Source: a bacterium | GTDB lineage: Bacteria; Patescibacteriota; Minisyncoccia; Phycocordibacterales; UBA918 | Direction of reading: 5' to 3' | DNA: 42,994 nucleotides | NCBI GenBank assembly: GCA_027487145.1 | Contig: JAIYEC010000069.1 | Coordinates: 1 to 42,994, forward strand | In this document: in pieces, positions 1 to 42,994 of the stretch | Numbering within the stretch: the stretch's first letter is position 1 | Layout of the letters: every line of letters begins with the position of its first letter | Notes under the pieces: generated by a model | The model's database searches: none | Told to the model about the DNA's origin: nothing | The model's input: the letters and a program-made list of their open reading frames with translations, nothing else | Translations under genes and position numbers: made by a program

Positions 1-132
1 CATGATGAGAAAGTCAGCATGAACATGAACTTCAGTCTCTTTGGAGTTACCGGTGTAGAGAGAATAAAAAACCGTTGTGGCGACTATTGCAACAGTGAAA
101 AAGGTTAAAATGAGAGATTCTTTTGATAGCAT
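1..132 (-). CDS. hypothetical membrane-anchored protein, N-terminal fragment (gene runs off the window start)
   Basis: ATG at 132-130 on the minus strand, open for 44 codons to position 1 (MLSKESLILTFFTVAIVATTVFYSLYTGNSKETEVHVHADFLIM...). One hydrophobic N-terminal helix. Absent from the ORF track because there is no stop inside the window. Confidence 0.35.
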   Translation of the reverse strand, partial: MLSKESLILTFFTVAIVATTVFYSLYTGNSKETEVHVHADFLIM

Positions 133-138
133 AATTAA

Positions 139-801
139 TTACCAGTCTACTGTAGGAATGTTATGCTCCGCAAGGTAGGTGTTGGTTTGGCTAAACGGGC
201 GTGAACCAAAAAAGCCAGTATAGGCAGACAGGGGAGAAGGATGGGGAGCTTCAAGGAGTAGGTGCTTTGACTGATCGATCAAGATCCTCTTAGTTCGAGC
301 AAAATTCCCCCAAAGCAAGAAGACCACATGCTCTTTTTGATCGGAGATAGTTTTGATTACAGTATCAGTAAAGGTCTCCCAACCACGTTTTTGGTGTGAA
401 CCAGGTTTGCTCGCTTCAACTGTGAGAGTGGCATTAAGTAGCAGTACCCCTTGAGTGGCCCAGTGTTCCAGGTTTCCGCTTGTTACAATTTCTTTCCCAA
501 GGTCACTCGCTAGTTCCTTATAGATATTTTTGAGTGAGGGTGGGGGAGCGATGCCATCAGGGACAGAGAAAGCCAATCCATGTGCCTGCAGCGGTCCGTG
601 ATAGGGGTCCTGTCCGAGAATTACCACCCGAGTATCTTCAAGTGAACAGAGCTCTAAAGCTTTGAAGATGAACTCCTTAGGAGGAAAGACAGTACTGTTT
701 TGGTAAGACTGCGTTACAGTTTGAATAAGTTGCTTGAAGTACTCTTTTTCATCCTCTGCCTCTAATACCTGTTTCCAATTTTCTGGGAGAATAATAGTCA
801 T
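139..801 (-). CDS. ung: uracil-DNA glycosylase (family 1)
   Basis: ORF 139..981. The first 60 codons overlap mutM and are not UDG-like, so the start is moved to the ATG at 801 (MTIILPENWKQ...). Motifs GQDPYH (VILGQDPYHGP) and HPSPLSA are present. Confidence 0.9.
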   Translation of the reverse strand: MTIILPENWKQVLEAEDEKEYFKQLIQTVTQSYQNSTVFPPKEFIFKALELCSLEDTRVVILGQDPYHGPLQAHGLAFSVPDGIAPPPSLKNIYKELASDLGKEIVTSGNLEHWATQGVLLLNATLTVEASKPGSHQKRGWETFTDTVIKTISDQKEHVVFLLWGNFARTKRILIDQSKHLLLEAPHPSPLSAYTGFFGSRPFSQTNTYLAEHNIPTVDW

Positions 802-808
802 AACTTGA

Positions 809-1672
809 TTATTTCTGACATTTTGGACAGTAGTGCGTACCACGTCCGGCACAGCGAACTTTTTTGATGATACCGCCACAGCGAGAACACGCAGTACCCT
901 GTTTACCAAATACCTTGAGATAGTCAGTGAAGTTTCCGTTGTTGCCACCAGTATCAACAAAGTGTTGAAAGGTCGTACCACCTACTGTGATCGATTCGTT
1001 CATCACAGCTCCCGCATGAATAGCTATTTCGGAAGCTTCTTTTTTAGTGAGAGTGCTAGCGGTACGCATTGGCTTTACCTTCGCCCGCCAGAGCGCCTCA
1101 TCGACATAAATATTTCCTAGTCCAGCGACAAACGATTGATCAAGTAATGCAGCCTTGATAGAGGTGTTGCGTCGACGAACTCTTTCAACAAACCAGGGTA
1201 TATTAAATTCTGGATCAATTGGCTCTGGACCGTATCCTTTTCTCGCTTCTGTAACTTCTTTTTTATTTGCTAGTTTCGTGTACCCAAACAAACGCATGTC
1301 GTTAAAGTAGAGAGTAGTACCGTCGGTAAAATAAAAGGCGGCTCGAGTGTGGCTGGTCGGGAGCTTGGTGTCAGCTGCAGTCATAGAGTGACCACCACCA
1401 ACGACGCGACCTTTTTTATCGACAAAGAAAAATTGTCCTGTCATTTTAAGGTGTGCGAGGAGAAACAGATTATCTTCATCTTGAAAGGAAAAAATCATCA
1501 GTTTTCCAACGCGGTCAATATCTTCGATTGTTTTGCCCGATAGTTTTTTCGAGATTGTCCGATCGTGAGCGACTGTCTTTTGATGAAAGACTTCGACTCG
1601 GTCAATCGTCTTTGTGAGCGTCTTATGTTTTAGTTGCAGTCGTACGGTTTCGACTTCTGGAAGTTCCGGCAT
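809..1672 (-). CDS. mutM: formamidopyrimidine-DNA glycosylase
   Basis: N-terminal MPELPEVE catalytic signature and C-terminal zinc finger CSRCGG...CPKCQ; 287 aa. The gene is 5 nt upstream of ung and 5 nt downstream of the HxlR gene, so an operon is likely. Confidence 0.9.
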   Translation of the reverse strand: MPELPEVETVRLQLKHKTLTKTIDRVEVFHQKTVAHDRTISKKLSGKTIEDIDRVGKLMIFSFQDEDNLFLLAHLKMTGQFFFVDKKGRVVGGGHSMTAADTKLPTSHTRAAFYFTDGTTLYFNDMRLFGYTKLANKKEVTEARKGYGPEPIDPEFNIPWFVERVRRRNTSIKAALLDQSFVAGLGNIYVDEALWRAKVKPMRTASTLTKKEASEIAIHAGAVMNESITVGGTTFQHFVDTGGNNGNFTDYLKVFGKQGTACSRCGGIIKKVRCAGRGTHYCPKCQK

Positions 1673-1677
1673 ACTAT

Positions 1678-1974
1678 TTAGAGATATTTCTCACTGTATT
1701 GAATCATGGCTCGTTCGATAATCTTCAGTCCAGAGCCTTTTTTTGTGACGGTATATAACCCTTCAGGAGTTTTTTCAATTAATCCTTCAGCTGATAGTTT
1801 TTGCAGCTTCAGGGTAAGTGTACGGGTTGAAATAGTATCAAGCCAGATTTTTAGTTCGCTAAAGCGTTTTGGCCCTTCTGTAAGGGCTCGCATAATAAGC
1901 ATCGTCCAGGTATCAGACAGGAGTTCAGCTACTTTTGTAATAGGGCAGGTGTGTTTCCCGGCATCTTCATGCAT
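1678..1974 (-). CDS. HxlR-family winged-helix transcriptional regulator
   Basis: CPITKVAELLSDTWTMLIMRAL..GPKRFSEL pattern typical of HxlR/MarR-like regulators. I prefer the ATG at 1974 because a TATAGT box (plus-strand coordinates 1983-1988) lies 8 nt upstream; the track start at 1980 is the alternative. Confidence 0.8.
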   Translation of the reverse strand: MHEDAGKHTCPITKVAELLSDTWTMLIMRALTEGPKRFSELKIWLDTISTRTLTLKLQKLSAEGLIEKTPEGLYTVTKKGSGLKIIERAMIQYSEKYL

Positions 1975-2001
1975 ATGCATGCACTATAGCAAATTTTCGA
2001 T

Positions 2002-2058
2002 ACTTTACAATGTAAAGTCACCATGTCGTAATTCTTTACAAGCTTTACATTGTAAAGT
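2002..2058. promoter_or_regulatory. paired 15-bp palindromic operators in the hxlR / nitroreductase divergent promoter region
   Basis: CTTTACAATGTAAAG (2003-2017) and its reverse complement CTTTACATTGTAAAG (2043-2057), centres 40 bp apart, plus an extra half-site CTTTACA at 2034-2040. Confidence 0.5.
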
Positions 2059-2099
2059 AAAGGGTTCAAAATACGTAAGTAAAAATTTAAAACAATACT

Positions 2100-2732
2100 A
2101 TGCAACAACTAACTGAGGCCTTAGCGTGGCGATACGCTGTCAATCAATTTGATACAGAAAAGAAAGTCCCTGAAGAAACAGTAGAGAAGATTTTGACGGC
2201 AGGTAACCTTATGCCAACTGCGTATGGATTACAACCGTTTGCTTTTGTGGTAGTGAGTGACGAAGCAATCAAGCAGTCTTTGATTGAACATGCGTATGGT
2301 CAAAAACACGTAGCAGAAAACTCGCACTTAATTGTTATTGCAGCTCGAACTGATATTGATGAAGCGTTTGTTTCTGAATATACAGCGAGAATTGAAGCAA
2401 CAAGAAACCTGCCAGCTGGTTCTGCAGATGGATTTAAGACAGTGATGGTGGGAGATATTGTTGCTCGCACTGAAGCAGAGCGTATCGTGTGGGCCAAGCG
2501 ACAAGCGTTCCTCGCGCTTGGTGGCATGATGGCTCAGGCTTCATTACTTGAGGTTGATAACCATGCACTTGAAGGGTTTAGCCCAAGTGGATTTGATGAG
2601 GTACTAGGGCTTAAAGAAAAGAACCTTACCGCCGGAGTCCTTTTAGCAATCGGCTACCGTTCAGCGACTGACGAATGGCAACACTACGCTAAAGTGAGGC
2701 GAGATCTCAGTGATATTGTTATTGAAAAGTAA
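2100..2732 (+). CDS. nitroreductase-family NAD(P)H oxidoreductase
   Basis: 210 aa. N-terminal L..RY.V..F......V.EE..E.IL pattern and overall nitroreductase-like layout. Divergent from an HxlR regulator, which is a common pairing. Confidence 0.75.
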   Translation: MQQLTEALAWRYAVNQFDTEKKVPEETVEKILTAGNLMPTAYGLQPFAFVVVSDEAIKQSLIEHAYGQKHVAENSHLIVIAARTDIDEAFVSEYTARIEATRNLPAGSADGFKTVMVGDIVARTEAERIVWAKRQAFLALGGMMAQASLLEVDNHALEGFSPSGFDEVLGLKEKNLTAGVLLAIGYRSATDEWQHYAKVRRDLSDIVIEK

Positions 2733-2735
2733 GCG

Positions 2736-2762
2736 AAAATCCGGCCAAAAGCCGGATTTTTT
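2736..2762 (+). terminator. rho-independent terminator of the nitroreductase gene
   Basis: aaaatccggc-caaaa-gccggatttttt, a 10-bp stem followed by a T-run, 4 nt after the stop. Confidence 0.75.
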
Positions 2763-2778
2763 GCACAAGGGCTGCCTA

Positions 2779-2806
2779 TTGAAATGCACCGAGAAAACTG
2801 TACAAT
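2779..2806 (+). promoter_or_regulatory. sigma70-like promoter of tRNA-Asn
   Basis: TTGAAA (2779-2784), 16 nt spacer, TACAAT (2801-2806). Confidence 0.5.
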
Positions 2807-2831
2807 GGTGCAACTTGAATAATTCTCAAGT

Positions 2832-2903
2832 TCCGCGGTAGCTCAGCGGTAGAGCAGTCGGCTGTTAACCGATTGGTCGTAGGTTCGAATCCTACCCGCG
2901 GAG
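2832..2903 (+). tRNA. tRNA-Asn (anticodon GTT)
   Basis: Cloverleaf folded by hand. Acceptor tccgcgg/ccgcgga, D arm gctc-agcggta-gagc, anticodon arm gtcgg-ctGTTaa-ccgat (GTT at 2864-2866), variable loop tggtc, T arm gtagg-ttcgaat-cctac, discriminator G. CCA is not encoded. Confidence 0.95.
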
Positions 2904-2920
2904 CTTGAGAATGATTCAGC

Positions 2921-2950
2921 AAACACACACCTCACGAGGTGTGTGTTTTT
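2921..2950 (+). terminator. rho-independent terminator after tRNA-Asn
   Basis: aaacacacacc(tcacga)ggtgtgtgttttt, a GC-containing stem followed by T5. Confidence 0.8.
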
Positions 2951-3027
2951 GCAATGGTAGATGGATGAAGTAGTAGTTGTGCTAAAAAACCAGTACGTAG
3001 AAGGTGAAAACAAAGTAAGACAAATGA

Positions 3028-3056
3028 TTGACATACTATATGTTGCATGTTACAAT
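3028..3056 (+). promoter_or_regulatory. near-consensus sigma70 promoter
   Basis: TTGACA (3028-3033), 17 nt spacer, TACAAT (3051-3056) preceded by TGt (extended -10). It drives the GC-rich island downstream. Confidence 0.65.
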
Positions 3057-3062
3057 AATTAT

Positions 3063-3350
3063 CGGTTTGTCAGAACGTTAAGGAGCTGAAAATGGGTTTC
3101 AAATTACCGAGACTGTCTCGTCGTCGGCATGGTGGTCTCGTGCTGCCAAATACTGATCATCCGCAATGCCGACATGGAGAAATTCATGTCGCGGACGTGA
3201 TCAGCAAGTTCGTGTACTGGGAAACCGGCCGGATCGGAAGGCCGTACCGGCGAGCGCGGGGAGGTGAAAGGGTGTATCCGGTCTTTGTCTCCAGAGATGA
3301 AATTGCCAAGAGAAGGCCGCACCTTCTGTCACGTCTTTAGACCGACACGA
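3063..3350 (+). ncRNA. unclassified GC-rich structured-RNA candidate (alternative: 82-aa Arg-rich ORF 3092-3340)
   Basis: The island is clearly more GC-rich than its flanks, has its own promoter and terminator, and has no downstream gene on this strand. It is open on both strands (82 aa on +, 72 aa on -). Helices seen: gtcggcat 3123-3130 / atgccgac 3166-3173; gacatg 3171-3176 / catgtc 3185-3190; tgatca-t-ccgc 3154-3164 / gcgg-acg-tgatca 3191-3203; cggcc 3226-3230 / ggccg 3240-3244; agaagg 3311-3316 / ccttct 3322-3327. Counter-evidence: AAGGAG at 3080-3085 lies 6 nt upstream of the ATG at 3092. Confidence 0.4.
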
Positions 3351-3404
3351 CCCCCAACATTTTTGCCGTCAACTACGAAAAAGCTAGTTGGGGGCTTTTT
3401 CTTT
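3351..3404 (+). terminator. terminator of the GC-rich island transcript
   Basis: cccccaac (3351-3358) pairs with gttggggg (3387-3394) and is followed by cTTTTTcTTT. An inner alternative stem is caacta/tagttg. Confidence 0.55.
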
Positions 3405-3621
3405 CCCAAAATAAGTTCAGTGTCGTATCTGCTGTGATTACTGTCACTTTAAAATTTTATAATTTGAACACGCTTACTAATTCATAAAAAATGTTATATA
3501 GTGAATGATATGACACGAATAATTGCATTGAGTCCAAAGAAGAAGACCAAAAAACCGCCATATAAATCACCAGCTCGGTTGGCTGCCAAGAAAGAACTGT
3601 TGGCTAAGAAAAAGAAGAAGT

Positions 3622-3658
3622 AAAATAAAACACCACATATCGTGTGGTGTTTTATTTT
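3622..3658. terminator. bidirectional hairpin terminator
   Basis: Perfect 16-bp stem aaaataaaacaccaca / tgtggtgttttatttt with loop tatcg, and A/T runs on both sides. It abuts the stop of the minus-strand gene at 3658. Confidence 0.8.
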
Positions 3659-4188
3659 TACGAGAGTTGACTTGATCGGAGTTCTTGAAGACGTTGTAGT
3701 AAAGCGATAAGCTCCGTGAGTTGTCTTATCTTTGCTTTCAGTTCCGCCTGGGTAGCCGGACTCTTGGCGATGCTTGGTTTTATATCCCAACACGATCGAG
3801 CCGGTTCCCATGGTGTTGTGCTTTGCTGTTCGTAGAGATGTTTAGCGTATCCAAGGTTACCTTCAAGGGTGGTGATGTCAAACCCAAGCGCTTTGGCAGG
3901 TTCTGCGTGGATGCTCTCAAAAAACTGAAAGATACCAACCATGCCACCACTGTCACCACCTCGCAGGACAGTTCCGGCATCGGTGAACTGCCTGAAGTTC
4001 GATTCACAGCGAGCAATTTCAATCATGACCGGAGTGTCTTTAAAGAATTCACGTACTCGTTTTTCAGAAGCCTCTCTTGATAGAGGCGTTGCGGTGGCTG
4101 TTTTAGTTTTGGTAGCCGCTTCTGCATTGGTGGTCATCCCAAAAACTAATAGACAAGAAAGTACCGTACACGTATATATGATTTTCAT
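3658..4188 (-). CDS. secreted transglycosylase-like (lysozyme-like) domain protein
   Basis: Signal peptide MKIIYTCTVLSCLLVFGMTTNAEA. IARCESNFRQF...GGMVGIFQF resembles the CES...G.(L/F)Q(F) signature of the transglycosylase-like/Rpf-type domain. Start set to the ATG at 4188, which has TATAAT 8 nt upstream; the track start at 4197 is TTG. Confidence 0.6.
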   Translation of the reverse strand: MKIIYTCTVLSCLLVFGMTTNAEAATKTKTATATPLSREASEKRVREFFKDTPVMIEIARCESNFRQFTDAGTVLRGGDSGGMVGIFQFFESIHAEPAKALGFDITTLEGNLGYAKHLYEQQSTTPWEPARSCWDIKPSIAKSPATQAELKAKIRQLTELIALLQRLQELRSSQLS

Positions 4189-4216
4189 AGGGTGCAATTA
4201 TACACCAAGAGTAGGT

Positions 4217-4244
4217 TTGACGTCTTTTGGTAAACCTCTACAAT
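4217..4244 (+). promoter_or_regulatory. promoter of the amidase gene
   Basis: TTGACG (4217-4222), 16 nt spacer, TACAAT (4239-4244). The leader contains AAGGAG 8 nt before the ATG at 4276. Confidence 0.5.
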
Positions 4245-4275
4245 AGAGAAAATTGTCCTTTGAAGGAGTTGTTTT

Positions 4276-4845
4276 ATGTACAGATTGCTACAGTCTCTTG
4301 TAGCAATCTGTCTGATTGCTACTCCGCTTGTTCCAGCTTTAGAAGCTAAAGAGGAGACTTCTCTTACCATAATCGATCGATTGGTCGTGACTGGTTTTGA
4401 GCGAGGCAGGTCAGAACCGGTTGACACAATCGTTTTACATTCCGTATTTGCCCAAGGGAAGGCTGATCCGTATGCAGTTGATGAGGTAATAGCACTTTTT
4501 GCTCGCTATCAAGTGAGTACACACTATCTCATTGATCGTGAAGGAAACGTCTATCGTCTTGTTGGTGAGCGTGATACCAGCTATCATGCGGGCAAAAGTC
4601 GTATGCCAGAACCTGATGGTCGCGATGGTGTAAATTCGTTCTCGGTTGGTATTGAGTTAATCGGAGGACATGACGATGTCTTTACCGAGGCGCAGTACCT
4701 CTCGCTAGAAGTTCTTCTCCGTGACATTAAGACCCGCCATAATATAAAACACGTGGTTGGTCATGGTGAGATTACTCCAGAGCGCCGGAGTGATCCGTGG
4801 AATTTTGACTGGACCCGGATGTGGAGATGGATAGAAAACTGGTAG
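4276..4845 (+). CDS. N-acetylmuramoyl-L-alanine amidase (Amidase_2 / AmpD-PGRP type), secreted
   Basis: Signal peptide, then IVLHS...HYLIDREGNVYRLV...SYHAG...NSFSVGIEL...HGEITPERRSDP, which matches Amidase_2 zinc-amidase motifs. Confidence 0.85.
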   Translation: MYRLLQSLVAICLIATPLVPALEAKEETSLTIIDRLVVTGFERGRSEPVDTIVLHSVFAQGKADPYAVDEVIALFARYQVSTHYLIDREGNVYRLVGERDTSYHAGKSRMPEPDGRDGVNSFSVGIELIGGHDDVFTEAQYLSLEVLLRDIKTRHNIKHVVGHGEITPERRSDPWNFDWTRMWRWIENW

Positions 4846-4876
4846 CCTCGTCGCATGCGACGAGGCTATTACTTTT
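4843..4876 (+). terminator. rho-independent terminator of the amidase gene
   Basis: Palindrome tagcctcgtcgca/tgcgacgaggcta (4843-4868) followed by a T-rich tract; it overlaps the TAG stop. Confidence 0.7.
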
Positions 4877-4921
4877 CCGCATAATAGGGCCATAACAATA
4901 CCTCTTTCCTGGTATACTAAT

Positions 4922-6667
4922 ATGTACCATATGTCTCCCAAGAGCCTCTTTTTATTCAAAAAGAACGTCTACTTAAAAGTAGGAGCTTTTCTCTTGATCA
5001 TACCGACTATTCTCGTACTCACATTTACTCAAAACAAGCCTGTTGCTGATGCGCAAATTGCCTCACTCTATGCTTCTACCTGTCTTGGTGGTTGGAAAGA
5101 TGTCGATAAAGTAACTGGCGTTCCTGAGGTAGCGGGAGATGCTTCGGTCGAATACTCTGAGAAAAATTCCGCAACACTCTATAATAAACAAACACAAATT
5201 TATTGTGGTGGTTTTACCGGACAGATTCCTGACGGAGTAAACAGAACCAAAGTAGCATTACGGTTTTCGTGGGGAGTAGAAGGTGTGATAAGAGATACTG
5301 TCCCACAAAGAGATAATCAAGAAACTAATTCAGTAGGTAATACAACAATTATCGAATCAGATACAGCTTCAGGAACGAGTGAAACTAGTGGGGGAGTACA
5401 GTCAGATAATTCTGAAAGTGTAGAACCTGCTCAAGAAGAAGAGGTTCCGGTAGAGGCGCAGCAAGAACCTGCTGTAGAAAGTGAGAGTGTTTCTTGGTGG
5501 AGGCAATTAGTACCACAAGCATTTGCGCAAGAAGAAGTCATCGAAGATGTAGGTCCAGTTGACGAGGTGATGGTTGAGCCGACAACCCCTGAAGCTACTC
5601 AGCTAAAAGAAACTACTACAGCTCAGGCGACGTCTACCGACGAATCAAAAGACGAAGAAATATCATTGGAGACAGATGAGATTCTTGCCAGTTCTACAGC
5701 TAGTTCTTCTGCTACTTCAACTCAGCGATCGTACGTCTCACCAATTTTTGATGAGAATACCAGTAAGGACAACGCTTTATTTGAGGTATTGTTTACCTTA
5801 GATAATGAAAATTGGTATCCGTTGGGATACGTCTCTCGTATCAATAATGATATTCAGTTTGAGCTACCGCTTGAGTTATTTACCTCGGTAGAAGATTTTA
5901 ATAAACTTCAAATTTCACTCAAGACAGTGGAGCGCTTTGATGAAACGCCCAAAATCTATCTTGATAGTATGTGGATTGAAGTGTCGTATCTTGGTGTCGA
6001 CGAAGATCCGTTAGCGCCACCAGGAACCCGCGGCGGAGACGTCATCATGAGTTCTGTGAGCACACCAGAGACCACCCTCGTGACAGTCTTTCGAGGAGTA
6101 AAACTTGAAACTCTTTCAAATATCACTAGTTTACTCGCAAGTACGACGGCTACCGGTACCGCCAGCACAACACTAGTACAAGGAACGAGCACAGAAGCTA
6201 GTGGTGCTGCCATTGTTGCTCCGCTTGCACAGAGTTCAACATTAGCCACTTCATCAGCCACTTCAACAGCCAGTACTTCAATACCGATGGTGACGTTCGA
6301 ATCTGAGATTCCGCTTGAAATACGGAAAGAGCTCCGAGCGACGCCTGGCGTAGAGGTAGAGGTGTGGCTCTATGACAGATTAACAGATGCGTGGACGAGA
6401 GTCGCTGACAATAGTAGTACTGCTACGGTTCCTAAAGCCGTGTTATTGGATAATAAAGTCTTTTGGTTTGGTCCTGAAAATACCAGTTTGTGGCTGTTTG
6501 ACACAGTAGCAAATAGTTATAGTTCGCGGTCACTTTCAGTCACGGAACCAGTTGAGATTGAGTTTATTAATTCTGCCGGAGCAGTCGAATATGTACAGTA
6601 TAATGTTGAGTCAGAACAGCTTGAACGTAAAGGTAGTGTAAGTTCAAGTAGTGTATCGAGTGTGTAG
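4922..6667 (+). CDS. hypothetical N-terminally anchored surface protein with acidic and S/T-rich low-complexity linkers
   Basis: 581 aa. N-terminal TM/signal anchor VYLKVGAFLLIIPTILVLTF, an E/S/T-rich region, and S/T-rich tracts. First gene of a tightly spaced six-gene operon. Confidence 0.7.
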   Translation: MYHMSPKSLFLFKKNVYLKVGAFLLIIPTILVLTFTQNKPVADAQIASLYASTCLGGWKDVDKVTGVPEVAGDASVEYSEKNSATLYNKQTQIYCGGFTGQIPDGVNRTKVALRFSWGVEGVIRDTVPQRDNQETNSVGNTTIIESDTASGTSETSGGVQSDNSESVEPAQEEEVPVEAQQEPAVESESVSWWRQLVPQAFAQEEVIEDVGPVDEVMVEPTTPEATQLKETTTAQATSTDESKDEEISLETDEILASSTASSSATSTQRSYVSPIFDENTSKDNALFEVLFTLDNENWYPLGYVSRINNDIQFELPLELFTSVEDFNKLQISLKTVERFDETPKIYLDSMWIEVSYLGVDEDPLAPPGTRGGDVIMSSVSTPETTLVTVFRGVKLETLSNITSLLASTTATGTASTTLVQGTSTEASGAAIVAPLAQSSTLATSSATSTASTSIPMVTFESEIPLEIRKELRATPGVEVEVWLYDRLTDAWTRVADNSSTATVPKAVLLDNKVFWFGPENTSLWLFDTVANSYSSRSLSVTEPVEIEFINSAGAVEYVQYNVESEQLERKGSVSSSSVSSV

Positions 6668-6668
6668 T

Positions 6669-9600
6669 ATGAAATACGTTCTCGGTTTACAGAAGTGGCA
6701 TAACATACTCATTTTGATGATTGTGAGCGTATTCATCTTTAATCAAGGTGAATTATTTCAGTTACGAAACTTCAGTAAATCAATTGCGCCACTACCAAAA
6801 ACTGCCGAGGCCACGTATCAGTTTGCTCCAACCGGTGGGGTAATCGTCACTGGTACAAATCCACCTATATTGGGAGCAACCGCCCCAAATGCTGAAGGGG
6901 TGAATATGGGAGATTGGCGCGGAGCAGCAGCAGACGACAATCTCCACTTTGGTATTACCTCAACTACGGGTGGGTACAATGCCTATCTTGATATGGCTGG
7001 GTTTGAACTTAACAATGCCAACGCAATTATTATTCAAACCGAATTTGACTTAGACGTTACTGCGCCAAACACGCTTATTCAAATCTGTGACTGGGTCTCT
7101 AATGTCGGGGTCCATAATGCAGCTGATGCACAGTGTTCAAACGGCGGGTGGCGAAATTTAAATCTTAATGATGTTGTGCTGGCGCCAACAACCGCTACAA
7201 CATATTCTTGGCAAATTTATAATGGCTATTGGGATACCAGCGCAACAGCACCTATTGATACTCCTCTCACAAACTTCTTAAACGGCGGATCAGTTCGAAT
7301 TCGGTTTTTTTCGACCACAAACACAACCTCAATCGTTAATATCGACTTCCTTCGAGCGTTTGCGGTAGTGAATCCAGTTTACTATGCCTCAGGAGTGACT
7401 CAGCTTTCGGGAGGAACCCCAACGGGAAACTACACACTTGCTACAGTTGGCGGTGTGACTCAGACAGGGTCTGATGATGTACGTTTTGCCGTACCAGGTA
7501 CTGCCGGGTCTATCTCGGACTTCTACTTCTCATTTGATGACGTTCGCACGTACACTGGGGCAAATACTATTTTAGTGCGGGCGGAATACTCATGTAGTGC
7601 GGTTGGTATTAATCATCGACCAAAAATTTATAACTTCACCACGGCTTCATGGGAAGATCTCACAACTGCGTCAATTATATGTGCGGGGGTTGATGCCACC
7701 AACGCCTGGGCAAAAAATAATGTGACAATTGGGGATTACGTACAAAACGGTGAAATTAGAGTGGGGTGGTACGGTCTTGCTAATGGTACGCAAGCAATCC
7801 AGCTTGATTTTATATACGTCATGATTGGGACGACCAATACTGATGCTGGAGCTGGTGCTGCAGAAATTAGTTTCGGTTCGGTCTCAGCGGGAACTGTCAC
7901 AAACACCCGTACGCTTGATATGACTGGTACCGCTAGTACTTGGAATATTCTCTCGGCTGATGAGTCTAACACACAAGCATTTGCCAGTTATGCTAACGAT
8001 ACTGACAACGACACTGTGGTTGAGGAAGCGAGTGCTGCCAATATTGATTTTTCAGTTACCGTTCCTGATAATGTTGCACCAACCGGTGTATTTTTTGCCA
8101 GTCGACATATGGCTGGTACTGCTGGTAACGTCCAGGTTGGGATTTACGACTACGGTGGGCTTACTGGAACCCAAGGGGGATGGTCTGCCGTTGGGGCTGT
8201 TGGAGCGACAACCCTCACATACACAGATAACATTGTCGCTAATACGGTGGCTTCAGGAGGTGCTGCGGGCTGGAATACTAACCCTGAAGACCACGTTGAT
8301 ACCAGAAACAACCTCATGAACCTACGGCTCCGCACTTCCTCGGCTGGAGCAACTACTAACAACTCTATTGCTCAGTGGGACTTTGCCATGGTGAGCCTCC
8401 AGTGGGTTGAAGATGGTAACTATCCCGCCAAAACCTATCAATATGCGCCTACCGGTGGCGCAATCGTGACCGGTTCAAACCCAGCCATTTTGGGTGCAAC
8501 AAATCCGGCGACTGAAGGGGTTAATATGGGTGACTGGCGCGGTGCAATTGCACCGGACAACCTTCACTTCGGCATCACGTCAACCGTCAGTGGCTATAAT
8601 GCCTATCTTGATTTGGCCGGGGTAGCTCTTAATGGAGCGAATCAGTTTATTATCCAAACTACCTTTGACGTTGACCCTACGACCCCAAACACACTCGTCC
8701 AAATCTGTGACTGGGTCTCCAGCACAGGAGTGAATAACGCAGCCGACGCACAGTGTACCACCGGCGGTTGGCGGAATCTGAATCTCAATGACGCGGCGGC
8801 TGTCCCGGCAACCCCAACTGCATATTCATGGCACATTTATAATGGCTACTGGAACACCAGCGCAACTGCGCCGATAAATACACCACTGACTAATTTTGTG
8901 AATAATGGATTAGTTCGGATTAGATACTTTTCTACGACTAATACCACTTCAGTAGTGAATATCGACCACTTGCGCCTCTTTGCGGTTGTGAATCCGGTGT
9001 ACGGTCCATCAAGTGCAACGCAGATTAGCGGGGGAGCAATAGTGGGTGATTATTCTCAAGCCAATTTTGGTGGGGCTGGTCAAACAGGGTCTGATGATGC
9101 CCGTTTTAGTGTTCCAGGTACAGCGGGTGCGATATCAGATTTCTACTTCTCATTTGATGAGGTAAAGACGTATACCGGGGCAAATACCATTTTAGTGCGG
9201 GCAGAATACTCGTGCAGCGCCGTCGGTATCAACCACACTCCTAAAATATTTAATTTCACATCAGGCTTATGGGAAAACCTAGCTGCAGCTTCAATCGCTT
9301 GCTCAGCCACCGATGTTACCAATGCGTGGGCTAAGAACAACATCACTATGTCTGACTATGTCTCAAATGGTGAGATTCGAGTAGGGTGGTTTGGTTCGGC
9401 CAATAACGTTCTTCAGCTACGGATTGATACGATTTATATCATGATTGGTACCACCAATACTGACGGCACAGGAAATATTACCTTTGGTTCAAACTCGGCA
9501 GGAACAGTTGCTAATACCCGTACGCTTGATATGACCGGTACAGCGAGCACGTGGAATATTCTCTCGGCTGATGAGTCCAACACACAGGCTTTCGCATTTT

Positions 9601-10526
9601 GGGGAAATGATAACGACAATGATGCGACAGTAGAAGAAGCCAGTTCAGCCAATATGGATTTTTCAGTTACTGTCCCACAAAATACGTTTCCGACCGGAGT
9701 ATTTTTTGCTTCGCGACATATGTCAGGTATTGGAGGGACAGTTACACCAGCGGTGAGAGATTATGGAGGGCTTATCGGTACGGTTGGAGGCTGGTCTGCT
9801 GTAGGTGTTGGTGGAACAACCGCGCTGACATACTCTGACAATATTACTGCTAATACCATCAACTCAGGTGGCTCAGCTGGCTGGAATACCAACCCAGAGG
9901 ATCATTTTGATACTGTAAATAATGAGATGAATATGAAATTACGCACCAGCATTTCATCAACACCAACAACTAATAACGCTATTGCACAATGGGATTTTGC
10001 GATGGTGAGCTTCCAGTGGATTGAGGTTCCCAAAGTTCAAAAGCTAACCTTTTCAATTTCAGATAATACCATCGGGTTTGGACCAGTTGGTTCAGCTGCG
10101 GCGAGGTACGCCACAGGAGATACACTAGGTAGTGCAACTGATGCCGCAAACGCGCATACTATTAGTGCGTCCACAAACGCTGATAGTGGGTACACCATCA
10201 CCCTTAATGGGGCGACTTTAACCTGTGCAGCGTGTGCTGGGGCTACCATTTCGGAGATTGGCGGAACCGCCGTCGCTTCAAGCGTGGGGACTGAACAATT
10301 TGGTCTTAGAGGGATAGTCGTGAGTGGGAACGGAACTATCAGTTCTCCGTATAACGGTGCAAACTGGGCGCTTGATACAGCCGCTTTCCCGGACACGTTT
10401 GCTATTGGTGCAGGGGATGCTGTAACGACTGTCTTTGGGATACATTATCTAGCAAATACGAGCGCCAGCACTGAATCAGGTCAGTACAGTGCAAATCTGA
10501 CATACATCATTACGGCATCGTATTAG
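6669..10526 (+). CDS. giant secreted surface protein: 2 x 539-aa tandem repeat plus WxL/SCPU-like C-terminal domain
   Basis: The ATG at 6669 is 2 nt after the upstream stop; the track start 6651 is GTG inside the upstream gene. N-terminal hydrophobic segment ILILMIVSVFIF. Repeats at 6810-8426 and 8427-~10031. The C-terminal domain (10044-10523) is homologous to the C-terminus of the next gene. Confidence 0.85.
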   Translation: MKYVLGLQKWHNILILMIVSVFIFNQGELFQLRNFSKSIAPLPKTAEATYQFAPTGGVIVTGTNPPILGATAPNAEGVNMGDWRGAAADDNLHFGITSTTGGYNAYLDMAGFELNNANAIIIQTEFDLDVTAPNTLIQICDWVSNVGVHNAADAQCSNGGWRNLNLNDVVLAPTTATTYSWQIYNGYWDTSATAPIDTPLTNFLNGGSVRIRFFSTTNTTSIVNIDFLRAFAVVNPVYYASGVTQLSGGTPTGNYTLATVGGVTQTGSDDVRFAVPGTAGSISDFYFSFDDVRTYTGANTILVRAEYSCSAVGINHRPKIYNFTTASWEDLTTASIICAGVDATNAWAKNNVTIGDYVQNGEIRVGWYGLANGTQAIQLDFIYVMIGTTNTDAGAGAAEISFGSVSAGTVTNTRTLDMTGTASTWNILSADESNTQAFASYANDTDNDTVVEEASAANIDFSVTVPDNVAPTGVFFASRHMAGTAGNVQVGIYDYGGLTGTQGGWSAVGAVGATTLTYTDNIVANTVASGGAAGWNTNPEDHVDTRNNLMNLRLRTSSAGATTNNSIAQWDFAMVSLQWVEDGNYPAKTYQYAPTGGAIVTGSNPAILGATNPATEGVNMGDWRGAIAPDNLHFGITSTVSGYNAYLDLAGVALNGANQFIIQTTFDVDPTTPNTLVQICDWVSSTGVNNAADAQCTTGGWRNLNLNDAAAVPATPTAYSWHIYNGYWNTSATAPINTPLTNFVNNGLVRIRYFSTTNTTSVVNIDHLRLFAVVNPVYGPSSATQISGGAIVGDYSQANFGGAGQTGSDDARFSVPGTAGAISDFYFSFDEVKTYTGANTILVRAEYSCSAVGINHTPKIFNFTSGLWENLAAASIACSATDVTNAWAKNNITMSDYVSNGEIRVGWFGSANNVLQLRIDTIYIMIGTTNTDGTGNITFGSNSAGTVANTRTLDMTGTASTWNILSADESNTQAFAFWGNDNDNDATVEEASSANMDFSVTVPQNTFPTGVFFASRHMSGIGGTVTPAVRDYGGLIGTVGGWSAVGVGGTTALTYSDNITANTINSGGSAGWNTNPEDHFDTVNNEMNMKLRTSISSTPTTNNAIAQWDFAMVSFQWIEVPKVQKLTFSISDNTIGFGPVGSAAARYATGDTLGSATDAANAHTISASTNADSGYTITLNGATLTCAACAGATISEIGGTAVASSVGTEQFGLRGIVVSGNGTISSPYNGANWALDTAAFPDTFAIGAGDAVTTVFGIHYLANTSASTESGQYSANLTYIITASY
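6810..10031 (+). repeat. in-frame tandem duplication, period 1617 nt (539 aa)
   Basis: ATYQFAPTGGVIVTGTNPPILGAT... (from 6810) realigns with KTYQYAPTGGAIVTGSNPAILGAT... (from 8427) over the entire unit. Long identical peptides are shared, e.g. YTGANTILVRAEYSCSAVGINH and TRTLDMTGTASTWNILSADESNTQAFA. Confidence 0.9.
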
Positions 10527-10644
10527 AGAGTAATGTAATAGTTTTCCCCATGTTCTCCACAGAGTTGTACATAAAAATAAGTGTTAACGAGATAGAATAT
10601 ACGTATCTCCGTGAGAGATGCTATTAGCCATATTTATTTGTACA

Positions 10645-11748
10645 ATGTTAACCAAAACCTTATATAAAAAAAGCACAGCGCTACTTGTTGCTTTCGCTTT
10701 AACGCTTGGATCGCTCTTATCATTCAATGCTGCCAATGCTGCACCACTTATAAACGTCTCAGATACTCTCAGTACGGTAAACACGAGTACTGCAGCTGAC
10801 CATACAATCGTATTCCGTACTCCAACGGGAGCGGCTGATACATCTGATACCATCACTATTACATTCCCAGCTGGGTTTACTATGAACTCAATTGCGTTTG
10901 ATGACGTCGACCTTGAATGGTCAGCCGGTGGTCAGTCTAACTGTACCGCTCCGTCATATTCAAACAGTGCTACTATCGCTGCATCACCAGCTTCAGGCAC
11001 CTGGGGAGCTGCGTTAGCAGGACAAGTACTTACACTTACTGCCCCGTCTGCTGCGTTTGCAACTACTATCGCAGCTAACGCTTGTGTACGTATTGAACTT
11101 GGATTTAATGCCACTACTGGTTCAACCGGAAATACTCGTATTACTAACCCAGCAACTGCTAACAGTTATGCAATTGATGTTGCTGGTCTCTTTAGTGACA
11201 CAGGAAGCGCGCTCGTAAATATCATTCCTGATGACTCAGTTGATATTGCTGCAACTGTAGCTCAATCTCTCACATTTTCTATCTCAGACACTGCTATTGG
11301 TTTTGGTAACCTCAACTCAGCGGCAGCCCGCTTTGCGACTGGAGACGCTACAGGATCGGGTACTGAAGTTGGTGCGCACGACTTAGTAGTAGGTACTAAC
11401 GCATCAAACGGATATACATTGACAGCCACTGGAACAACACTTACTTGTAGTGGTTGTGGAGGGGCAACAGTCACAGGAATCGGTGCGACTGCTGCAGCGT
11501 CAAGTGTTGGTACTGAGCAGTTTGGTATGCGCTTTACCGCTACTGGTGGAACCGGTACGGTTTCCGCACCATATAACGGAGCTAACTTTGCTTTTGACTC
11601 AGCAGCATTTCCAGATCAAATTGCATCAGCGGCTGGTTCAAGTGCTAACACCACCTACTCAGCTCGATATCTTGCAAACATTGCAGCTAACACTGAGGCA
11701 GGTGCCTATTCGGCCACTCTCACGTACGTAGCCACAGCCAATTTCTAA
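10645..11748 (+). CDS. secreted surface-layer/fibre subunit candidate with WxL/SCPU-like C-terminal domain
   Basis: Textbook signal peptide MLTKTLYKKSTALLVAFALTLGSLLSFNAANA/AP starting at the ATG at 10645 (the track start 10618 is the alternative). The C-terminal ~160 aa (11269-11745) parallels the C-terminus of the giant protein: LTFSISD..IGFG...GTEQFG...PYNGAN.A.D.AAFPD...G.YSA.LTY..TA.(Y/F)-COOH. Confidence 0.75.
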   Translation: MLTKTLYKKSTALLVAFALTLGSLLSFNAANAAPLINVSDTLSTVNTSTAADHTIVFRTPTGAADTSDTITITFPAGFTMNSIAFDDVDLEWSAGGQSNCTAPSYSNSATIAASPASGTWGAALAGQVLTLTAPSAAFATTIAANACVRIELGFNATTGSTGNTRITNPATANSYAIDVAGLFSDTGSALVNIIPDDSVDIAATVAQSLTFSISDTAIGFGNLNSAAARFATGDATGSGTEVGAHDLVVGTNASNGYTLTATGTTLTCSGCGGATVTGIGATAAASSVGTEQFGMRFTATGGTGTVSAPYNGANFAFDSAAFPDQIASAAGSSANTTYSARYLANIAANTEAGAYSATLTYVATANF

Positions 11749-11777
11749 TTTTAGAATCCGTGCTATTATAGTCTCAT

Positions 11778-12731
11778 ATGAGCCGACACATTCTGGTAAA
11801 AAGTCTCCTAATCGTACTATTCTTTTTACCAATCAGTGCGTCGGCTCTTACTATTTCACCGACAAAAATTGAAGTAGCTGGTGATCCCGGGCAAGAGTTA
11901 ATTGGTGAAATCGAAGTGTTCAACGAAGAGTCAGAAGACAAGACCTTTTACAGTTCGTTTGAAAACTTCGAACCACGAGGGGAGACTGGTTCACCATACT
12001 TTGTTGGTGGCGGGTCTGGTCTTGCTTCATGGATGAGAACTCAAGAATCGTTTACCTTAAAACCTGGAGAAAAGTTCACTATTCCATACTCAATCAAGAT
12101 CCCAGAATCCGCCACCGCAGGGGGCTACTTTGCAGCGATATTCTTTGGTACGCAACCACCAGCAACCGGTGAGGGTAGTGAGGTTGCTATCGGTGGAAAA
12201 GTTGGCACACTCGTGTTATTAAGAGTCAATGGAGATATTGCTGAAAGCGGTGGCGTGCTTGATTTCATGACCGCATCTAGCAGTCGCTTTTACACCGGGT
12301 TACCAGTGAACTTTTCATATCGTTTTAATAACACTGGGGCTGACCGAGTGGTTCCTAAGGGTGAAGTTACCATCAAGAATATGCTTGGTATGAACTCAGG
12401 AGCTTTACTTATTAACAAAAATGAAGGGAGTGTACTTCCAAACAGTGTTCGAAAATTTGAGCTCGTGTGGGCAGAGGATAAACCAGTAGCCGAAGACGCG
12501 TCATTTTTTGCTATTGCCGGGTACCAATTAACGAATTTTAGATTTGGATTATATCGGGCAGTGCTCGAGGCATCATGGGGAGAAACAACACAACGAGCAA
12601 CAGCTTCAACATGGTTTGTAGTAGTGCCGTGGCAACTACTGAGTATCTTACTCGTGCTTGGATTGGTTATGCGATTTGGCTTAGGTTTTTACAATCGGGC
12701 GATTATTGCTCGAGCAGCAAAATCTAAATAA
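11778..12731 (+). CDS. DUF916/CscA-like cell-surface protein with C-terminal membrane anchor
   Basis: Signal peptide. LTISPTKIEVAGDPGQ...IEVFNE, ASW...FTLKPGEK..IPYSIKIPESATAGGYFAAIFF, and a second beta-rich domain. C-terminal TM WQLLSILLVLGLVMRFGLGF plus a basic tail. This layout matches DUF916/DUF3324 proteins of Firmicute WxL clusters. Confidence 0.55.
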   Translation: MSRHILVKSLLIVLFFLPISASALTISPTKIEVAGDPGQELIGEIEVFNEESEDKTFYSSFENFEPRGETGSPYFVGGGSGLASWMRTQESFTLKPGEKFTIPYSIKIPESATAGGYFAAIFFGTQPPATGEGSEVAIGGKVGTLVLLRVNGDIAESGGVLDFMTASSSRFYTGLPVNFSYRFNNTGADRVVPKGEVTIKNMLGMNSGALLINKNEGSVLPNSVRKFELVWAEDKPVAEDASFFAIAGYQLTNFRFGLYRAVLEASWGETTQRATASTWFVVVPWQLLSILLVLGLVMRFGLGFYNRAIIARAAKSK

Positions 12732-13744
12732 TGCCCTTATTTAAAATCACACTACTTTTTGGATGTCTGGTACTAGGGAGCAATATAGCTCTCGCTACGT
12801 CTTATACTGTAGACATCGTGGCCCGTGTACCGGGCTGTGGAGACGCCATACTTCAAGTAGGGGAAGAATGTGATGGGACTAATCTTGGTGGTGCCAGCTG
12901 TGAGACGATAGGATTTGATGCTGGAGCGCTTAGTTGTTCGAGTGCTTGTACATTTTTAACCAATAGTTGCGTATTAGCTCCGCCTAGTTCAGGTGGTGGA
13001 ACAAGAGTGGTGAAAGAATCAGAAAATAGTCCTCTCCCAGAGACTAATGTTGTTGTGTCTGGACTAGCTCCACCGGGTATGAACGTCTCACTTCTTAAAG
13101 ACGGAAAAAGAGTTGCTACTGTACCGGCAAAAGATGATGGTACGTTTCAAATTACCATCTCAGGTCTTTCTGGCGGCGTCTATCGAATGCAGGTGGTTGG
13201 GACTTTGGTTGGTCTTGGTGTGTCACGGAGTGATGTGTTTCCGGTACAGGTTTTAAAAGATGCTACTACAAAAATATCTGAAGTAGTATTACCCCCCAGT
13301 CTTGTGGTGGAAAAGCAAGACACTAACTACAGTATTCTTGGGGTGACATACCCAGAATCAACCGTATCTTTGTACGTAAAAAGTTCTTTCATACGTAGCG
13401 TGGTTGCAGATCAGCTGGGGGTGTATCGTTTTCTAATTCCAATAACGACTGGTAATTCTGGAGCCGATGTCTACGTTGTAGCCATGATACCGTCAGTATC
13501 GACAACCTATAAAAGTATTACCGCAATACTACCAGCATTAAACGAAGCCACTAAACCACAGTCAGATGGTGGTTGTATTCTTCTCGGAGATATAAATGCT
13601 GACTGTCGCGTAGACGCTGTCGATTTCTTTGTTAGTCGTTGGCAATTTGTGAGAGACCTTTTTAGTACAAGATTTGATTTTAATGATGATGGATTTGTTG
13701 ATTTGGTAGATTTCAGTATCATTGCATTTAATTGGACTGGATAA
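12731..13744 (+). CDS. secreted protein: Cys-rich repeat, two Ig-like modules, C-terminal dockerin-like domain
   Basis: The start overlaps the upstream stop (TAATG). CGDAILQVGEECDGTNLGG.SC resembles the CGDG..GEECDDGN Cys-rich repeat. The C-terminus has two EF-hand-type dockerin loops, DINADCRVDAVD and DFNDDGFVDLVD, with D/N at loop positions 1, 3, 5, 9 and 12. Confidence 0.65.
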   Translation: MPLFKITLLFGCLVLGSNIALATSYTVDIVARVPGCGDAILQVGEECDGTNLGGASCETIGFDAGALSCSSACTFLTNSCVLAPPSSGGGTRVVKESENSPLPETNVVVSGLAPPGMNVSLLKDGKRVATVPAKDDGTFQITISGLSGGVYRMQVVGTLVGLGVSRSDVFPVQVLKDATTKISEVVLPPSLVVEKQDTNYSILGVTYPESTVSLYVKSSFIRSVVADQLGVYRFLIPITTGNSGADVYVVAMIPSVSTTYKSITAILPALNEATKPQSDGGCILLGDINADCRVDAVDFFVSRWQFVRDLFSTRFDFNDDGFVDLVDFSIIAFNWTG

Positions 13745-13745
13745 T

Positions 13746-14645
13746 ATGAAATACGTACCCATTTGTCTTTTCATACTCAGTCTCATGGTGCCAAGTTTCT
13801 TACTAGCAGCAGAGATTCGCCTTGTGCCAACTGAGATTCCAGTCAGCGTACAGCAGACTGTTGGTGTGGCTGTGAAGTTAGACCTGGCTTCTGTAGCAGC
13901 TAACGCATTTGAATTAAAAGTAGAGTTTGATGACTCAAAGCTCATATACCAATATGCGACAGACGCTACTGCTGTAACCTCATTCTGGATTCAGTATCCG
14001 TACCTCTGTGAACCTGGCGTACTCTGTTTCTCGGGGTTGATTCCAGGTGGCTTTTCTGGTCTTGATCAAGAGTTAGTCATTCTCTACTTTACCCCAAAAG
14101 AATCGGGAGCAACTGCTCTTTTAACGAAAGATATGCGAGTGCTAGCGCATGATGGTAAAGGGACAGAAATTCCAGTTACCACTACTCCGCAAGAAATAGC
14201 TATACAAGAATCTGCTTCTATCCCAGAAGTGCAACAGCCTATTTCTGATAGTGAACCACCTGAACCATTTGTGCCATACATAGCTACTGACGAAGCCGTG
14301 GAAAACGGATCACAGGTACTCATCTTTGATACCAAAGATAAACAAAGCGGGGTAGCGTCATATTTTGTGAAAGAGTACTCATTGCCAGTGTTGCGATGGT
14401 TTACCCCATGGACGGCAGTAGAGAGTCCGTATGTTCTTGCCGACCAATCACGCAAAAGTACTATTGCAGTGAAAGCGGTTGACGTGTACGGAAATGAACG
14501 AATCGCCTATATCTATGCTGAAGAAGGATACATCTACCAAAATATTTTAGTCTCAGTATCTGTCACAGTCGTACTGCTAGTGCTTGGTTGGTACTTCAAA
14601 AGAAGGCGTCGACGGTATTCAGTTACTCAACTTGGAAGCGCGTAA
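13746..14645 (+). CDS. membrane-anchored protein with N-terminal cohesin-like domain
   Basis: The ATG at 13746 is 1 nt after the upstream stop. Signal peptide MKYVPICLFILSLMVPSFLLAAE. IRLVPTEIPVSVQQTVGVAVKLD...AFELKVEFDDSKL...LVILYFTPKESG fits the cohesin beta-sandwich pattern. C-terminal TM ILVSVSVTVVLLVLGWYF followed by KRRRRRY. Confidence 0.5.
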   Translation: MKYVPICLFILSLMVPSFLLAAEIRLVPTEIPVSVQQTVGVAVKLDLASVAANAFELKVEFDDSKLIYQYATDATAVTSFWIQYPYLCEPGVLCFSGLIPGGFSGLDQELVILYFTPKESGATALLTKDMRVLAHDGKGTEIPVTTTPQEIAIQESASIPEVQQPISDSEPPEPFVPYIATDEAVENGSQVLIFDTKDKQSGVASYFVKEYSLPVLRWFTPWTAVESPYVLADQSRKSTIAVKAVDVYGNERIAYIYAEEGYIYQNILVSVSVTVVLLVLGWYFKRRRRRYSVTQLGSA

Positions 14646-15901
14646 ATACTCTTGTGCTTAGTCTTTTTTGAGATAAGGACGGTAACAAAACAAACAAAGA
14701 GTAGGGCAGGTAACAGGGTATACCCACTAGTAATCTCAAACACAATAATGGCAGCTGTAAGTGGTGCCTGCGCGGCGGCAGCAAATACGGCAGCCATTCC
14801 AAGAATAATAATTGGTGTTCCTGATACGGTAAGACCCAGTATCGCAACGAGTTTGATGATAACAGTTCCTACCAACGCCCCAACCAAAAGTAGTGGTGCA
14901 AACACACCACCTGAACCACCAGAACCAAGGGTAATACCGGTGGCAATTATTTTAATACTGAGAATAAGCATAACGACTGTAAGTGAGAGATCAGTAATTG
15001 ATATAGTATCCACCATCAACGGGTAGGTAGCAGGTTCATGGATGTATGGCACGAGTAGTCCGATTACTCCAACGAGAAAACCACCGACAGCTGGCTTAAA
15101 AACGTGAGGCAGCGGTGCTTTTGCCCCCAGCAATTTACTAACTGAAAGAGATTTTGAGAACAGGATGGCGGCGATGGCAGCAACAAAAGCGACAATACCT
15201 ACAATAACGACAGACTCGACACTGTATAAGAAACGTGTGTCAGCTGAAAACCGTAAACCACTGTTATCAAAGAGGACAATTGATAAGAAATGGCTAACAA
15301 AAGCGGCAACAGCGACAATTAGAACGGTCTTAATACGTAGTTTGTGGCGGAGGATTTCTATGGTAAATAAAATACCCGCCAGAGGCGCGCCGAAGGTTCC
15401 GGCAATACCAGCGGCTGCTCCGGCTGCTAACAACAGCATGCGGTCCATTGGTTGGACTTTGAAAAATTGAGCAACGCTAGAACCAATCGTAGAACCAATC
15501 TGGATTACCGGACCTTCTCGTCCAGCCGAACCACCAGAACCAAGGGTGATAGCAGCGGTGATAATTTTTACGGGTGCGACAATTGGGCGAATGGTTCCTT
15601 TGCGGTGGGCTAGTGCCTCCATTACTTCAGGCACGCCCTCTCCTTCAGCTTCGCTTACCTTAGCCCATGTAAATATCAAGCCGACCAAGAGGCCACCGAC
15701 GGTAGGGATAAGTACGCGTTGCCACCACGGAATCGCTGTCAGTGTTTCTAAAAATGTAAGAGACCCATCATAACCGTAGAACAGTGAGGTAGAGGTATGA
15801 ATAAGCACATGGAATAGTTCGGCTCCGATTGCACCACCAAGACCAATAACCACCGCTAAGAGTAATAAACCAAATACGGTACCTTTTTGAAACCAATGCA
15901 T
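14627..15901 (-). CDS. ClC-family chloride channel / H+-Cl- antiporter
   Basis: CLC selectivity motifs GEGVPE, GREGP (GSGGSAGREGPVIQIG) and GGVFAP. Start placed at the ATG at 15901 (MHWFQKG...), which has TACAAT 8 nt upstream; the track start 16009 is GTG and overlaps the divergent gene. The 3' end overlaps the convergent surface-operon gene by 19 nt. Confidence 0.85.
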   Translation of the reverse strand: MHWFQKGTVFGLLLLAVVIGLGGAIGAELFHVLIHTSTSLFYGYDGSLTFLETLTAIPWWQRVLIPTVGGLLVGLIFTWAKVSEAEGEGVPEVMEALAHRKGTIRPIVAPVKIITAAITLGSGGSAGREGPVIQIGSTIGSSVAQFFKVQPMDRMLLLAAGAAAGIAGTFGAPLAGILFTIEILRHKLRIKTVLIVAVAAFVSHFLSIVLFDNSGLRFSADTRFLYSVESVVIVGIVAFVAAIAAILFSKSLSVSKLLGAKAPLPHVFKPAVGGFLVGVIGLLVPYIHEPATYPLMVDTISITDLSLTVVMLILSIKIIATGITLGSGGSGGVFAPLLLVGALVGTVIIKLVAILGLTVSGTPIIILGMAAVFAAAAQAPLTAAIIVFEITSGYTLLPALLFVCFVTVLISKKTKHKSIYALPS

Positions 15902-16001
15902 ATAGGAGTATTGTAGCCTTAAAAAGCCATAATTACCTCTGAAATAAACAATATCTGAATTCGTAGTATACTGTAGGTACCTTATCCATAATTGTTTACC
16001 T

Positions 16002-16313
16002 ATGTTCACCTTGTACTACAAACCAACTTGTCCATTTTGTCAGCGAGTACTGCAGATGGCGGAAAATTTTAATATTGAATTAGATTTACGAGATATTTCA
16101 GAGAGCGAAGTATTCTTGGCTGAATTACTCGAAAAAGGCGGAGACAAACAAGTTCCATTTTTGATTGATACAGAAAAAGGCGTATCGATGTATGAGTCAA
16201 GTGACATCATTGACTATTTCCGTGAAGCAGCAAAAACAACGACTGCTGCTCCAGCCGCAGTAAAGCCGCGGGTACATATCGGTGGATCGACCTGTGTTTC
16301 GTGCGAGGGATAG
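16002..16313 (+). CDS. glutaredoxin-like protein
   Basis: YYKPTCPFCQRV (CPFC active site) and thioredoxin-fold layout. C-terminal Ala/Thr-rich extension ending in CVSCEG. Confidence 0.75.
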   Translation: MFTLYYKPTCPFCQRVLQMAENFNIELDLRDISESEVFLAELLEKGGDKQVPFLIDTEKGVSMYESSDIIDYFREAAKTTTAAPAAVKPRVHIGGSTCVSCEG

Positions 16314-16377
16314 GCTACACCTGTAGGGTAACTAGCGATAGCTAAAAGACGTTGTATAAAGTAAGCAGATATAACAC

Positions 16378-16740
16378 ATGACATTTCCAACCATCAATTA
16401 CAAGTTTAACGGCATTGAAGAAGCGAAATCTTTACCTGTAGTAGTTGAGCAAAAATTCTCACCGCTCGCTAAACTGATTACAGAGGGGGGTAGAGTAACG
16501 TGTCAGGTAGAATTTGAGAAGATAACCTCTCATCAACATGGCCGAATTTACCGAGTCGAAGCAAATCTTTCAGTAAATGGTACGCTCTATCGGGCTGAAG
16601 CTACTGAACTTAGTTTTGAGGGTGCGATTGATAAGGTGCGTGATGAGCTTGATTCTGAGCTGAGTCGATCTAAGGATAAGCAAGATACCGTACAGAAGCG
16701 AGCGGGAAGAATCTTTAAGTCCTTACTCACAAGAGGCTAA
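16378..16740 (+). CDS. hpf: ribosome hibernation factor (HPF/RaiA family, short form)
   Basis: 120 aa. ...YRVEANLSVNGTLYRAEATELSFEGAIDKVRDELDSELSRSKDK fits the C-terminal half of the sigma54-modulation/HPF fold. Confidence 0.55.
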   Translation: MTFPTINYKFNGIEEAKSLPVVVEQKFSPLAKLITEGGRVTCQVEFEKITSHQHGRIYRVEANLSVNGTLYRAEATELSFEGAIDKVRDELDSELSRSKDKQDTVQKRAGRIFKSLLTRG

Positions 16741-17598
16741 GTACACGGTAAAATCAACTTCTTTTTTCCCTTCGGGGATAACCCGAGTCAATGTAAGGGT
16801 GTCGTCAGCAAGGGCGGCGCCTTTTACTTTTACACGTTTTCCCTCATAGATGAAAAAGGTATCACCGATACCAGAAAAAGCCTGAATTTTGCAAAATATC
16901 TCTCTCGCTTCAATTCCGGTTGGGAGGTTATGAGGATTAATATGAAGCTCACTATCAGTTTTTAGAAATCGCTTGGTGTAGGTGGCGTCCTTATGGTTTT
17001 GTTCGGTGGGTGTAAGTGATCCGTCTACCCACTGCAAAATAGTCTCAGCTAATAGTTTGCCACCAAGTTCTGCCAGGTCTCTATCTAGCGCAGTACCTTC
17101 AGAGGGCCAAGCGTGAGGCGTGTATGGAACTTGCGCAAGTAGCGGACCATGATCCATCTCTTCATCCATGAGCATAATGCTTACGCCTACCTCATCTGGT
17201 CTGTCTTCTAAGATAGCGGTTCGGATTGGACTCATGCCACGAAGTTTAGGGAGAAGTGAGGGGTGGACATTAATGGTGCCGTACTTCGGAAGTTCCAAGA
17301 ACCACTTGGGAAGAATAAAATTGTACGCAACTACCACAAATAAATCCCACTGTGTATCGGTGATCTCAGTCAGTGATATCTTGTCTTTATATGAATCAGG
17401 CTGAAAGACAGTGATATTGTGTTCCTGGGCCCAGACTTTAATGGGAGGAGGTGTAAGCTCAAGACCACGACCACGAGGCCGGTCGGGGTTACAGACAACA
17501 AGTTTTGGAGTAAGACCTGCGTTATGGAGCGCCTTGAGTGCGGGTAGACCTAGTGGTTCGCCACCAAAAAACGCAATCTTTAATTCGGATTTATTCAT
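16723..17598 (-). CDS. fmt: methionyl-tRNA formyltransferase
   Basis: KIAFFGGEPLG..., the NVHPSLLPKLRG motif, and position downstream of def. Confidence 0.9.
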   Translation of the reverse strand: MNKSELKIAFFGGEPLGLPALKALHNAGLTPKLVVCNPDRPRGRGLELTPPPIKVWAQEHNITVFQPDSYKDKISLTEITDTQWDLFVVVAYNFILPKWFLELPKYGTINVHPSLLPKLRGMSPIRTAILEDRPDEVGVSIMLMDEEMDHGPLLAQVPYTPHAWPSEGTALDRDLAELGGKLLAETILQWVDGSLTPTEQNHKDATYTKRFLKTDSELHINPHNLPTGIEAREIFCKIQAFSGIGDTFFIYEGKRVKVKGAALADDTLTLTRVIPEGKKEVDFTVYLASCE

Positions 17599-17640
17599 AT
17601 CTTGTAAAGTATATCACCGGCATACGCTCAGGATGTTTTG

Positions 17641-17792
17641 AGACAAGGTGAGCTATGGGATGGGCCCCATAGCGCAAGACTCATTGAGATATTTTAAAGC
17701 GAAGCGAGAAAATATCCAATGAGTGGACAGCTTCTGTAAGAAGGGAGGAAAAATTTTTGAGGTGTACGTATTTACTAAAGTGCAACGTAGTA
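17641..17792 (-). repeat. post-stop structured repeat, copy F (long form, 5' part truncated)
   Basis: The reverse complement reads ...cgttgcac...gtacacctcaaaaattttt... followed by a ~105-nt module (17641-17743) that is ~96% identical to 28892-28996. It starts right after the def stop at 17793, in the orientation of def. Confidence 0.85.
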
Positions 17793-18323
17793 TCAAGACT
17801 TTTCCTGTGTCCGTTTGGCTTGTTCTTTCTCAACCGGCCAACTATCTTCAGCTCTATCAATAAAGAGAGTGCCATCAAGGTGGTCACATTCGTGTTGAAT
17901 AATCTGCGCGAGTAAGCCACCAGCGCCTCTTGTGTATTTTTTTCCATTTTCATCGTGAGCTTCGAGAGTCACATTGGTATGTCGTCTCACAACTCCGTAT
18001 AGTTTAGGTACTGAAAGACATCCTTCACCAACGACGTGCGTCTTCTTAGAGACTTTTACAATTCGCGGATTAATAGCAATGATGGTGGGGAAGCGTTCTT
18101 CTGGTGAACCGCTTTGATCTTCAATCAAAAACATTCGCTTCGCTACACCAATTTGGGGCGCTGCAATTGCCACCGCTGAAAAACCATCAACCTGGTACTC
18201 TTTAATAGCGGTTCGCAGTCCCTTGAGGATTTTTGTTACTGTTCCGTCAGTAAATTCCTCTGGAGTGATTTCTTCAGAAATGGTGTGGAGCGCTGGGTGA
18301 TTTTGGGCTACTAGCTTTGCCAT
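17793..18323 (-). CDS. def: peptide deformylase
   Basis: Motifs GVAKRMF(L)I, EGCLSVP and QHECDHLDG. ATG at 18323 preferred; the track start at 18332 is GTG. Confidence 0.9.
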   Translation of the reverse strand: MAKLVAQNHPALHTISEEITPEEFTDGTVTKILKGLRTAIKEYQVDGFSAVAIAAPQIGVAKRMFLIEDQSGSPEERFPTIIAINPRIVKVSKKTHVVGEGCLSVPKLYGVVRRHTNVTLEAHDENGKKYTRGAGGLLAQIIQHECDHLDGTLFIDRAEDSWPVEKEQAKRTQEKS

Positions 18324-18369
18324 ATACGTCACAATATAGCAAAAAAGGCTGGATTTGCGAAGTAAATTC

Positions 18370-20262
18370 CTAAACGATTCGCTCAGGATTTATTTCTACC
18401 TTCACGTAGGGTGGTAGTTGTCGCACCTGTGACATTGCTTCAGCAAATCGCCCCTTCTCTTCAAGTGGTATGCGCATTAATACATGGCGAAGCGTATGAC
18501 TTTTAGTGGAGTGAGGATTGGTATAAAACTCCGCCAGAGGTGTCGTGAGGATTTGCTTAATCTCGCTTTCTGATTCTTTTACCACTACTTCAGGACCTGA
18601 CCACGAAAGGAGAATAAAGGTACTAAATGGCGGATAGAGAAGTTGCTTACGAAGCAGGATTTCATCATCAAAAAACCGTTCAATCGCTCCTTTGCTCGCA
18701 TACTCGACTAATTGGTCCGGGTCATTTCGGGTTTGAATCAGCACTTCGCGAACGCTACATTCACGCAGCTTCATAATCAGTCTAAAGAGTGATTCGTCTG
18801 CTCGCCAGGTTGGGGTACTTCTCGCTGCATCAAGCGAGATAATGGCACTGACAGCAACGCCTTGGTGGAGGTGTGGTAGTGCTACTTGTGTTCCAATTAA
18901 AATTCCGCCTTTTTTACTAAAGAACTCTCGAACCACTTTTTCAACTTTTTGGGGAGTAGGGGCGGTACTGTGATCAAGGAGGGTTACATCAGTGTGTGGG
19001 AAGAGGTTTTTCCATTCGTCATACACCTGCTGTATTCCAATTCCTCGTTCTTTTAGTCGCCAAGAACCACAGTTATCGCAGGTGTCAGCTGCGCGGACAC
19101 GTTTCCCTGATGTACTTGAAACAAACCAACGCTCTTCAGTATCATTCTTTACCGTCCGGATGAGCGAATACGGTGTATGAGAATCTGGACACCGAAAGAT
19201 ATACCCACAATCAATGCAGGCTACCACCGGGGCTAGGCCGCGTCTCGCGCTGTACAAAAAGACATGACCTTTTGCTTCAAGTGCGGTGGTGACACTCTTG
19301 ATAAGGGCTGGTGAAAACAGTTGGAAGGGAACTTCGCTGCTTGGTTTATCATTTTGCTTAACAACGTGAACAGGCGCAGAAAATACGAGCCGTTTTACCT
19401 CCTCCCCGTATGTAAAATAGGTATCGGCTCGTCGTTTAGCTTCTTCTTCAGTACGAACTACCGTATCACCTAAAATAATGCTTGCTCCTTGAGCTTTGGC
19501 GTACGTGATAAGAGCATCACGGTGGTCTAGATACGGTCGAGTTCGGTCAATGTAGTGTGCGCTCGCTGATTGTTCGACAATGACACTCGTGATGTCTCCG
19601 CGACCGCAGTACGCATACGGAGGGGTGGTGATAATCAGTTTAGAGAATTTTGTATCCTCTAAAGCTTCTGTCATCTGCTGATAGGTTTTTTTACTTGGGG
19701 TAGCGGTGAGGGTGATGATTCTGTCTAGAATACCGTGTCCTAACTCTCGCTTTGCGTACATGACATCTGTGCTTGTTGGTACTACAAATAAGACCGAACC
19801 GCGTTTAGCGAAGGTGCTTCTAATGTGACTTTGATAACTGCGATACCGCTCATCAAGACGAGCCATCAAAATTTGTGGTGTCGTCTCTTCTTGGTGAATA
19901 ACAGCAGTACTGTCTTTATAGGTTCGAAGACCATTTCTAATATCTGAAGGAAGGAGGGTGAAGAGAATTGAGCCGAGTGATGCGGGATATCGCTCACTGA
20001 GTTTTAGGGCGGTATCTCGAATAGCTTGAGGGACAACACCGGTCGCTTCTTGATTTGGAAGTTTTCGTAATGAGAAGGTGGCTGCCTTAAGCGCGGTTTT
20101 GGCGGTGCCGACCGTGGTCACGTTGGTAACTATGGCGTGTTTACTTTTTCCGCGAATCGGAACTTGGAGGAATGTCCCAATCTCATACGAAATACTTGAG
20201 TAGTAGGAGAGTGACTCAAGGTGGGTGCCGCGGATGAGAGGAATCACTTCAATGACGTACAT
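18370..20262 (-). CDS. priA: PriA-like primosomal protein N' with degenerate ATPase motifs
   Basis: The N-terminal MYVIEVIPL...FLQVPIRGK 3'-DNA-binding-like domain, the Cys-rich region CIDCG...CDNCGS and the overall length fit PriA. The positions equivalent to Walker A and DEEH read ARLDERYRSY and VIVEQSASAHY. Confidence 0.7.
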   Translation of the reverse strand: MYVIEVIPLIRGTHLESLSYYSSISYEIGTFLQVPIRGKSKHAIVTNVTTVGTAKTALKAATFSLRKLPNQEATGVVPQAIRDTALKLSERYPASLGSILFTLLPSDIRNGLRTYKDSTAVIHQEETTPQILMARLDERYRSYQSHIRSTFAKRGSVLFVVPTSTDVMYAKRELGHGILDRIITLTATPSKKTYQQMTEALEDTKFSKLIITTPPYAYCGRGDITSVIVEQSASAHYIDRTRPYLDHRDALITYAKAQGASIILGDTVVRTEEEAKRRADTYFTYGEEVKRLVFSAPVHVVKQNDKPSSEVPFQLFSPALIKSVTTALEAKGHVFLYSARRGLAPVVACIDCGYIFRCPDSHTPYSLIRTVKNDTEERWFVSSTSGKRVRAADTCDNCGSWRLKERGIGIQQVYDEWKNLFPHTDVTLLDHSTAPTPQKVEKVVREFFSKKGGILIGTQVALPHLHQGVAVSAIISLDAARSTPTWRADESLFRLIMKLRECSVREVLIQTRNDPDQLVEYASKGAIERFFDDEILLRKQLLYPPFSTFILLSWSGPEVVVKESESEIKQILTTPLAEFYTNPHSTKSHTLRHVLMRIPLEEKGRFAEAMSQVRQLPPYVKVEINPERIV

Positions 20263-20319
20263 GAGGGTAGTATAGCAATAAATAAGAAACTGAGCTTGGG
20301 GAAGAAAAAACTATAATCA

Positions 20320-20353
20320 GCTAAAATGCACCTATTAATAGGTGCATTTTAGC
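20320..20353. repeat. 34-bp perfect palindrome with conserved core ATGCACCTATTAATAGGTGCAT
   Basis: gctaaaatgcacctatt/aataggtgcattttagc. It lies between the murA stop and the priA start, 58-91 nt upstream of priA. Same core as the palindromes at 33528-33567 and 33982-34015. Confidence 0.9.
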
Positions 20354-20392
20354 TTAGAAAATCAGTAGATTGGGCGGACGCTATCAAGGATA

Positions 20393-20433
20393 AGCGGCAC
20401 CAGCCTCAGGCCTTGCCTGGGGCTGGTGCCGCT
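20393..20433 (-). terminator. 18-bp GC-rich hairpin overlapping the murA stop codon
   Basis: agcggcaccagcctcagg-ccttg-cctggggctggtgccgct with one G-U pair and no clear T-run. It shares the GGCACCAGC/GCTGGTGCC stem with the hairpin at 41703-41735. Confidence 0.5.
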
Positions 20434-21931
20434 AAAACTCATCAAGATAGCTAATATTGGCTCCCAGGGTCGTGAGGCGTTCGACGAGCTTCTCATAGCC
20501 ACGATTGATGCTGTAGATATTTCGGAGGATCGAGCGACCTTCGGCACCGAGCATAGCGATAAGAAGAATGGTAGCTGGTCTGAGGGCTGGTGGGCAGACA
20601 AGTTCGTTAGCGCGTAACTTGCTTGGTCCGGTGATGTAGATTCGGTGTGGGTCTGCCAAAACGGTGTCGCCGCCGAGCTTATCAAGCTCAGTAAAGTAAA
20701 TAGCTCGCTTTTCGTACATCCAGTCATGAATGAGGGTTTGACCATGTACCTGGGTTGCGATAACAGCAAAGAACGGCAAGTTATCAGCGTTGATGCCAGG
20801 GTACGGGCGAGAGTGAATTTTTTCAGATACGGCAACGAGTTTTGATGGCTTTGTGGTGATATCAACTAGCTTCACTTGTCCATTCTTGCCAAGGTACGGT
20901 TTGCTCTGCGTATACTTAAAGCCCATTTTCTTAAGGGTAAGGAGCTCAAGTTCAAGAAACTCAATCGGGCAGCGGGTAATGGTAAGGCTCGAATTTGTCA
21001 CAATCGCTGTGGCCAAGAAGAACATTGCGTCAGTCGGGTCTTCTGCCAGATGATACTCAATATCTTTTTTGATTTCTTTTACACCGGTAATGGTGAGGGT
21101 GGTGGTTCCAACACCTTCAATAGTGACACCAAGATGTTGCAGGAATACACACATTTCTTGCACCATGTAGTTAGCCGAGCAGTACTTAATAGTGGTTGTT
21201 CCACTCGATAGGGCAGCTGCCATGAGGGCATTTTCTGTTACCGTATCTCCTGACTCATAGAGAATAATCTCACTCGGTCGCTTGTGCTTCACTGCCACTT
21301 TGTAGGCATCATCAGTTACTTTGATATCAACTCCAAATTCTTCCAGGGCGTAGAAATGAGGGCGGACAGTTCGACTGCCGAGTTTACAACCACCTGATTG
21401 TGGAAGGGCAAACGTACTCATCCGGTGAATCAGTGGTCCGATAAACATCACAATGCTCCGAGTTCGTTTGGCTGCTTCAATATCAATCTTAGTGAGATCA
21501 ATCTTCGCTGGAGGAGTAATTTTCATCATGTTTTTACTCCATTCGATTTTTACGCCGATACTCTCAAGTACCTCAACTAATCGATGTACTTCCTCAATGC
21601 GAGGCATGCCGTAGAGGGTAGTCGTGCCTTTATTTAAGAGAGATGCACATAACAAACCGACGGCTCCATTTTTTGAGGTATTGGTCTGGATGGTACCGGC
21701 TAGTTTTTTACCACCAGTAATTTGCACGTTGACCGTTCCGGGAGAAAGAGTGATGAGGTTTTTACCGAGCGCTTTACCGATACGCTTGAGCATGTCAGCA
21801 CTCACATTTTGTTTACCACTTTCGATGCGAGCAATCGCGCTTTGGGTTGTCTTGAGCTTTTTAGCTAAGTCAGTTTGAGTAAGACCGAGAGTTTCTCGTA
21901 CGTCCGCAATGCGGGTTCCAATATCTTGCAT
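20432..21931 (-). CDS. murA: UDP-N-acetylglucosamine 1-carboxyvinyltransferase with N-terminal XRE-type HTH domain
   Basis: Residues ~1-60 (IADVRETLGLTQTDLAKKLKTTQSAIARIESGKQN) form a classic HTH_XRE. The rest aligns to MurA (VQITGGKKLAGTIQTNTSKNGAVGLLCASLL...; active-site loop SGGCKLGSRTVRPH). Confidence 0.85.
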   Translation of the reverse strand: MQDIGTRIADVRETLGLTQTDLAKKLKTTQSAIARIESGKQNVSADMLKRIGKALGKNLITLSPGTVNVQITGGKKLAGTIQTNTSKNGAVGLLCASLLNKGTTTLYGMPRIEEVHRLVEVLESIGVKIEWSKNMMKITPPAKIDLTKIDIEAAKRTRSIVMFIGPLIHRMSTFALPQSGGCKLGSRTVRPHFYALEEFGVDIKVTDDAYKVAVKHKRPSEIILYESGDTVTENALMAAALSSGTTTIKYCSANYMVQEMCVFLQHLGVTIEGVGTTTLTITGVKEIKKDIEYHLAEDPTDAMFFLATAIVTNSSLTITRCPIEFLELELLTLKKMGFKYTQSKPYLGKNGQVKLVDITTKPSKLVAVSEKIHSRPYPGINADNLPFFAVIATQVHGQTLIHDWMYEKRAIYFTELDKLGGDTVLADPHRIYITGPSKLRANELVCPPALRPATILLIAMLGAEGRSILRNIYSINRGYEKLVERLTTLGANISYLDEF

Positions 21932-22011
21932 ATGGGATGAGTATAGCAGATATGCTATGTCGTATGGATTTACCCCTGGGTATAGTATTTTGTGATACTA
22001 TACTGCCACGT

Positions 22012-23025
22012 ATGTTTGCGTCTTTAACGCCCAAAATTGGTATCGATCTTGGTACCACCAGTATCCTGGTGTTTGTTCCCGGCCAGGGGATTGTTCTTAA
22101 TGAACCGTCAGTGGTAGCTATTTCTGAGAATAACGAAGTATTGGCGGTTGGGAGTGAAGCCAAGGCTATGATTGGCCGAACGCCTGATAGTATCCGAGCC
22201 TACCGGCCTATGCGCGATGGTGTTATCGCTGACTATAAAGTGACCGAAGCCATGTTGCGCTACTTCCTGAAGAAATCAATGAGTAAGTACAGTCTCTTTC
22301 GTCCGGATGTAATGGTTTCAGTACCAGCGGGCGTTACTTCAACTGAGCGTCGAGCAGTGGTGGAAGCTGCCATGCGAGCTGGAGCAAAAAATGCCTTTGT
22401 CGTAAAAGAACCAATTCTGGCAGCGATTGGCGCAGGAGTACCTATTTATGAACCACAAGGACACATGATTGTAGATATGGGAGGCGGTACTATCGACGTT
22501 GCTGTAATTTCTCTCGGTGGCATTGTGGCGGCCAACTCCGTAAAGTGTGCCGGTAACCGAATCGACACGGCCATTATCGATTACGTCAAAAAGACTCGTA
22601 ATCTTGCGATTGGAGAAAAAACGGCTGAAGATATTAAAATTGGCGTTGGTTCAGCCTTACCACTTGAAGAAGAACTTACGATGGAAATCAAGGGTCGTGA
22701 TATGTTGTCAGGCTTGCCTCGCACGACCGAGATTAAGAGTAATGAAGTTGTTCGTGCTACACAGAAAGAATTGAAAGAGATGATTAAAGCCATTAGAGAT
22801 GTGTTTCAAGAGACACCACCTGAGCTCGCCGCAGATATTATTGATGGAGGAATTATTCTTACGGGCGGTACCTCACAGCTTCGTAATTTCCCAGAACTCA
22901 TTAGGCGTCGAACTGGCGTGAAGGCCCGGGTCGCAGACCAGGCCCTGTTTTGTGTGGCGAAAGGGACGGGGACAGCGCTTGAACATCTTGATGTCTACAA
23001 GCGCGCCGTACTCGCGAAGCGGTAA
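22012..23025 (+). CDS. mreB: MreB/Mbl-family actin-like protein (paralogue 1)
   Basis: IGIDLGTTSILVFV..GIVLNEPSVVA...GRTP...RPMRDGVIADY... The start is moved to the ATG at 22012 (MFASLTPK...), which has TATACT 7 nt upstream. Confidence 0.85.
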   Translation: MFASLTPKIGIDLGTTSILVFVPGQGIVLNEPSVVAISENNEVLAVGSEAKAMIGRTPDSIRAYRPMRDGVIADYKVTEAMLRYFLKKSMSKYSLFRPDVMVSVPAGVTSTERRAVVEAAMRAGAKNAFVVKEPILAAIGAGVPIYEPQGHMIVDMGGGTIDVAVISLGGIVAANSVKCAGNRIDTAIIDYVKKTRNLAIGEKTAEDIKIGVGSALPLEEELTMEIKGRDMLSGLPRTTEIKSNEVVRATQKELKEMIKAIRDVFQETPPELAADIIDGGIILTGGTSQLRNFPELIRRRTGVKARVADQALFCVAKGTGTALEHLDVYKRAVLAKR

Positions 23026-23026
23026 C

Positions 23027-23146
23027 GCGTTTTAATAAGTACTCATCTACTTCGTTACTTTCACAAAAAATATTTTCAATGTACAAAAAAGTACACCTCA
23101 AATATTTTTTGCTCAGCGCCTCGTATCTAAGCACTTATTAAAACGC
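23027..23146 (+). repeat. post-stop structured repeat, copy A
   Basis: Closing stem gcgttttaataagt (23027-23040) / acttattaaaacgc (23133-23146). P2 is caaaaaatattt / aaatattttttg. P1 is tgtac-aaaaaa-gtaca (23080-23095). Conserved boxes acttcgtta and gctcagcgcctcgtatct. Confidence 0.85.
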
Positions 23147-23279
23147 TTGAATGTACCACTCTAATCATTAAGAATGTACTTTCATACGTTACTCAGATTA
23201 TTCGCGTTACAACGTGACTGCGCCTGGGTGTGGTTAAGAGAGACCTGCTTTTACAGTTGTCTCTAGTACAATACAAATA

Positions 23280-26051
23280 ATGTACGAAGGAGTTCCAAAA
23301 CAATTTTCATCTCCCGATGAGGAGATTGAGTATTTGCGTAGGCGTATCGCTGAACGTGAGCGAGAGTTACTTTCGCGGACTCCAGAGATTGATCGAGCTG
23401 ATGTTGAGACCATCGGTAAACAAGAGATAAATCAATATGTCAGTTTTACCCCGAAACTGGTACTTGATAAAAATTATCAAATCTCAGATGAAGAGCTACG
23501 ACACTCAACTGAACTTTTAGAGCTCTCACATGATCCTGCCGAGGATATTATGAGAAAAAAAAAAAAAAAAGGGGTACGAAACGCTCTTTCGGTTCTTGAG
23601 TCTACCCAAAATGCCTTTGTGGTTGATGAGGTACATCGTCGTTTAATTGAGTATATTAGGGGTGGGGCACAATTGGCTGACCTCAAAGAAGGTCTTCCGG
23701 TTTGGCACTTGCTTCATATGACGCTCTACGAGATCACCTTACCTGCTCGCAAAAATGCTGAAGACGGCGCTAAAGATTTCACGCGTCTTATCGGCATGAT
23801 GGAACAACTTTTTTCTGGTTTGCGGACGCTTGGTGCAGCTCGGATGGGGAATCACTTTGTCCTTGAAGTGGCAGTAGCTGACCAAAGTGACGACATTGTG
23901 TATTACGCCTCTGTTCCAAATGAATACGCGCAATTATTTGAAAAACATACCTTGTCGCTCTTTCCGCACGCTATCTTAACTATCCAGCCACATGACTACA
24001 ATATCTTCGTAGATAGTGGTACCACCTTGGTGACAGAAGTGGGTCTAAAAAAACACCCAATTTACCCACTCAAGCAGCTTGAGACTTTTAGTGGTGATCC
24101 GTTTGCGACAATTTTAAATGCCTTTTCAAAGATTGAACGTGAGGGTGGGGGAGCTGCGCTTCAATTTGCCATTCGGTTTCCTGACAAGAAGTATCATGAG
24201 ACCTATGAATCTATTATTAAAGAAGTAGAGAAGGGAACGAAACCGCAGGAGGCAATTGATCGAAGTACTATGATGGGTGAGTTCAAGAACACCGTCACAG
24301 GTTTACTTTTTTCTGGAGGTGCCAAACCAAAAGAATCAACTCTTGAGCCTAAAACCATAGACTCGCGAGCGATTGAGTTATTCCGACAAAAAACAACAGC
24401 CGAAATTGTTGAAGTTAATATTAGAATGGTAGTTTCTGCTAAAGAAGAACGGAGGGCCGTTCAAGTTCTTTCTGAACTTGAGTCAACCTTCCATCAATTT
24501 GGTCAGGTTGATGCAAACTCATTCACCTTTAATCGAATCCGCAGCGGCGCGGTGCGAAAGGCTGCTAAGGCTTTTGCCTTTCGTGAATTTAGCCAAAAAT
24601 CAGCTTTACCTCTGTCGCTTAAGGAGCTCTCTGCGGTTATTCACTTTCCAGAAGATGGTCTTGATTCAACCCCGCAGTTTAAGCAATCGACGTCAAAAAC
24701 TGCTCCAGCGCCTAATGACATGCCAACCACTGGGTCTATTTTGGGTATCAATAAACATCGTGGGGCAGAGAAGCCAATCTACCTTACCGAGAAAGACCGC
24801 ATGCGACATTTTTATGTCATCGGACAGACTGGAACCGGTAAGTCGAAATTCCTCACCAACCTCATCAGTCAGGATATTAGAGATGGTGCAGGCGTGTGTT
24901 TTATCGATCCACACGGCACAGACATTGAAGAGGTGTTAGGGTCTGTTCCGCCTGAACGAGAGCAAGATGTTATCTATTTTGATCCGTCTCGGACTGACCG
25001 AGTGGTTGGTCTCAATATGCTGGAGTACGATGTCACAAAACCAGAACAAAAAACCTTCGTCGTAAATGAGCTGTTTTCAATTTTCCAAAAACTCTATGGT
25101 GCCAACCCTGAATCAATGGGTCCTATGTTTGAGCAGTACTTCCGTAATGCCACCATGCTCGTGATGGAAGACCCAGAGAGCGGAAATACACTGATGGATA
25201 TTTCGCGAGTGATGGCTGATGCTCGGTATCGCCGACAGAAATTAGAAAAATGTACTAATCCTGTAGTCGTACAGTTTTGGCGAGAAATTGCTGGTAAAGC
25301 AGGTGGGGAAGCATCGCTGGAAAACATTGTGCCGTACATTACGTCAAAAATTGATCCGCTTACCGCCAACGACTACATTCGACCAATTATCGGCCAGCAA
25401 AAATCATCTTTCAATTTCCGCCAGTTGATGGATGAACGGAAGATTCTGTTGGTCAATCTTTCAAAGGGTCGTCTTGGCGAACTAAACGCTAATCTCATTG
25501 GAATGATCTTTGTTGGAAAGATTCTCATGGCTGCGCTTTCACGAGTGGATGATCCGACGGCAAGCTTCGCACCGTTCTACCTCCACATTGATGAGTTCCA
25601 AAATATCTCGACCCCGTCAATTGCTTCCATTTTGTCTGAGGCCCGTAAGTATAAACTTGGACTTGCTGTGGCTCATCAGTACATTGCCCAACTTGATCCA
25701 GTCATTAGAGATGCGGTATTTGGAAACGTAGGTTCGATGGCGGTATTTCGAGTTGGAAACGAAGATGCCCAAGCTCTTGAGAATCAGTTCCATCCCGTAT
25801 TTTCAGTTCATGATATTATGAACATTCCTAATTTTAATGCGTACGTGCGAGTCCTCGCCAACGGTGTGCCGACACAACCATTTAGTATAGCTACCTTACC
25901 GCCAATTCACTCAGATCCGGTAAGAGCAGCTCAGCTGATGCAACTCAGTCTTTCTCGATATGGTCGGGCACGCTATGAAGTTGAGGCTGAAATTCAGGCA
26001 CGCTACCAAAAACCGGTGATACCGCCGCCAATTCCTACGGGGATGATGTAG
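23280..26051 (+). CDS. VirD4/TraD-like (type IV coupling protein family) P-loop ATPase, soluble, with ~480-aa unknown N-terminal region
   Basis: Walker A FYVIGQTGTGKSKF, FIDPHG, Walker B FYLHIDEFQN, and ARKYKLGLAVAHQYIAQL, which resembles the TraG/TraD C-terminal motif. No TM helix is visible. Contains an A16 tract at 23555-23570. Confidence 0.7.
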   Translation: MYEGVPKQFSSPDEEIEYLRRRIAERERELLSRTPEIDRADVETIGKQEINQYVSFTPKLVLDKNYQISDEELRHSTELLELSHDPAEDIMRKKKKKGVRNALSVLESTQNAFVVDEVHRRLIEYIRGGAQLADLKEGLPVWHLLHMTLYEITLPARKNAEDGAKDFTRLIGMMEQLFSGLRTLGAARMGNHFVLEVAVADQSDDIVYYASVPNEYAQLFEKHTLSLFPHAILTIQPHDYNIFVDSGTTLVTEVGLKKHPIYPLKQLETFSGDPFATILNAFSKIEREGGGAALQFAIRFPDKKYHETYESIIKEVEKGTKPQEAIDRSTMMGEFKNTVTGLLFSGGAKPKESTLEPKTIDSRAIELFRQKTTAEIVEVNIRMVVSAKEERRAVQVLSELESTFHQFGQVDANSFTFNRIRSGAVRKAAKAFAFREFSQKSALPLSLKELSAVIHFPEDGLDSTPQFKQSTSKTAPAPNDMPTTGSILGINKHRGAEKPIYLTEKDRMRHFYVIGQTGTGKSKFLTNLISQDIRDGAGVCFIDPHGTDIEEVLGSVPPEREQDVIYFDPSRTDRVVGLNMLEYDVTKPEQKTFVVNELFSIFQKLYGANPESMGPMFEQYFRNATMLVMEDPESGNTLMDISRVMADARYRRQKLEKCTNPVVVQFWREIAGKAGGEASLENIVPYITSKIDPLTANDYIRPIIGQQKSSFNFRQLMDERKILLVNLSKGRLGELNANLIGMIFVGKILMAALSRVDDPTASFAPFYLHIDEFQNISTPSIASILSEARKYKLGLAVAHQYIAQLDPVIRDAVFGNVGSMAVFRVGNEDAQALENQFHPVFSVHDIMNIPNFNAYVRVLANGVPTQPFSIATLPPIHSDPVRAAQLMQLSLSRYGRARYEVEAEIQARYQKPVIPPPIPTGMM

Positions 26052-26068
26052 AATACAGGTAATACTGT

Positions 26069-27262
26069 ATGAATGAGACAGAAGAGAAAGAATTATCTAT
26101 CGATACTCCTGCGGGGCTGCAAGAATTTTTGCGGTTTATTGAAGATGTCTACAGCGATTTTGTCGTGGCACTACAGCAAACAGCTGGCGCGGAAGTCTTG
26201 GTCAGTGGCGATTTGCTAGCGGTTGAAACCGCCAGGCACAAAGCGCAGGAGCTGGTGGCGCACCACTCTAAGGTTCTTGATTTTGGCGGCGAGATTTTCC
26301 AAGAAGATATTACCGAGTTACAGTCACTGTACGACACTATTGCTTCAGCTCATGATCGAATTGTTACTCCTCAGCATCATCCTGCCACCACACACGATGC
26401 CTACGAGGTACTCGAAGATGGTCTCACAGGAATCGATTCAACACTTGATCGCGCGAAACTCTTAGCGATTCACGCTGATGAGCTCGTGTATGAGTTTAGT
26501 GAACTTGAAACTGCGAAAATTACTACCCCAGAACTGAAGTTAGGAAAGTTACTATACGAGCAATTAAAAGCCACCGCTGCAAGCACGGTTATGAAAGTGC
26601 AAGAGATTGAGCGAGCAACCGCCTTTGGTGTGTCTGGTGATATTATTGCTGTGGCGCAAAGGGTTGATCAAGAACTCGATACATTGACCCAAACACTGGA
26701 GCAACTTCAAAAGAGTCTTTTGCGGTTTTTTGAAACAGATACGTTTACCGATCAGGTTCCAGAGCGAAAAGATGCGCTCGAAGCAATGAGAAAAAACGAA
26801 CGCGCGGCTAAGTTGTTTGACCAACCTTCTTTTTTCACTGGCGTAGTAAAAGAAGTACTCAAAGAACCAAGAAATCGATCGATTCTGCAAGCTCGGTACA
26901 GTTCGCCGGCTGCATTTGAAGCAGCTCTCAAACGAGAGGTGTATCGGGTTGAAGCACCCTCTAAATTAGACGCTCTTCTGGGAATTAAACACGAAAGTGC
27001 TTTTGCGTTTTTAAAGGGTATGACACTGTCAGCTATTGATTCGTTTGATTCTCAAGCTCGCGAAACAATCAGGGCGACTCTGGCAGAAAAAAATATCCCA
27101 TACGAAACGTACATGGCGTGGATGCAAGCCATGCCATACCTTGAGTCTTATGTAGAAGCACATGACGATATGACATTCATTGAACTATTTGTCCGTAGTG
27201 AAATTGAAATGCTATCGATTGAAATAGAAACGGCTCGTAATTCACAGGGTGTTCATAACTGA
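26069..27262 (+). CDS. hypothetical acidic alpha-helical protein
   Basis: 397-aa ORF starting 17 nt after the ATPase gene. No motif recognised. Confidence 0.6.
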   Translation: MNETEEKELSIDTPAGLQEFLRFIEDVYSDFVVALQQTAGAEVLVSGDLLAVETARHKAQELVAHHSKVLDFGGEIFQEDITELQSLYDTIASAHDRIVTPQHHPATTHDAYEVLEDGLTGIDSTLDRAKLLAIHADELVYEFSELETAKITTPELKLGKLLYEQLKATAASTVMKVQEIERATAFGVSGDIIAVAQRVDQELDTLTQTLEQLQKSLLRFFETDTFTDQVPERKDALEAMRKNERAAKLFDQPSFFTGVVKEVLKEPRNRSILQARYSSPAAFEAALKREVYRVEAPSKLDALLGIKHESAFAFLKGMTLSAIDSFDSQARETIRATLAEKNIPYETYMAWMQAMPYLESYVEAHDDMTFIELFVRSEIEMLSIEIETARNSQGVHN

Positions 27263-27304
27263 TAGTCATATTACTTTCAAAAAGAGTGTTATCATATTCG
27301 TATT

Positions 27305-28804
27305 ATGGTGAATGTTGGTTCTTTGCCCGTGGTGGGAGATAGGCTCTTTGATTTAGATACACAAGCAGGTATCACTGCGGTGCTATTAGCAGTTCGTGCC
27401 AGTGATTTGCCAGTAGCTGAAAAAAATGAATTACGAGATCTCGTCTTCCTCTATACCAATGGTGGGAGAGATCAAAGTGTACGATTAAGTCTTGAACAAA
27501 AGATCACTACCGCTGGGCTCGTACCAACAACACCTAAAAAAACTTCCGTCGCAAATCAGGAACCAAAACGTGAACTACCGACGATTGGGACATTTCGAAG
27601 TGCTCCTTCGTTCTCGGTTCCAGTTGTGCCAACTCCAGAGGTTGTCGTAAAGCCAGTCGTTGAGCCAGCTCCTGTCGTTCAGTCTGCACCTGTTTACTCT
27701 TCTATTCCAGAACCAGTACCGGTAAAGCCCGCTCCACTTTTTTCGCAACAACCCACTGTTTCTGTAGGAGAAGTTGAGTCGCTCCATGAGGACGTCCAGG
27801 TGCCACCAGTGGCAATGCCAAAAGCCGACCAACAACAATATCTTGATCGAATTCGCGAGATAAAATCCCTCGTCAACGAAAAGGTTGGAAACCCGGTTAA
27901 TTTAGTTGATATCAACAATGAAGTTGGGCGAGAATACATGAGCGCTCTTTTGGATGCAATGAAGCGCATCAATAGTGGTATGTCTGCAGACAGTGCGATG
28001 GTTCGTCTTGAGGCGGCGTACCAAGCGGTAGAAGATACACTGCGAAGTGTGGGGTCTGAAGTTGTTCCGCCTAAGATGGAGGCAGAGGTGGCTCCTGCTC
28101 CGGTAGTAGAGGAAGCGTATGTTGCACCGGTACCACCACCAGCCCCACTGCCTGTGTATGCTGCGCCAACACCTCAGCCAGTCATTCCTGCACAAGCACC
28201 TACTCCTTCGTACCAACCCGTAGTTGCGCCAACTCCTGCGTATGAGCCGCTTTCGCAGTACCAGTCACCAGCTGAGTCAGTCGTACCGCCGACAAAACAC
28301 GTTGAACCAGTAGCTGTTGTGCAGCCGGTTGTACCAATGCCTAACTATAATCAGACACCAACGACACCTACCGTTCACTCTCCAGTACCACATTCGTTCT
28401 CATCTCTTGCTGATATGGTCCAACAGTCTCACGCTCAGTCAGGACTACCAGTAACCCCGGCGACAAGTATGCCACTTCAGTCTGGCGACCCACTTCTCTC
28501 AGTACAGGTTGAAGAAGGTCTCACTCAACTTCTTTCAGAGTGGTCAATCTTCAAGAAGAGTGGCATCTTTGGTACTGGTCCGAAAGGTCGCGAACATCCC
28601 CTCTATAAAAAAATGGCAGAGTTACAGATCCCTTTACTCTTAGCTGGTAGATTTGAAGGCGCAACCCAAGAAGTCCGACAAAGTCTCACTGATTACATGA
28701 ATGGGTGGCGATATGAGCAAGGTCTTATTTACGAAAAAGGTGAGACGTTTGAACACTATCTGAGGCGGGTTATACGACACATCCTTGACCAGCAAGCGCG
28801 ATAG
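27305..28804 (+). CDS. hypothetical protein with long Pro/Val/Ala-rich linkers
   Basis: 499-aa ORF with two proline-rich low-complexity stretches separating three small globular segments. No motif recognised. Confidence 0.6.
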   Translation: MVNVGSLPVVGDRLFDLDTQAGITAVLLAVRASDLPVAEKNELRDLVFLYTNGGRDQSVRLSLEQKITTAGLVPTTPKKTSVANQEPKRELPTIGTFRSAPSFSVPVVPTPEVVVKPVVEPAPVVQSAPVYSSIPEPVPVKPAPLFSQQPTVSVGEVESLHEDVQVPPVAMPKADQQQYLDRIREIKSLVNEKVGNPVNLVDINNEVGREYMSALLDAMKRINSGMSADSAMVRLEAAYQAVEDTLRSVGSEVVPPKMEAEVAPAPVVEEAYVAPVPPPAPLPVYAAPTPQPVIPAQAPTPSYQPVVAPTPAYEPLSQYQSPAESVVPPTKHVEPVAVVQPVVPMPNYNQTPTTPTVHSPVPHSFSSLADMVQQSHAQSGLPVTPATSMPLQSGDPLLSVQVEEGLTQLLSEWSIFKKSGIFGTGPKGREHPLYKKMAELQIPLLLAGRFEGATQEVRQSLTDYMNGWRYEQGLIYEKGETFEHYLRRVIRHILDQQAR

Positions 28805-29018
28805 AACGCCTTCAAAATCCTCCAATACTTCGTTGCTTTCACAAAAGTTTCTTTCACTGTACACCAAGTACACCTCAAGAAACTTTCTTTCCTTCTTACA
28901 GAAGCTGTCTACTCATTGGATATTTTCTTGCTTCGCTTTAAAATATCTCAATGAGTCTTGCGCTATGGGGCCTATCCCATAGCTCACGCCTTGTCTTGAA
29001 GCATTTTGAAGCGTTCTA
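28802..29018 (+). repeat. post-stop structured repeat, copy B (long form)
   Basis: Closing stem tagaacgc-c-ttcaaaat (28802-28818) / attttgaagcgttcta (29003-29018). P2 is aaagtttctt (28844-28853) / aagaaacttt (28877-28886). P1 is tgtac-accaa-gtaca (28858-28872). Carries an inserted module at 28892-28996 with two hairpins. Confidence 0.9.
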
Positions 29019-29029
29019 GAAAACAAATT

Positions 29030-29059
29030 TTGACATCGACGGCAAGAGAGATACATAAT
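29030..29059 (+). promoter_or_regulatory. promoter of the holB-like gene (leaderless configuration)
   Basis: TTGACA (29030-29035), 18 nt spacer, CATAAT (29054-29059), then 7 nt to the ATG at 29067. Confidence 0.55.
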
Positions 29060-29066
29060 AGATAGT

Positions 29067-29663
29067 ATGACATCCCATCATGCTGTTTTGCTCAGCACAG
29101 AGCTTCCGTTACTATTTGAACCAGAACATGTTCCGAGTTTGGTTTATAAAGAACCGCAGTGTGGTATTGATTTAGTTCGTACCCTTATTTCGGCCGCTTA
29201 TCGTCGCCCCGCAGGAGAAGAGACGGAGCAACTCATCATGGTCGCGACAGAATTTATCACAGAGGAAGCGCAGCAGGCACTTTTAAAAATAATTGAAGAG
29301 CCGCCACTTTCAACTAAGTTCTTGTTTGTGTTGCCGCAAGGATATTCGCTTTTGCCAACACTAGAGTCTCGGTTTGAAAGACAGACAGCTGGAGGTACAC
29401 AAGTTGATCAGTCGGTATTTCAAGCCTTTTTGACTGCCACGTACGCACAGCGGCTGTCAGCTATCGAAGACGCAGCCAAGAAAAAAGACCACCTCTGGCA
29501 GATGGCGATTAAACGGGGATTGCTTTCATACGTACAAACAGCTCGAACTAATCTGTCATATGATGTAATTCGGGAGCTAGAGTATGTTGGACGACTACTT
29601 CTCACCCGCGGCGCTTCAAACAAATTCCTCTTAGAGCATCTGGCGCTCACGTTGCCAGCTTAA
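29067..29663 (+). CDS. holB: DNA polymerase III delta-prime-like protein, short form without P-loop
   Basis: FITEEAQQALLKIIEEPPLSTKFLFVLPQGYSLLPTLESR matches the clamp-loader sensor/box VII region (NALLKTLEEPP...TI.SR). At only 198 aa, no Walker A is present. Confidence 0.6.
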   Translation: MTSHHAVLLSTELPLLFEPEHVPSLVYKEPQCGIDLVRTLISAAYRRPAGEETEQLIMVATEFITEEAQQALLKIIEEPPLSTKFLFVLPQGYSLLPTLESRFERQTAGGTQVDQSVFQAFLTATYAQRLSAIEDAAKKKDHLWQMAIKRGLLSYVQTARTNLSYDVIRELEYVGRLLLTRGASNKFLLEHLALTLPA

Positions 29664-29713
29664 TATTACGACAAAAAAATGCTACACTGCTATACATAAC
29701 AGTTTTTCATCGT

Positions 29714-30256
29714 ATGGAACAAGCAGTCAAAGCAAAATTACAAGAAGTGAACGAGTGGCTCCAAAAAGAGTACGCGGGTATTAGATCGGGACAGGCTAAC
29801 CCGCTCTTACTGGATAGTATCCGGGTAGAGAGTTACGGAACCTTCGTACCAGTCAATCAGGTAGGTAGTGTTAACATTGAAGATGCTCGAACGCTTCGTG
29901 TGAGTGTGTGGGACAAGGGAGCTGTTTCAGCTATTGAAAAAGCCGTCCGTGACGCAGACCTGGGAGTCTCTACCGCTGCTGACTCAGATGGTATCCGAAT
30001 TATCTTCCCAGAACTTACAACTGAACGTCGGGCTCAACTCTTGAAGTTGGCTAAGTCAAAACTCGAAGATGCTCGCATTTCAGTCCGGGCTGTCCGTGAT
30101 GAGTTCATGAAGACTATCGATAAACAACAAAAAGATGGTGAAATCAGTGAAGACGAAAAATTCACCTTAAAAGAGAAGATTCAAGGACAGGTAGACAATA
30201 CTAATCGATCGCTCGAAACAATTTTTAATCATAAAGAAGTCGAACTTCAAAAATAA
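29714..30256 (+). CDS. frr: ribosome recycling factor
   Basis: 180 aa. ...EYAGIRSGQANPLLLDSIRVESYG... and ...PELTTERR..L.K... fit typical RRF. Confidence 0.9.
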   Translation: MEQAVKAKLQEVNEWLQKEYAGIRSGQANPLLLDSIRVESYGTFVPVNQVGSVNIEDARTLRVSVWDKGAVSAIEKAVRDADLGVSTAADSDGIRIIFPELTTERRAQLLKLAKSKLEDARISVRAVRDEFMKTIDKQQKDGEISEDEKFTLKEKIQGQVDNTNRSLETIFNHKEVELQK

Positions 30257-30258
30257 CT

Positions 30259-31350
30259 ATGTCTATTCTTCTCTTTATTCTCGTTCTCTTTGTACTTGTT
30301 TTAGTGCATGAGTGGGGACACTTCATCACTGCTAAGAAGACCGGCATGCGGGTTGATGAGTTTGCTATCGGCTTTCCGCCAAAGTTATTTGGGATCAAGA
30401 AAGGGGAGACTACCTACAACTTCAACCTCTTGCCAATTGGTGGTTATGTAAAAATTTACGGAGAAAATCGTGAAGAAGGCGAAGAGCCGACAACTGATAG
30501 CGCTCGTGCGTTTCATGCGAGGCCAAAGTGGGCTCAGGCAGTAGTGCTTTTGGCTGGTATCACCATGAATATTCTCTTTGCGTGGTTTTTATTCTCAGTG
30601 ACACTGATGATTGGTGTACCACAAGCCGTCGATGAAGGGACTGCTACAGAGAAGGCTACACTCATTGTTGCCGGGACTCTTAAAGATGCGCCGGCTGACG
30701 GAGTACTCCCAGTTGGAGCAGAAATCATTAGTGTTTCAGCCGGCGATCGTTCTCTGACACAACCATCTCCAGCCAGCTTTAGCGAGTTTATTAGCAGCAC
30801 CGGTGAAAATCCCGTAATGGTTTCCTTCGTACATGAAGGAAAAGAGGAGTCAGTAGCTGTCCTACCAAAGACCGGTTTGGTTGCTGACGCTCCGGAGAGG
30901 GCCATTATTGGTACATCGCTCGCCTTTATAGAGACAAAACAATTAGGTATTGTGTCGGCCGTTATTGAAGGTGCAAAGATGACAGTACAGGGAACCGTCG
31001 GTATCGTATCTGGTCTTTATACACTCATTGCTCAATCTATAGAGGGGACGGCCGATTTTGCTTCGGTCGCTGGTCCGGTCGGAATTGTCGGTATGGTGGG
31101 TGACGCTGCCTCATATGGTCTGACGCCACTTCTCACCTTCACCGCTATTATTTCACTGAACTTGGCAGTAATTAACTTACTACCATTTCCAGCTCTTGAT
31201 GGCGGACGACTGCTGTTTGTTGCGATTGAAGCGGTGACTCGAAAAGAAATTCCACCAGCGTGGACAGGTTGGACTAATTTGATAGGGTTTGCGCTTCTGA
31301 TGCTATTAATGGCTGCCGTTACCTTCAACGACATCAGTCGGCTTCTATAA
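30259..31350 (+). CDS. rseP: RIP (site-2) zinc metalloprotease, M50 family
   Basis: HEWGHF (HExxH) in TM1, a PDZ-like middle region, and NLLPFPALDGG near the C-terminus. Confidence 0.9.
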   Translation: MSILLFILVLFVLVLVHEWGHFITAKKTGMRVDEFAIGFPPKLFGIKKGETTYNFNLLPIGGYVKIYGENREEGEEPTTDSARAFHARPKWAQAVVLLAGITMNILFAWFLFSVTLMIGVPQAVDEGTATEKATLIVAGTLKDAPADGVLPVGAEIISVSAGDRSLTQPSPASFSEFISSTGENPVMVSFVHEGKEESVAVLPKTGLVADAPERAIIGTSLAFIETKQLGIVSAVIEGAKMTVQGTVGIVSGLYTLIAQSIEGTADFASVAGPVGIVGMVGDAASYGLTPLLTFTAIISLNLAVINLLPFPALDGGRLLFVAIEAVTRKEIPPAWTGWTNLIGFALLMLLMAAVTFNDISRLL

Positions 31351-31357
31351 ATCACCC

Positions 31358-31448
31358 CATCTGCGTCGTTGTGTTCATTAAAAATTCTTTCAATGTACAG
31401 TAAGTACACCTCACAAAATTTTCTGCTCGCGACGCGCATCTCCGATAC
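31358..31448 (+). repeat. post-stop structured repeat, copy C
   Basis: ctgcgtcgttgtgttc...tcaa-tgtac-agtaa-gtaca-cctc (P1 at 31394-31408)...ctgctcgcgacgcgcatct. It begins 8 nt after the rseP stop. Confidence 0.8.
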
Positions 31449-31487
31449 TAAGTTAAGTCTTTTAGCTTAGTATAAATACCAACTCCT

Positions 31488-32219
31488 ATGATAAAAGAAA
31501 ATGCAAAAATATATGACATTAATAAATTTCCCAAAGACTGGGGTATTATTGTATTCCCAATTTCAATGAGCCGTATAGCAAACGCTCAGTCTCCAGAGGA
31601 ATGTATTAAGGCACTAGGATTCTTTTTGGAAAAGATTCAGACAAACAGAGTGGGTGCTAATTTCGTTTATTCTGAAGGGTTATATATGAATTTTGAGGAG
31701 AAGGCTTATGAGACAAAAAATAAATTTGCACAGGACTCAATTAGTCATATGCAAGGAGTACGAAACCTGGTCGCAAAAAATCATTGGCGTTTTCAGATTG
31801 ACCACGCATTTAGTTTTCAGGCATGGTTTCAAATGTATCTTGCATACAAAGATTTTATCAGTGCTATGAAAACAGTTCGAGCTTTGTATGATAATGACGT
31901 TACTTTTCAAAAAGTTGTGGAGCTTGACGCAAGATCAGTTGGGCGACTATTGGACGAAAAACAATTAAACTTTTTTCTTGAAGAATTTACTTTTACATAT
32001 TTGCTTATTAATAGAGAGTTACGATTAAGTAATGAATTTGTAAATGATAGGGAACAGTGGGTATTAGAGGTGTATCCCGGAAAGCCTTTATTGGGTCAGG
32101 CATACTTAGTCCAGCAAGATCCTTTAAAAATAAATGATGATTCAAATCCATATAAAGGCCAATATAACCTTCTTACAAATAAGTTTATACCGTACTCAGA
32201 ATTTGGCTTTGAGCTTTAA
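31488..32219 (+). CDS. hypothetical protein, AT-rich gene (family unknown)
   Basis: 243-aa ORF with visibly lower GC than its neighbours. See the finding on weak cyclodipeptide-synthase-like features. Confidence 0.6.
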   Translation: MIKENAKIYDINKFPKDWGIIVFPISMSRIANAQSPEECIKALGFFLEKIQTNRVGANFVYSEGLYMNFEEKAYETKNKFAQDSISHMQGVRNLVAKNHWRFQIDHAFSFQAWFQMYLAYKDFISAMKTVRALYDNDVTFQKVVELDARSVGRLLDEKQLNFFLEEFTFTYLLINRELRLSNEFVNDREQWVLEVYPGKPLLGQAYLVQQDPLKINDDSNPYKGQYNLLTNKFIPYSEFGFEL

Positions 32220-32259
32220 TTTATCAACAATGCTAGAATCACACTTATAAAACAACGAT

Positions 32260-33510
32260 ATGCGACAATCACACTTATTTACAAAGACTCGAAAGGAGGC
32301 ACCAGCTGACGAAGTGGCCAAGAACGCTCAGTTACTTATTAGGGCTGGATACGTACACAAGGTAATGGCTGGGGTGTATGCCTACACACCACTGGGGCTT
32401 CGTGTACTTGAGAACATCAAGCAGATTGTGCGTGAAGAAATGAATGCTGTTGGCGGGCAAGAACTCATCATGACAAGTCTTCAGCCTAAAGATGTCTGGG
32501 AGGAGACAGGTCGCTGGAGCGATGAGACTGTTGATGTGTGGTTTAAGACAAAACTACAGGATGACACTGAGCTTGGGTTGGCATGGTCACATGAAGAGGC
32601 GATTGTCTCAATGATGGCACAGTATGTACACAGCTACAAAGATTTGCCAATTAGTGTCTACCAATTCCAAACGAAACTTCGCAATGAGCTTCGAGCCAAA
32701 AGCGGAATTATGCGTGGTCGTGAGTTTGTGATGAAAGATATGTACTCTTTGCACGCTACCAAGGAAGATATGGACGAGTATTACGATAAGGTTGTAGAAG
32801 CCTACAAGCGAATCTACGAGCGGTTAGGTGTCGGCGCAGATACATTCGTTACCTTCGCTTCCGGTGGTGCCTTCACAAAGTTTAGTCATGAATTCCAAAC
32901 ACTTTGTGATGCTGGAGAAGATGTGCTTTACATAGACAAAGACAAGACAGTAGCAGTAAATGAGGAAGTACTCGACGACGCAATAGCAGAGATCGGTATT
33001 TCAAAAGACGAGCTATCGCCAACGAAGACTGCTGAAGTAGGAAACATCTTTAAGTTCGGTACTGAGAAAGGTGAACAAATGAATGTAACCTTTAAAGATG
33101 CAGACGGTATGGATAAACCAATCTACCTCGCTTCTTACGGTGTCGGTATTACTCGCGTGATGGGTGTATTGGTGGAGAAGTTTGGTGATGATAAGGGTCT
33201 GGTGTGGCCTGAGGCAGTGGCAGCATACAAAGTGCATTTGGTTGGACTCAATCTAGAAGATGCGGAAATAAAAGATTGGGCGGACGGCGTCTATACGAAC
33301 CTAACCAAAGCCGGAGTTGAGGTGCTCTATGATGATCGAATTGAAGCTCGAGCTGGGGAGAAGTTCTCTGATAGCGATCTCCTTGGTGTGCCATATCGAG
33401 TGGTTGTTAGTAAAAAAGGAAAAGAAAACGGTCAATTTGAAGTCGTAACACGTGCTACGGGTGAAGTGCGACAACTTACCGAAGAGGAACTCTTTACTGA
33501 TTTTTCTTAG
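32260..33510 (+). CDS. proS: prolyl-tRNA synthetase, bacterial-type N-terminus but lacking the INS editing domain
   Basis: MRQSHLFTKTRKEAPADEVAKNAQLLIRAGYV...GVYAYTPLG and class II motif 2 FRNELRAKSGIMRGREFVMKDMYS. At 416 aa it is well short of the roughly 570 aa typical of INS-containing enzymes. Confidence 0.85.
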   Translation: MRQSHLFTKTRKEAPADEVAKNAQLLIRAGYVHKVMAGVYAYTPLGLRVLENIKQIVREEMNAVGGQELIMTSLQPKDVWEETGRWSDETVDVWFKTKLQDDTELGLAWSHEEAIVSMMAQYVHSYKDLPISVYQFQTKLRNELRAKSGIMRGREFVMKDMYSLHATKEDMDEYYDKVVEAYKRIYERLGVGADTFVTFASGGAFTKFSHEFQTLCDAGEDVLYIDKDKTVAVNEEVLDDAIAEIGISKDELSPTKTAEVGNIFKFGTEKGEQMNVTFKDADGMDKPIYLASYGVGITRVMGVLVEKFGDDKGLVWPEAVAAYKVHLVGLNLEDAEIKDWADGVYTNLTKAGVEVLYDDRIEARAGEKFSDSDLLGVPYRVVVSKKGKENGQFEVVTRATGEVRQLTEEELFTDFS

Positions 33511-33527
33511 TCTAAACTCACAAAGTT

Positions 33528-33567
33528 CCTACAAATATACACCTATTAATAGGTGTATATTTGTAGG
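33528..33567. repeat. 40-bp perfect palindrome with conserved core ATACACCTATTAATAGGTGTAT
   Basis: cctacaaatatacacctatt/aataggtgtatatttgtagg. It lies 18 nt after the proS stop, and its right arm overlaps the -35 region of the TrpR-like gene. Confidence 0.9.
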
Positions 33568-33588
33568 CGGTCAGTTTATACTTTATTT

Positions 33589-33987
33589 ATGACAAGGATT
33601 TCTAAAAATGCAGTCGAGGATAGTGAAGATTATAAGTTTGCATATAAGCAACTATCTAGGTTTCTTGCTGGTCTGCAGGATAAGAACGCACATTTCTTTA
33701 TCGACGAGCTTCTTAGTGAGTCAGAACAAGTGATGTTAGTGAAGCGATTTACAGCCATCTACCTCTTTCAAGAAGGACATAATCCATATAGGGTCAGCCA
33801 GATGATCGGTGTTAGTGAATCCACTGCCCAGAGATTGCATCATGGTTACAGAGAGGGGATCTATAACAATTTACTCAAGTGCATTAAAAAATCGGAAAAA
33901 GCTGAATTTTTAACAGTACTTCAAGACTTTCTTTTGTCGAAAGCGGATGCCAAAGCGAGAACAAGACTTCTTAAAAAAGCTCTCTAA
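33589..33987 (+). CDS. TrpR-like / YerC-YecD family HTH protein
   Basis: LLSESEQVMLVKRFTAIYLFQEGHNPYRVSQMIGVSESTAQRL fits the LLTP.E...L..R......L..G.S...I....GVS..TI.R pattern. Start set to the ATG at 33589 (TATACT at 33577-33582, 6 nt upstream); the track start 33553 is GTG inside the palindrome. Confidence 0.6.
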   Translation: MTRISKNAVEDSEDYKFAYKQLSRFLAGLQDKNAHFFIDELLSESEQVMLVKRFTAIYLFQEGHNPYRVSQMIGVSESTAQRLHHGYREGIYNNLLKCIKKSEKAEFLTVLQDFLLSKADAKARTRLLKKAL

Positions 33988-34015
33988 ATACACCTATTAA
34001 TAGGTGTATTTAGAG
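33982..34015. repeat. 34-bp perfect palindrome with conserved core ATACACCTATTAATAGGTGTAT
   Basis: ctctaaatacacctatt/aataggtgtatttagag. It contains the TAA stop of the TrpR-like gene and lies just upstream of the mreB promoter. Confidence 0.9.
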
Positions 34016-34031
34016 GTGTCTGGAATAAATT

Positions 34032-34060
34032 TTGCTACCAAGCTGTGAGCATAGTACAAT
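34032..34060 (+). promoter_or_regulatory. promoter of the mreBCD-mrdA operon (leaderless configuration)
   Basis: TTGCTA (34032-34037), 17 nt spacer, TACAAT (34055-34060), then 8 nt to the ATG at 34069. No Shine-Dalgarno sequence. Confidence 0.6.
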
Positions 34061-34068
34061 ACCTTTAA

Positions 34069-35142
34069 ATGAACGTTTTTACGCGACAATGGAGCGGGCT
34101 GCTTTCAGCGGTCTCAACTGACATGGCGATTGACCTGGGAACGGCCAATACCTTGGTGTATGTAAAAGGAAAAGGGATTGTGCTCAATGAGCCAACGATT
34201 GTTGCAATAAATAAGAAAACTGGACAGCTGGTGGCAGTCGGAAACGATGCTAAAGTAATGCTGGGGCGCACTCCGGCTCATATTGAAGTAGTGCGACCGC
34301 TGGTTGATGGAGTAATTTCTGATTTTGAGGTGACCGAAGAAATGTTGGCATACCTTATTGGTAAGGTCCGAAGTGAAATGAAAACACTGGTGGCACCTCG
34401 GGTGCTGATTGGTGTGCCATCAGGTATTACAAACGTAGAAATGCGAGCAGCACACGACGCTGCTAAAAACGCCGGCGCACGTGATGTTTTCTTGATTGAA
34501 GAACCAATGGCCGCTGCTATTGGTGCCAAGCTGCCGATTGGAAAATCAGTTGGAAGTATGATTGTTGATATTGGTGGTGGTACAACTGATATCGCTATCA
34601 TTTCACTCAATGGTCTCGTTGTTTCAAAGAATCTTCGGATTGCCGGCGACCATCTTAATGCGTCAATTGTTTCTTACATCAAAGATCAGTTCAAAGTACA
34701 CGTTGGAGAGAAAACCGCTGAAGATGCCAAAATAGCGCTTACGGCAATCACAAACACGCAGACAGGAGGCAAGGATTTGGTTGTTCGAGGTCGTGATGTG
34801 GTAACAGGCTTACCTCGCGAAGTAGTTATCACTGATAGTGATGTCAGGGATGCGGTAGCGGGCCATATTGATACGATTGTAGAAAATGTACGCGCCGCCC
34901 TTGAGGTGACTCCGCCTGAGGTTTTGGCAGATATTATGCAGCGAGGAATCCACCTTTCAGGCGGAGGAGCACTTATTCCGGGTCTGGCGTCGCTGCTTGA
35001 ACATGCCCTTGCGGTGCCAGTAATTGTTGTCCCTGATCCACTTCGAGCTGTTATCCGAGGTGCTGGAATTGTGGTTGAAGATCTCGATGTATACAGCGAA
35101 ATTCTCTTAGATCATGAAGCTTCATTCCAGACACACTTCTAA
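34069..35142 (+). CDS. mreB: rod-shape protein MreB (paralogue 2, canonical operon copy)
   Basis: MAIDLGTANTLVYVKGKGIVLNEPTIVAI...GRTP...VRPLVDGVISDF...DIGGGTTDIA; followed by mreC. Confidence 0.9.
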   Translation: MNVFTRQWSGLLSAVSTDMAIDLGTANTLVYVKGKGIVLNEPTIVAINKKTGQLVAVGNDAKVMLGRTPAHIEVVRPLVDGVISDFEVTEEMLAYLIGKVRSEMKTLVAPRVLIGVPSGITNVEMRAAHDAAKNAGARDVFLIEEPMAAAIGAKLPIGKSVGSMIVDIGGGTTDIAIISLNGLVVSKNLRIAGDHLNASIVSYIKDQFKVHVGEKTAEDAKIALTAITNTQTGGKDLVVRGRDVVTGLPREVVITDSDVRDAVAGHIDTIVENVRAALEVTPPEVLADIMQRGIHLSGGGALIPGLASLLEHALAVPVIVVPDPLRAVIRGAGIVVEDLDVYSEILLDHEASFQTHF

Positions 35143-36043
35143 AAAAAGCAAGCGGACACAACAGATTGTTCGTGTAGTGGTTATTTCAGTGGCATTGGTA
35201 TGTTTTGGTTTAGTAGTTCCTAGGCTTTTTTCTCTTGCCGGGAAGATAGTTATGGCACCAGTGCACTCAGTGCATACGTGGATCCAGACCTCTGATTCAA
35301 GACTTCCACAGTATTTTCGTGACAGATCTGAGTTGATTAATCGGATTGCTGAGCTAGAGCAAGCGGTGGCAATTGCGTCTGGGACAGACTTAACGCAACA
35401 GAGATTGTACGAGGAAAATCAGTGGCTTCGTCAGCTGCTTGGTGTACAAAATGATAGTCGAGTGGCAGCCGCAGTGATTGCAAGACCAGGACAATTACCA
35501 TATGACTATCTGCAGATTGATCGTGGGACGATTGACGGTATTCAAGCTGGTGCACCAGTGTATGTCGGAAAAGACAACGTGATTGGGGTAGTTACCAGCA
35601 CGACGGAACGGTATTCATTTGTTGAGTTATTTACTACGCCTGGATTTTCTACCACTGCATTTATTAGTGGCGCAAATGTTATGGCGACGATTGATGGTCA
35701 CGGAGGAGGGATTGCTCGAGTTCGAGTACCACAAGGAGTACCATTACAGGTGGGGGATTTGGTTCACTTGCCAAGTCTTGATCCTGGGGTATTTGGTCGG
35801 GTAGCGTACCTTGAAAATGAACCATCTCAACCAGAACAGTTTGGATACATCGCCCTCTCGCAGCCAGTTTCAAGTTTGCACTATGTATCGGTAGGGAAAG
35901 AAGTGATTCATCCAAGCGAACCGCCGGTGATTGAAGAAAGAGTGCGGGCTGTTATTACCCAAGCGATGAACATCAATACGGCTCAGTTAAATCTCGCTAG
36001 CACTACTATCATTTCGACTTCAACTGCGACAACAACGCCATGA
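35114..36043 (+). CDS. mreC: rod-shape protein MreC
   Basis: N-terminal TM, a coiled-coil (IAELEQAVA...EENQWLRQLL), then the beta-barrel motif GAPVYVGKDNVIGVVTS. Position after mreB. Confidence 0.75.
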   Translation: MKLHSRHTSKKSKRTQQIVRVVVISVALVCFGLVVPRLFSLAGKIVMAPVHSVHTWIQTSDSRLPQYFRDRSELINRIAELEQAVAIASGTDLTQQRLYEENQWLRQLLGVQNDSRVAAAVIARPGQLPYDYLQIDRGTIDGIQAGAPVYVGKDNVIGVVTSTTERYSFVELFTTPGFSTTAFISGANVMATIDGHGGGIARVRVPQGVPLQVGDLVHLPSLDPGVFGRVAYLENEPSQPEQFGYIALSQPVSSLHYVSVGKEVIHPSEPPVIEERVRAVITQAMNINTAQLNLASTTIISTSTATTTP

Positions 36044-36297
36044 TTTTTATTTTATATCTCATTCTTTATATTTTTATCGCAATCTTGATAGTCCAGAATC
36101 AACTTTTGTTGGCATTTCTTGCAGTGTTGTTGTTTACCTACTATCGGAGCGCTGTTTGGTTGATACCACTCGGTTTCTTTATTGATGGATATTTTGATGC
36201 CTTCTTTTCTGTACCGGTGTTTTCGCTTGCTGCAATTTCTTGGTATGTTGCTTCAGAATTCTTTAAGCCACGATTGCGTGGGTATGTCTCACAATAA
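36040..36297 (+). CDS. mreD: small polytopic membrane protein in the mreD position
   Basis: 85 aa with about 3 hydrophobic helices. It overlaps the mreC stop (ATGA) and precedes mrdA. The assignment is positional only, and the protein is shorter than typical MreD. Confidence 0.35.
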   Translation: MIFILYLILYIFIAILIVQNQLLLAFLAVLLFTYYRSAVWLIPLGFFIDGYFDAFFSVPVFSLAAISWYVASEFFKPRLRGYVSQ

Positions 36298-36299
36298 GT

Positions 36300-38018
36300 A
36301 TGGGAAGACTACGTGATAGATATACTAAGATGGTTGATGTTGAGGAGGTACTTCTTGACGCCTCTAATATTCCTGATTTTAATCAGGGTCGGTTAGAGGG
36401 AAAAAGAGAGTTACCAATCAAAAAACAAAGTGTCCGGACGGTGGGCCTCCTATTCTCTTTAATTGCCTGTGTGTTCTTATATCAGGTCTTTACCCTCCAG
36501 ATTGTCCGCGGTGATGAATTTAAAGAGATAGCTGAACGTAATCGGGTGAATGAGGTACTCATCATTGCCGAGCGGGGAGTGGTGTACGACCGTAACGGAG
36601 AGATGGTGGCCTGGAACGAAGCTGATGAGACAGGTGAGTACGATTTTCCGATCCGGGCGTATACAGACAGATTGGGATTAGGTCAGGTGCTGGGGTACGT
36701 AAGTTATCCCAAAAAAGATGCCCGCGGCTATTTTTTCCGTACCGATTACTTGGGAAGAAGTGGGGTGGAATTAGCTTTTGATAATAAGCTCAAAGGGACT
36801 AATGGTAGTAAAGTTATTGAAGTCGATGCTCTTAGTCAGACAGTTAGTGAATCAGAAATTAACCTGCCACAAAGTGGGGAAGCCTTACATCTTTCAATTG
36901 ATGCAGAGTTATCCGAAGCAATGTATCAGATTATTGCCTCATCAAGTGAGAAGGCCGGGTTTAGAAGTGGCGCGGCTGCCATCATGGATGTGAAGACAGG
37001 AGAATTGTTAGCACTTACTAGCTTCCCATCGTACGATCCTGAGATTATGGCCGATGGTGATGATATTGCGACAATCAACTCATACAACCAAGACGACAGA
37101 TTACCGTTTCTTAATAAAATTATCGGGGGAGCATATACGCCTGGCTCAATTGTAAAACCGTTTGTAGCGTACGCAGCATTGGAAGAAGGCATTATCAGTC
37201 CACAAAAGACAATTATTAGTAACGGGTATCTTCTTGTTCCTAACCCGTACAATCCATCAAATCCCTCTCGCTTTAATGACTGGAAGGCACATGGGGTTAT
37301 GACGATGCGTGAAGCAATTGCGTACTCATCAAACGTCTACTTCTACATCATCGGTGGCGGGTACGGTGATCAGCCCGGGCTTGGTATCACCAAGATGGCT
37401 GCGAACTATCGACGGTTTGGGTTAGGTGAACCAACCGGCATAAATTTAGCGCAAGAACAAGCTGGGATTGTTCCAGACCCGGCTTGGAAGCAAGCAACCT
37501 TTAATGATGATTGGCGACTTGGAGACACGTACTTTACTGCTATTGGGCAATTTGGATTCCTTACTACACCGGTTCAGATGTTACGAGCCTACGCAGCACT
37601 TGCAAATGGCGGAACACTCCTTACCCCACACGTTGAGAAAGGTGTTGAGGTAGAAGGAAAAGACATTGGTCTTAATCCAAATCATCTCCAGGTCATTCAT
37701 GAGGGTATGCGTAAGACTGTTATCGCAAATGGTGGGACTGCTCGTGGTTTGGAGAGGAAAGATGTCGCTTTTGCTTCAAAATCTGGTACAGCTGAAGTGG
37801 GAGCTGGCAATGCGTACGTTAACTCTTGGTCGGCTGGTTTTTGGCCCTACGAAGAGCCTCGATTTGCGTATATCTTGATGATGGATCATGCACCTCGAAG
37901 TAACGCTTTGGGAGCCGGACGAATTATGGGGGATATTGTACAGTGGATGAGCGTGCATCGTCCTGAATATCTTAAGGCTGAGTCAGAATTATCTACAGTA
38001 GAGGACGAAGGCGAGTAA
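36300..38018 (+). CDS. mrdA: penicillin-binding protein 2 (class B transpeptidase)
   Basis: N-terminal TM, SxxK (GSIVKPF), SxN (YSSNVYF) and KSG (SKSGTAE) motifs; mreBCD context. Confidence 0.9.
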   Translation: MGRLRDRYTKMVDVEEVLLDASNIPDFNQGRLEGKRELPIKKQSVRTVGLLFSLIACVFLYQVFTLQIVRGDEFKEIAERNRVNEVLIIAERGVVYDRNGEMVAWNEADETGEYDFPIRAYTDRLGLGQVLGYVSYPKKDARGYFFRTDYLGRSGVELAFDNKLKGTNGSKVIEVDALSQTVSESEINLPQSGEALHLSIDAELSEAMYQIIASSSEKAGFRSGAAAIMDVKTGELLALTSFPSYDPEIMADGDDIATINSYNQDDRLPFLNKIIGGAYTPGSIVKPFVAYAALEEGIISPQKTIISNGYLLVPNPYNPSNPSRFNDWKAHGVMTMREAIAYSSNVYFYIIGGGYGDQPGLGITKMAANYRRFGLGEPTGINLAQEQAGIVPDPAWKQATFNDDWRLGDTYFTAIGQFGFLTTPVQMLRAYAALANGGTLLTPHVEKGVEVEGKDIGLNPNHLQVIHEGMRKTVIANGGTARGLERKDVAFASKSGTAEVGAGNAYVNSWSAGFWPYEEPRFAYILMMDHAPRSNALGAGRIMGDIVQWMSVHRPEYLKAESELSTVEDEGE

Positions 38019-38154
38019 CCCACCAGCCTGTCCATACAGCAACATTCGCTTACATTTGTCGAGTAGTAAAAGTCGAAAGATACCAAATTCTACTTCACAA
38101 AGCCTAGAAGGTTTGTGTAGTGTTATCCACGACAAAGCGAATGTTGTTGTGGGA

Positions 38155-38182
38155 TTGACCTACGCTCGTTGGCACGTATAAT
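38155..38182 (+). promoter_or_regulatory. greA promoter
   Basis: TTGACC (38155-38160), 16 nt spacer, TATAAT (38177-38182). Confidence 0.5.
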
Positions 38183-38200
38183 GAGTGAAATTTTTACATT

Positions 38201-38668
38201 ATGGATACACAAGCGTTTCTTACCCCAGAGAAGTTCGAAGAATTAAAAAAGGAACTAGACCACCTAAAGACCGTCCGTCGTAAGGAAGTGGCTGAGTCAC
38301 TTGAGTACGCACGAAGTCTCGGAGACTTGTCAGAAAATGCTGAATACCAAGAAGCTCGCGATATGCAAGCAGCTATCGAGGAACGAATTGGTTACCTAGA
38401 AAAGACCATTAAAGAAGCTAAGATTGTTGCTCACGATAAGCACGGTGATGTCGTAGGACTCGGGTCAGTCGTATCAATCCAAAAGGATAAGGATAAAGAA
38501 AAGCGAGAATACACAATTGTGGGATCTGATGAAGCAAACATCCACGAACATAAGTTGTCGTATCTTTCACCACTTGGAGAAGCACTGATGGGGAAGAAGA
38601 AAGGTGATGAGTTTGAGTTTGAAACTCCGCTTGGAAAGCAAAAGTATAAAGTCTTAAAAGTAGAATAA
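38201..38668 (+). CDS. greA: transcription elongation factor GreA
   Basis: LTPEKFEELKKELDHLK...R.EVAESLEYARSLGDLSENAEYQEARDMQ, the canonical Gre N-terminal coiled coil; 155 aa. Confidence 0.9.
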   Translation: MDTQAFLTPEKFEELKKELDHLKTVRRKEVAESLEYARSLGDLSENAEYQEARDMQAAIEERIGYLEKTIKEAKIVAHDKHGDVVGLGSVVSIQKDKDKEKREYTIVGSDEANIHEHKLSYLSPLGEALMGKKKGDEFEFETPLGKQKYKVLKVE

Positions 38669-38670
38669 CG

Positions 38671-38795
38671 GAGAAACTACCACAGCCCTAAATCTGCTTC
38701 GTTGTTTCGCCAGAAATTTCGTTCAATGTACAGGCGTACACCTCACAAAATTTTTTAGCTTACGCCTCGCATCTTCAGCACTGTGCTAGTTTTCT
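38671..38795 (+). repeat. post-stop structured repeat, copy D
   Basis: ctgcttcgttgtttc...tcaa-tgtac-aggc-gtaca-cctc (P1 at 38727-38740)...agcttacgcctcgcatct. A loose outer stem is gagaaacta / tagttttct. It lies between the greA stop and the terminator at 38798. Confidence 0.8.
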
Positions 38796-38797
38796 AG

Positions 38798-38833
38798 AAA
38801 AGACCGACGCTCACGTGTCGGCCTTTTCTTTTT
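38798..38833 (+). terminator. rho-independent terminator of greA
   Basis: aagaccgac (38800-38808) / gtcggcctt (38817-38825) followed by TTTTCTTTTT. Confidence 0.7.
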
Positions 38834-38862
38834 GTCATTCCTACGCTAGGATAAACGTTACT

Positions 38863-40446
38863 ATGTTTTGGGCAGATACTATTGCTGACGAAGTTGAACG
38901 TCGTTATGAAGACCGAATTAAGGCCGGATTGCCTCTGGTAGTTCGTGACGAAAAAACCGCTTCTGGCCGAGTCCATGTCGGGTCTCTTCGCAGTGCCTCA
39001 ATGCACGCCATCGTCGCAGACGTTCTTCGTAGTCGTGGTCATAACGTGAAGTTCTTATTTGAGATTAATGACTTTGACCCGATGGATGGTATCCCAAGTT
39101 ACCTTGATACCGAGACTTATGAAAAGTACATGGGAGTTCCGTTGTGTAATATTCCATCACCGGAACCAGGTTTTGATAACTTTGCAGAGTACTACGGGCA
39201 AGAATATGTGAAGGTGCTTGATAAGGTTGGTTTTGGTGCGCAGGTGTATCGTGCGAGTGAACTCTATCGGAGTGGTGTCATGAACGACATGATTAAAAAA
39301 GCACTCGAACGTCGTGCACTCGTTCGTGATATCTACTTCCGTATCTCTAGAAGCGAAAAGCCAGAAGACTGGTATCCACTGAATGTCATCTGTGAGAACT
39401 GTGGCAATCTGAGTGCGACAAAGATAACCGGATTTGATGGTGAGTTGGTTGACTACACCTGTAGCTCAGACACTATTGCTTGGGCTAAGGGTTGTGGTCA
39501 CACGGGCCGCATGTCGCCATACAACGGCAATGCAAAGTTCCCTTGGAAGCTTGATTGGGCAGCTAAGTTTGTTGCGCAAGAAGTGAATTTTGAAGGAGGT
39601 GGAAAAGACCATTACACCAAGGGTGGATCACGCCAGGTGGCTGAAGCTATTTGTCGTGAGATTTTTGACCATGAACCACCGTACGGCGTCTTTAATGAAT
39701 TTTTCTTGGTGGGAGGTAAGAAGATGTCTTCTTCAAAAGGTGGCGCAGCTACCGCTGGTGAAATGGCTGATACATTACCACCCCATATTCTGAGACTCTT
39801 ACTCCTTCGTACGCCAATTAACCGCCAGATTGATTTTGATCCAGACTCTGACGCCATCCCAGTACTCTACGATTTATATGACAAGCTAGCCGAAAAATAT
39901 TGGAGTGGTATTCGAGATGACGACTCCCAGGTATTTACTTTTAGTCACCTGATAGACGAGCGGGGAGAGTTTCCGGTTCGGTACCTTCCGCGCTTTTCTC
40001 AAGTTGCATTTTTAGTGCAAATGCCACACATGAATATCTATGAAGAAGTAGCTAAGCTGAAGGAGGGTGAACTAACAGACCTTGATGTCGCTGAACTTGA
40101 TGAGCGTGCCGTATATGCACGGCGTTGGCTTCGTGAGTATGCTGATGATAAGTTCATATTTTCTTTACAAGAAAACGTGCCAGAGTCAGCCACCAGTCTT
40201 ACTGACGCTCAGCGAGCGGCGCTAATATCGCTTGCTGATAAGGTTTCAGCTCTTGAAACAATTGACGGACAATCACTTCATGAACTTATCCACGAAGTAA
40301 AAGGGGAGTCAGGTCTTACGCCACAAGAATTCTTTGGTGGAATCTATACTGTCTTCTTAGGTAAAACGAGCGGTCCAAAAGTCGGCTGGTTCTTGAGTAC
40401 ACTTGATAAAGACTTCCTACTAAAGCGACTGAAGAGTGAAGAATAA
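38863..40446 (+). CDS. lysK: lysyl-tRNA synthetase, class I (archaeal-type)
   Basis: MFWADTIADEV... N-terminus, ASGRVHVGSLR (HIGH-like) and KMSSSKG (KMSKS). Start moved to the ATG at 38863. Confidence 0.85.
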   Translation: MFWADTIADEVERRYEDRIKAGLPLVVRDEKTASGRVHVGSLRSASMHAIVADVLRSRGHNVKFLFEINDFDPMDGIPSYLDTETYEKYMGVPLCNIPSPEPGFDNFAEYYGQEYVKVLDKVGFGAQVYRASELYRSGVMNDMIKKALERRALVRDIYFRISRSEKPEDWYPLNVICENCGNLSATKITGFDGELVDYTCSSDTIAWAKGCGHTGRMSPYNGNAKFPWKLDWAAKFVAQEVNFEGGGKDHYTKGGSRQVAEAICREIFDHEPPYGVFNEFFLVGGKKMSSSKGGAATAGEMADTLPPHILRLLLLRTPINRQIDFDPDSDAIPVLYDLYDKLAEKYWSGIRDDDSQVFTFSHLIDERGEFPVRYLPRFSQVAFLVQMPHMNIYEEVAKLKEGELTDLDVAELDERAVYARRWLREYADDKFIFSLQENVPESATSLTDAQRAALISLADKVSALETIDGQSLHELIHEVKGESGLTPQEFFGGIYTVFLGKTSGPKVGWFLSTLDKDFLLKRLKSEE

Positions 40447-40455
40447 TATACGTAT

Positions 40456-40680
40456 ATGAAAGAAACATTCAAAAATTTTATTGCCATGACGATAGCGACA
40501 GCTATTTGGATATCAGGATTCCTCATTCTTGCTGGAGTATATTATTTATTTGAATCTGGACCAGTTATCGAAGAATTTATTTTTCTCGGTATTGTGGTTT
40601 TTATATTTCTTGTCGGTATCTATCTGTCGCATCGAAGTGAGAGAATAAAAACTGCCTTAGAGTATCCATTTATCGGTTAA
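40456..40680 (+). CDS. small two-TM membrane protein
   Basis: 74 aa with two hydrophobic helices, AT-rich. TAATAT lies 6 nt upstream of the ATG. Confidence 0.45.
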   Translation: MKETFKNFIAMTIATAIWISGFLILAGVYYLFESGPVIEEFIFLGIVVFIFLVGIYLSHRSERIKTALEYPFIG

Positions 40681-40710
40681 ACAAGTCCTTTTAAAACCAT
40701 TAAATGCAGT

Positions 40711-41097
40711 ATGAGCTTGTATTCAACAAATGAAAATAAGAATTGGATAAAAGCTACTCGTGCGTACTATCGATACATTGATGCCAAAAATTTAGATGGG
40801 TTATATCAATTATTCACCGATGATATTGTGTACATAAGAGCAGGCACTCCAGCTATTATTGGAATGCAACAATTTCAGAATTTCTATGAAAAAGGAAGAA
40901 TAATCCATTCAGGTAAGCACAAAAGGCTGACTTTTGAAACAAAAAAGCAATCGCTACATACCTCAGGAGTTTTTGTTGGTATTCTTAAAAATGGAGACAG
41001 TGTTGAGGTTAAGTTTTCAGAGATTTTCTATTTTGATAAACAAGGAAAGATCTGTAAACGAATCACACGCTTTCCAGCTAGAATGAGAAAGATTTAG
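40711..41097 (+). CDS. SnoaL/NTF2-like fold protein
   Basis: YYRYIDAKNLDGLYQLFTDDIVYIRAG is a typical SnoaL-like N-terminal pattern; 128 aa. Confidence 0.5.
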   Translation: MSLYSTNENKNWIKATRAYYRYIDAKNLDGLYQLFTDDIVYIRAGTPAIIGMQQFQNFYEKGRIIHSGKHKRLTFETKKQSLHTSGVFVGILKNGDSVEVKFSEIFYFDKQGKICKRITRFPARMRKI

Positions 41098-41200
41098 TTC
41101 GTAAAAATAATTTAGGATAATAAACATATAAAATAATGTCGTGACCTTGTCTTTTTTTTAGGAGTGTAGTATTGTTGACTTAGAAACAAAGGAGACTCAA

Positions 41201-41590
41201 ATGTCATTTGAAGAAAACGTCATTCGCTATTGTGCGGAAAGAAATATCGACTATCCGATCACGAGGGAAAAAGTAGAGTTCAGTCTTTTCTTCTCTGATT
41301 CACTGGGAAAGAAAGGCTATAAAAGTGCTAGGTGGATTGAGGCTGATGATGGACCTGCCGATCTGGTATGTCCACTATTTCTCTTTTTAGAGGGACTTCA
41401 TAACATCACAACGCTTGCGGGCTTTTCTTCAAACCGTACTAATATCATATATTTAAAGAACGAAACCCTACGGTTTGTTCTAAGCTCTTTTTTGGCAGAA
41501 AAGTGGGATTCTGATAGTCCAATAGTTAGGTCCATTCGGCATTATAGTAACGTTCGATTGGATTACCCCATACCCTCCTGGTGGGATTGA
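41201..41590 (+). CDS. hypothetical protein
   Basis: 129-aa ORF with AAGGAG 7 nt upstream of the ATG. No motif recognised. Confidence 0.5.
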   Translation: MSFEENVIRYCAERNIDYPITREKVEFSLFFSDSLGKKGYKSARWIEADDGPADLVCPLFLFLEGLHNITTLAGFSSNRTNIIYLKNETLRFVLSSFLAEKWDSDSPIVRSIRHYSNVRLDYPIPSWWD

Positions 41591-41618
41591 GATTTAAATA
41601 TATGGTTCCAACTGCAAC

Positions 41619-41663
41619 AACCGCCCGCCCGACTTTTCAAATTGAAAAGTCGGGCGGGCGGTT
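41619..41663. terminator. very strong bidirectional hairpin
   Basis: aaccgcccgcccgacttttcaa / ttgaaaagtcgggcgggcggtt, an almost perfect 22-nt inverted repeat. Confidence 0.75.
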
Positions 41664-41671
41664 TCTCTATT

Positions 41672-41702
41672 AAATCTCCCTGGGGTTCCCCTAGGGAGAT
41701 TT
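41672..41702. terminator. second hairpin of a triple-hairpin cluster
   Basis: aaatctccctgggg-ttc-ccctagggagattt with one bulge. Confidence 0.5.
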
Positions 41703-41735
41703 ACAAGTGGCACCAGCGAAGCTGGTGCCACTTGT
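41703..41735. terminator. third hairpin of the cluster (GGCACCAGC stem)
   Basis: acaagtggcaccagc-gaa-gctggtgccacttgt, a perfect 15-bp stem. Confidence 0.55.
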
Positions 41736-41739
41736 GTAT

Positions 41740-41804
41740 AAGTGTGGTTGCTGGTGGGTGAAAGTGGTATAGAATATACAAGTGGTGGGAGATAGTGGTA
41801 TACT
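41740..41804 (+). promoter_or_regulatory. mraZ promoter with direct AAGTG(G/T) repeats (putative MraZ boxes)
   Basis: taAGTGTgg (41741-41749), aaAGTGGt (41761-41768), caAGTGGt (41779-41786) and atAGTGGt (41792-41799). Extended -10 TGgTATACT at 41796-41804, with an alternative TAGAAT at 41770-41775. Confidence 0.5.
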
Positions 41805-41900
41805 TCGTGAGAAGTATGCTGAGTTGGTTCCGAGACCCTCCGCAACGATCTCCACATCAAATTGTGGAAGGTCTCGGGACCAGCTCAGCTATCAAGTTTT

Positions 41901-42335
41901 ATGTTAATTGGCGAATACAAGCATACGTTGGACCCCAAGAAACGGCTGTCCTTGCCGTCTAAATGGCGCAAGGAACTTGGGAAAACGCTTGTCGTCACAC
42001 GTGGACTTGATAACTGTCTCTTTGTATATCCGCTCACGGAGTGGGAGAAAATCACTGCGAAAATCGGTGAGCTCCCACTCGGGCAGGCGGATACAAGAAG
42101 TTTCAATCGATTCTTCTTGTCAGGAGCCACAGAGGTGGAGGTGGATTCAGTTGGACGTATTCTCGTGCCAGACTTCTTGAAAGAATTTGGAAAACTAGAG
42201 TCAAGCGTTGTCTTGGCCGGTATCCATAGTCGAATCGAGATTTGGGATGAGAAACGATGGGAGACGTATAAGCGCTCGATCGAACAGCAAGCAGATGCTT
42301 TGGCAGAGAAGCTTGGTGAGATAGGCGTCCTCTAG
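41901..42335 (+). CDS. mraZ: transcriptional regulator MraZ
   Basis: MLIGEYKHTLDPKKRLSLPSKWR... and a second DSVGRILVP motif (two SpoVT/AbrB-like halves). Start moved to the ATG at 41901; the 13-codon track extension is made from an upstream hairpin. Confidence 0.9.
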   Translation: MLIGEYKHTLDPKKRLSLPSKWRKELGKTLVVTRGLDNCLFVYPLTEWEKITAKIGELPLGQADTRSFNRFFLSGATEVEVDSVGRILVPDFLKEFGKLESSVVLAGIHSRIEIWDEKRWETYKRSIEQQADALAEKLGEIGVL

Positions 42336-42450
42336 AGAATTCTCAAAATCTCCTCAAACTTCGTTGTGTTGCACTCGGAAACACTCATCGTACAAAAAGT
42401 ACGCCTCGCGTTTCCTCACTTGCACGCCTCGTCTGAGAAAATTTTGACCA
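42336..42450 (+). repeat. post-stop structured repeat, copy E
   Basis: tcaaaat (42343-42349) / attttga (42442-42448) closing stem. aacttcgttgtg box. P2 ggaaac (42377-42382) / gtttcc (42410-42415). P1 cgtac-aaaaa-gtacg (42389-42403). 3' box cacgcctcgtct. Confidence 0.8.
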
Positions 42451-42481
42451 TCCTCTAATATTCACTTAAGTATGCAACACA

Positions 42482-42994
42482 TCACAGTGCTTCTCAAAGA
42501 AGCAGTTGACGCTCTGGCACTTGCACCAGACTCGATTGTGGTTGATGCAACCTTCGGTGCCGGAGGCCACGCACGCGCAATCACAAAACAGCTCGATCAA
42601 AAAGGTGTATACATTGGTATTGATACCGATGAGACAGCCTTCAAAGACCATACCTTCACAGAAACTAAAACAACCGTTCACCTGGTGAACGACAACTTTA
42701 AAAACATTACCGACATTCTTCGTTCTTTACATATTACACATACTGATGCCGTCTTAGCAGACTTGGGGTGGCGACAGGATCAATTTACTGATGGTGGAAA
42801 GGGCTTTTCATTTATGAAAGATGAACCGCTCCACATGACCTTCGGAGATCCGACTGCCTACGACTTCACTGCGTTTGATATCGTCAATAGTTGGGAAGAG
42901 TCATCTATAGCCGACATTATCTTCGGGTACGGCGAAGAGCGAGCTTCAAGACGAATAGCGAGAGCAATCGTTGAGGCTCGAAAAAAGACTCCCA
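42482..42994 (+). CDS. rsmH: 16S rRNA (cytosine1402-N4)-methyltransferase, 5' fragment (runs off the window end)
   Basis: MQHITVLLKEAVDALALAPDSIVVDATFGAGGHARAI... matches the RsmH/MraW N-terminus (H.PVL..E....L......D.TFG.GGH). Open to the window end and not in the ORF track. Confidence 0.85.

Follow-up and report, generated by a model that had tools for sequence, protein, structure and literature searches.

The window analysed here, that is, the whole stretch of DNA under study, is 42,994 nt long and corresponds to one contig (C7) of a 0.83-Mb Patescibacteria genome that is assembled into 75 contigs, 98.6% complete and 44.6% GC. The tiny genome and the features of its 16S rRNA are in keeping with that placement. 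At one locus in this window a tRNA-Asn(GUU) gene and a short Lys-rich open reading frame (ORF) are separated by DNA that carries a putative promoter, a Shine-Dalgarno (SD) box, an 82-codon ORF and a predicted terminator. The features of the locus, in window coordinates, are as follows.

2779-2806, plus strand: putative promoter of tRNA-Asn, TTGAAA-16-TACAAT, kept in two congeners, i.e. in three genomes including this one
2832-2904, plus strand: tRNA-Asn(GUU) without an intron, identified by ARAGORN and by Rfam (RF00005, 73.6 bits); left anchor of the locus
2920-3500, no strand assigned: lineage-specific insertion of ~570 nt between tRNA-Asn and the Lys-rich ORF, with boundaries good to about 15 nt
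2921-2948, plus strand: perfect 13-bp hairpin followed by TTTTT, located by a repeat search (fold -19.2 kcal/mol, z -4.5), within the insertion
3028-3056, plus strand: sigma-70-type putative promoter TTGACA-17-(TGt)TACAAT, with -35 at 3028-3033, -10 at 3051-3056 and TG at 3048-3049
3080-3085, plus strand: canonical SD box AAGGAG, 6 nt upstream of the ATG at 3092
3092-3340, plus strand: 82-codon ORF (9.6 kDa, pI 11.4, 15 Arg), with no homologue
3104-3322, minus strand: opposite-strand open frame of 72 aa
3153-3204, plus strand: interrupted hairpin of 20 bp with a GAAA tetraloop, within the ORF at codons 21-38
3351-3404, plus strand: predicted intrinsic terminator, in which the stem CCCCCAAC/GTTGGGGG encloses an inner helix and is followed by CTTTTTCTTT; it starts 10 nt past the stop codon
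3510-3623, plus strand: conserved Lys-rich ORF of 37 codons; right anchor of the locus, outside the insertion

The preliminary description of this DNA held that no gene follows the terminator on this strand, but the Lys-rich ORF does. By tblastn it has matches in four congeners at 76-86% identity, and comparison with the congener G079 gave 11 synonymous and 3 non-synonymous changes. This bias towards synonymous change indicates that the ORF is a real gene; it is also a trustworthy right anchor. Convergent on a bidirectional terminator at 3622-3658 is a 179-aa ORF (3658-4197, minus strand, TTG start as listed) without a Pfam family. By eye, the N terminus of its translation has a hydrophobic segment, possibly a signal peptide, and its absence, as listed, from the protein collection that we searched suggests that the true start may differ. 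At the other side of the locus, an inverted repeat (2822-2830 and 2904-2912; in a wider version 2816-2838 and 2896-2918, 23 nt, 91% complementary) lengthens the tRNA-Asn acceptor stem into both flanks. This repeat is not common to G054 or G079, in which the flanks differ.

The gap between tRNA-Asn and the Lys-rich ORF is 21 nt in G079, 46 nt in G054 and 47 nt in G098 versus 605 nt here, which leaves ~570 nt (2920-3500) that are extra in this genome. The extent of this insertion was called from an alignment with G054 and G079, after a search for the tRNA-Asn region in 127 congeners. In relatives the Lys-rich ORF, lying 21-47 nt past tRNA-Asn, is probably co-transcribed with the tRNA. The inserted DNA consists of the hairpin at 2921-2948, the cassette made up of promoter, SD box, ORF and terminator, an AT-rich tail and, inside that tail, a new extended -10 element. 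From its form, the hairpin is likely to terminate the tRNA-Asn transcript; in the alignment it is missing from both G054 and G079. The extended -10 element, TGtTATATA at 3492-3500, stands 9 nt upstream of the ATG of the Lys-rich ORF, a position from which it would supply that gene with a new promoter and a nearly leaderless mRNA. A DNA search with the insertion returned no match in the 127 congeners, and blastn returned none among phage and plasmid records.

The junction at which this DNA lies is used by much larger elements elsewhere in the genus. In G004 an island of 14.4 kb fills the very junction between tRNA-Asn and the Lys-rich ORF, and in G124, G004, G114 and G042 a gene for a large serine recombinase (with Resolvase, Recombinase and Zn_ribbon_recom domains) adjoins or overlaps the 3' end of tRNA-Asn, with which it is convergent (L096:12186-13757, L097:13795-15297, L099:2071-3624 and L095:2646-3632). 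The recombinase gene of G042 is seemingly split, into parts of 329 and 126 aa. Judging from these gene arrangements, the 3' flank of tRNA-Asn is a site at which large-serine-recombinase islands insert in this genus. The insertion described here shares that insertion point, and the island of G004 likewise ends at the Lys-rich gene. Unlike the islands, it measures only ~570 bp, carries neither recombinase nor cargo, lacks a repeated tRNA 3' end and does not resemble them in sequence: no recombinase ORF was found in 2905-3505, the best matches to a tRNA 3' end copy or att scar near the insertion were no better than those in shuffled sequence, and neither blastn nor tblastn detected similarity between the insertion and five congener islands. 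The ends of the terminator, CCCCAAC...GTTGGGG, recall the core sites of integron attC elements, which we take to be RYYYAAC/GTTRRRY, with each side missing one position. A search of the genome for an integron integrase (TIGR02249) recovered sub-threshold Xer-like recombinases only (94 bits against a cut-off of 265).

The preliminary description had leaned towards a stable RNA, and here our results point the other way. Using cmscan with Rfam over 2900-3700, both at the gathering score and at E <= 10, we found nothing in 3060-3400 apart from a noise-level match to an IRES model on the minus strand, and ARAGORN found no tmRNA at the cassette. RNase P RNA lies on another contig (C3, 122 bits). We rejected the housekeeping RNAs as a class (RNase P RNA, tmRNA, SRP RNA and 6S RNA), there being neither a covariance-model match nor conservation in congeners. 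A canonical tmRNA of ~394 nt is present in 30 of 40 congeners, whereas Rfam and ARAGORN found none in this assembly; as smpB stands at a contig end (C22:2370-2789), ssrA probably falls in an assembly gap. The Rfam models for small SRP RNA (RF00169) and 6S RNA (RF00013) also detected nothing in this assembly. The preliminary description had named as refuting an island that is absent or unconserved in relatives and not expressed. The first half of this holds: no homologous island stands beside tRNA-Asn in congeners, and none of the genomes searched contains one. Since the cassette is missing both from the congener locus and, by DNA search, from all 127 congeners, it has no conserved or housekeeping RNA role.

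A second RNA candidate arose from the congeners themselves. At least 19 of them (loci L046-L064, such as L053:261-501 and L050:233-463) have a group I intron of 220-600 nt, scoring 51-87 bits with RF00028, that interrupts tRNA-Asn(GUU) within the anticodon loop. Such introns resemble the cassette in size (220-330 nt), in being GC-rich and structured, and in their location at the tRNA-Asn locus. The cassette differs from them in lying outside the tRNA and in having no RF00028 match at E <= 10, even though the same model detects 19 of 19 congener introns, and a displaced group I intron was accordingly rejected. Taken as a whole, the feature is very probably an insertion specific to this lineage rather than a stable RNA that is conserved.

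The signals that the preliminary description had recognised in the cassette are all present in the sequence. The promoter matches the consensus at 11 of 12 positions and has the TG in addition, which makes it the best site in 2600-3800. Sequences of the form TTGACA-N16-18-TAnAAT occur twice in the 830-kb genome versus 2.4 times expected by chance, and the version with TGn occurs once, here; by itself, then, the promoter is not beyond chance. The SD box is spaced as had been claimed, at 6 nt from the ATG at 3092. There are 80 sites of the form AAGGAG-N4-9-ATG in the genome, counting both strands, and by our arithmetic roughly 0.01 pairs of promoter plus SD/ATG are expected, so that the combination does exceed chance. 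The two frames open on opposite strands (82 and 72 aa), and the 15 Arg of the former, are as had been reported. The frame from the ATG to the terminator remains open in 6% of dinucleotide shuffles, and from this fraction and base composition we calculate a joint chance of roughly 4e-4 for the SD/ATG together with the open frame. For the hairpin proposed as a terminator, at 3351-3396 with CUUUUUCUUU after it, the folding energy is -16.8 kcal/mol (z -2.7); its T-run is on the plus strand only, and a simple terminator scan missed the hairpin because of its long loop. What exceeds chance is the succession of promoter, SD/ATG, open frame and terminator in this order.

The cassette also looks foreign to its host. 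The GC-rich island of the preliminary description is real: its GC content peaks at 0.57, where the genome averages 0.446, and this places it near the 99th percentile of 250-nt windows. It is not extreme, however: 70 regions of the genome attain a GC content of at least 0.56, and the cassette region ranks about 40th among them. Its ORF has a codon score of -0.11 bits per codon compared with 0.26 +/- 0.09 for 346 long host ORFs, about 4 SD below them. The SD box is a further oddity. SD 4-mers precede 24.1% of candidate starts in the host versus 23.3% of internal control positions, which amounts to no enrichment, and the 3' end of the host 16S rRNA (G000:C47:5555-7014; L100:2940-2962) reads GGATTAATTCC, not GGATCACCTCC as in other bacteria, and is without CCTCC. 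Loss of the anti-SD sequence has been described in part of the Parcubacteria (PMC9297842). In a host that has neither a canonical anti-SD nor SD enrichment, a perfectly spaced AAGGAG looks imported, and would be most simply explained by the cassette having evolved in an SD-using organism. The SD box may thus not be read by the host. The native, conserved promoter of tRNA-Asn has the same -10 hexamer as the cassette, so the cassette promoter should work in the host, and the leader (3063-3130) has no significant structure (z -0.14), so that the start codon should be accessible and translation without SD pairing is conceivable.

The statement that the 82-aa product matches nothing known survived a much wider search. 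An exhaustive phmmer search of 1.84 billion representative proteins returned no homologue; three matches were internally repetitive proteins that aligned in several stretches, and these were rejected. Searches of Pfam, NCBIfam, PHROGs, PADLOC and PDB sequences with both ORFs gave noise only (UXX-star at E 0.16, oMTase at 12.4 bits, glutamate dehydrogenase at E 0.67), and the oMTase lead was gone in a six-frame search of the genome. The 82-aa ORF had no Pfam match at E <= 1. A likeness to excisionase/HTH_17 (PF12728) that we saw by eye found no Pfam support for the ORF and was set aside; true HTH_17 genes are readily found elsewhere in this genome and in the genus. A word-indexed set of 5.8 billion clusters, queried with the forward and the reverse ORF at near and longer lengths, contained nothing, ESM Atlas gave no usable match, and scans of metagenome, genome and viral contigs with back-translated patterns found none. 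Six-frame ORF searches covering the 127 congeners, together with 400 genomes each from the order and the phylum, produced nothing above chance level; the matches fell in an intergenic frame and in a GC-rich sigma-factor gene read in alternative frames.

Exact 22-mer scans yielded a single identity, of 25 nt, between window positions 3224-3248 and leuS on a metagenome contig of 66% GC (L101:6800-6824), with RYGLPIRPV as its minus-strand peptide; the exact scans of genome and viral sets were empty. We rejected this identity as a sign of kinship: it does not extend collinearly, and in a collection of this size we judge it to be chance. The 82-aa ORF is not in a collection of 15 billion proteins in which its neighbour gene is present and in which the species is represented by this genome alone; from this it follows that the gene caller of the source had not called the ORF. 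A single-sequence AlphaFold2 model had a mean pLDDT of 43, a value that is uninformative and not negative.

Several lines of evidence bear on whether the cassette encodes a protein. Coding is favoured by the geometry of the SD box and ATG, by the exact fit of the ORF to the transcription unit, and by the codon score, for which this frame is the best of six. It is weakened by the lack of a homologue, by the foreign codon usage and by a host ribosome without a canonical anti-SD. The composition of the ORF (18% Arg; rich in Arg, Gly, His and Pro; C-rich at first and G-rich at second codon positions) resembles that of random GC-rich translation, and the reverse strand is open too. The very stable 20-bp hairpin within the coding frame also counts against a protein. 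The ESM recognition score of 2381, set against a value of 2300 that is reached by 91% of known families and by 9% of shuffled sequences, may be a weak sign of protein-likeness. The likeliest product of the cassette would be a small, very basic, probably disordered protein that we infer to bind nucleic acid. With an RRR cluster near its N terminus, it would in these respects recall lambda N, which we take to be an Arg-rich-motif peptide of like character, and the hairpin with a GNRA-type cap in the cassette's own transcript would presumably parallel boxB. The analogy with lambda N is one of function alone, as sequence similarity, a nut-site context and a phage operon are all lacking.

We judge it about an even call that the locus holds an orphan cassette of moron-like design, acquired from elsewhere, whose product is a basic protein of 9.6 kDa. 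On this interpretation, the ~570 bp that the lineage gained lie between tRNA-Asn and the Lys-rich gene that is its direct downstream neighbour in relatives. The insert would form an insulated, stand-alone unit, composed of a tRNA terminator, a near-consensus sigma-70 promoter, an SD-bearing leader of 28 nt, the 82-codon ORF and an intrinsic terminator, and its AT-rich tail would bear the new extended -10 for the Lys-rich gene. It is the GC content, the codon usage and the SD-led design, all foreign to the host, that lead us to read the unit as acquired. It counts against this reading that no recombinase, att scar or likeness to the congener islands points to a route of acquisition.

As far as the definition quoted in PMC4378225 goes, a moron is a single gene with its own promoter and terminator, situated between genes that are adjacent in related genomes. 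Within the terms of that definition the cassette is like the morons of phages: one ORF is provided with what appear, as sequence signals, to be a sigma-70 promoter and an intrinsic terminator, it sits between genes adjacent in relatives, and its base composition is unlike that of its neighbours. Unlike morons, it is chromosomal, being flanked by tRNA-Asn and a conserved mini-gene with no recognisable prophage, and it has no match in phage or viral collections and none to a PHROG. We regard the resemblance as architectural and not one of descent.

A competing account, which we consider doubtful though it has real points in its favour, is that the segment is a functionless relic of a mobile island that once occupied tRNA-Asn and has been mostly deleted, so that its signals are fossils or products of chance. 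The occupied integration site in G004 and the serine recombinases that adjoin tRNA-Asn in four congeners are consistent with such a history, as are the restriction of the segment to this genome, its lack of relatives, its atypical composition and a count of perfect -35/-10 pairs in the genome that equals the chance expectation. Against it, every signal is intact and correctly spaced, and the ORF is uninterrupted. The insert moreover resembles none of the five congener islands examined; a recombinase fragment is lacking, and the best candidates for a decayed tRNA 3' end only equal those in shuffles. Genomes of 0.8 Mb usually shed useless DNA, which we also count against a relic.

We think it unlikely that the cassette specifies a species-specific non-coding sRNA, or a dual-function RNA, of ~340 nt (about 3063-3404), with the ORF and its SD box being incidental or left over from a donor. 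A strong putative promoter and a terminator of its own would suit such an RNA, and the hairpin at 3153-3204 with its GAAA loop is outstanding (-24.9 kcal/mol, z -5.27, with none of 200 shuffles as stable). The whole transcript folds with a z of -2.18 (3 of 100 shuffles are as stable), but the reverse strand is not far behind (z -1.81), and the remaining local helices do not surpass shuffled sequence (z +0.22 and -0.14). The two open strands are as expected of GC-rich non-coding DNA, and codon usage unlike that of host genes, the lost anti-SD and an ORF that the gene prediction of the source passed over are likewise in keeping with an RNA. Set against these are the lack of an Rfam family at E <= 10 and of conservation anywhere, and the finding that no part of the cassette has significant complementarity to the rest of the genome. 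In addition, an AAGGAG placed 6 nt before an ATG that opens the longest frame, with the stop codon 10 nt before the terminator, would be an unlikely accident.

A further reading, which we hold to be quite improbable, is that of a functional, recently imported regulatory module without known relatives. It would be either a novel sRNA, structured or of dual function, with the GAAA-capped hairpin at its core, or an Arg-rich peptide with that hairpin, in the mRNA that encodes it, as its binding target, much as lambda N binds boxB. That the segment is an assembly artefact, with chimeric DNA of another metagenome organism inside the contig, is hardly credible, for although its composition and signals are foreign, the assembly is in 75 contigs and the species is this genome alone in the protein collection, the sequence on both flanks is native and syntenic, the insert has AT-rich host-like parts and a putative promoter that suits the downstream native gene, and no long repeat at the junctions explains a mis-join.

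Taken alone, the cassette is one orphan insertion and matters little. Its analysis strikes a candidate new stable RNA off the list and establishes a 37-codon Lys-rich ORF as a real, conserved gene. More broadly, the locus offers a clean, small example of the gain of DNA by a streamlined 0.83-Mb Patescibacteria genome, at the junction that mobile islands use in its relatives, and a canonical SD box in a host without an anti-SD would mark such DNA as imported from an SD-using organism. Should the reading as a regulatory module be true, the locus would present an SD-led gene that is expressed even though the ribosome of its host no longer has the anti-SD.

Follow-up and report, generated by a model that had tools for sequence, protein, structure and literature searches.

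A six-gene operon most likely encoding a Parcubacteria variant of the Pam surface filament, with a giant adhesin-like subunit

Pam pili, known from cryo-EM structures, are filaments that ultrasmall CPR bacteria assemble by donor-strand exchange (bioRxiv 10.64898/2026.03.03.709456). In Candidatus Mycosynbacter amalyticus (Saccharimonadia), the system includes the pilins PamA and PamB, the chaperones PamC and PamD, and PamT, PamE and PamR (bioRxiv 10.64898/2026.03.03.709456). In PamA and PamB, which also carry paired cysteines, conservation is highest in the donated linker and in the groove; PamC and PamD are described as resembling FimC/PapD and as ending in a transmembrane helix, and PamR as a terminator/anchor similar to RbmA, with a strand at its N-terminus and likewise a transmembrane helix at its C-terminus (bioRxiv 10.64898/2026.03.03.709456). 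The WxL/Csc complexes of Lactobacillales and Listeria (PMC10599100, PMC9772566) resemble the locus described here in that short and long secreted proteins have a common C-terminal domain of ~160-180 aa, and in that a partner with a signal peptide, two Ig domains and a C-terminal transmembrane segment is predicted to complete this domain with one strand. They differ from the filament proposed here in that no polymerisation is known for WxL systems, which are assumed to bind peptidoglycan. In the chaperone-usher pili of Gram-negative bacteria (Pap, Fim, CFA/I, Csu, Caf1), a donated strand completes an otherwise incomplete Ig-like subunit, which we propose for this locus as well.

We analyzed the window, the whole stretch of 42,994 nucleotides of DNA, in which positions 4922-14645 are filled by six open reading frames of the plus strand (g1 to g6). 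This operon most likely encodes a Parcubacteria variant of the Pam surface filament that includes a giant adhesin-like subunit. As stated in the preliminary description, a hydrophobic N-terminal segment, read as an export signal, is present in all six products, and none of the six contains an LPxTG motif. The tight coupling claimed for the genes was found at three of the five junctions (a 1-nt gap between g1 and g2, a TAATG overlap between g4 and g5, and a 1-nt gap between g5 and g6), but g2 and g3 are 91-118 nt apart and g3 and g4 are separated by 29 nt; a gap given earlier as 2 nt was 1 nt on re-measurement. A palindrome lying between g1 and the amidase gene that precedes it is a likely terminator and would bound the operon on its upstream side.

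4843..4868, no strand: GC-rich palindrome, 11-bp stem with 7/11 pairs GC, T-rich tail
4922..6667, plus strand: g1, 581 aa, exported or anchored, with Ser/Thr/Glu-rich low-complexity stretches

The first gene, g1, is an accessory member of the operon. Pfam and NCBIfam searches returned no match for it, only 30 relatives of it were found, and in 15 of the related loci it was detected ahead of the gene for the large pilin. Within the operon, no usher-like or PapD (PapD_N/PapD_C) match was obtained with Pfam, and no glycoside hydrolase or other enzyme domain with Pfam or NCBIfam. The locus is like Pam in having Sec signals on all components, in being operonic and CPR-restricted, and in its lack of an usher, sortase or ATPase.

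The two following genes encode the proteins that we assign to the Pam pilin family.

6669..10526, plus strand: g2, 1285 aa from ATG, signal sequence; giant Pam-type pilin, proposed tip adhesin
6813-8411 (aa 49-581) and 8433-10025 (aa 589-1119), plus strand: tandem repeats of g2, ~535 aa each
10020-10523 (aa 1118-1285), plus strand: C-terminal pilin domain of g2, 57% identical to the g3 domain
10645..11748, plus strand: g3, 367 aa, signal peptide; putative Pam-type shaft pilin; an alternative start at 10618 gives 376 aa
about aa 35-194 of g3, plus strand: N-terminal beta-sandwich, ~10 strands within aa 36-194 in the AF2 model
11230-11268 (aa 196-208), plus strand: g3 linker DDSVDIAATVAQS, conserved, candidate donor strand
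11269-11745 (aa 209-367), plus strand: C-terminal domain of g3, all-beta over aa 209-365 in the AF2 model

A C-terminal domain of ~160 aa had been noticed by eye in the 1285-aa and 367-aa proteins, which were described as a giant variant and a probable major subunit with a common docking domain. This domain is real: g2 (aa 1118-1285) and g3 (aa 201-367) align over 168 aa with 57% identity (E 2e-48), and these are the only two copies within the window, both in larger proteins. Against a curated cut-off of 55 bits, the g3 protein matched NCBIfam NF058581 (CPR_Pam_pilin_C, "Pam pilus system pilin subunit") with 72.6 bits, the match extending from position 6 to position 148 of the 148-position model, and the g2 score of 51.2 bits was just under this cut-off. 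All of the 60 g3 relatives tested matched the same model (best 1e-26). At the level of sequence profiles, these results place the common domain in the Pam pilin C-terminal domain family. By contrast, its earlier comparison with WxL, SCPU and DUF4402 families did not hold, no Pfam match to them being obtained at E<=1 for g2, g3 or 60 relatives. A WxL domain (PF13731) was ruled out by this lack of a Pfam match and by the absence of the dual W-x-L motif. The tripeptide WAL, taken for WxL-like, is peculiar to g2: W-x-L occurs in none of 60 pilin C-terminal domains, and the column holds F in 54 of them. The terminal aromatic noted alongside it is conserved, 117 of 119 sequences having F or Y there; a conserved C-terminal aromatic and an alternating hydrophobic last strand are also found in chaperone-usher subunits.

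The AF2 model of g3 (pLDDT 89.7) consists of two all-beta domains joined by a linker (about aa 195-208) that is conserved but of low confidence. This two-domain architecture with a conserved inter-domain linker, known for g3 from the AF2 prediction only, is that of PamA and PamB, and paired cysteines are present in both g2 and g3. In g2, the tandem repeats of ~535 aa, which had been overlooked, are 73% identical to each other, and a giant pilin with such a duplicated module distinguishes the locus from the published Pam operons. A search for a CTD-only PamT (NF058579, cut-off 240 bits) gave 37.7 bits at best, from the C-terminal domain of g3 only. In a further difference from Pam, neither a CTD-only PamT nor a PamE is present, and the locus has a single chaperone-like gene instead of two.

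The last two genes of the operon bear on the proposed anchoring of the filament.

12731..13744, plus strand: g5, 337 aa, secreted dockerin protein with signal peptide; proposed pilus-base adaptor
12809-12829 (aa 27-33), plus strand: pilin-linker-like strand VDIVARV of g5, after the signal peptide
aa 36-80 of g5, plus strand: 6-Cys module, followed by Ig-like Big_6 domains (Pfam)
13583-13723 (aa 285-331), plus strand: type I dockerin of g5, loops DINADCRVDAVD and DFNDDGFVDLVD visible
13746..14645, plus strand: g6, 299 aa from ATG, signal peptide; a TTG start at 13722 is less likely
N-terminal ~150 aa of g6, plus strand: cohesin-like domain by family-level evidence, followed by a second beta domain
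14541-14597 (aa 266-284), plus strand: transmembrane segment of g6, followed by an RRRRR tail

We analyzed the distribution of the linker motif (VxVxATV) in the families of all six genes. The motif is present in all g3-like pilins (15.3 bits in g3 itself) and missing from the large pilins encoded upstream of them (1.2 bits in g2). It was enriched at the mature N-terminus of the g5 relatives, with a median of 9.0 bits compared to -0.3 in shuffles; 49% of these relatives scored at least 9 bits, compared to 0.8% of shuffles. The g5 of the window scored 7.9 bits, which is modest alone. Scores in the g4, g6, g1 and large-pilin families were at the null level. A poly-Gly linker comes immediately after the motif in several g5 relatives, and the motif consequently cannot belong to a compact domain in these proteins. 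The presence of the motif in g3 and g5 and its absence from the large pilins suggest an order with g2 at the tip, g3 in the shaft, g5 as base adaptor and g6 as membrane anchor, with g4 as chaperone. The donated strand could be DDSVDIAATV or the LTFSISD that follows it, and in the latter case g2 need not be the tip subunit. The LTFSISD stretch occurs in g2 as well, and it is similar to the LTISP with which mature g4 begins.

The dockerin of g5 scored 16.7 bits against PF00404, under the cut-off of 22.9, and its assignment rests on family-level evidence: Dockerin_1 was detected in all ten proteins scanned (the g5 of the window and nine relatives), in five of them at or above the cut-off and with up to 36.4 bits. 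For g6, Pfam Cohesin (PF00963) gave no match to the protein of the window itself and matched nine of 27 relatives (best 1.3e-6), and the family profile matched the cellulosomal cohesins 5aoz and 5m2o with E 3e-4 and 8e-4, over the first ~55 residues only. From these profile matches, g5 and g6 are apparently a dockerin/cohesin pair, overlooked in the preliminary description. As in the anchoring scaffoldins of cellulosomes (Clostridia, Ruminococcus), the dockerin is of type I with two DxNxDGxxxxxD-type loops, the cohesin-like domain is N-terminal in the g6 family, and g6 would be attached to the cell. The differences from cellulosomes are the lack of enzymes and carbohydrate-binding modules, a transmembrane anchor instead of SLH domains or a sortase, and the proposed cargo, a pilus base, which is undescribed for cohesin-dockerin pairs in the literature searched.

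[quoted passage not shown] A C-terminal transmembrane segment with a basic tail is also present in g6.

11778..12731, plus strand: g4, 317 aa, with signal peptide, two beta-sandwich domains, transmembrane helix and basic tail
12615-12725 (aa ~280-316), plus strand: transmembrane helix of g4, from the sequence segment and the model helix (aa 285-316)
aa 131-140 of g4, plus strand: conserved disordered loop, followed by a hydrophobic strand (aa 142-150), from the AF2 model

Using Foldseek, the best PDB match of g4 was the Enterococcus faecium WxLIP (DUF916-DUF3324; 9i1y/9i25, E about 4e-11, TM 0.37-0.45), followed by RbmA (4kkp, E 8e-11). The chaperone-usher chaperones CfaA, CsuC, Caf1M and DraB were matched with E 6e-9 to 5e-7 and with the highest TM-scores among the matches (TMt 0.46-0.56). 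Because WxLIP is the best PDB match, the earlier guess of a CscA-like DUF916 protein was structurally apt; the Pfam score stayed far below threshold, with 12.2 bits against PF06030 (cut-off 27.3), and no match to PF11797 (DUF3324) was obtained in g4 or 60 relatives. Pfam WxLIP_PGBD was detected below threshold in 21 of 60 g4 relatives (best 9e-5), and g4 matched none of the NCBIfam Pam models. On the basis of its modelled fold, we propose that g4 is a membrane-anchored pilin chaperone analogous to PamC and PamD. The likeness to PamC/PamD, a membrane-anchored two-domain PapD-like fold, is by description and of the fold only. [quoted passage not shown]

These structural matches raise the question of a non-filamentous complex of the WxL/Csc type, in which a strand of the membrane protein g4 is inserted into the C-terminal domains of g2 and g3 and no polymer is formed. 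The WxLIP structures at the top of the g4 search include a complex with a long WxL protein (9i1y, 9i25), the sub-threshold WxLIP_PGBD matches recur among relatives, and small and large proteins with a common C-terminal domain stand beside a two-Ig transmembrane partner that would complete it. The monoderm-type envelope and non-covalent attachment are further likenesses, as is the g2-g3-g4 arrangement, kept in ~75 loci, although this is an architectural analogy only. We nevertheless consider such a complex distinctly unlikely. The common domain is that of Pam pilins, which are filamentous by cryo-EM, and the strongly conserved and apparently unstructured g3 linker would be superfluous in a monomeric wall protein. 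In addition, there is no detectable sequence relation to Pfam WxL and no W-x-L motif. The locus also differs from WxL clusters in its lack of an LPxTG partner and in its phylum. The description of the cluster as Csc/WxL-like was correct for its architecture and the WxLIP-like g4, but not for the common domain, and the locus fits better among Pam-type donor-strand pili than among Csc/WxL complexes.

Since the RbmA and WxLIP E-values of g4 are no weaker than those of the chaperones, g4 could also be an anchor or terminator of the PamR type, which would place its N-terminal LTISP in the last pilin and leave g5 and g6 as an unrelated display pair travelling along. A likeness to RbmA and a C-terminal transmembrane helix are described for PamR too, the pilin LTFSISD has a similar stretch in the mature N-terminus of g4 (A|LTISPTK, with L24, T25 and P28 invariant), and there is a single g4-type gene here, whereas M. 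amalyticus has two chaperones and PamR. However, the TM-scores of g4 to RbmA (0.25/0.32) are lower than those to chaperones (0.38-0.40/0.54-0.56) and WxLIP (0.37/0.43), domain 1 of the g4 model already includes LTIS as one of its strands, and the pilin-linker motif sits in g5 and not in g4. A chaperone-free donor-strand system would moreover be unprecedented, and we regard this assignment of g4 as unlikely.

The order variable large pilin, ~355-aa pilin, g4, g5 and g6 is kept in nearly all of ~75 related loci (76 from a genome scan and L001), mostly from Parcubacteria/Paceibacterota, so that the gene neighbourhood is strongly conserved in CPR genomes. The relatives are labelled Parcubacteria, Paceibacterota, Nomura-, Kaiser-, Taylor-, Staskawicz- and Harrisonbacteria or Patescibacteria group, with others labelled Saccharibacteria, Gracilibacteria and further groups. 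These labels restrict the system to CPR/Patescibacteria, and a small number of MAGs labelled otherwise probably result from mis-binning. In comparison, published Pam systems are mainly from Saccharimonadia and Microgenomatia, and ATP synthase genes are reported beside pam operons (bioRxiv 10.64898/2026.03.03.709456), whereas the neighbourhood of this locus is without ATP synthase, CorB or MFS genes. Roles are clearly divided at the locus: the shaft pilin and the chaperone-like protein are conserved between relatives, and the large pilin has its entire N-terminal part exchanged from one relative to another, which recalls the variable tip adhesin and conserved shaft subunit of chaperone-usher pili. 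The pilin and g4 are the most conserved and most widespread components, and g4-type proteins form 8887 representative clusters at E<=1e-3. This distribution bears on a cellulosome-like or S-layer-like display of enzymes or adhesins, with the cohesin-dockerin pair as its core and the "pilins" as cell-wall proteins. Dockerin and cohesin-like domains are indeed conserved in g5 and g6, Ig-like Big_6/Big_13 domains are present, and no component has a known catalytic function. Given this distribution, with one dockerin and one cohesin-like domain only, and without any enzyme domain in the operon, we find such a system very improbable.

Taken together, these results support, from sequence and models, the earlier reading of the operon as a surface fibre or adhesion system, and we think it probable that the cluster is a Pam-type pilus with g2 at the tip, g3 as shaft, g4 as chaperone and g5-g6 as membrane tether. 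The pilins would be exported by Sec and assembled without an outer-membrane usher by donor-strand exchange, for which the conservation of the linker and its distribution among the families give indirect support. In the shaft, the incomplete Ig-like C-terminal domain of g3 would take a strand from the next subunit, the strand donated being the inter-domain linker (DDSVDIAATV). With an acceptor domain like that of g3, no linker motif and two 535-aa repeats, g2 would most likely be the distal host-binding tip. As proposed for PamC and PamD, g4 would most likely cap the pilin groove after export and pass subunits to the growing base. From the linker-like strand and dockerin of g5 and the cohesin-like domain and anchor of g6, we therefore propose that g5 is the plug and g6 the tether: the VxVxA.V strand of g5 would plug the last pilin, its dockerin would dock onto the cohesin-like, membrane-anchored g6, and the filament would be tethered to the membrane. 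The two proteins would thus be a two-piece counterpart of PamR, standing in the place of a single PamR-type protein.

CPR/Patescibacteria are thought to be host-attached, and their mode of attachment is largely unknown outside a few Saccharibacteria; Parcubacteria/Paceibacteria are the largest CPR class. The recognition of Pam pili dates only from 2026 and comes from a single cultured species (bioRxiv 10.64898/2026.03.03.709456). This locus and the ~75 loci in synteny with it point to a related system that is very common among Parcubacteria/Paceibacteria, and the swapping of its N-terminal part among relatives makes the large pilin a candidate host-range determinant. A cohesin-dockerin pilus tether was not raised in the Pam paper and was not found in the literature searched, and the same holds for a structural bridge between Pam and WxLIP proteins, the latter being known from lactobacilli and enterococci. 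A broader idea, which we hold only tentatively and consider rather doubtful, is that g5 (plug) and g6 (cohesin) form an undescribed Pam tether in Parcubacteria/Paceibacteria and that Pam, WxL/WxLIP and chaperone-usher systems are one ancient strand-complementation family, with the WxLIP/PamC type as the monoderm form of PapD. If true, the structural bridge between the Pam chaperone-like protein and WxLIP would mean that WxL clusters are related to donor-strand pili.

The interval 4922-14645 is filled by six + strand open reading frames, all of whose products carry a hydrophobic export segment at the N-terminus, while g4 and g6 also possess a C-terminal transmembrane segment with a basic tail.

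Genes of the cluster at 4922-14645, in order
g1, + strand, 581 aa, accessory exported protein
g2, + strand, 1285 aa counted from the ATG at 6669, giant pilin, proposed tip
g3, + strand, 367 aa from the ATG at 10645 (376 aa if the start is 10618), putative shaft pilin
g4, + strand, 317 aa, WxLIP-like/PapD-like membrane protein
g5, + strand, 337 aa, dockerin protein
g6, + strand, 299 aa counted from the ATG at 13746, cohesin-like membrane protein

These features confirm, with minor corrections, the six-gene surface operon of the preliminary description. The tight coupling it reported holds at three junctions, with 1-nt gaps at g1/g2 and g5/g6 and a TAATG overlap at g4/g5, but not at g2/g3 (91-118 nt) or g3/g4 (29 nt). 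A strong palindrome (4843-4868) lies between the upstream amidase gene and the cluster, and a CLC channel gene convergent with g6 marks the downstream end; promoter and terminator scans gave results no better than chance. Pfam returned nothing above cut-off for the six proteins, with a near-threshold Big_6 in g5 as the sole exception, and a homologue search with g1 recovered only 30 relatives, none annotated. As described earlier, LPxTG is absent from all six products and no sortase was found among the window ORFs scanned, on which grounds sortase pili were rejected. Type IV pili were rejected as well, since the operon encodes neither class III signal peptides nor an ATPase. Immediately upstream, we observed two candidate exported cell-wall hydrolases (3658-4197, - strand; 4276-4845, + strand), one of 189 aa with Amidase_2 (Pfam 2e-25) and a signal peptide, the other a secreted protein of 179 aa with no Pfam match, whose CES...GIFQF pattern recalls lytic transglycosylases by eye. 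Possible roles for the two proteins are attack on the host wall or remodelling of the wall for the pilus. In L001, the nearest relative, a Bestrophin-like gene and not an amidase gene occupies the position immediately upstream of the operon.

The last 168 residues of g2 and g3 are 57% identical (E 2e-48) and form the only two copies of this domain in the window; the remainder of g2 consists of two tandem ~535-aa repeats, 73% identical. Pfam gave no match for either protein. WxL, SCPU and DUF4402 affinities had been proposed for the shared domain, and none of 60 g3 relatives matched any of these families at E<=1 in Pfam. The 'WxL-like' tripeptide WAL is peculiar to g2: 54 of 60 relatives have F in that column, and none of the pilin relatives has W-x-L. 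The terminal aromatic residue pointed out with it is truly conserved among relatives. The NCBIfam model NF058581 ('Pam pilus system pilin subunit') was matched by g3 with 72.6 bits (cut-off 55), by g2 with 51.2 bits, and by all 60 g3 relatives. On this profile evidence, we assign the shared domain to NF058581.

The source of NF058581 is a 2026 preprint on the CPR bacterium Ca. Mycosynbacter amalyticus, in which cryo-EM of filaments revealed PamA and PamB as the pilins; their C-terminal domain accepts the linker of the neighbouring subunit (bioRxiv 10.64898/2026.03.03.709456). The same operon encodes PamC/D, which are FimC/PapD-like chaperones ending in a membrane helix, the CTD-only tip pilin PamT and the RbmA-like membrane anchor PamR; WxL is not mentioned in the preprint (bioRxiv 10.64898/2026.03.03.709456). 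The AF2 model of g3 (pLDDT 89.7) shows two all-beta domains and, linking them, a stretch (aa 195-208) whose AF2 confidence is low despite its conservation; this predicted architecture fits that of PamA/PamB. Neither sequence nor profile searches with g3, g4 and the g2 repeat gave a meaningful match among PDB sequences, a set without the PamA/B entries 25PZ and 25QA. The top 50 whole-chain Foldseek matches of g3 were generic two-Ig adhesins only (MSCRAMMs, integrins), with no WxL chain, chaperone-usher pilin or Pam pilin among them. Overall, we consider the cluster likely to be a Pam-type donor-strand pilus operon, a kind already known from the 2026 preprint and the NCBI models. It differs from the Pam operon in lineage and genomic neighbourhood, in having one chaperone-like gene in place of PamC and PamD, in lacking PamT and PamE, and in possessing a giant pilin with a duplicated module and a putative dockerin/cohesin pair.

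For g4, a DUF916/DUF3324 identity had been suggested. Its AF2 model (pLDDT 87.2) comprises two beta-sandwich domains and a C-terminal helix, with a conserved disordered loop (131-140) followed by a hydrophobic strand. Foldseek against the PDB ranked first the Enterococcus faecium WxLIP (9i1y; 9i25 is the complex with a long WxL protein; E ~4e-11) and second RbmA (E 8e-11), followed by the chaperone-usher chaperones CfaA, CsuC, Caf1M and DraB (E 6e-9 to 5e-7), which had the best TM-scores among the matches (0.46-0.56 on target), and by ASH/MSP-type domains. Against Pfam WxLIP_PGBD, g4 scored 12.2 bits, far under the cut-off of 27.3, and 21 of 60 g4 relatives gave sub-threshold matches (best 9e-5); PapD was matched by none of the six proteins. 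Since WxLIP ranks first in structure while the Pfam score lies below cut-off, DUF916/DUF3324 is the best structural analogy available, but membership is not demonstrated. In WxL clusters, two proteins, one small and one large, end in a common domain and are accompanied by a two-Ig membrane-anchored WxLIP, a hairpin strand of which completes the WxL sandwich (PMC10599100, PMC9772566). A chaperone that caps the groove of a pilin acts on the same principle, and our literature searches found no paper tying WxL to donor strands. The window cluster is outside the WxL family, though alike in outline, with g4 structurally closest to WxLIP. The g4 protein is a probable chaperone, though it may instead be an anchor. 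We also sought g4-like 'peptidoglycan-binding domain' proteins in archaea-parasitising Paceibacteria, in the set of highly expressed genes (PMC10936435 and supplements), and found none linkable to the g4 family.

All g3-like pilins carry the motif DD(Q/S)V-x-[VI]-[ST]-A-T-V just ahead of LTFSISD, the first strand of the shared domain. This linker motif is absent from the upstream large pilins, in which similarity starts at (Q/E)(S/T)-LTFSISD. In the g5 family, the same motif, as V-x-[IV]-x-A-x-V(PG), stands immediately after the signal peptide. What comes next is either a Cys-rich module or, as in several relatives, poly-Gly without any intervening segment. When 1777 ORFs were ranked with the pilin-motif matrix, g5 N-termini came next after the pilins. 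Residues 16-60 of g5 relatives had a median of 9.0 bits, compared to -0.3 in shuffles, and 49% reached 9 bits (0.8% in shuffles). The g4, g6, g1 and large-pilin families scored at null. The window pilin (SVDIAATV) and g5 (TVDIVARV) have a VDI variant, common also to their two closest relatives. The donated stretch may be the neighbouring LTFSISD and not the motif; LTFSISD is present in g2 too and resembles the mature N-terminus of g4.

A type I dockerin was found in all 10 g5-family proteins scanned, at or above the Pfam cut-off in five; that of the window g5 is sub-threshold (16.7 bits), with both Ca-loop repeats visible. Big_6 Ig-like domains also occur in g5 relatives. In the g6 family, the N-terminal domain is cohesin-like. 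Pfam Cohesin was matched by 9 of 27 relatives (best 1.3e-6), and the family profile matched cellulosomal cohesins at E 3e-4; the signal in the window g6 is sub-threshold. In profile-profile comparison, g6 and g4 are unrelated apart from the signal peptide, and g6 is therefore not a second chaperone. Literature searches found no paper tying cohesin-dockerin to CPR pili.

The domain family, the predicted folds, the conserved gene order and the distribution of the motif are what the analysis shows. If the cluster works as in the cryo-EM Pam model, with the linker as donor, g3 would polymerize head to tail, and g2, having no donor, would be a variable adhesin at the distal end. As the chaperone, g4 would cap subunits at the membrane and catalyse the exchange. 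The N-terminal strand of g5 would be given to the last pilin and its dockerin would bind the cohesin of membrane-anchored g6, in which case the g5-g6 pair would correspond to a PamR split in two. This specific order of tip, shaft, adaptor and anchor is a possible but tentative arrangement.

The g3 and g4 families have hundreds of close relatives, the named ones being Parcubacteria, Nomurabacteria or Paceibacterota; a full HMM scan with the g4 profile recovered 8887 representative clusters at E<=1e-3 and 1123 at E<=1e-30. We mapped the six proteins onto 76 loci from the genome scan. The survey of gene order in CPR genomes proposed in the preliminary description gave an almost invariant order: a protein ending in the pilin domain, a ~355-aa g3-like pilin, g4, g5 and g6. 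A second g6-like protein of ~570 aa (range ~490-590 aa) often directly follows g6 in relatives (L003:12899-14617, L016, L031, L033), with faint Big_13 matches; the window has no such gene, its g6 being followed by the convergent CLC channel gene.

The closest long contig, L001, also has flanking genes in common with the window. The gene at 20432-21931 (- strand) encodes a protein of 499 aa in which an XRE-type HTH at the N-terminus is joined to an enolpyruvyl transferase domain of the EPSP-synthase/MurA type, an architecture unusual for a cell-wall or aromatic-pathway enzyme and also present in L001. A 630-aa ORF without Pfam match (18370-20262, - strand) has a counterpart of equal length at the same position in L001 (16365-18257). 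Elsewhere on the + strand, genes at 23280-28804 encode a 923-aa ATPase with HerA/DUF87, TraG-D_C and TrwB-like signatures (VirB4/coupling-protein-like), then two unannotated proteins of 397 and 499 aa. They are possibly part of a monoderm-type type IV secretion system, as reported for Patescibacteria (PMC12102498). Two MreB paralogues lie within 43 kb (21937-23025 and 34069-35142, + strand), the second upstream of a PBP2-type transpeptidase gene, and 38815-40446 (+ strand) encodes a class I (archaeal-type) lysyl-tRNA synthetase (tRNA-synt_1f 5.5e-87).

The first protein of the related loci ranges from 280 to 2095 aa with the pilin domain at its end, and its N-terminal part is swapped wholesale among relatives. 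The 2095-aa large pilin of L007 (2524-8808), with eight DUF7483 stretches and SBBP beta-propeller repeats predicted before the Pam C-terminal domain, shows the variety of these modules. The g2 repeat module was found in only 7 loci, mostly doubled. The double-repeat module of L015 (3012-6872) is 69% identical to that of the window (6669-10526), whereas g4 is only 51% and the g3 N-domain 38% identical between them; in the closer L001 (g4 62% identical), the N-terminal part of the large pilin is unrelated. These identities suggest that the adhesin module may be passed between lineages as a cassette.

Follow-up and report, generated by a model that had tools for sequence, protein, structure and literature searches.

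What is the structured repeat that recurs just past stop codons in this stretch of DNA, and which of its two strands does the structure serve? Patescibacteria genomes are tiny and about 94% coding (PMC10768705); the stretch analysed here, 42,994 nt at its full length (the window), nonetheless spends about 130 nt per ~7 kb on one conserved structure. A sequence-only reading of the window had described six copies in the orientation of the upstream gene, with compensatory base changes, and had proposed that they encode a functional RNA rather than a peptide or a purely DNA-level repeat.

Copies of the element in the window and their architecture

Going through the sequence, we found all six copies, five complete and one (F) truncated, each co-oriented with its upstream gene and starting 0-8 nt past the stop codon of that gene, as had been claimed. 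A repeat search of the window independently recovered the family, and the pattern TGTACN{3,8}GTACRCCTC matched the window four times, with none expected. The upstream genes are those of mreB, an unassigned 499-aa ORF, M50/RseP, GreA, MraZ and Def:

23027..23146, + strand: copy A, complete, after mreB paralogue 1 (stop TAA 23023-25)
28802..29018, + strand: copy B, complete, after the 499-aa ORF (stop TAG 28802-04)
31351..31461, + strand: copy C, after the M50/RseP gene (stop TAA 31348-50), with a weak outer stem
38671..38795, + strand: copy D, after greA (stop TAA 38666-68)
42336..42456, + strand: copy E, after mraZ (stop TAG 42333-35), with the compensatory change CGTAC/GTACG in P1
17641..17792, - strand: copy F, truncated, after def (stop 17793-95 on the minus strand)

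Two MreB paralogues are encoded in the window, at 21937-23025 and 34069-35142. The first, after which copy A is placed, is located ahead of a gene for a HerA/TraG-like ATPase, and the second is part of an mreBCD-PBP2 cluster.

It is well supported that the element belongs to an old, vertically kept family of imperfect palindromes of about 125-135 nt, each forming one long hairpin. The base of the hairpin is a ~20-bp outer stem. Towards the tip this is followed by a conserved junction, in which CTNCTTCGTTG faces CGCCTCGCATCT, the variable stem P2 of ~11 bp, a second conserved junction (TTCAA / CCTCA) and P1, a 5-bp tip of the form TGTAC-loop-GTACA. In copy A these parts are placed as follows:

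23027-23046 with 23127-23146, + strand: outer stem
23047-57, + strand: 5′ box CTACTTCGTTA
23064-75 with 23100-11, + strand: P2
23080-84 (TGTAC) with 23091-95 (GTACA), + strand: P1
23116-28, + strand: 3′ box GCGCCTCGTATCT

The sequence-only reading had treated the outer stem as an optional, copy-specific addition. Its arms are indeed copy-specific in sequence, but the stem itself turned out to be part of the conserved architecture, with its base on the stop codon. Neither conserved terminal repeats nor a target duplication was seen at the outer ends.

The pairing is conserved far better than the sequence. Pairwise identity among the window copies is 62-72%, against a shuffled baseline of 57%, and P2 stays complementary in spite of the sequence differences among them, in agreement with the initial description. 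In an alignment of 65 sequences, 16 of the 24 consensus pairs showed double changes. A larger alignment of 87 sequences, made on the reverse strand, spanned the entire element and contained 30-31 pairs; 88% of its paired cells were complementary, compared with 62.6% after shuffling and 37-50% when the partners were slid, and 696 cells, against 237, had changed on both sides. The covariation that had been expected of a larger alignment was evident in this set, with a score of 0.615 against 0.17 that was matched by none of 500 shuffles. The double change described for P1 of copy E was confirmed, and it recurs: of 87 other copies, 84 have U-A and three the same C-G swap. A small ORF or peptide on either strand was rejected by reading, as the lengths vary by non-multiples of three.

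Copy B is split by a nested module (module M) between the 3′ arm of P2 and the 3′ box. Copy F retains the 5′ box, has the 5′ arms of P2 and P1 deleted, and carries module M as copy B does:

28891-28986, + strand: module M in copy B, made of CTTCTTACAGAAGCTGT, a variable hairpin, CTTGC, a short G+C-rich hairpin and CA(C)
about 17660-17755, - strand: module M in copy F, 97% identical to the copy B insert over ~100 nt

The near-identity of the two modules contrasts with the divergence of the elements that host them. The core of the module, CTTACAGRAGCTGT, recurs at the same element site in locus L066 (3510-3600), the insertion point in B, F and L066 being that between the 3′ arm of P2 and the 3′ box, and the module also stands free of the element in L076 (5290-5380 on the + strand and 6990-7070 on the - strand), L028 and L034. 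It had no match in Rfam.

The window holds two further kinds of repeat. A third palindrome family, AAAATGCACCTATTAATAGGTGCATTTT, with 86-100% identity among its members, is located at 20323-20350, 33534-33561 and 33985-34012, at or just past the end of an ORF; its appearance is that of an operator or of a bidirectional terminator whose stem is conserved. The ORF of 1291 aa at 6651-10526, which had no Pfam hit, contains an internal duplication at a spacing of ~1620 nt, comprising two repeat pairs of 300 and 256 nt that are 71-75% identical.

Family size, hosts and anchoring at stop codons

The sequence-only reading had suggested that a covariance model be built. Ours (R1), seeded mainly from other genomes and run on the window with filters off, retrieved only the five complete copies, at 61-97 bits: copy A (23027-23148) scored 97.1 bits, D 83.6, C 80, E 68.5 and B 61.1, and the next best match in the window had an E-value of 2. 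Copy E was found though it was absent from the seed and lies outside the search pattern; copy F was missed. On the genome loci the model reported 120 hits. These loci came from a scan of species-representative genomes with the pattern TTCANTGTACN{4,6}GTACACCTCA, which has 19 fixed bases and matched 92 loci, against about 13 expected by chance according to our own estimate. The nested architecture was common to the flanks of all 92, and the same core pattern was found in at least 120 metagenome contigs. In viral contigs there was a single hit, which matched the pattern only and was judged to be chance.

By record label, nearly all hosts are Patescibacteria (Saccharibacteria, Paceibacteria/Parcubacteria, Kaiser-, Nomura- and Campbellbacteria); the others include about 12 'Clostridium/Clostridia' MAGs and a few MAGs of Desulfobacterota type. 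Several taxon labels are mis-binned or loose, and the phyletic range beyond Patescibacteria is therefore uncertain: the upstream protein of the 'Acidimicrobiales' locus L028 is 76% identical to its counterpart in the Paceibacterota locus L015, and GreA proteins from 'Kaiserbacteria' and 'Saccharibacteria' records are 81-90% identical. Clear members (49-76 bits), which may reflect either horizontal spread or mis-binning, were also seen on long, G+C-richer contigs with labels other than Patescibacteria:

L071, 2690-2880: member on a contig labelled Desulfobacteraceae
L088, 7874-7995: member on a contig labelled Syntrophaceae
L090, 1647-1768: member on a contig labelled Deltaproteobacteria

The element of L088 follows a canonical terminator and not the stop codon of a long ORF.

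The earlier failure to recognise the element as a known RNA family holds for Rfam 15, where a scan of the window at the gathering threshold returned only a tRNA, and scans of copies A, D and B/M by E-value yielded nothing beyond chance hits below the threshold. The literature that we searched on repeats, hairpins and ncRNAs of Patescibacteria and Saccharibacteria, in searches that were partly incomplete, held no description of it. The family is a large, undescribed group of hairpin elements of ~130 bases in Patescibacteria.

The orientation lock noted in the window extends beyond it. With genes called by our own ORF caller, the upstream gene was co-oriented with the element in 99 of 113 copies, while the downstream gene was co-oriented in 70 and opposite in 38. 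As the upstream gene is co-oriented and the downstream gene points either way, the element is to be assigned to the 3′ end of the gene before it. Measured from the stop codon, the distance to P1 has its mode at 53 nt and falls within 51-57 nt in 58 of 87 copies, with a minor mode near 43 nt, one helical turn shorter; the same spacing was reproduced in the metagenome contigs. The next start codon follows at variable distances of 10-140 nt. Complementarity between the arms is 65/57/53% at the three bases of the stop codon and 47/40% at the last two coding bases, and it reaches background by position -3 of the coding sequence. This profile indicates that the base of the hairpin coincides with the stop codon. 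We rejected a helix reaching deep into the coding region, for which the signal was marginal (best match of the last 12 coding bases 6.41, against 6.15 permuted). The upstream stop codons are TAA in 59 copies, TAG in 23 and TGA in 5, and the tie to UGA that marks a stop-codon recoding signal (SECIS) was not seen.

The host genes are highly expressed housekeeping genes, among them atpE, infB, tig, greA, secY, rseP, rplF, ssb, nusG, rpmE, rpsL, metK and genes of sigma factors, and in the Clostridia-labelled MAGs rpoB, rpoA, pyrH and a Mur ligase gene. Fourteen orthologue groups recur as upstream genes. At such recurrent positions the proteins are 81-90% identical for GreA, 52-62% for RseP and 55-66% for one further group, and the elements that follow them share only the conserved junctions, their stems being wholly different yet paired. 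We read this combination of conserved positions and divergent stems as long-term retention under structural selection and not as recent transposition.

A lock to the replication strand was considered and rejected, as it is broken by convergent pairs within 1 kb (L082, L047, L079 and L067) and by window copy F. In the convergent pair of L082 there is one element per gene (2675-2796 on the + strand and 2895-3016 on the - strand), and the order between the two genes is element, canonical bidirectional terminator, element. In L089 a direct tandem pair (1079-1199 and 1205-1327) follows one gene.

Transcription of the element and the folds of its two strands

Copy D provides information on how the element is transcribed. 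As the sequence-only reading had it, this copy lies between the greA stop codon and a canonical terminator and is not itself the terminator:

38155-38182, + strand: sigma-70-like promoter upstream of greA, TTGACC-16-TATAAT
38798..38833, + strand: intrinsic terminator directly after copy D, stem 38804-38821 and T-run CCTTTTCTTT
29030-29059: strong promoter-like site after copy B

As promoter, greA, element and terminator follow one another in this order, the sense strand of copy D is inside the greA transcript. Canonical terminators were found within 90 nt after 24 of 113 copies (21%), compared with 10 of 348 random windows. The sense strand of the element does not itself look like an intrinsic terminator, as TTTT was present in the 3′ arm of 58 of 105 copies and the helix reached the run in 41% of those. 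On the antisense strand a TTTT run was found in 55 of 105 copies, with the helix abutting it in 84% of those. There is no A-tract ahead of the stop codon and hence no U-tract after the complete antisense hairpin, nor was a position-specific antisense promoter signal seen at a fixed offset beyond the hairpin.

The resemblance of the unpaired CCUC to an anti-Shine-Dalgarno core, which had been pointed out with reserve, has no visible target: any motif of the GGAG/GAGG/AGGA type within 16 nt of the start was present in only 11 of 45 downstream genes. Among the downstream genes of loci L005-L096, the start codons of the Patescibacteria loci are preceded by A/T-rich sequence; those with GGAGG are mostly from Clostridia-labelled MAGs.

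The proposal of a functional RNA stood in part. The element is structured, its changes are compensatory and its sense strand is transcribed; the covariation, however, does not show an RNA of the sense strand, and the antisense strand folds better. The reverse complement had a mean folding energy of -50.4 kcal/mol, compared with -36.2 kcal/mol for the sense strand, and was the more stable of the two in 95 of 96 copies, as it was in all 78 copies of an independent metagenome set. For copy A the minimum free energies are -31.4 kcal/mol (z -7.8) sense and -55.7 kcal/mol (z -12.4) antisense, for copy E -31.4 and -52.4 kcal/mol, and for copy D -26.7 kcal/mol (z -1.7), where the consensus fold is not adopted, and -49.5 kcal/mol (z -5.8). 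Energy parameters for DNA gave the same strand preference for the window copies. Both strands are structured (mean z -5.7 sense and -8.2 antisense), with a significant sense fold in 83% of copies and the P1+P2 consensus adopted by 96 of 106.

The source of this asymmetry can be seen in the junctions. The internal loops TCAN/CCTC of the sequence-only reading are conserved and, as described, unpaired when the sense strand folds; in the antisense fold these loops, like the boxes, form tandem G·A plus G·U pairs. In all four conserved junctions the sense strand has C·U, U·C or A·C mismatches. TTCAA/CCTCA, TC/TC, TTC/CTC and ATCT/ATCT, pyrimidine mismatches on that strand, are tandem G·A plus G·U pairs when the antisense strand is read. 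Some copies, e.g., those of L088, L090 and L017, have extra tandem G·A units. A kink-turn or box C/D motif was rejected by reading only, the tandem G·A pairs lying in symmetric loops without a 3-nt bulge.

Isolated mismatches between Watson-Crick pairs of P2, which are spread along the helix, follow the same direction. Read on the sense strand, there are 33 A·C and only 8 G·U, and in the second, metagenome set 20 A·C and 4 G·U. A mutational bias was tried as an explanation and rejected, as terminator-like hairpins from the same loci had 36 G·T and 27 A·C; in the spacer after the element G and C are about equal. The sense strand of the element itself is 23.5% C and 15% G. On the antisense strand the mismatches rank as G·T ~ G·A, then pyrimidine·pyrimidine, then A·C, and G·U is rare, at ~2% of P2 pairs. 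In the terminal loop, the sense strand has 47% A, 24% T, 21% C and 8% G; the antisense loop is accordingly 47% T. Both this ranking and a T-rich loop resemble the known stabilities of DNA hairpins, and we infer that they fit single-stranded DNA at least as well as RNA.

Known repeat systems and possible roles of the element

Among known systems, the element behaves most like the REP/BIME and BOX/ERIC repeats and, by position, like attC, and it lacks defining features of each. REP, BIME and REPIN sequences of Proteobacteria are likewise interspersed imperfect palindromes found only at transcribed gene ends, past stop codons and between co-directional or convergent genes. REP hairpins close to a stop codon are known to influence how stable an mRNA is and how it is translated, and recognition of REP by its transposase is strand-specific and takes place on single-stranded DNA. 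REP sequences, however, are 20-40 nt long, have a GTAG foot, occur in clusters in both orientations and are similar within a genome. Our element is at gene 3′ ends outside coding sequence as they are, but in place of their palindrome size, GTAG and clustering it shows single copies of 125-135 nt, locked to the upstream gene and starting at the stop codon, with different conserved boxes, invariant junctions and copy-specific stems, shared across a phylum-level lineage. No RAYT (Y1 HUH transposase) gene was found among the window ORFs scanned.

BOX of Streptococcus pneumoniae and the ERIC and Correia repeats resemble the element in their size (~100-200 nt), in the long hairpins formed by complementary ends and in being co-transcribed with their neighbours, and the optional internal modules of BOX are comparable to module M in copies B and F. 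These repeats have conserved terminal sequences, high identity among copies and presence/absence polymorphism; the element, unlike them, has copy-specific ends, the low identity given above and positions conserved between diverged orthologues. An integron attC site also lies immediately after, or overlaps, the upstream stop codon in a fixed orientation, and its structure is conserved over its sequence; that its functional fold is antisense to the ORF (the bottom strand) is a likeness by analogy only, the antisense fold being here the more stable one. The element differs from attC in having no RYYYAAC/GTTRRRY core sites, cassette arrays or integrase, in following core housekeeping genes, and in its hairpin tip, which is conserved here and variable in attC. 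The RNase III hairpins of phage T7 and the stabilisers in operon 3′ UTRs (cf. REP after malE) are comparable as intercistronic hairpins with conserved internal loops by which the upstream message is left with a protective hairpin at its 3′ end; they are RNAs of the sense strand, whereas the pairing evidence for the element favours the antisense strand.

The reading that we favour, at a probability of roughly 0.3, is that the element is a direction-dependent hairpin at the gene end, using both sense transcription and the stronger antisense fold. Because the junctions are mismatched on the sense strand and paired on the antisense strand, one DNA palindrome yields two different hairpins. The sense hairpin, moderate and interrupted (~-36 kcal/mol), would be passable for the terminating ribosome and for sense RNA polymerase, and might still serve the upstream cistron as a barrier or a mark for processing at its 3′ end, which it may protect or define. 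The antisense hairpin, nearly continuous and very stable (~-50 kcal/mol), would stop or mark any transcription or unwinding that enters the gene from downstream, and could in this way block incoming transcription. The lock to gene ends, the fixed spacing, the base at the stop codon, transcription of the sense strand, structure on both strands, the polarity itself, the kind of host genes and the lack of a background bias in the mismatches all count for this reading. Several observations count against it: in about one fifth of the loci bidirectional canonical terminators lie between the element and any downstream source of antisense transcription, there is neither an antisense promoter signal nor a U-tract after the complete antisense hairpin, the TTTT run in the 3′ arm is present in only about half of the copies, and the rarity of antisense G·U, with G·T ~ G·A, looks more like DNA than RNA. 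Moreover, the invariant junctions are left unexplained, as a plain A-tract with a hairpin would be a far cheaper way to polarity, and antisense traffic should be minor, as many copies are within operons (def-fmt, mraZ-rsmH, atpE, rpoB-rpoC).

Some of these objections turn into arguments for a role at the level of DNA, which we consider a tentative possibility. Here the antisense strand, folded as single-stranded DNA, would be the target of a nucleoid protein or of a DNA enzyme with strand specificity, such as an HUH/Y1 transposase, a tyrosine recombinase or a repair/restart factor; RNA of the sense strand would be a passive by-product, and selection would orient the weaker-folding strand into the mRNA. 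The nearly uniform antisense preference in both sets of copies, the mismatch ranking and T-rich loop, and the lack of a dedicated antisense promoter are all consistent with this, as are the confinement to gene 3′ ends, shared with REP, and behaviour typical of a repeat family, namely the tandem copies of L089, the convergent pairs, the truncated copy F and the nested, near-identical module M. What does not fit is that orientation is locked to the gene rather than to replication, as those convergent pairs and the inverted copy F show, and no process is known to us by which the template strand would become single-stranded at gene ends in particular. Recent spread is not apparent either, given the low intragenomic identity and the positions conserved across diverged orthologues; no transposase or recombinase was found among the window ORFs scanned, and the ends bear neither conserved terminal repeats nor a target duplication. 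The same ends, together with the absence of high intragenomic similarity, set the element apart from MITEs (Correia, ERIC, BOX, RUP). A selfish MITE of this kind, inserting at TA or at stop codons, would account for an interspersed palindromic family with a modular nested insert, cf. the boxA-boxB-boxC of BOX, and for its occurrence in several phyla by record label. We regard it as unlikely: the outer arms are copy-specific, the orientation is locked, orthologous positions are kept with compensatory change, the TA of the stop codon is paired in only 53-57% of copies, and viral contigs are free of the element apart from the one chance hit.

The converse of the DNA-level role is a function of the sense RNA only, as a 3′-UTR or intercistronic hairpin with pyrimidine loops that is bound by a protein or cut by an RNase and stabilises or punctuates the mRNA of the upstream cistron. 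The sense strand is certainly in the mRNA, its fold is significant in most copies with P1 and P2 as in the consensus, and its terminal loop is rich in A; sites after atpE, ssb, nusG and secY are where unequal expression of cistrons is expected, and the tight anchoring at the stop codon suggests a link with translation. A sense RNA helix is expected to tolerate G·U far better than A·C, and the opposite tolerance was observed in both sets. Together with an antisense fold that is more stable by ~14 kcal/mol in all copies but one, and with the sense fold of copy D, which departs from the consensus, this makes the sense-only reading doubtful. Very unlikely, in our view, is that the sense strand acts through base composition or its CCUC loops, either as an anti-Shine-Dalgarno mimic that sequesters ribosome-binding sites or as a C-rich, G-poor loading site for Rho past the stop codon. 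The sense strand does conserve CACCUC and GCCUCG, and its excess of C over G would suit Rho; the mimic fails, however, as the downstream genes are mostly without such sites, and Rho sites are unstructured, whereas the element is strongly structured.

Returning to the direction-dependent hairpin, a broader formulation, which we put forward as conjecture, is that the family may be a new class of polar gene-end element, conserved across Patescibacteria and possibly some Clostridia and Desulfobacterota, in which polarity would arise from tandem G·A/G·U pairs on one strand that are C·U and A·C mismatches on the other, and which would either keep antisense transcription out of core genes or be recognised as DNA of the template strand by some factor. 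Anchoring at the stop codon combined with a built-in strand asymmetry is unusual for any known repeat family, and the presence of the element at the ends of atpE, infB, tig, secY, greA, rpoB and ssb implies an important undescribed layer of gene-end biology, which could concern the fate of mRNA, control by antisense transcription or transactions of DNA. The few Saccharibacteria that can be grown and manipulated genetically make the element accessible to experiment.

Two independent Logan contigs (L001 and L002, whose GreA is identical to that of the window) end 52 nt past the greA stop codon, just before the conserved core. Judging from these contig ends, short-read assemblies are probably interrupted at the conserved core; this may explain why the element went unnoticed, and annotators should be aware of the effect.

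Follow-up and report, generated by a model that had tools for sequence, protein, structure and literature searches.

Palindromes with a common core on both sides of a TrpR/YerC-like HTH gene: candidate operators in a Patescibacteria locus

Genes and features of the locus

The window, by which we mean the whole stretch of DNA analysed (43 kb; 42,994 nucleotides), contains a gene encoding a TrpR/YerC-like HTH protein between proS and the mreB gene cluster (Table 1). Three palindromes with a common core, P1, P2 and P3, were found in this window. P1 and P2 bracket the HTH gene. P3 lies between a HTH_3-MurA fusion gene and the priA gene, which is on the minus strand and is followed by def and fmt. 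The window belongs to Patescibacteria of the Parcubacteria/Paceibacteria type; homologs of the PriA protein with 59-86% identity carry names such as Candidatus Pacebacteria, Nomurabacteria and Kaiserbacteria.

Table 1. Coordinates of genes, palindromes and putative promoter elements in the window
Feature	Coordinates	Strand	Remarks
P3, third palindrome	20319..20354		core ATGCACCTATTAATAGGTGCAT at 20326-20347
priA extended -10 TGCTATACT	20269..20277	-	followed by 6 nt and ATG (20262)
proS, short proline-tRNA ligase, co-directional upstream neighbour	32260..33510	+	family search
P1, upstream palindrome	33528..33567		22-bp core 33537-33558; dyad centre 33547.5, 41.5 bp before ATG
HTH gene, putative -10 box TATACT	33577..33582	+	followed by 6 nt and ATG; leaderless-type promoter; read from sequence
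TrpR/YerC-like HTH gene, 132 aa, predicted palindrome binder	33589..33987	+	Pfam, profile, fold
P2, downstream palindrome	33982..34015		core 33988-34009; dyad centre 33998.5; overlaps HTH gene stop
mreB promoter TTGCTA-17-TACAAT	34032..34060	+	8 nt before ATG at 34069
mreB-mreC-(85-aa mreD-like)-PBP2 (mrdA), co-directional downstream neighbours	34069..38018	+	family search; synteny in L001

The HTH protein

In Pfam, the 132-aa protein matches HTH_23 at 1.8e-8. The Trp_repressor family (PF01371) scores 18.9 bits (E 1.6e-3), the gathering cutoff being 27. Among nine examined family members, five match Trp_repressor at E <= 0.01 (best 1.5e-8), and most database members of the family have a precomputed PF01371 hit; some of their JGI labels read "uncharacterized protein YerC". 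A search of the 132-aa protein against NCBIfam gave no hit. A profile of the family built from 56 sequences was compared with PDB and matched the TrpR-like proteins 3frw (1.3e-7), 3kor (1.9e-7) and 3g1c (2.1e-7) over approximately 90 residues including the HTH. The AlphaFold model (pLDDT 92.1) is all-helical, with eight helices. The top 26 Foldseek matches in PDB are TrpR-like proteins or TrpR of E. coli itself (1tro and 1trr among them), with probabilities 0.75-1.0 (0.96-1.0 for the top 12), target-normalised TM-scores of about 0.56-0.69 and E-values of only 0.05-1. By profile and by modelled fold, the protein is thus a TrpR/YerC-like all-helical HTH protein, in agreement with the initial annotation. 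Compared to the TrpR/YerC proteins of about 100 aa, it has two additional C-terminal helices and a conserved N-terminus MTNISK.

The family is large. An exhaustive profile search yielded 921 cluster representatives at E < 1e-3, 258 of them at E < 1e-10. Residues K52, R53 and T79 are invariant in the family; invariance of R82 is seen only in two smaller alignments, A1 and A3. The conserved T43, R53, T79 and R82 may align with T44, R54, T81 and R84 of TrpR, a correspondence that we treat only as a lead towards a possible pocket for an amino-acid co-repressor.

Palindromes in the window

P1, P2 and P3 are perfect palindromes of 40 bp (arms 20+20), 34 bp and 36 bp, respectively, all with zero spacer. 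No other zero-spacer perfect palindromes with arms of at least 12 nt exist in the window. The three copies have a common 22-mer core AT(A/G)CACCTATTAATAGGTG(T/C)AT. The inner 16-mer CACCTATTAATAGGTG occurs three times in the window, and still three times if up to three mismatches are allowed; in dinucleotide-preserving shuffles the mean number of occurrences is 0.14, and none of 100 shuffles reaches three. The core of P3 differs from the core of P1 and P2 by a single change, A>G / T>C, mirrored in both arms. The P1 and P2 centres are 451 bp apart.

The outer arms of the three palindromes are unlike one another. Nevertheless, each remains self-complementary, so that in every copy 6-9 perfect pairs of copy-specific sequence continue past the shared core. 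P2 and P3 resemble each other past the core, CTAAAT versus CTAAAAT, and this indel is again mirrored in both arms. The initial annotation, which had described three perfect palindromes with a common 22-bp core, dissimilar yet self-complementary outer arms, and two copies flanking the 132-aa gene, was right in all these respects. It had also listed the third copy, which is indeed present and perfect, but as a 34-bp palindrome at 20320-20353 instead of 36 bp at 20319-20354.

The window was found in no RNA sequencing runs. DNA sequencing runs containing the window give tiny low-depth contigs only; two of these contigs begin at 33533, inside P1.

The same arrangement in nine lineages

We compared nine lineages of the family, with 27-67% identity to the window protein, for each of which the DNA around the gene was retrieved. 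The HTH gene (X) occurs in five neighbourhoods: proS-X-mreB, dprA-like gene-X, dnaE-X-thrS, recJ-X-rnhA and thrS-lactamase-X, where the dprA-like label is our reading of C-terminal residues. The proS-X-mreB synteny is retained between homologs that are 60-67% identical. In all nine lineages a palindrome lies on either side of the gene, and the two have a common core; the L005 contig breaks off within the downstream copy, of which the left arm and the centre are visible. Co-occurrence of the gene and the palindrome in related genomes, suggested by the initial annotation as a check, was thus observed in every lineage examined.

The two copies are similar within a lineage, and the cores vary between lineages. 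The shared core is CACCTATTAATAGGTG in the window and in L004, CACCTGTTAAAAGGTG in L001, TACCTGTTAACAGGTA in L045 and L054, TACCTGTATACAGGTA in L047, TAATGTTAACATTA in L005, (A/G)TACGAT(C/T)AATCGTAT in L048, and TTATCATATATGATAA in L050. The longest exact match between the upstream and downstream flanks is 18-30 nt in seven of eight lineages (L005 was left out). The eighth is L048, where the longest exact match is 10 nt and the two 16-nt cores differ at two positions. For comparison, in 98% of control flank pairs (n=1045) the longest exact match does not exceed 9 nt.

Further, the core follows the recognition helix of the protein. Helices of the type S-E-S-T-A-Q-R are paired with the half-site (A)CACCT, and helices S-[L/I]-S-T-x-Q-R with the half-site (C)TACCT, whereas the helices PTTAR, DTTNR and ATVAR are paired with unrelated cores. 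Such tracking, as read from the aligned sequences, is the pattern expected of cognate protein-operator pairs, and not of unconstrained terminator stems. One reservation concerns L001, where both copies have an identical asymmetric centre (CACCTGTT/AAAAGGTG). Since both share it, copying or gene conversion between the L001 copies is suggested, and therefore these two copies are not fully independent witnesses.

The initial annotation had named the HTH protein as the candidate binder of the palindromes. The presence of both in nine of nine lineages and the covariation of the core and the helix argue for this suggestion, and we consider it likely that the palindromes serve as cognate operators for the TrpR/YerC-like protein, whose gene lies between two of them; the gene and this pair would form a conserved operator-gene-operator cassette. 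A symmetric dimer (dimerisation is expected from family membership) would bind the dyad core of approximately 20 bp, as TrpR-family proteins do, and each recognition helix would read one half-site, xCACCTATT in the window genome. Dyad cores of 16-30 bp, co-varying with the helix, agree with what is expected of an intertwined TrpR-like homodimer, which binds a palindromic operator of about 18-20 bp.

The upstream site

P1 starts 18 nt past the proS stop codon. With its right arm it overlies the -35/spacer region of the predicted HTH gene promoter; the overlap with the -35 region had been noted in the initial annotation. The arrangement "-10 box, 6 nt, ATG" is also seen in L054 (TATACT-TAAACA-ATG) and L047 (TACTAT-TTAACT-ATG). 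Because a -10-like hexamer is followed by exactly 6 nt and ATG in the window, L047 and L054, the mRNA of the HTH gene is apparently leaderless, with the candidate operator over the -35/spacer region in these three cases.

In all lineages, 13.5-52.5 bp separate ATG from the centre of the upstream dyad, and the palindrome adjoins or overlaps a -10-like box. In L045 the upstream copy is situated between the TATAAT box and ATG, and in L005 it abuts ATG and overlaps the only plausible -10 box. These positions fit promoter occlusion, that is, negative autoregulation. As the upstream operator overlaps the promoter of the gene itself, the HTH protein would repress its own transcription, the operator covering the -35/spacer region, the -10 box or the transcription start dependent on the lineage.

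The downstream site

The TAA stop codon of the HTH gene (33985-33987) is within the left arm of P2. This proximity is a general feature. In six of eight lineages where it was measured, the downstream copy starts from -8 to +12 nt relative to the stop-codon end, and in the remaining two, at +42 and +80 nt; in L005, judged by eye, it also begins at the stop codon. On the other side of the palindrome, the next gene, which may be mreB, thrS, rnhA or unknown, is 28 to 310 nt away. Tied to the HTH stop codon and at a variable distance from the next promoter, the downstream copy does not look like an mreB operator, and on this positional evidence it seems to belong to the regulator gene.

The initial annotation had placed P2 just before the promoter TTGCTA-17-TACAAT of mreB. 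The position is correct, and this promoter is retained as TTGCTC-17-TACAAT in L001 and L004. However, the role of an mreB operator does not agree with the link to the HTH stop codon. The distance from the P2 centre to the mreB ATG/TSS is approximately 70 bp, beyond the limits of the core promoter, and P2 probably does not control the mreB promoter by occlusion.

In the operator model, the second site would occupy the non-coding position nearest to the 3' end of the gene, at a distance of 420-520 bp from the upstream site (the measured centre-to-centre spacing is 419-519 bp across the lineages). Most likely, it would strengthen autoregulation through cooperative binding or looping, or block transcription out of or into the gene, or do both.

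The third copy

P3 is 78 nt downstream of the HTH_3-murA stop codon, past a separate GC-rich hairpin at 20393-20433. It is located 57-92 nt upstream of the priA start codon, its centre being 74.5 bp from ATG; the initial annotation had correctly assigned it to the upstream region of priA-def-fmt, but the interval of 58-91 nt given there has to be corrected. The extended -10 element of priA is conserved in related genomes (TTGCTATACT in L053, TTGCTATAAT in L052, TTGCTACAAT in L046). We looked for P3 upstream of priA in the same three relatives, whose PriA proteins are 83-86% identical to that of the window, and it was absent in all of them. Their priA upstream intergenic regions contain other palindromes (ATTATCAAGGTGnCACCTTGATAAT) or an additional small ORF. 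As the relatives retain the priA promoter but have no P3, the latter seems to have been added recently in this lineage, be it as one more target, as an insulator that separates murA from priA, or through copying of an element. If the palindromes are operators, P3 would be a lineage-specific extra site, serving as an added target or as an insulator between these genes.

The positions of P2 and P3 could have another explanation. The two palindromes might be activator or upstream repressor sites for mreBCD-mrdA and priA-def-fmt, which would then form a cell-wall/replication regulon. Both dyad centres are approximately 70-75 bp upstream of leaderless-type starts, and in the proS-X-mreB lineages the distance from the dyad centre to the -35 box is 33.5, 33.5 and 37.5 bp. 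We find such a regulon highly improbable: it is the HTH stop codon relative to which the downstream copy keeps its place, whereas both the distance to the next gene and the identity of this gene vary; the offsets of about -70.5 and -74.5 place the two sites on different faces of the helix; and the priA site is missing in relatives with the priA promoter retained. A strict activator geometry for the downstream sites was rejected, because the downstream distances vary among the lineages. On the other hand, P2 and P3 are outside the core promoters of mreB and priA, whose starts are about 70-75 bp away. This location counts against the operator model too, as does the lack of conservation of P3 in close relatives.

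Hairpins and terminators

Transcribed palindromes may form hairpins, and the initial annotation had mentioned a hairpin or terminator element as the alternative. In its strict form, this alternative states that the palindromes act only as RNA hairpins, that is, as non-canonical bidirectional terminators or stabilisers of mRNA ends by which a small gene within a row of co-directional genes is insulated, that they are similar owing to gene conversion or duplication, and that the HTH protein does not bind them. The predicted hairpins of the window copies are indeed strong, from -20 to -29 kcal/mol with z about -6 to -7 (P1: approximately -25 kcal/mol, z = -7), and perfect palindromes in the relatives reach 36-48 bp. 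Every copy follows the 3' end of a gene in the direction of transcription. A terminator scan marks P2 and P3, on the minus strand, as similar to terminators, consensus promoter and terminator scans over the whole window being no better than shuffles. The asymmetric centre common to both L001 copies also agrees with this explanation. The same is true for the outer arms, complementary with copy-specific sequence, and here the operator model meets a difficulty, as a protein reading the sequence does not explain them.

However, the family sites are not canonical rho-independent terminators, which are defined by a stable stem-loop with an immediate U-tract: at least five T in the first 8 nt past the stem are found at only two of 18 sites. 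Three of the 18 sites, namely both sites of L048 and the upstream site of L045, fold at -6 kcal/mol or weaker. The L048 sites are just 14-18 bp long (-2 to -6 kcal/mol). These copies are too weak to be terminators, and still the core is shared. Moreover, an efficient terminator in the upstream copy of L045 or L005 would abort the mRNA of the gene itself, because the former lies between TATAAT and ATG and the latter abuts ATG. The transcript of murA is already ended by a separate GC-rich hairpin before P3. Other hairpins in the window have stems unrelated to P1, P2 and P3, and the copies share identity only within a symmetric core, approximately 18-30 bp long, whose sequence tracks the recognition helix in nine lineages. 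At the palindromes no RNA family was found by an Rfam search of the window at gathering thresholds, the only hit in the window being tRNA-Asn. We regard the hairpins-only explanation as unlikely; were it true, the locus would be no more than an odd instance of terminators evolving in concert.

Thus, judging from these sites, the sequence core is kept where the hairpin strength is not, and the conserved core is the primary feature. At the same time, self-complementarity extends with copy-specific sequence, and hence hairpin formation also matters at many sites. It would be a frequent secondary property that could reflect an insulator or terminator role. It could also reflect template-switch mutation, which is known to extend quasi-palindromes. 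What stands of the terminator alternative is accordingly a second role and the extension of copy-specific arms, while the agreement of the core with the recognition helix speaks against it as the main reading. For the operator model this means that the transcribed palindromes probably act also as bidirectional hairpin insulators or terminators in tightly packed arrays of co-directional genes.

Number of copies

No further copies of the core with up to three mismatches were found in the 15-20 kb loci of each lineage. The GTDB species genomes were scanned for the 18-mer RCACCTATTAATAGGTGY, with 38 single hits against an estimated chance expectation of about 35; every genome concerned contained just one hit, and none of them was of the Paceibacteria type. 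In the JGI metagenomes, the exact 22-mer has 0 hits, and the relaxed 22-mer is found only in the two flanks of the L002 gene. An abundant dispersed repeat was rejected by these three scans: a REP-like repeat is not supported, as no genome with multiple copies appears in GTDB or JGI. The initial annotation had proposed genome-wide abundance of the palindrome as an observation that would contradict the operator role, and no such abundance was seen in the locus, GTDB or JGI scans.

The 18-mer was found in three Saccharibacteria MAGs in the form of solitary hairpins, without a family gene within 8 kb. Two of the three are framed by an A-tract and a T-tract and look like terminators. Identical to the 18-mer but lacking the gene, these hairpins count against the operator model and are among the observations that favour a role in RNA only.

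One more possibility is a palindromic element of low copy number that spreads by copying, with the HTH protein as its recognition factor, or else recombination sites that delimit a portable cassette. It is suggested by analogy with REP-RAYT systems. RAYT belongs to the HUH/Y1 transposases, and REP copies number tens to hundreds. Similarly to the cassette considered here (nine of nine lineages), a single-copy RAYT gene has palindromes on either side, and these co-vary with the protein. Mobility would also account for the presence of the cassette in five different neighbourhoods, for the position of P3 in a fast-changing intergenic spot where relatives have other palindromes, and for the likeness of P2 and P3 past the core with its mirrored indel. 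However, neither Pfam nor the AlphaFold model and Foldseek matches reveal a nuclease, transposase or recombinase domain in the 132-aa TrpR-like protein, there are two or three copies rather than tens to hundreds, and the proS-X-mreB synteny is stable among the 60-67% identical homologs. A spreading element would thus seem a very unlikely explanation.

Possible significance of the cassette

To our knowledge, very little has been learnt about transcription regulation in Patescibacteria (CPR), and a literature search revealed no published regulator-operator pair for the 132-aa protein family. We tentatively suggest, as a possibility that falls short of an even chance, that the operator-gene-operator arrangement is a portable self-insulated autoregulatory cassette, apparently characteristic of Patescibacteria (few family members carry a taxon name), whose palindromes are both operators and bidirectional hairpin barriers. 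Expression of the regulator would then be shielded against transcription of its neighbours in genomes that have hardly any intergenic DNA. The pairs of protein and operator would have diverged to numerous orthogonal specificities, and the recognition code could be read from them: for example, at position 8 of the half-site, E77 would go with C and L/I77 with T.

The layout raises the question of how an autoregulated gene is insulated from read-through in very compact genomes. If the palindromes are operators, each metagenomic contig with a family member would yield a protein-operator pair for free, the cognate site being written twice next to every gene. The family would therefore be a natural data set for the recognition code of the TrpR fold and a source of small orthogonal repressor/operator pairs.

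Comparison with known systems

TrpR-family autoregulators are already known, and what sets the present case apart is the conserved architecture with two flanking candidate operators. TrpR of E. coli is a small all-helical HTH protein; its palindromic operator of approximately 20 bp overlaps its own promoter and provides negative autoregulation. The candidate cassette has the same components, a TrpR-fold HTH protein and an upstream palindrome of about 20 bp over the promoter of the regulator gene. The TTAA centre of the E. coli trp operator is present in most cores of the family as well. On the other hand, the family protein is set apart from TrpR by its length, the C-terminal helices and N-terminus described above, and a Trp_repressor score below the cutoff. 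Further, the family gene has a second identical candidate operator at its 3' end, and no trp genes are involved.

Another member of the TrpR family is HisR (YerC) of Firmicutes. Comparative genomics assigned to it 20-bp palindromes with a lineage-specific consensus upstream of the genes for histidine biosynthesis and transport (PMC9413887). A TrpR-family protein and palindromes with a lineage-specific consensus are common to both systems. However, the constant sites of the present family are the two flanks of the regulator gene, and no his genes were found in the window or in the compared loci. The family differs from the HisR/YerC orthologous group, which comprises proteins of about 100 aa with sites upstream of his genes. 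A link to HisR via a neighbouring histidyl-tRNA ligase was considered and dropped, since the upstream synthetase is ProS.

HrcA-CIRCE is a precedent for a site with two functions. CIRCE occurs in the leaders of heat-shock operons and is both a DNA operator and a transcribed RNA structural element. A perfect inverted repeat with a candidate double role of this kind is what we see here, although HrcA belongs to another protein family and CIRCE does not bracket the regulator gene.

Finally, auxiliary operators that form loops are exemplified by lac O1-O2, which are 401 bp apart, and by lambda OL-OR. Two similar sites at a distance of a few hundred base pairs, one at the promoter and one downstream, are common to these systems and to the cassette. 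The differences are that in the cassette the second site is at the stop codon of the regulator, and that the spacings have no conserved helical phasing. Indeed, phasing of the operator pair was considered and rejected, as the 419-519 bp spacings have no common phase.

Repeats in the window and its relatives

A second repeat family, distinct from the palindromes with the shared core, is an intergenic element roughly 95 nt long, with four copies in the window and one in L001, a locus carrying a relative of the TrpR/YerC-like HTH gene. Every copy sits between co-directional genes, and mean column identity among the five is 77%. The conserved inner motif TTTCAATGTAC-N5-6-GTACACCTCA is surrounded by A/T-rich arms that vary in sequence and keep their complementarity, and the ends (CATCTGCTTCGTTG and CGCCTCGCATCT) are also conserved. 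The element had no match in Rfam. It may act as a promoter/operator module or as a structured RNA, or be a small mobile element.

Three inverted repeats, two of them GC-rich, follow one another at 41619-41735 of the window, inside and just downstream of an 88-aa ORF on the minus strand. This cluster includes perfect 22-nt arms AACCGCCCGCCCGACTTTTCAA/TTGAAAAGTCGGGCGGGCGGTT.

The stem-loop ACACCTATTAATAGGTGT occurs as a single copy in each of three Saccharibacteria MAGs. At two loci (L010, L035) it lies between A- and T-tracts, forming a terminator-like hairpin past the 3' end of a gene; at the third (L042) it is intergenic and has the A-tract only. Three matches exceed the chance expectation for this small-genome phylum, which suggests that some separate cause lies behind the recurrence of the stem-loop there.

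Freshwater metagenomes yielded low-depth Logan contigs with 100% identity to the window. Two of them (runs X2 and X3) start at 33533, within P1, the palindrome upstream of the HTH gene. P1 may interrupt short-read assembly, and such a break may explain the absence of the exact HTH protein from other records.

Promoters and the murA-priA region

The HTH gene, mreB and priA each have a promoter whose -10 hexamer is followed after 6-8 nt by the ATG codon. This spacing implies that the three predicted mRNAs would be leaderless, without a Shine-Dalgarno sequence. The same arrangement was observed at the related loci L047, L054, L046, L052 and L053, and the priA form, TTGCTAnAMT-N6-ATG, is kept in three relatives.

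In the window, residues 8-59 of MurA (UDP-GlcNAc 1-carboxyvinyltransferase) form an Xre-type HTH_3 domain at the N-terminus, and this fusion is retained in the relatives L046 and L052. A cell-wall enzyme fused to a DNA-binding domain is unusual. The murA-priA spacer is a hot spot of changing palindromic elements: in the position of P3, the copy upstream of priA, relatives whose PriA is 86% identical have another perfect palindrome, ATTATCAAGGTGnCACCTTGATAAT, and L052 has a long GC-rich inverted repeat. The window also encodes two MreB/Mbl paralogs 11 kb apart, one adjoining murA and the other heading mreCD-PBP2.

Coordinates of the additional features
Feature	Sequence	Position	Strand
~95-nt element	window	23040-23140, 28818-28918, 31354-31454, 38687-38787	+
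~95-nt element	L001	5015-5115	
-10/ATG, HTH gene	window	33577-33591	
-10/ATG, mreB	window	34055-34071	
-10/ATG, priA	window	20260-20277	-
HTH_3-MurA fusion gene	window	20432-21931	-
MreB/Mbl, by murA	window	21937-23025	
MreB/Mbl, before mreCD-PBP2	window	34069-35142	
Palindrome ATTATCAAGGTGnCACCTTGATAAT	L046	3656-3680	
Palindrome ATTATCAAGGTGnCACCTTGATAAT	L053	about 1257-1281	
ACACCTATTAATAGGTGT	L010	1808-1825	
ACACCTATTAATAGGTGT	L035	4540-4557	
ACACCTATTAATAGGTGT	L042	6656-6673	
thrS promoter and leader	L054	10480-10745	
thrS promoter and leader	L047	4975-5237	

Neighbours of the HTH cassette

Downstream of the cassette (the HTH gene bracketed by two palindromes of like core) in L054 and L047, thrS has an upstream TTGACT-16-TACGAT promoter, and its leader is about 250 nt long. 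The L054 leader contains a further perfect palindrome centred on TTAA, ACAACCTTTCGGTTAACCGAAAGGTTGT, together with a terminator-like hairpin rich in GC, and may be an attenuator or a T-box-like leader. About 8 kb from the cassette in L047, a reverse transcriptase gene (RVT_1) adjoins a bAvd-like gene (12222-13509), a combination characteristic of diversity-generating retroelements.
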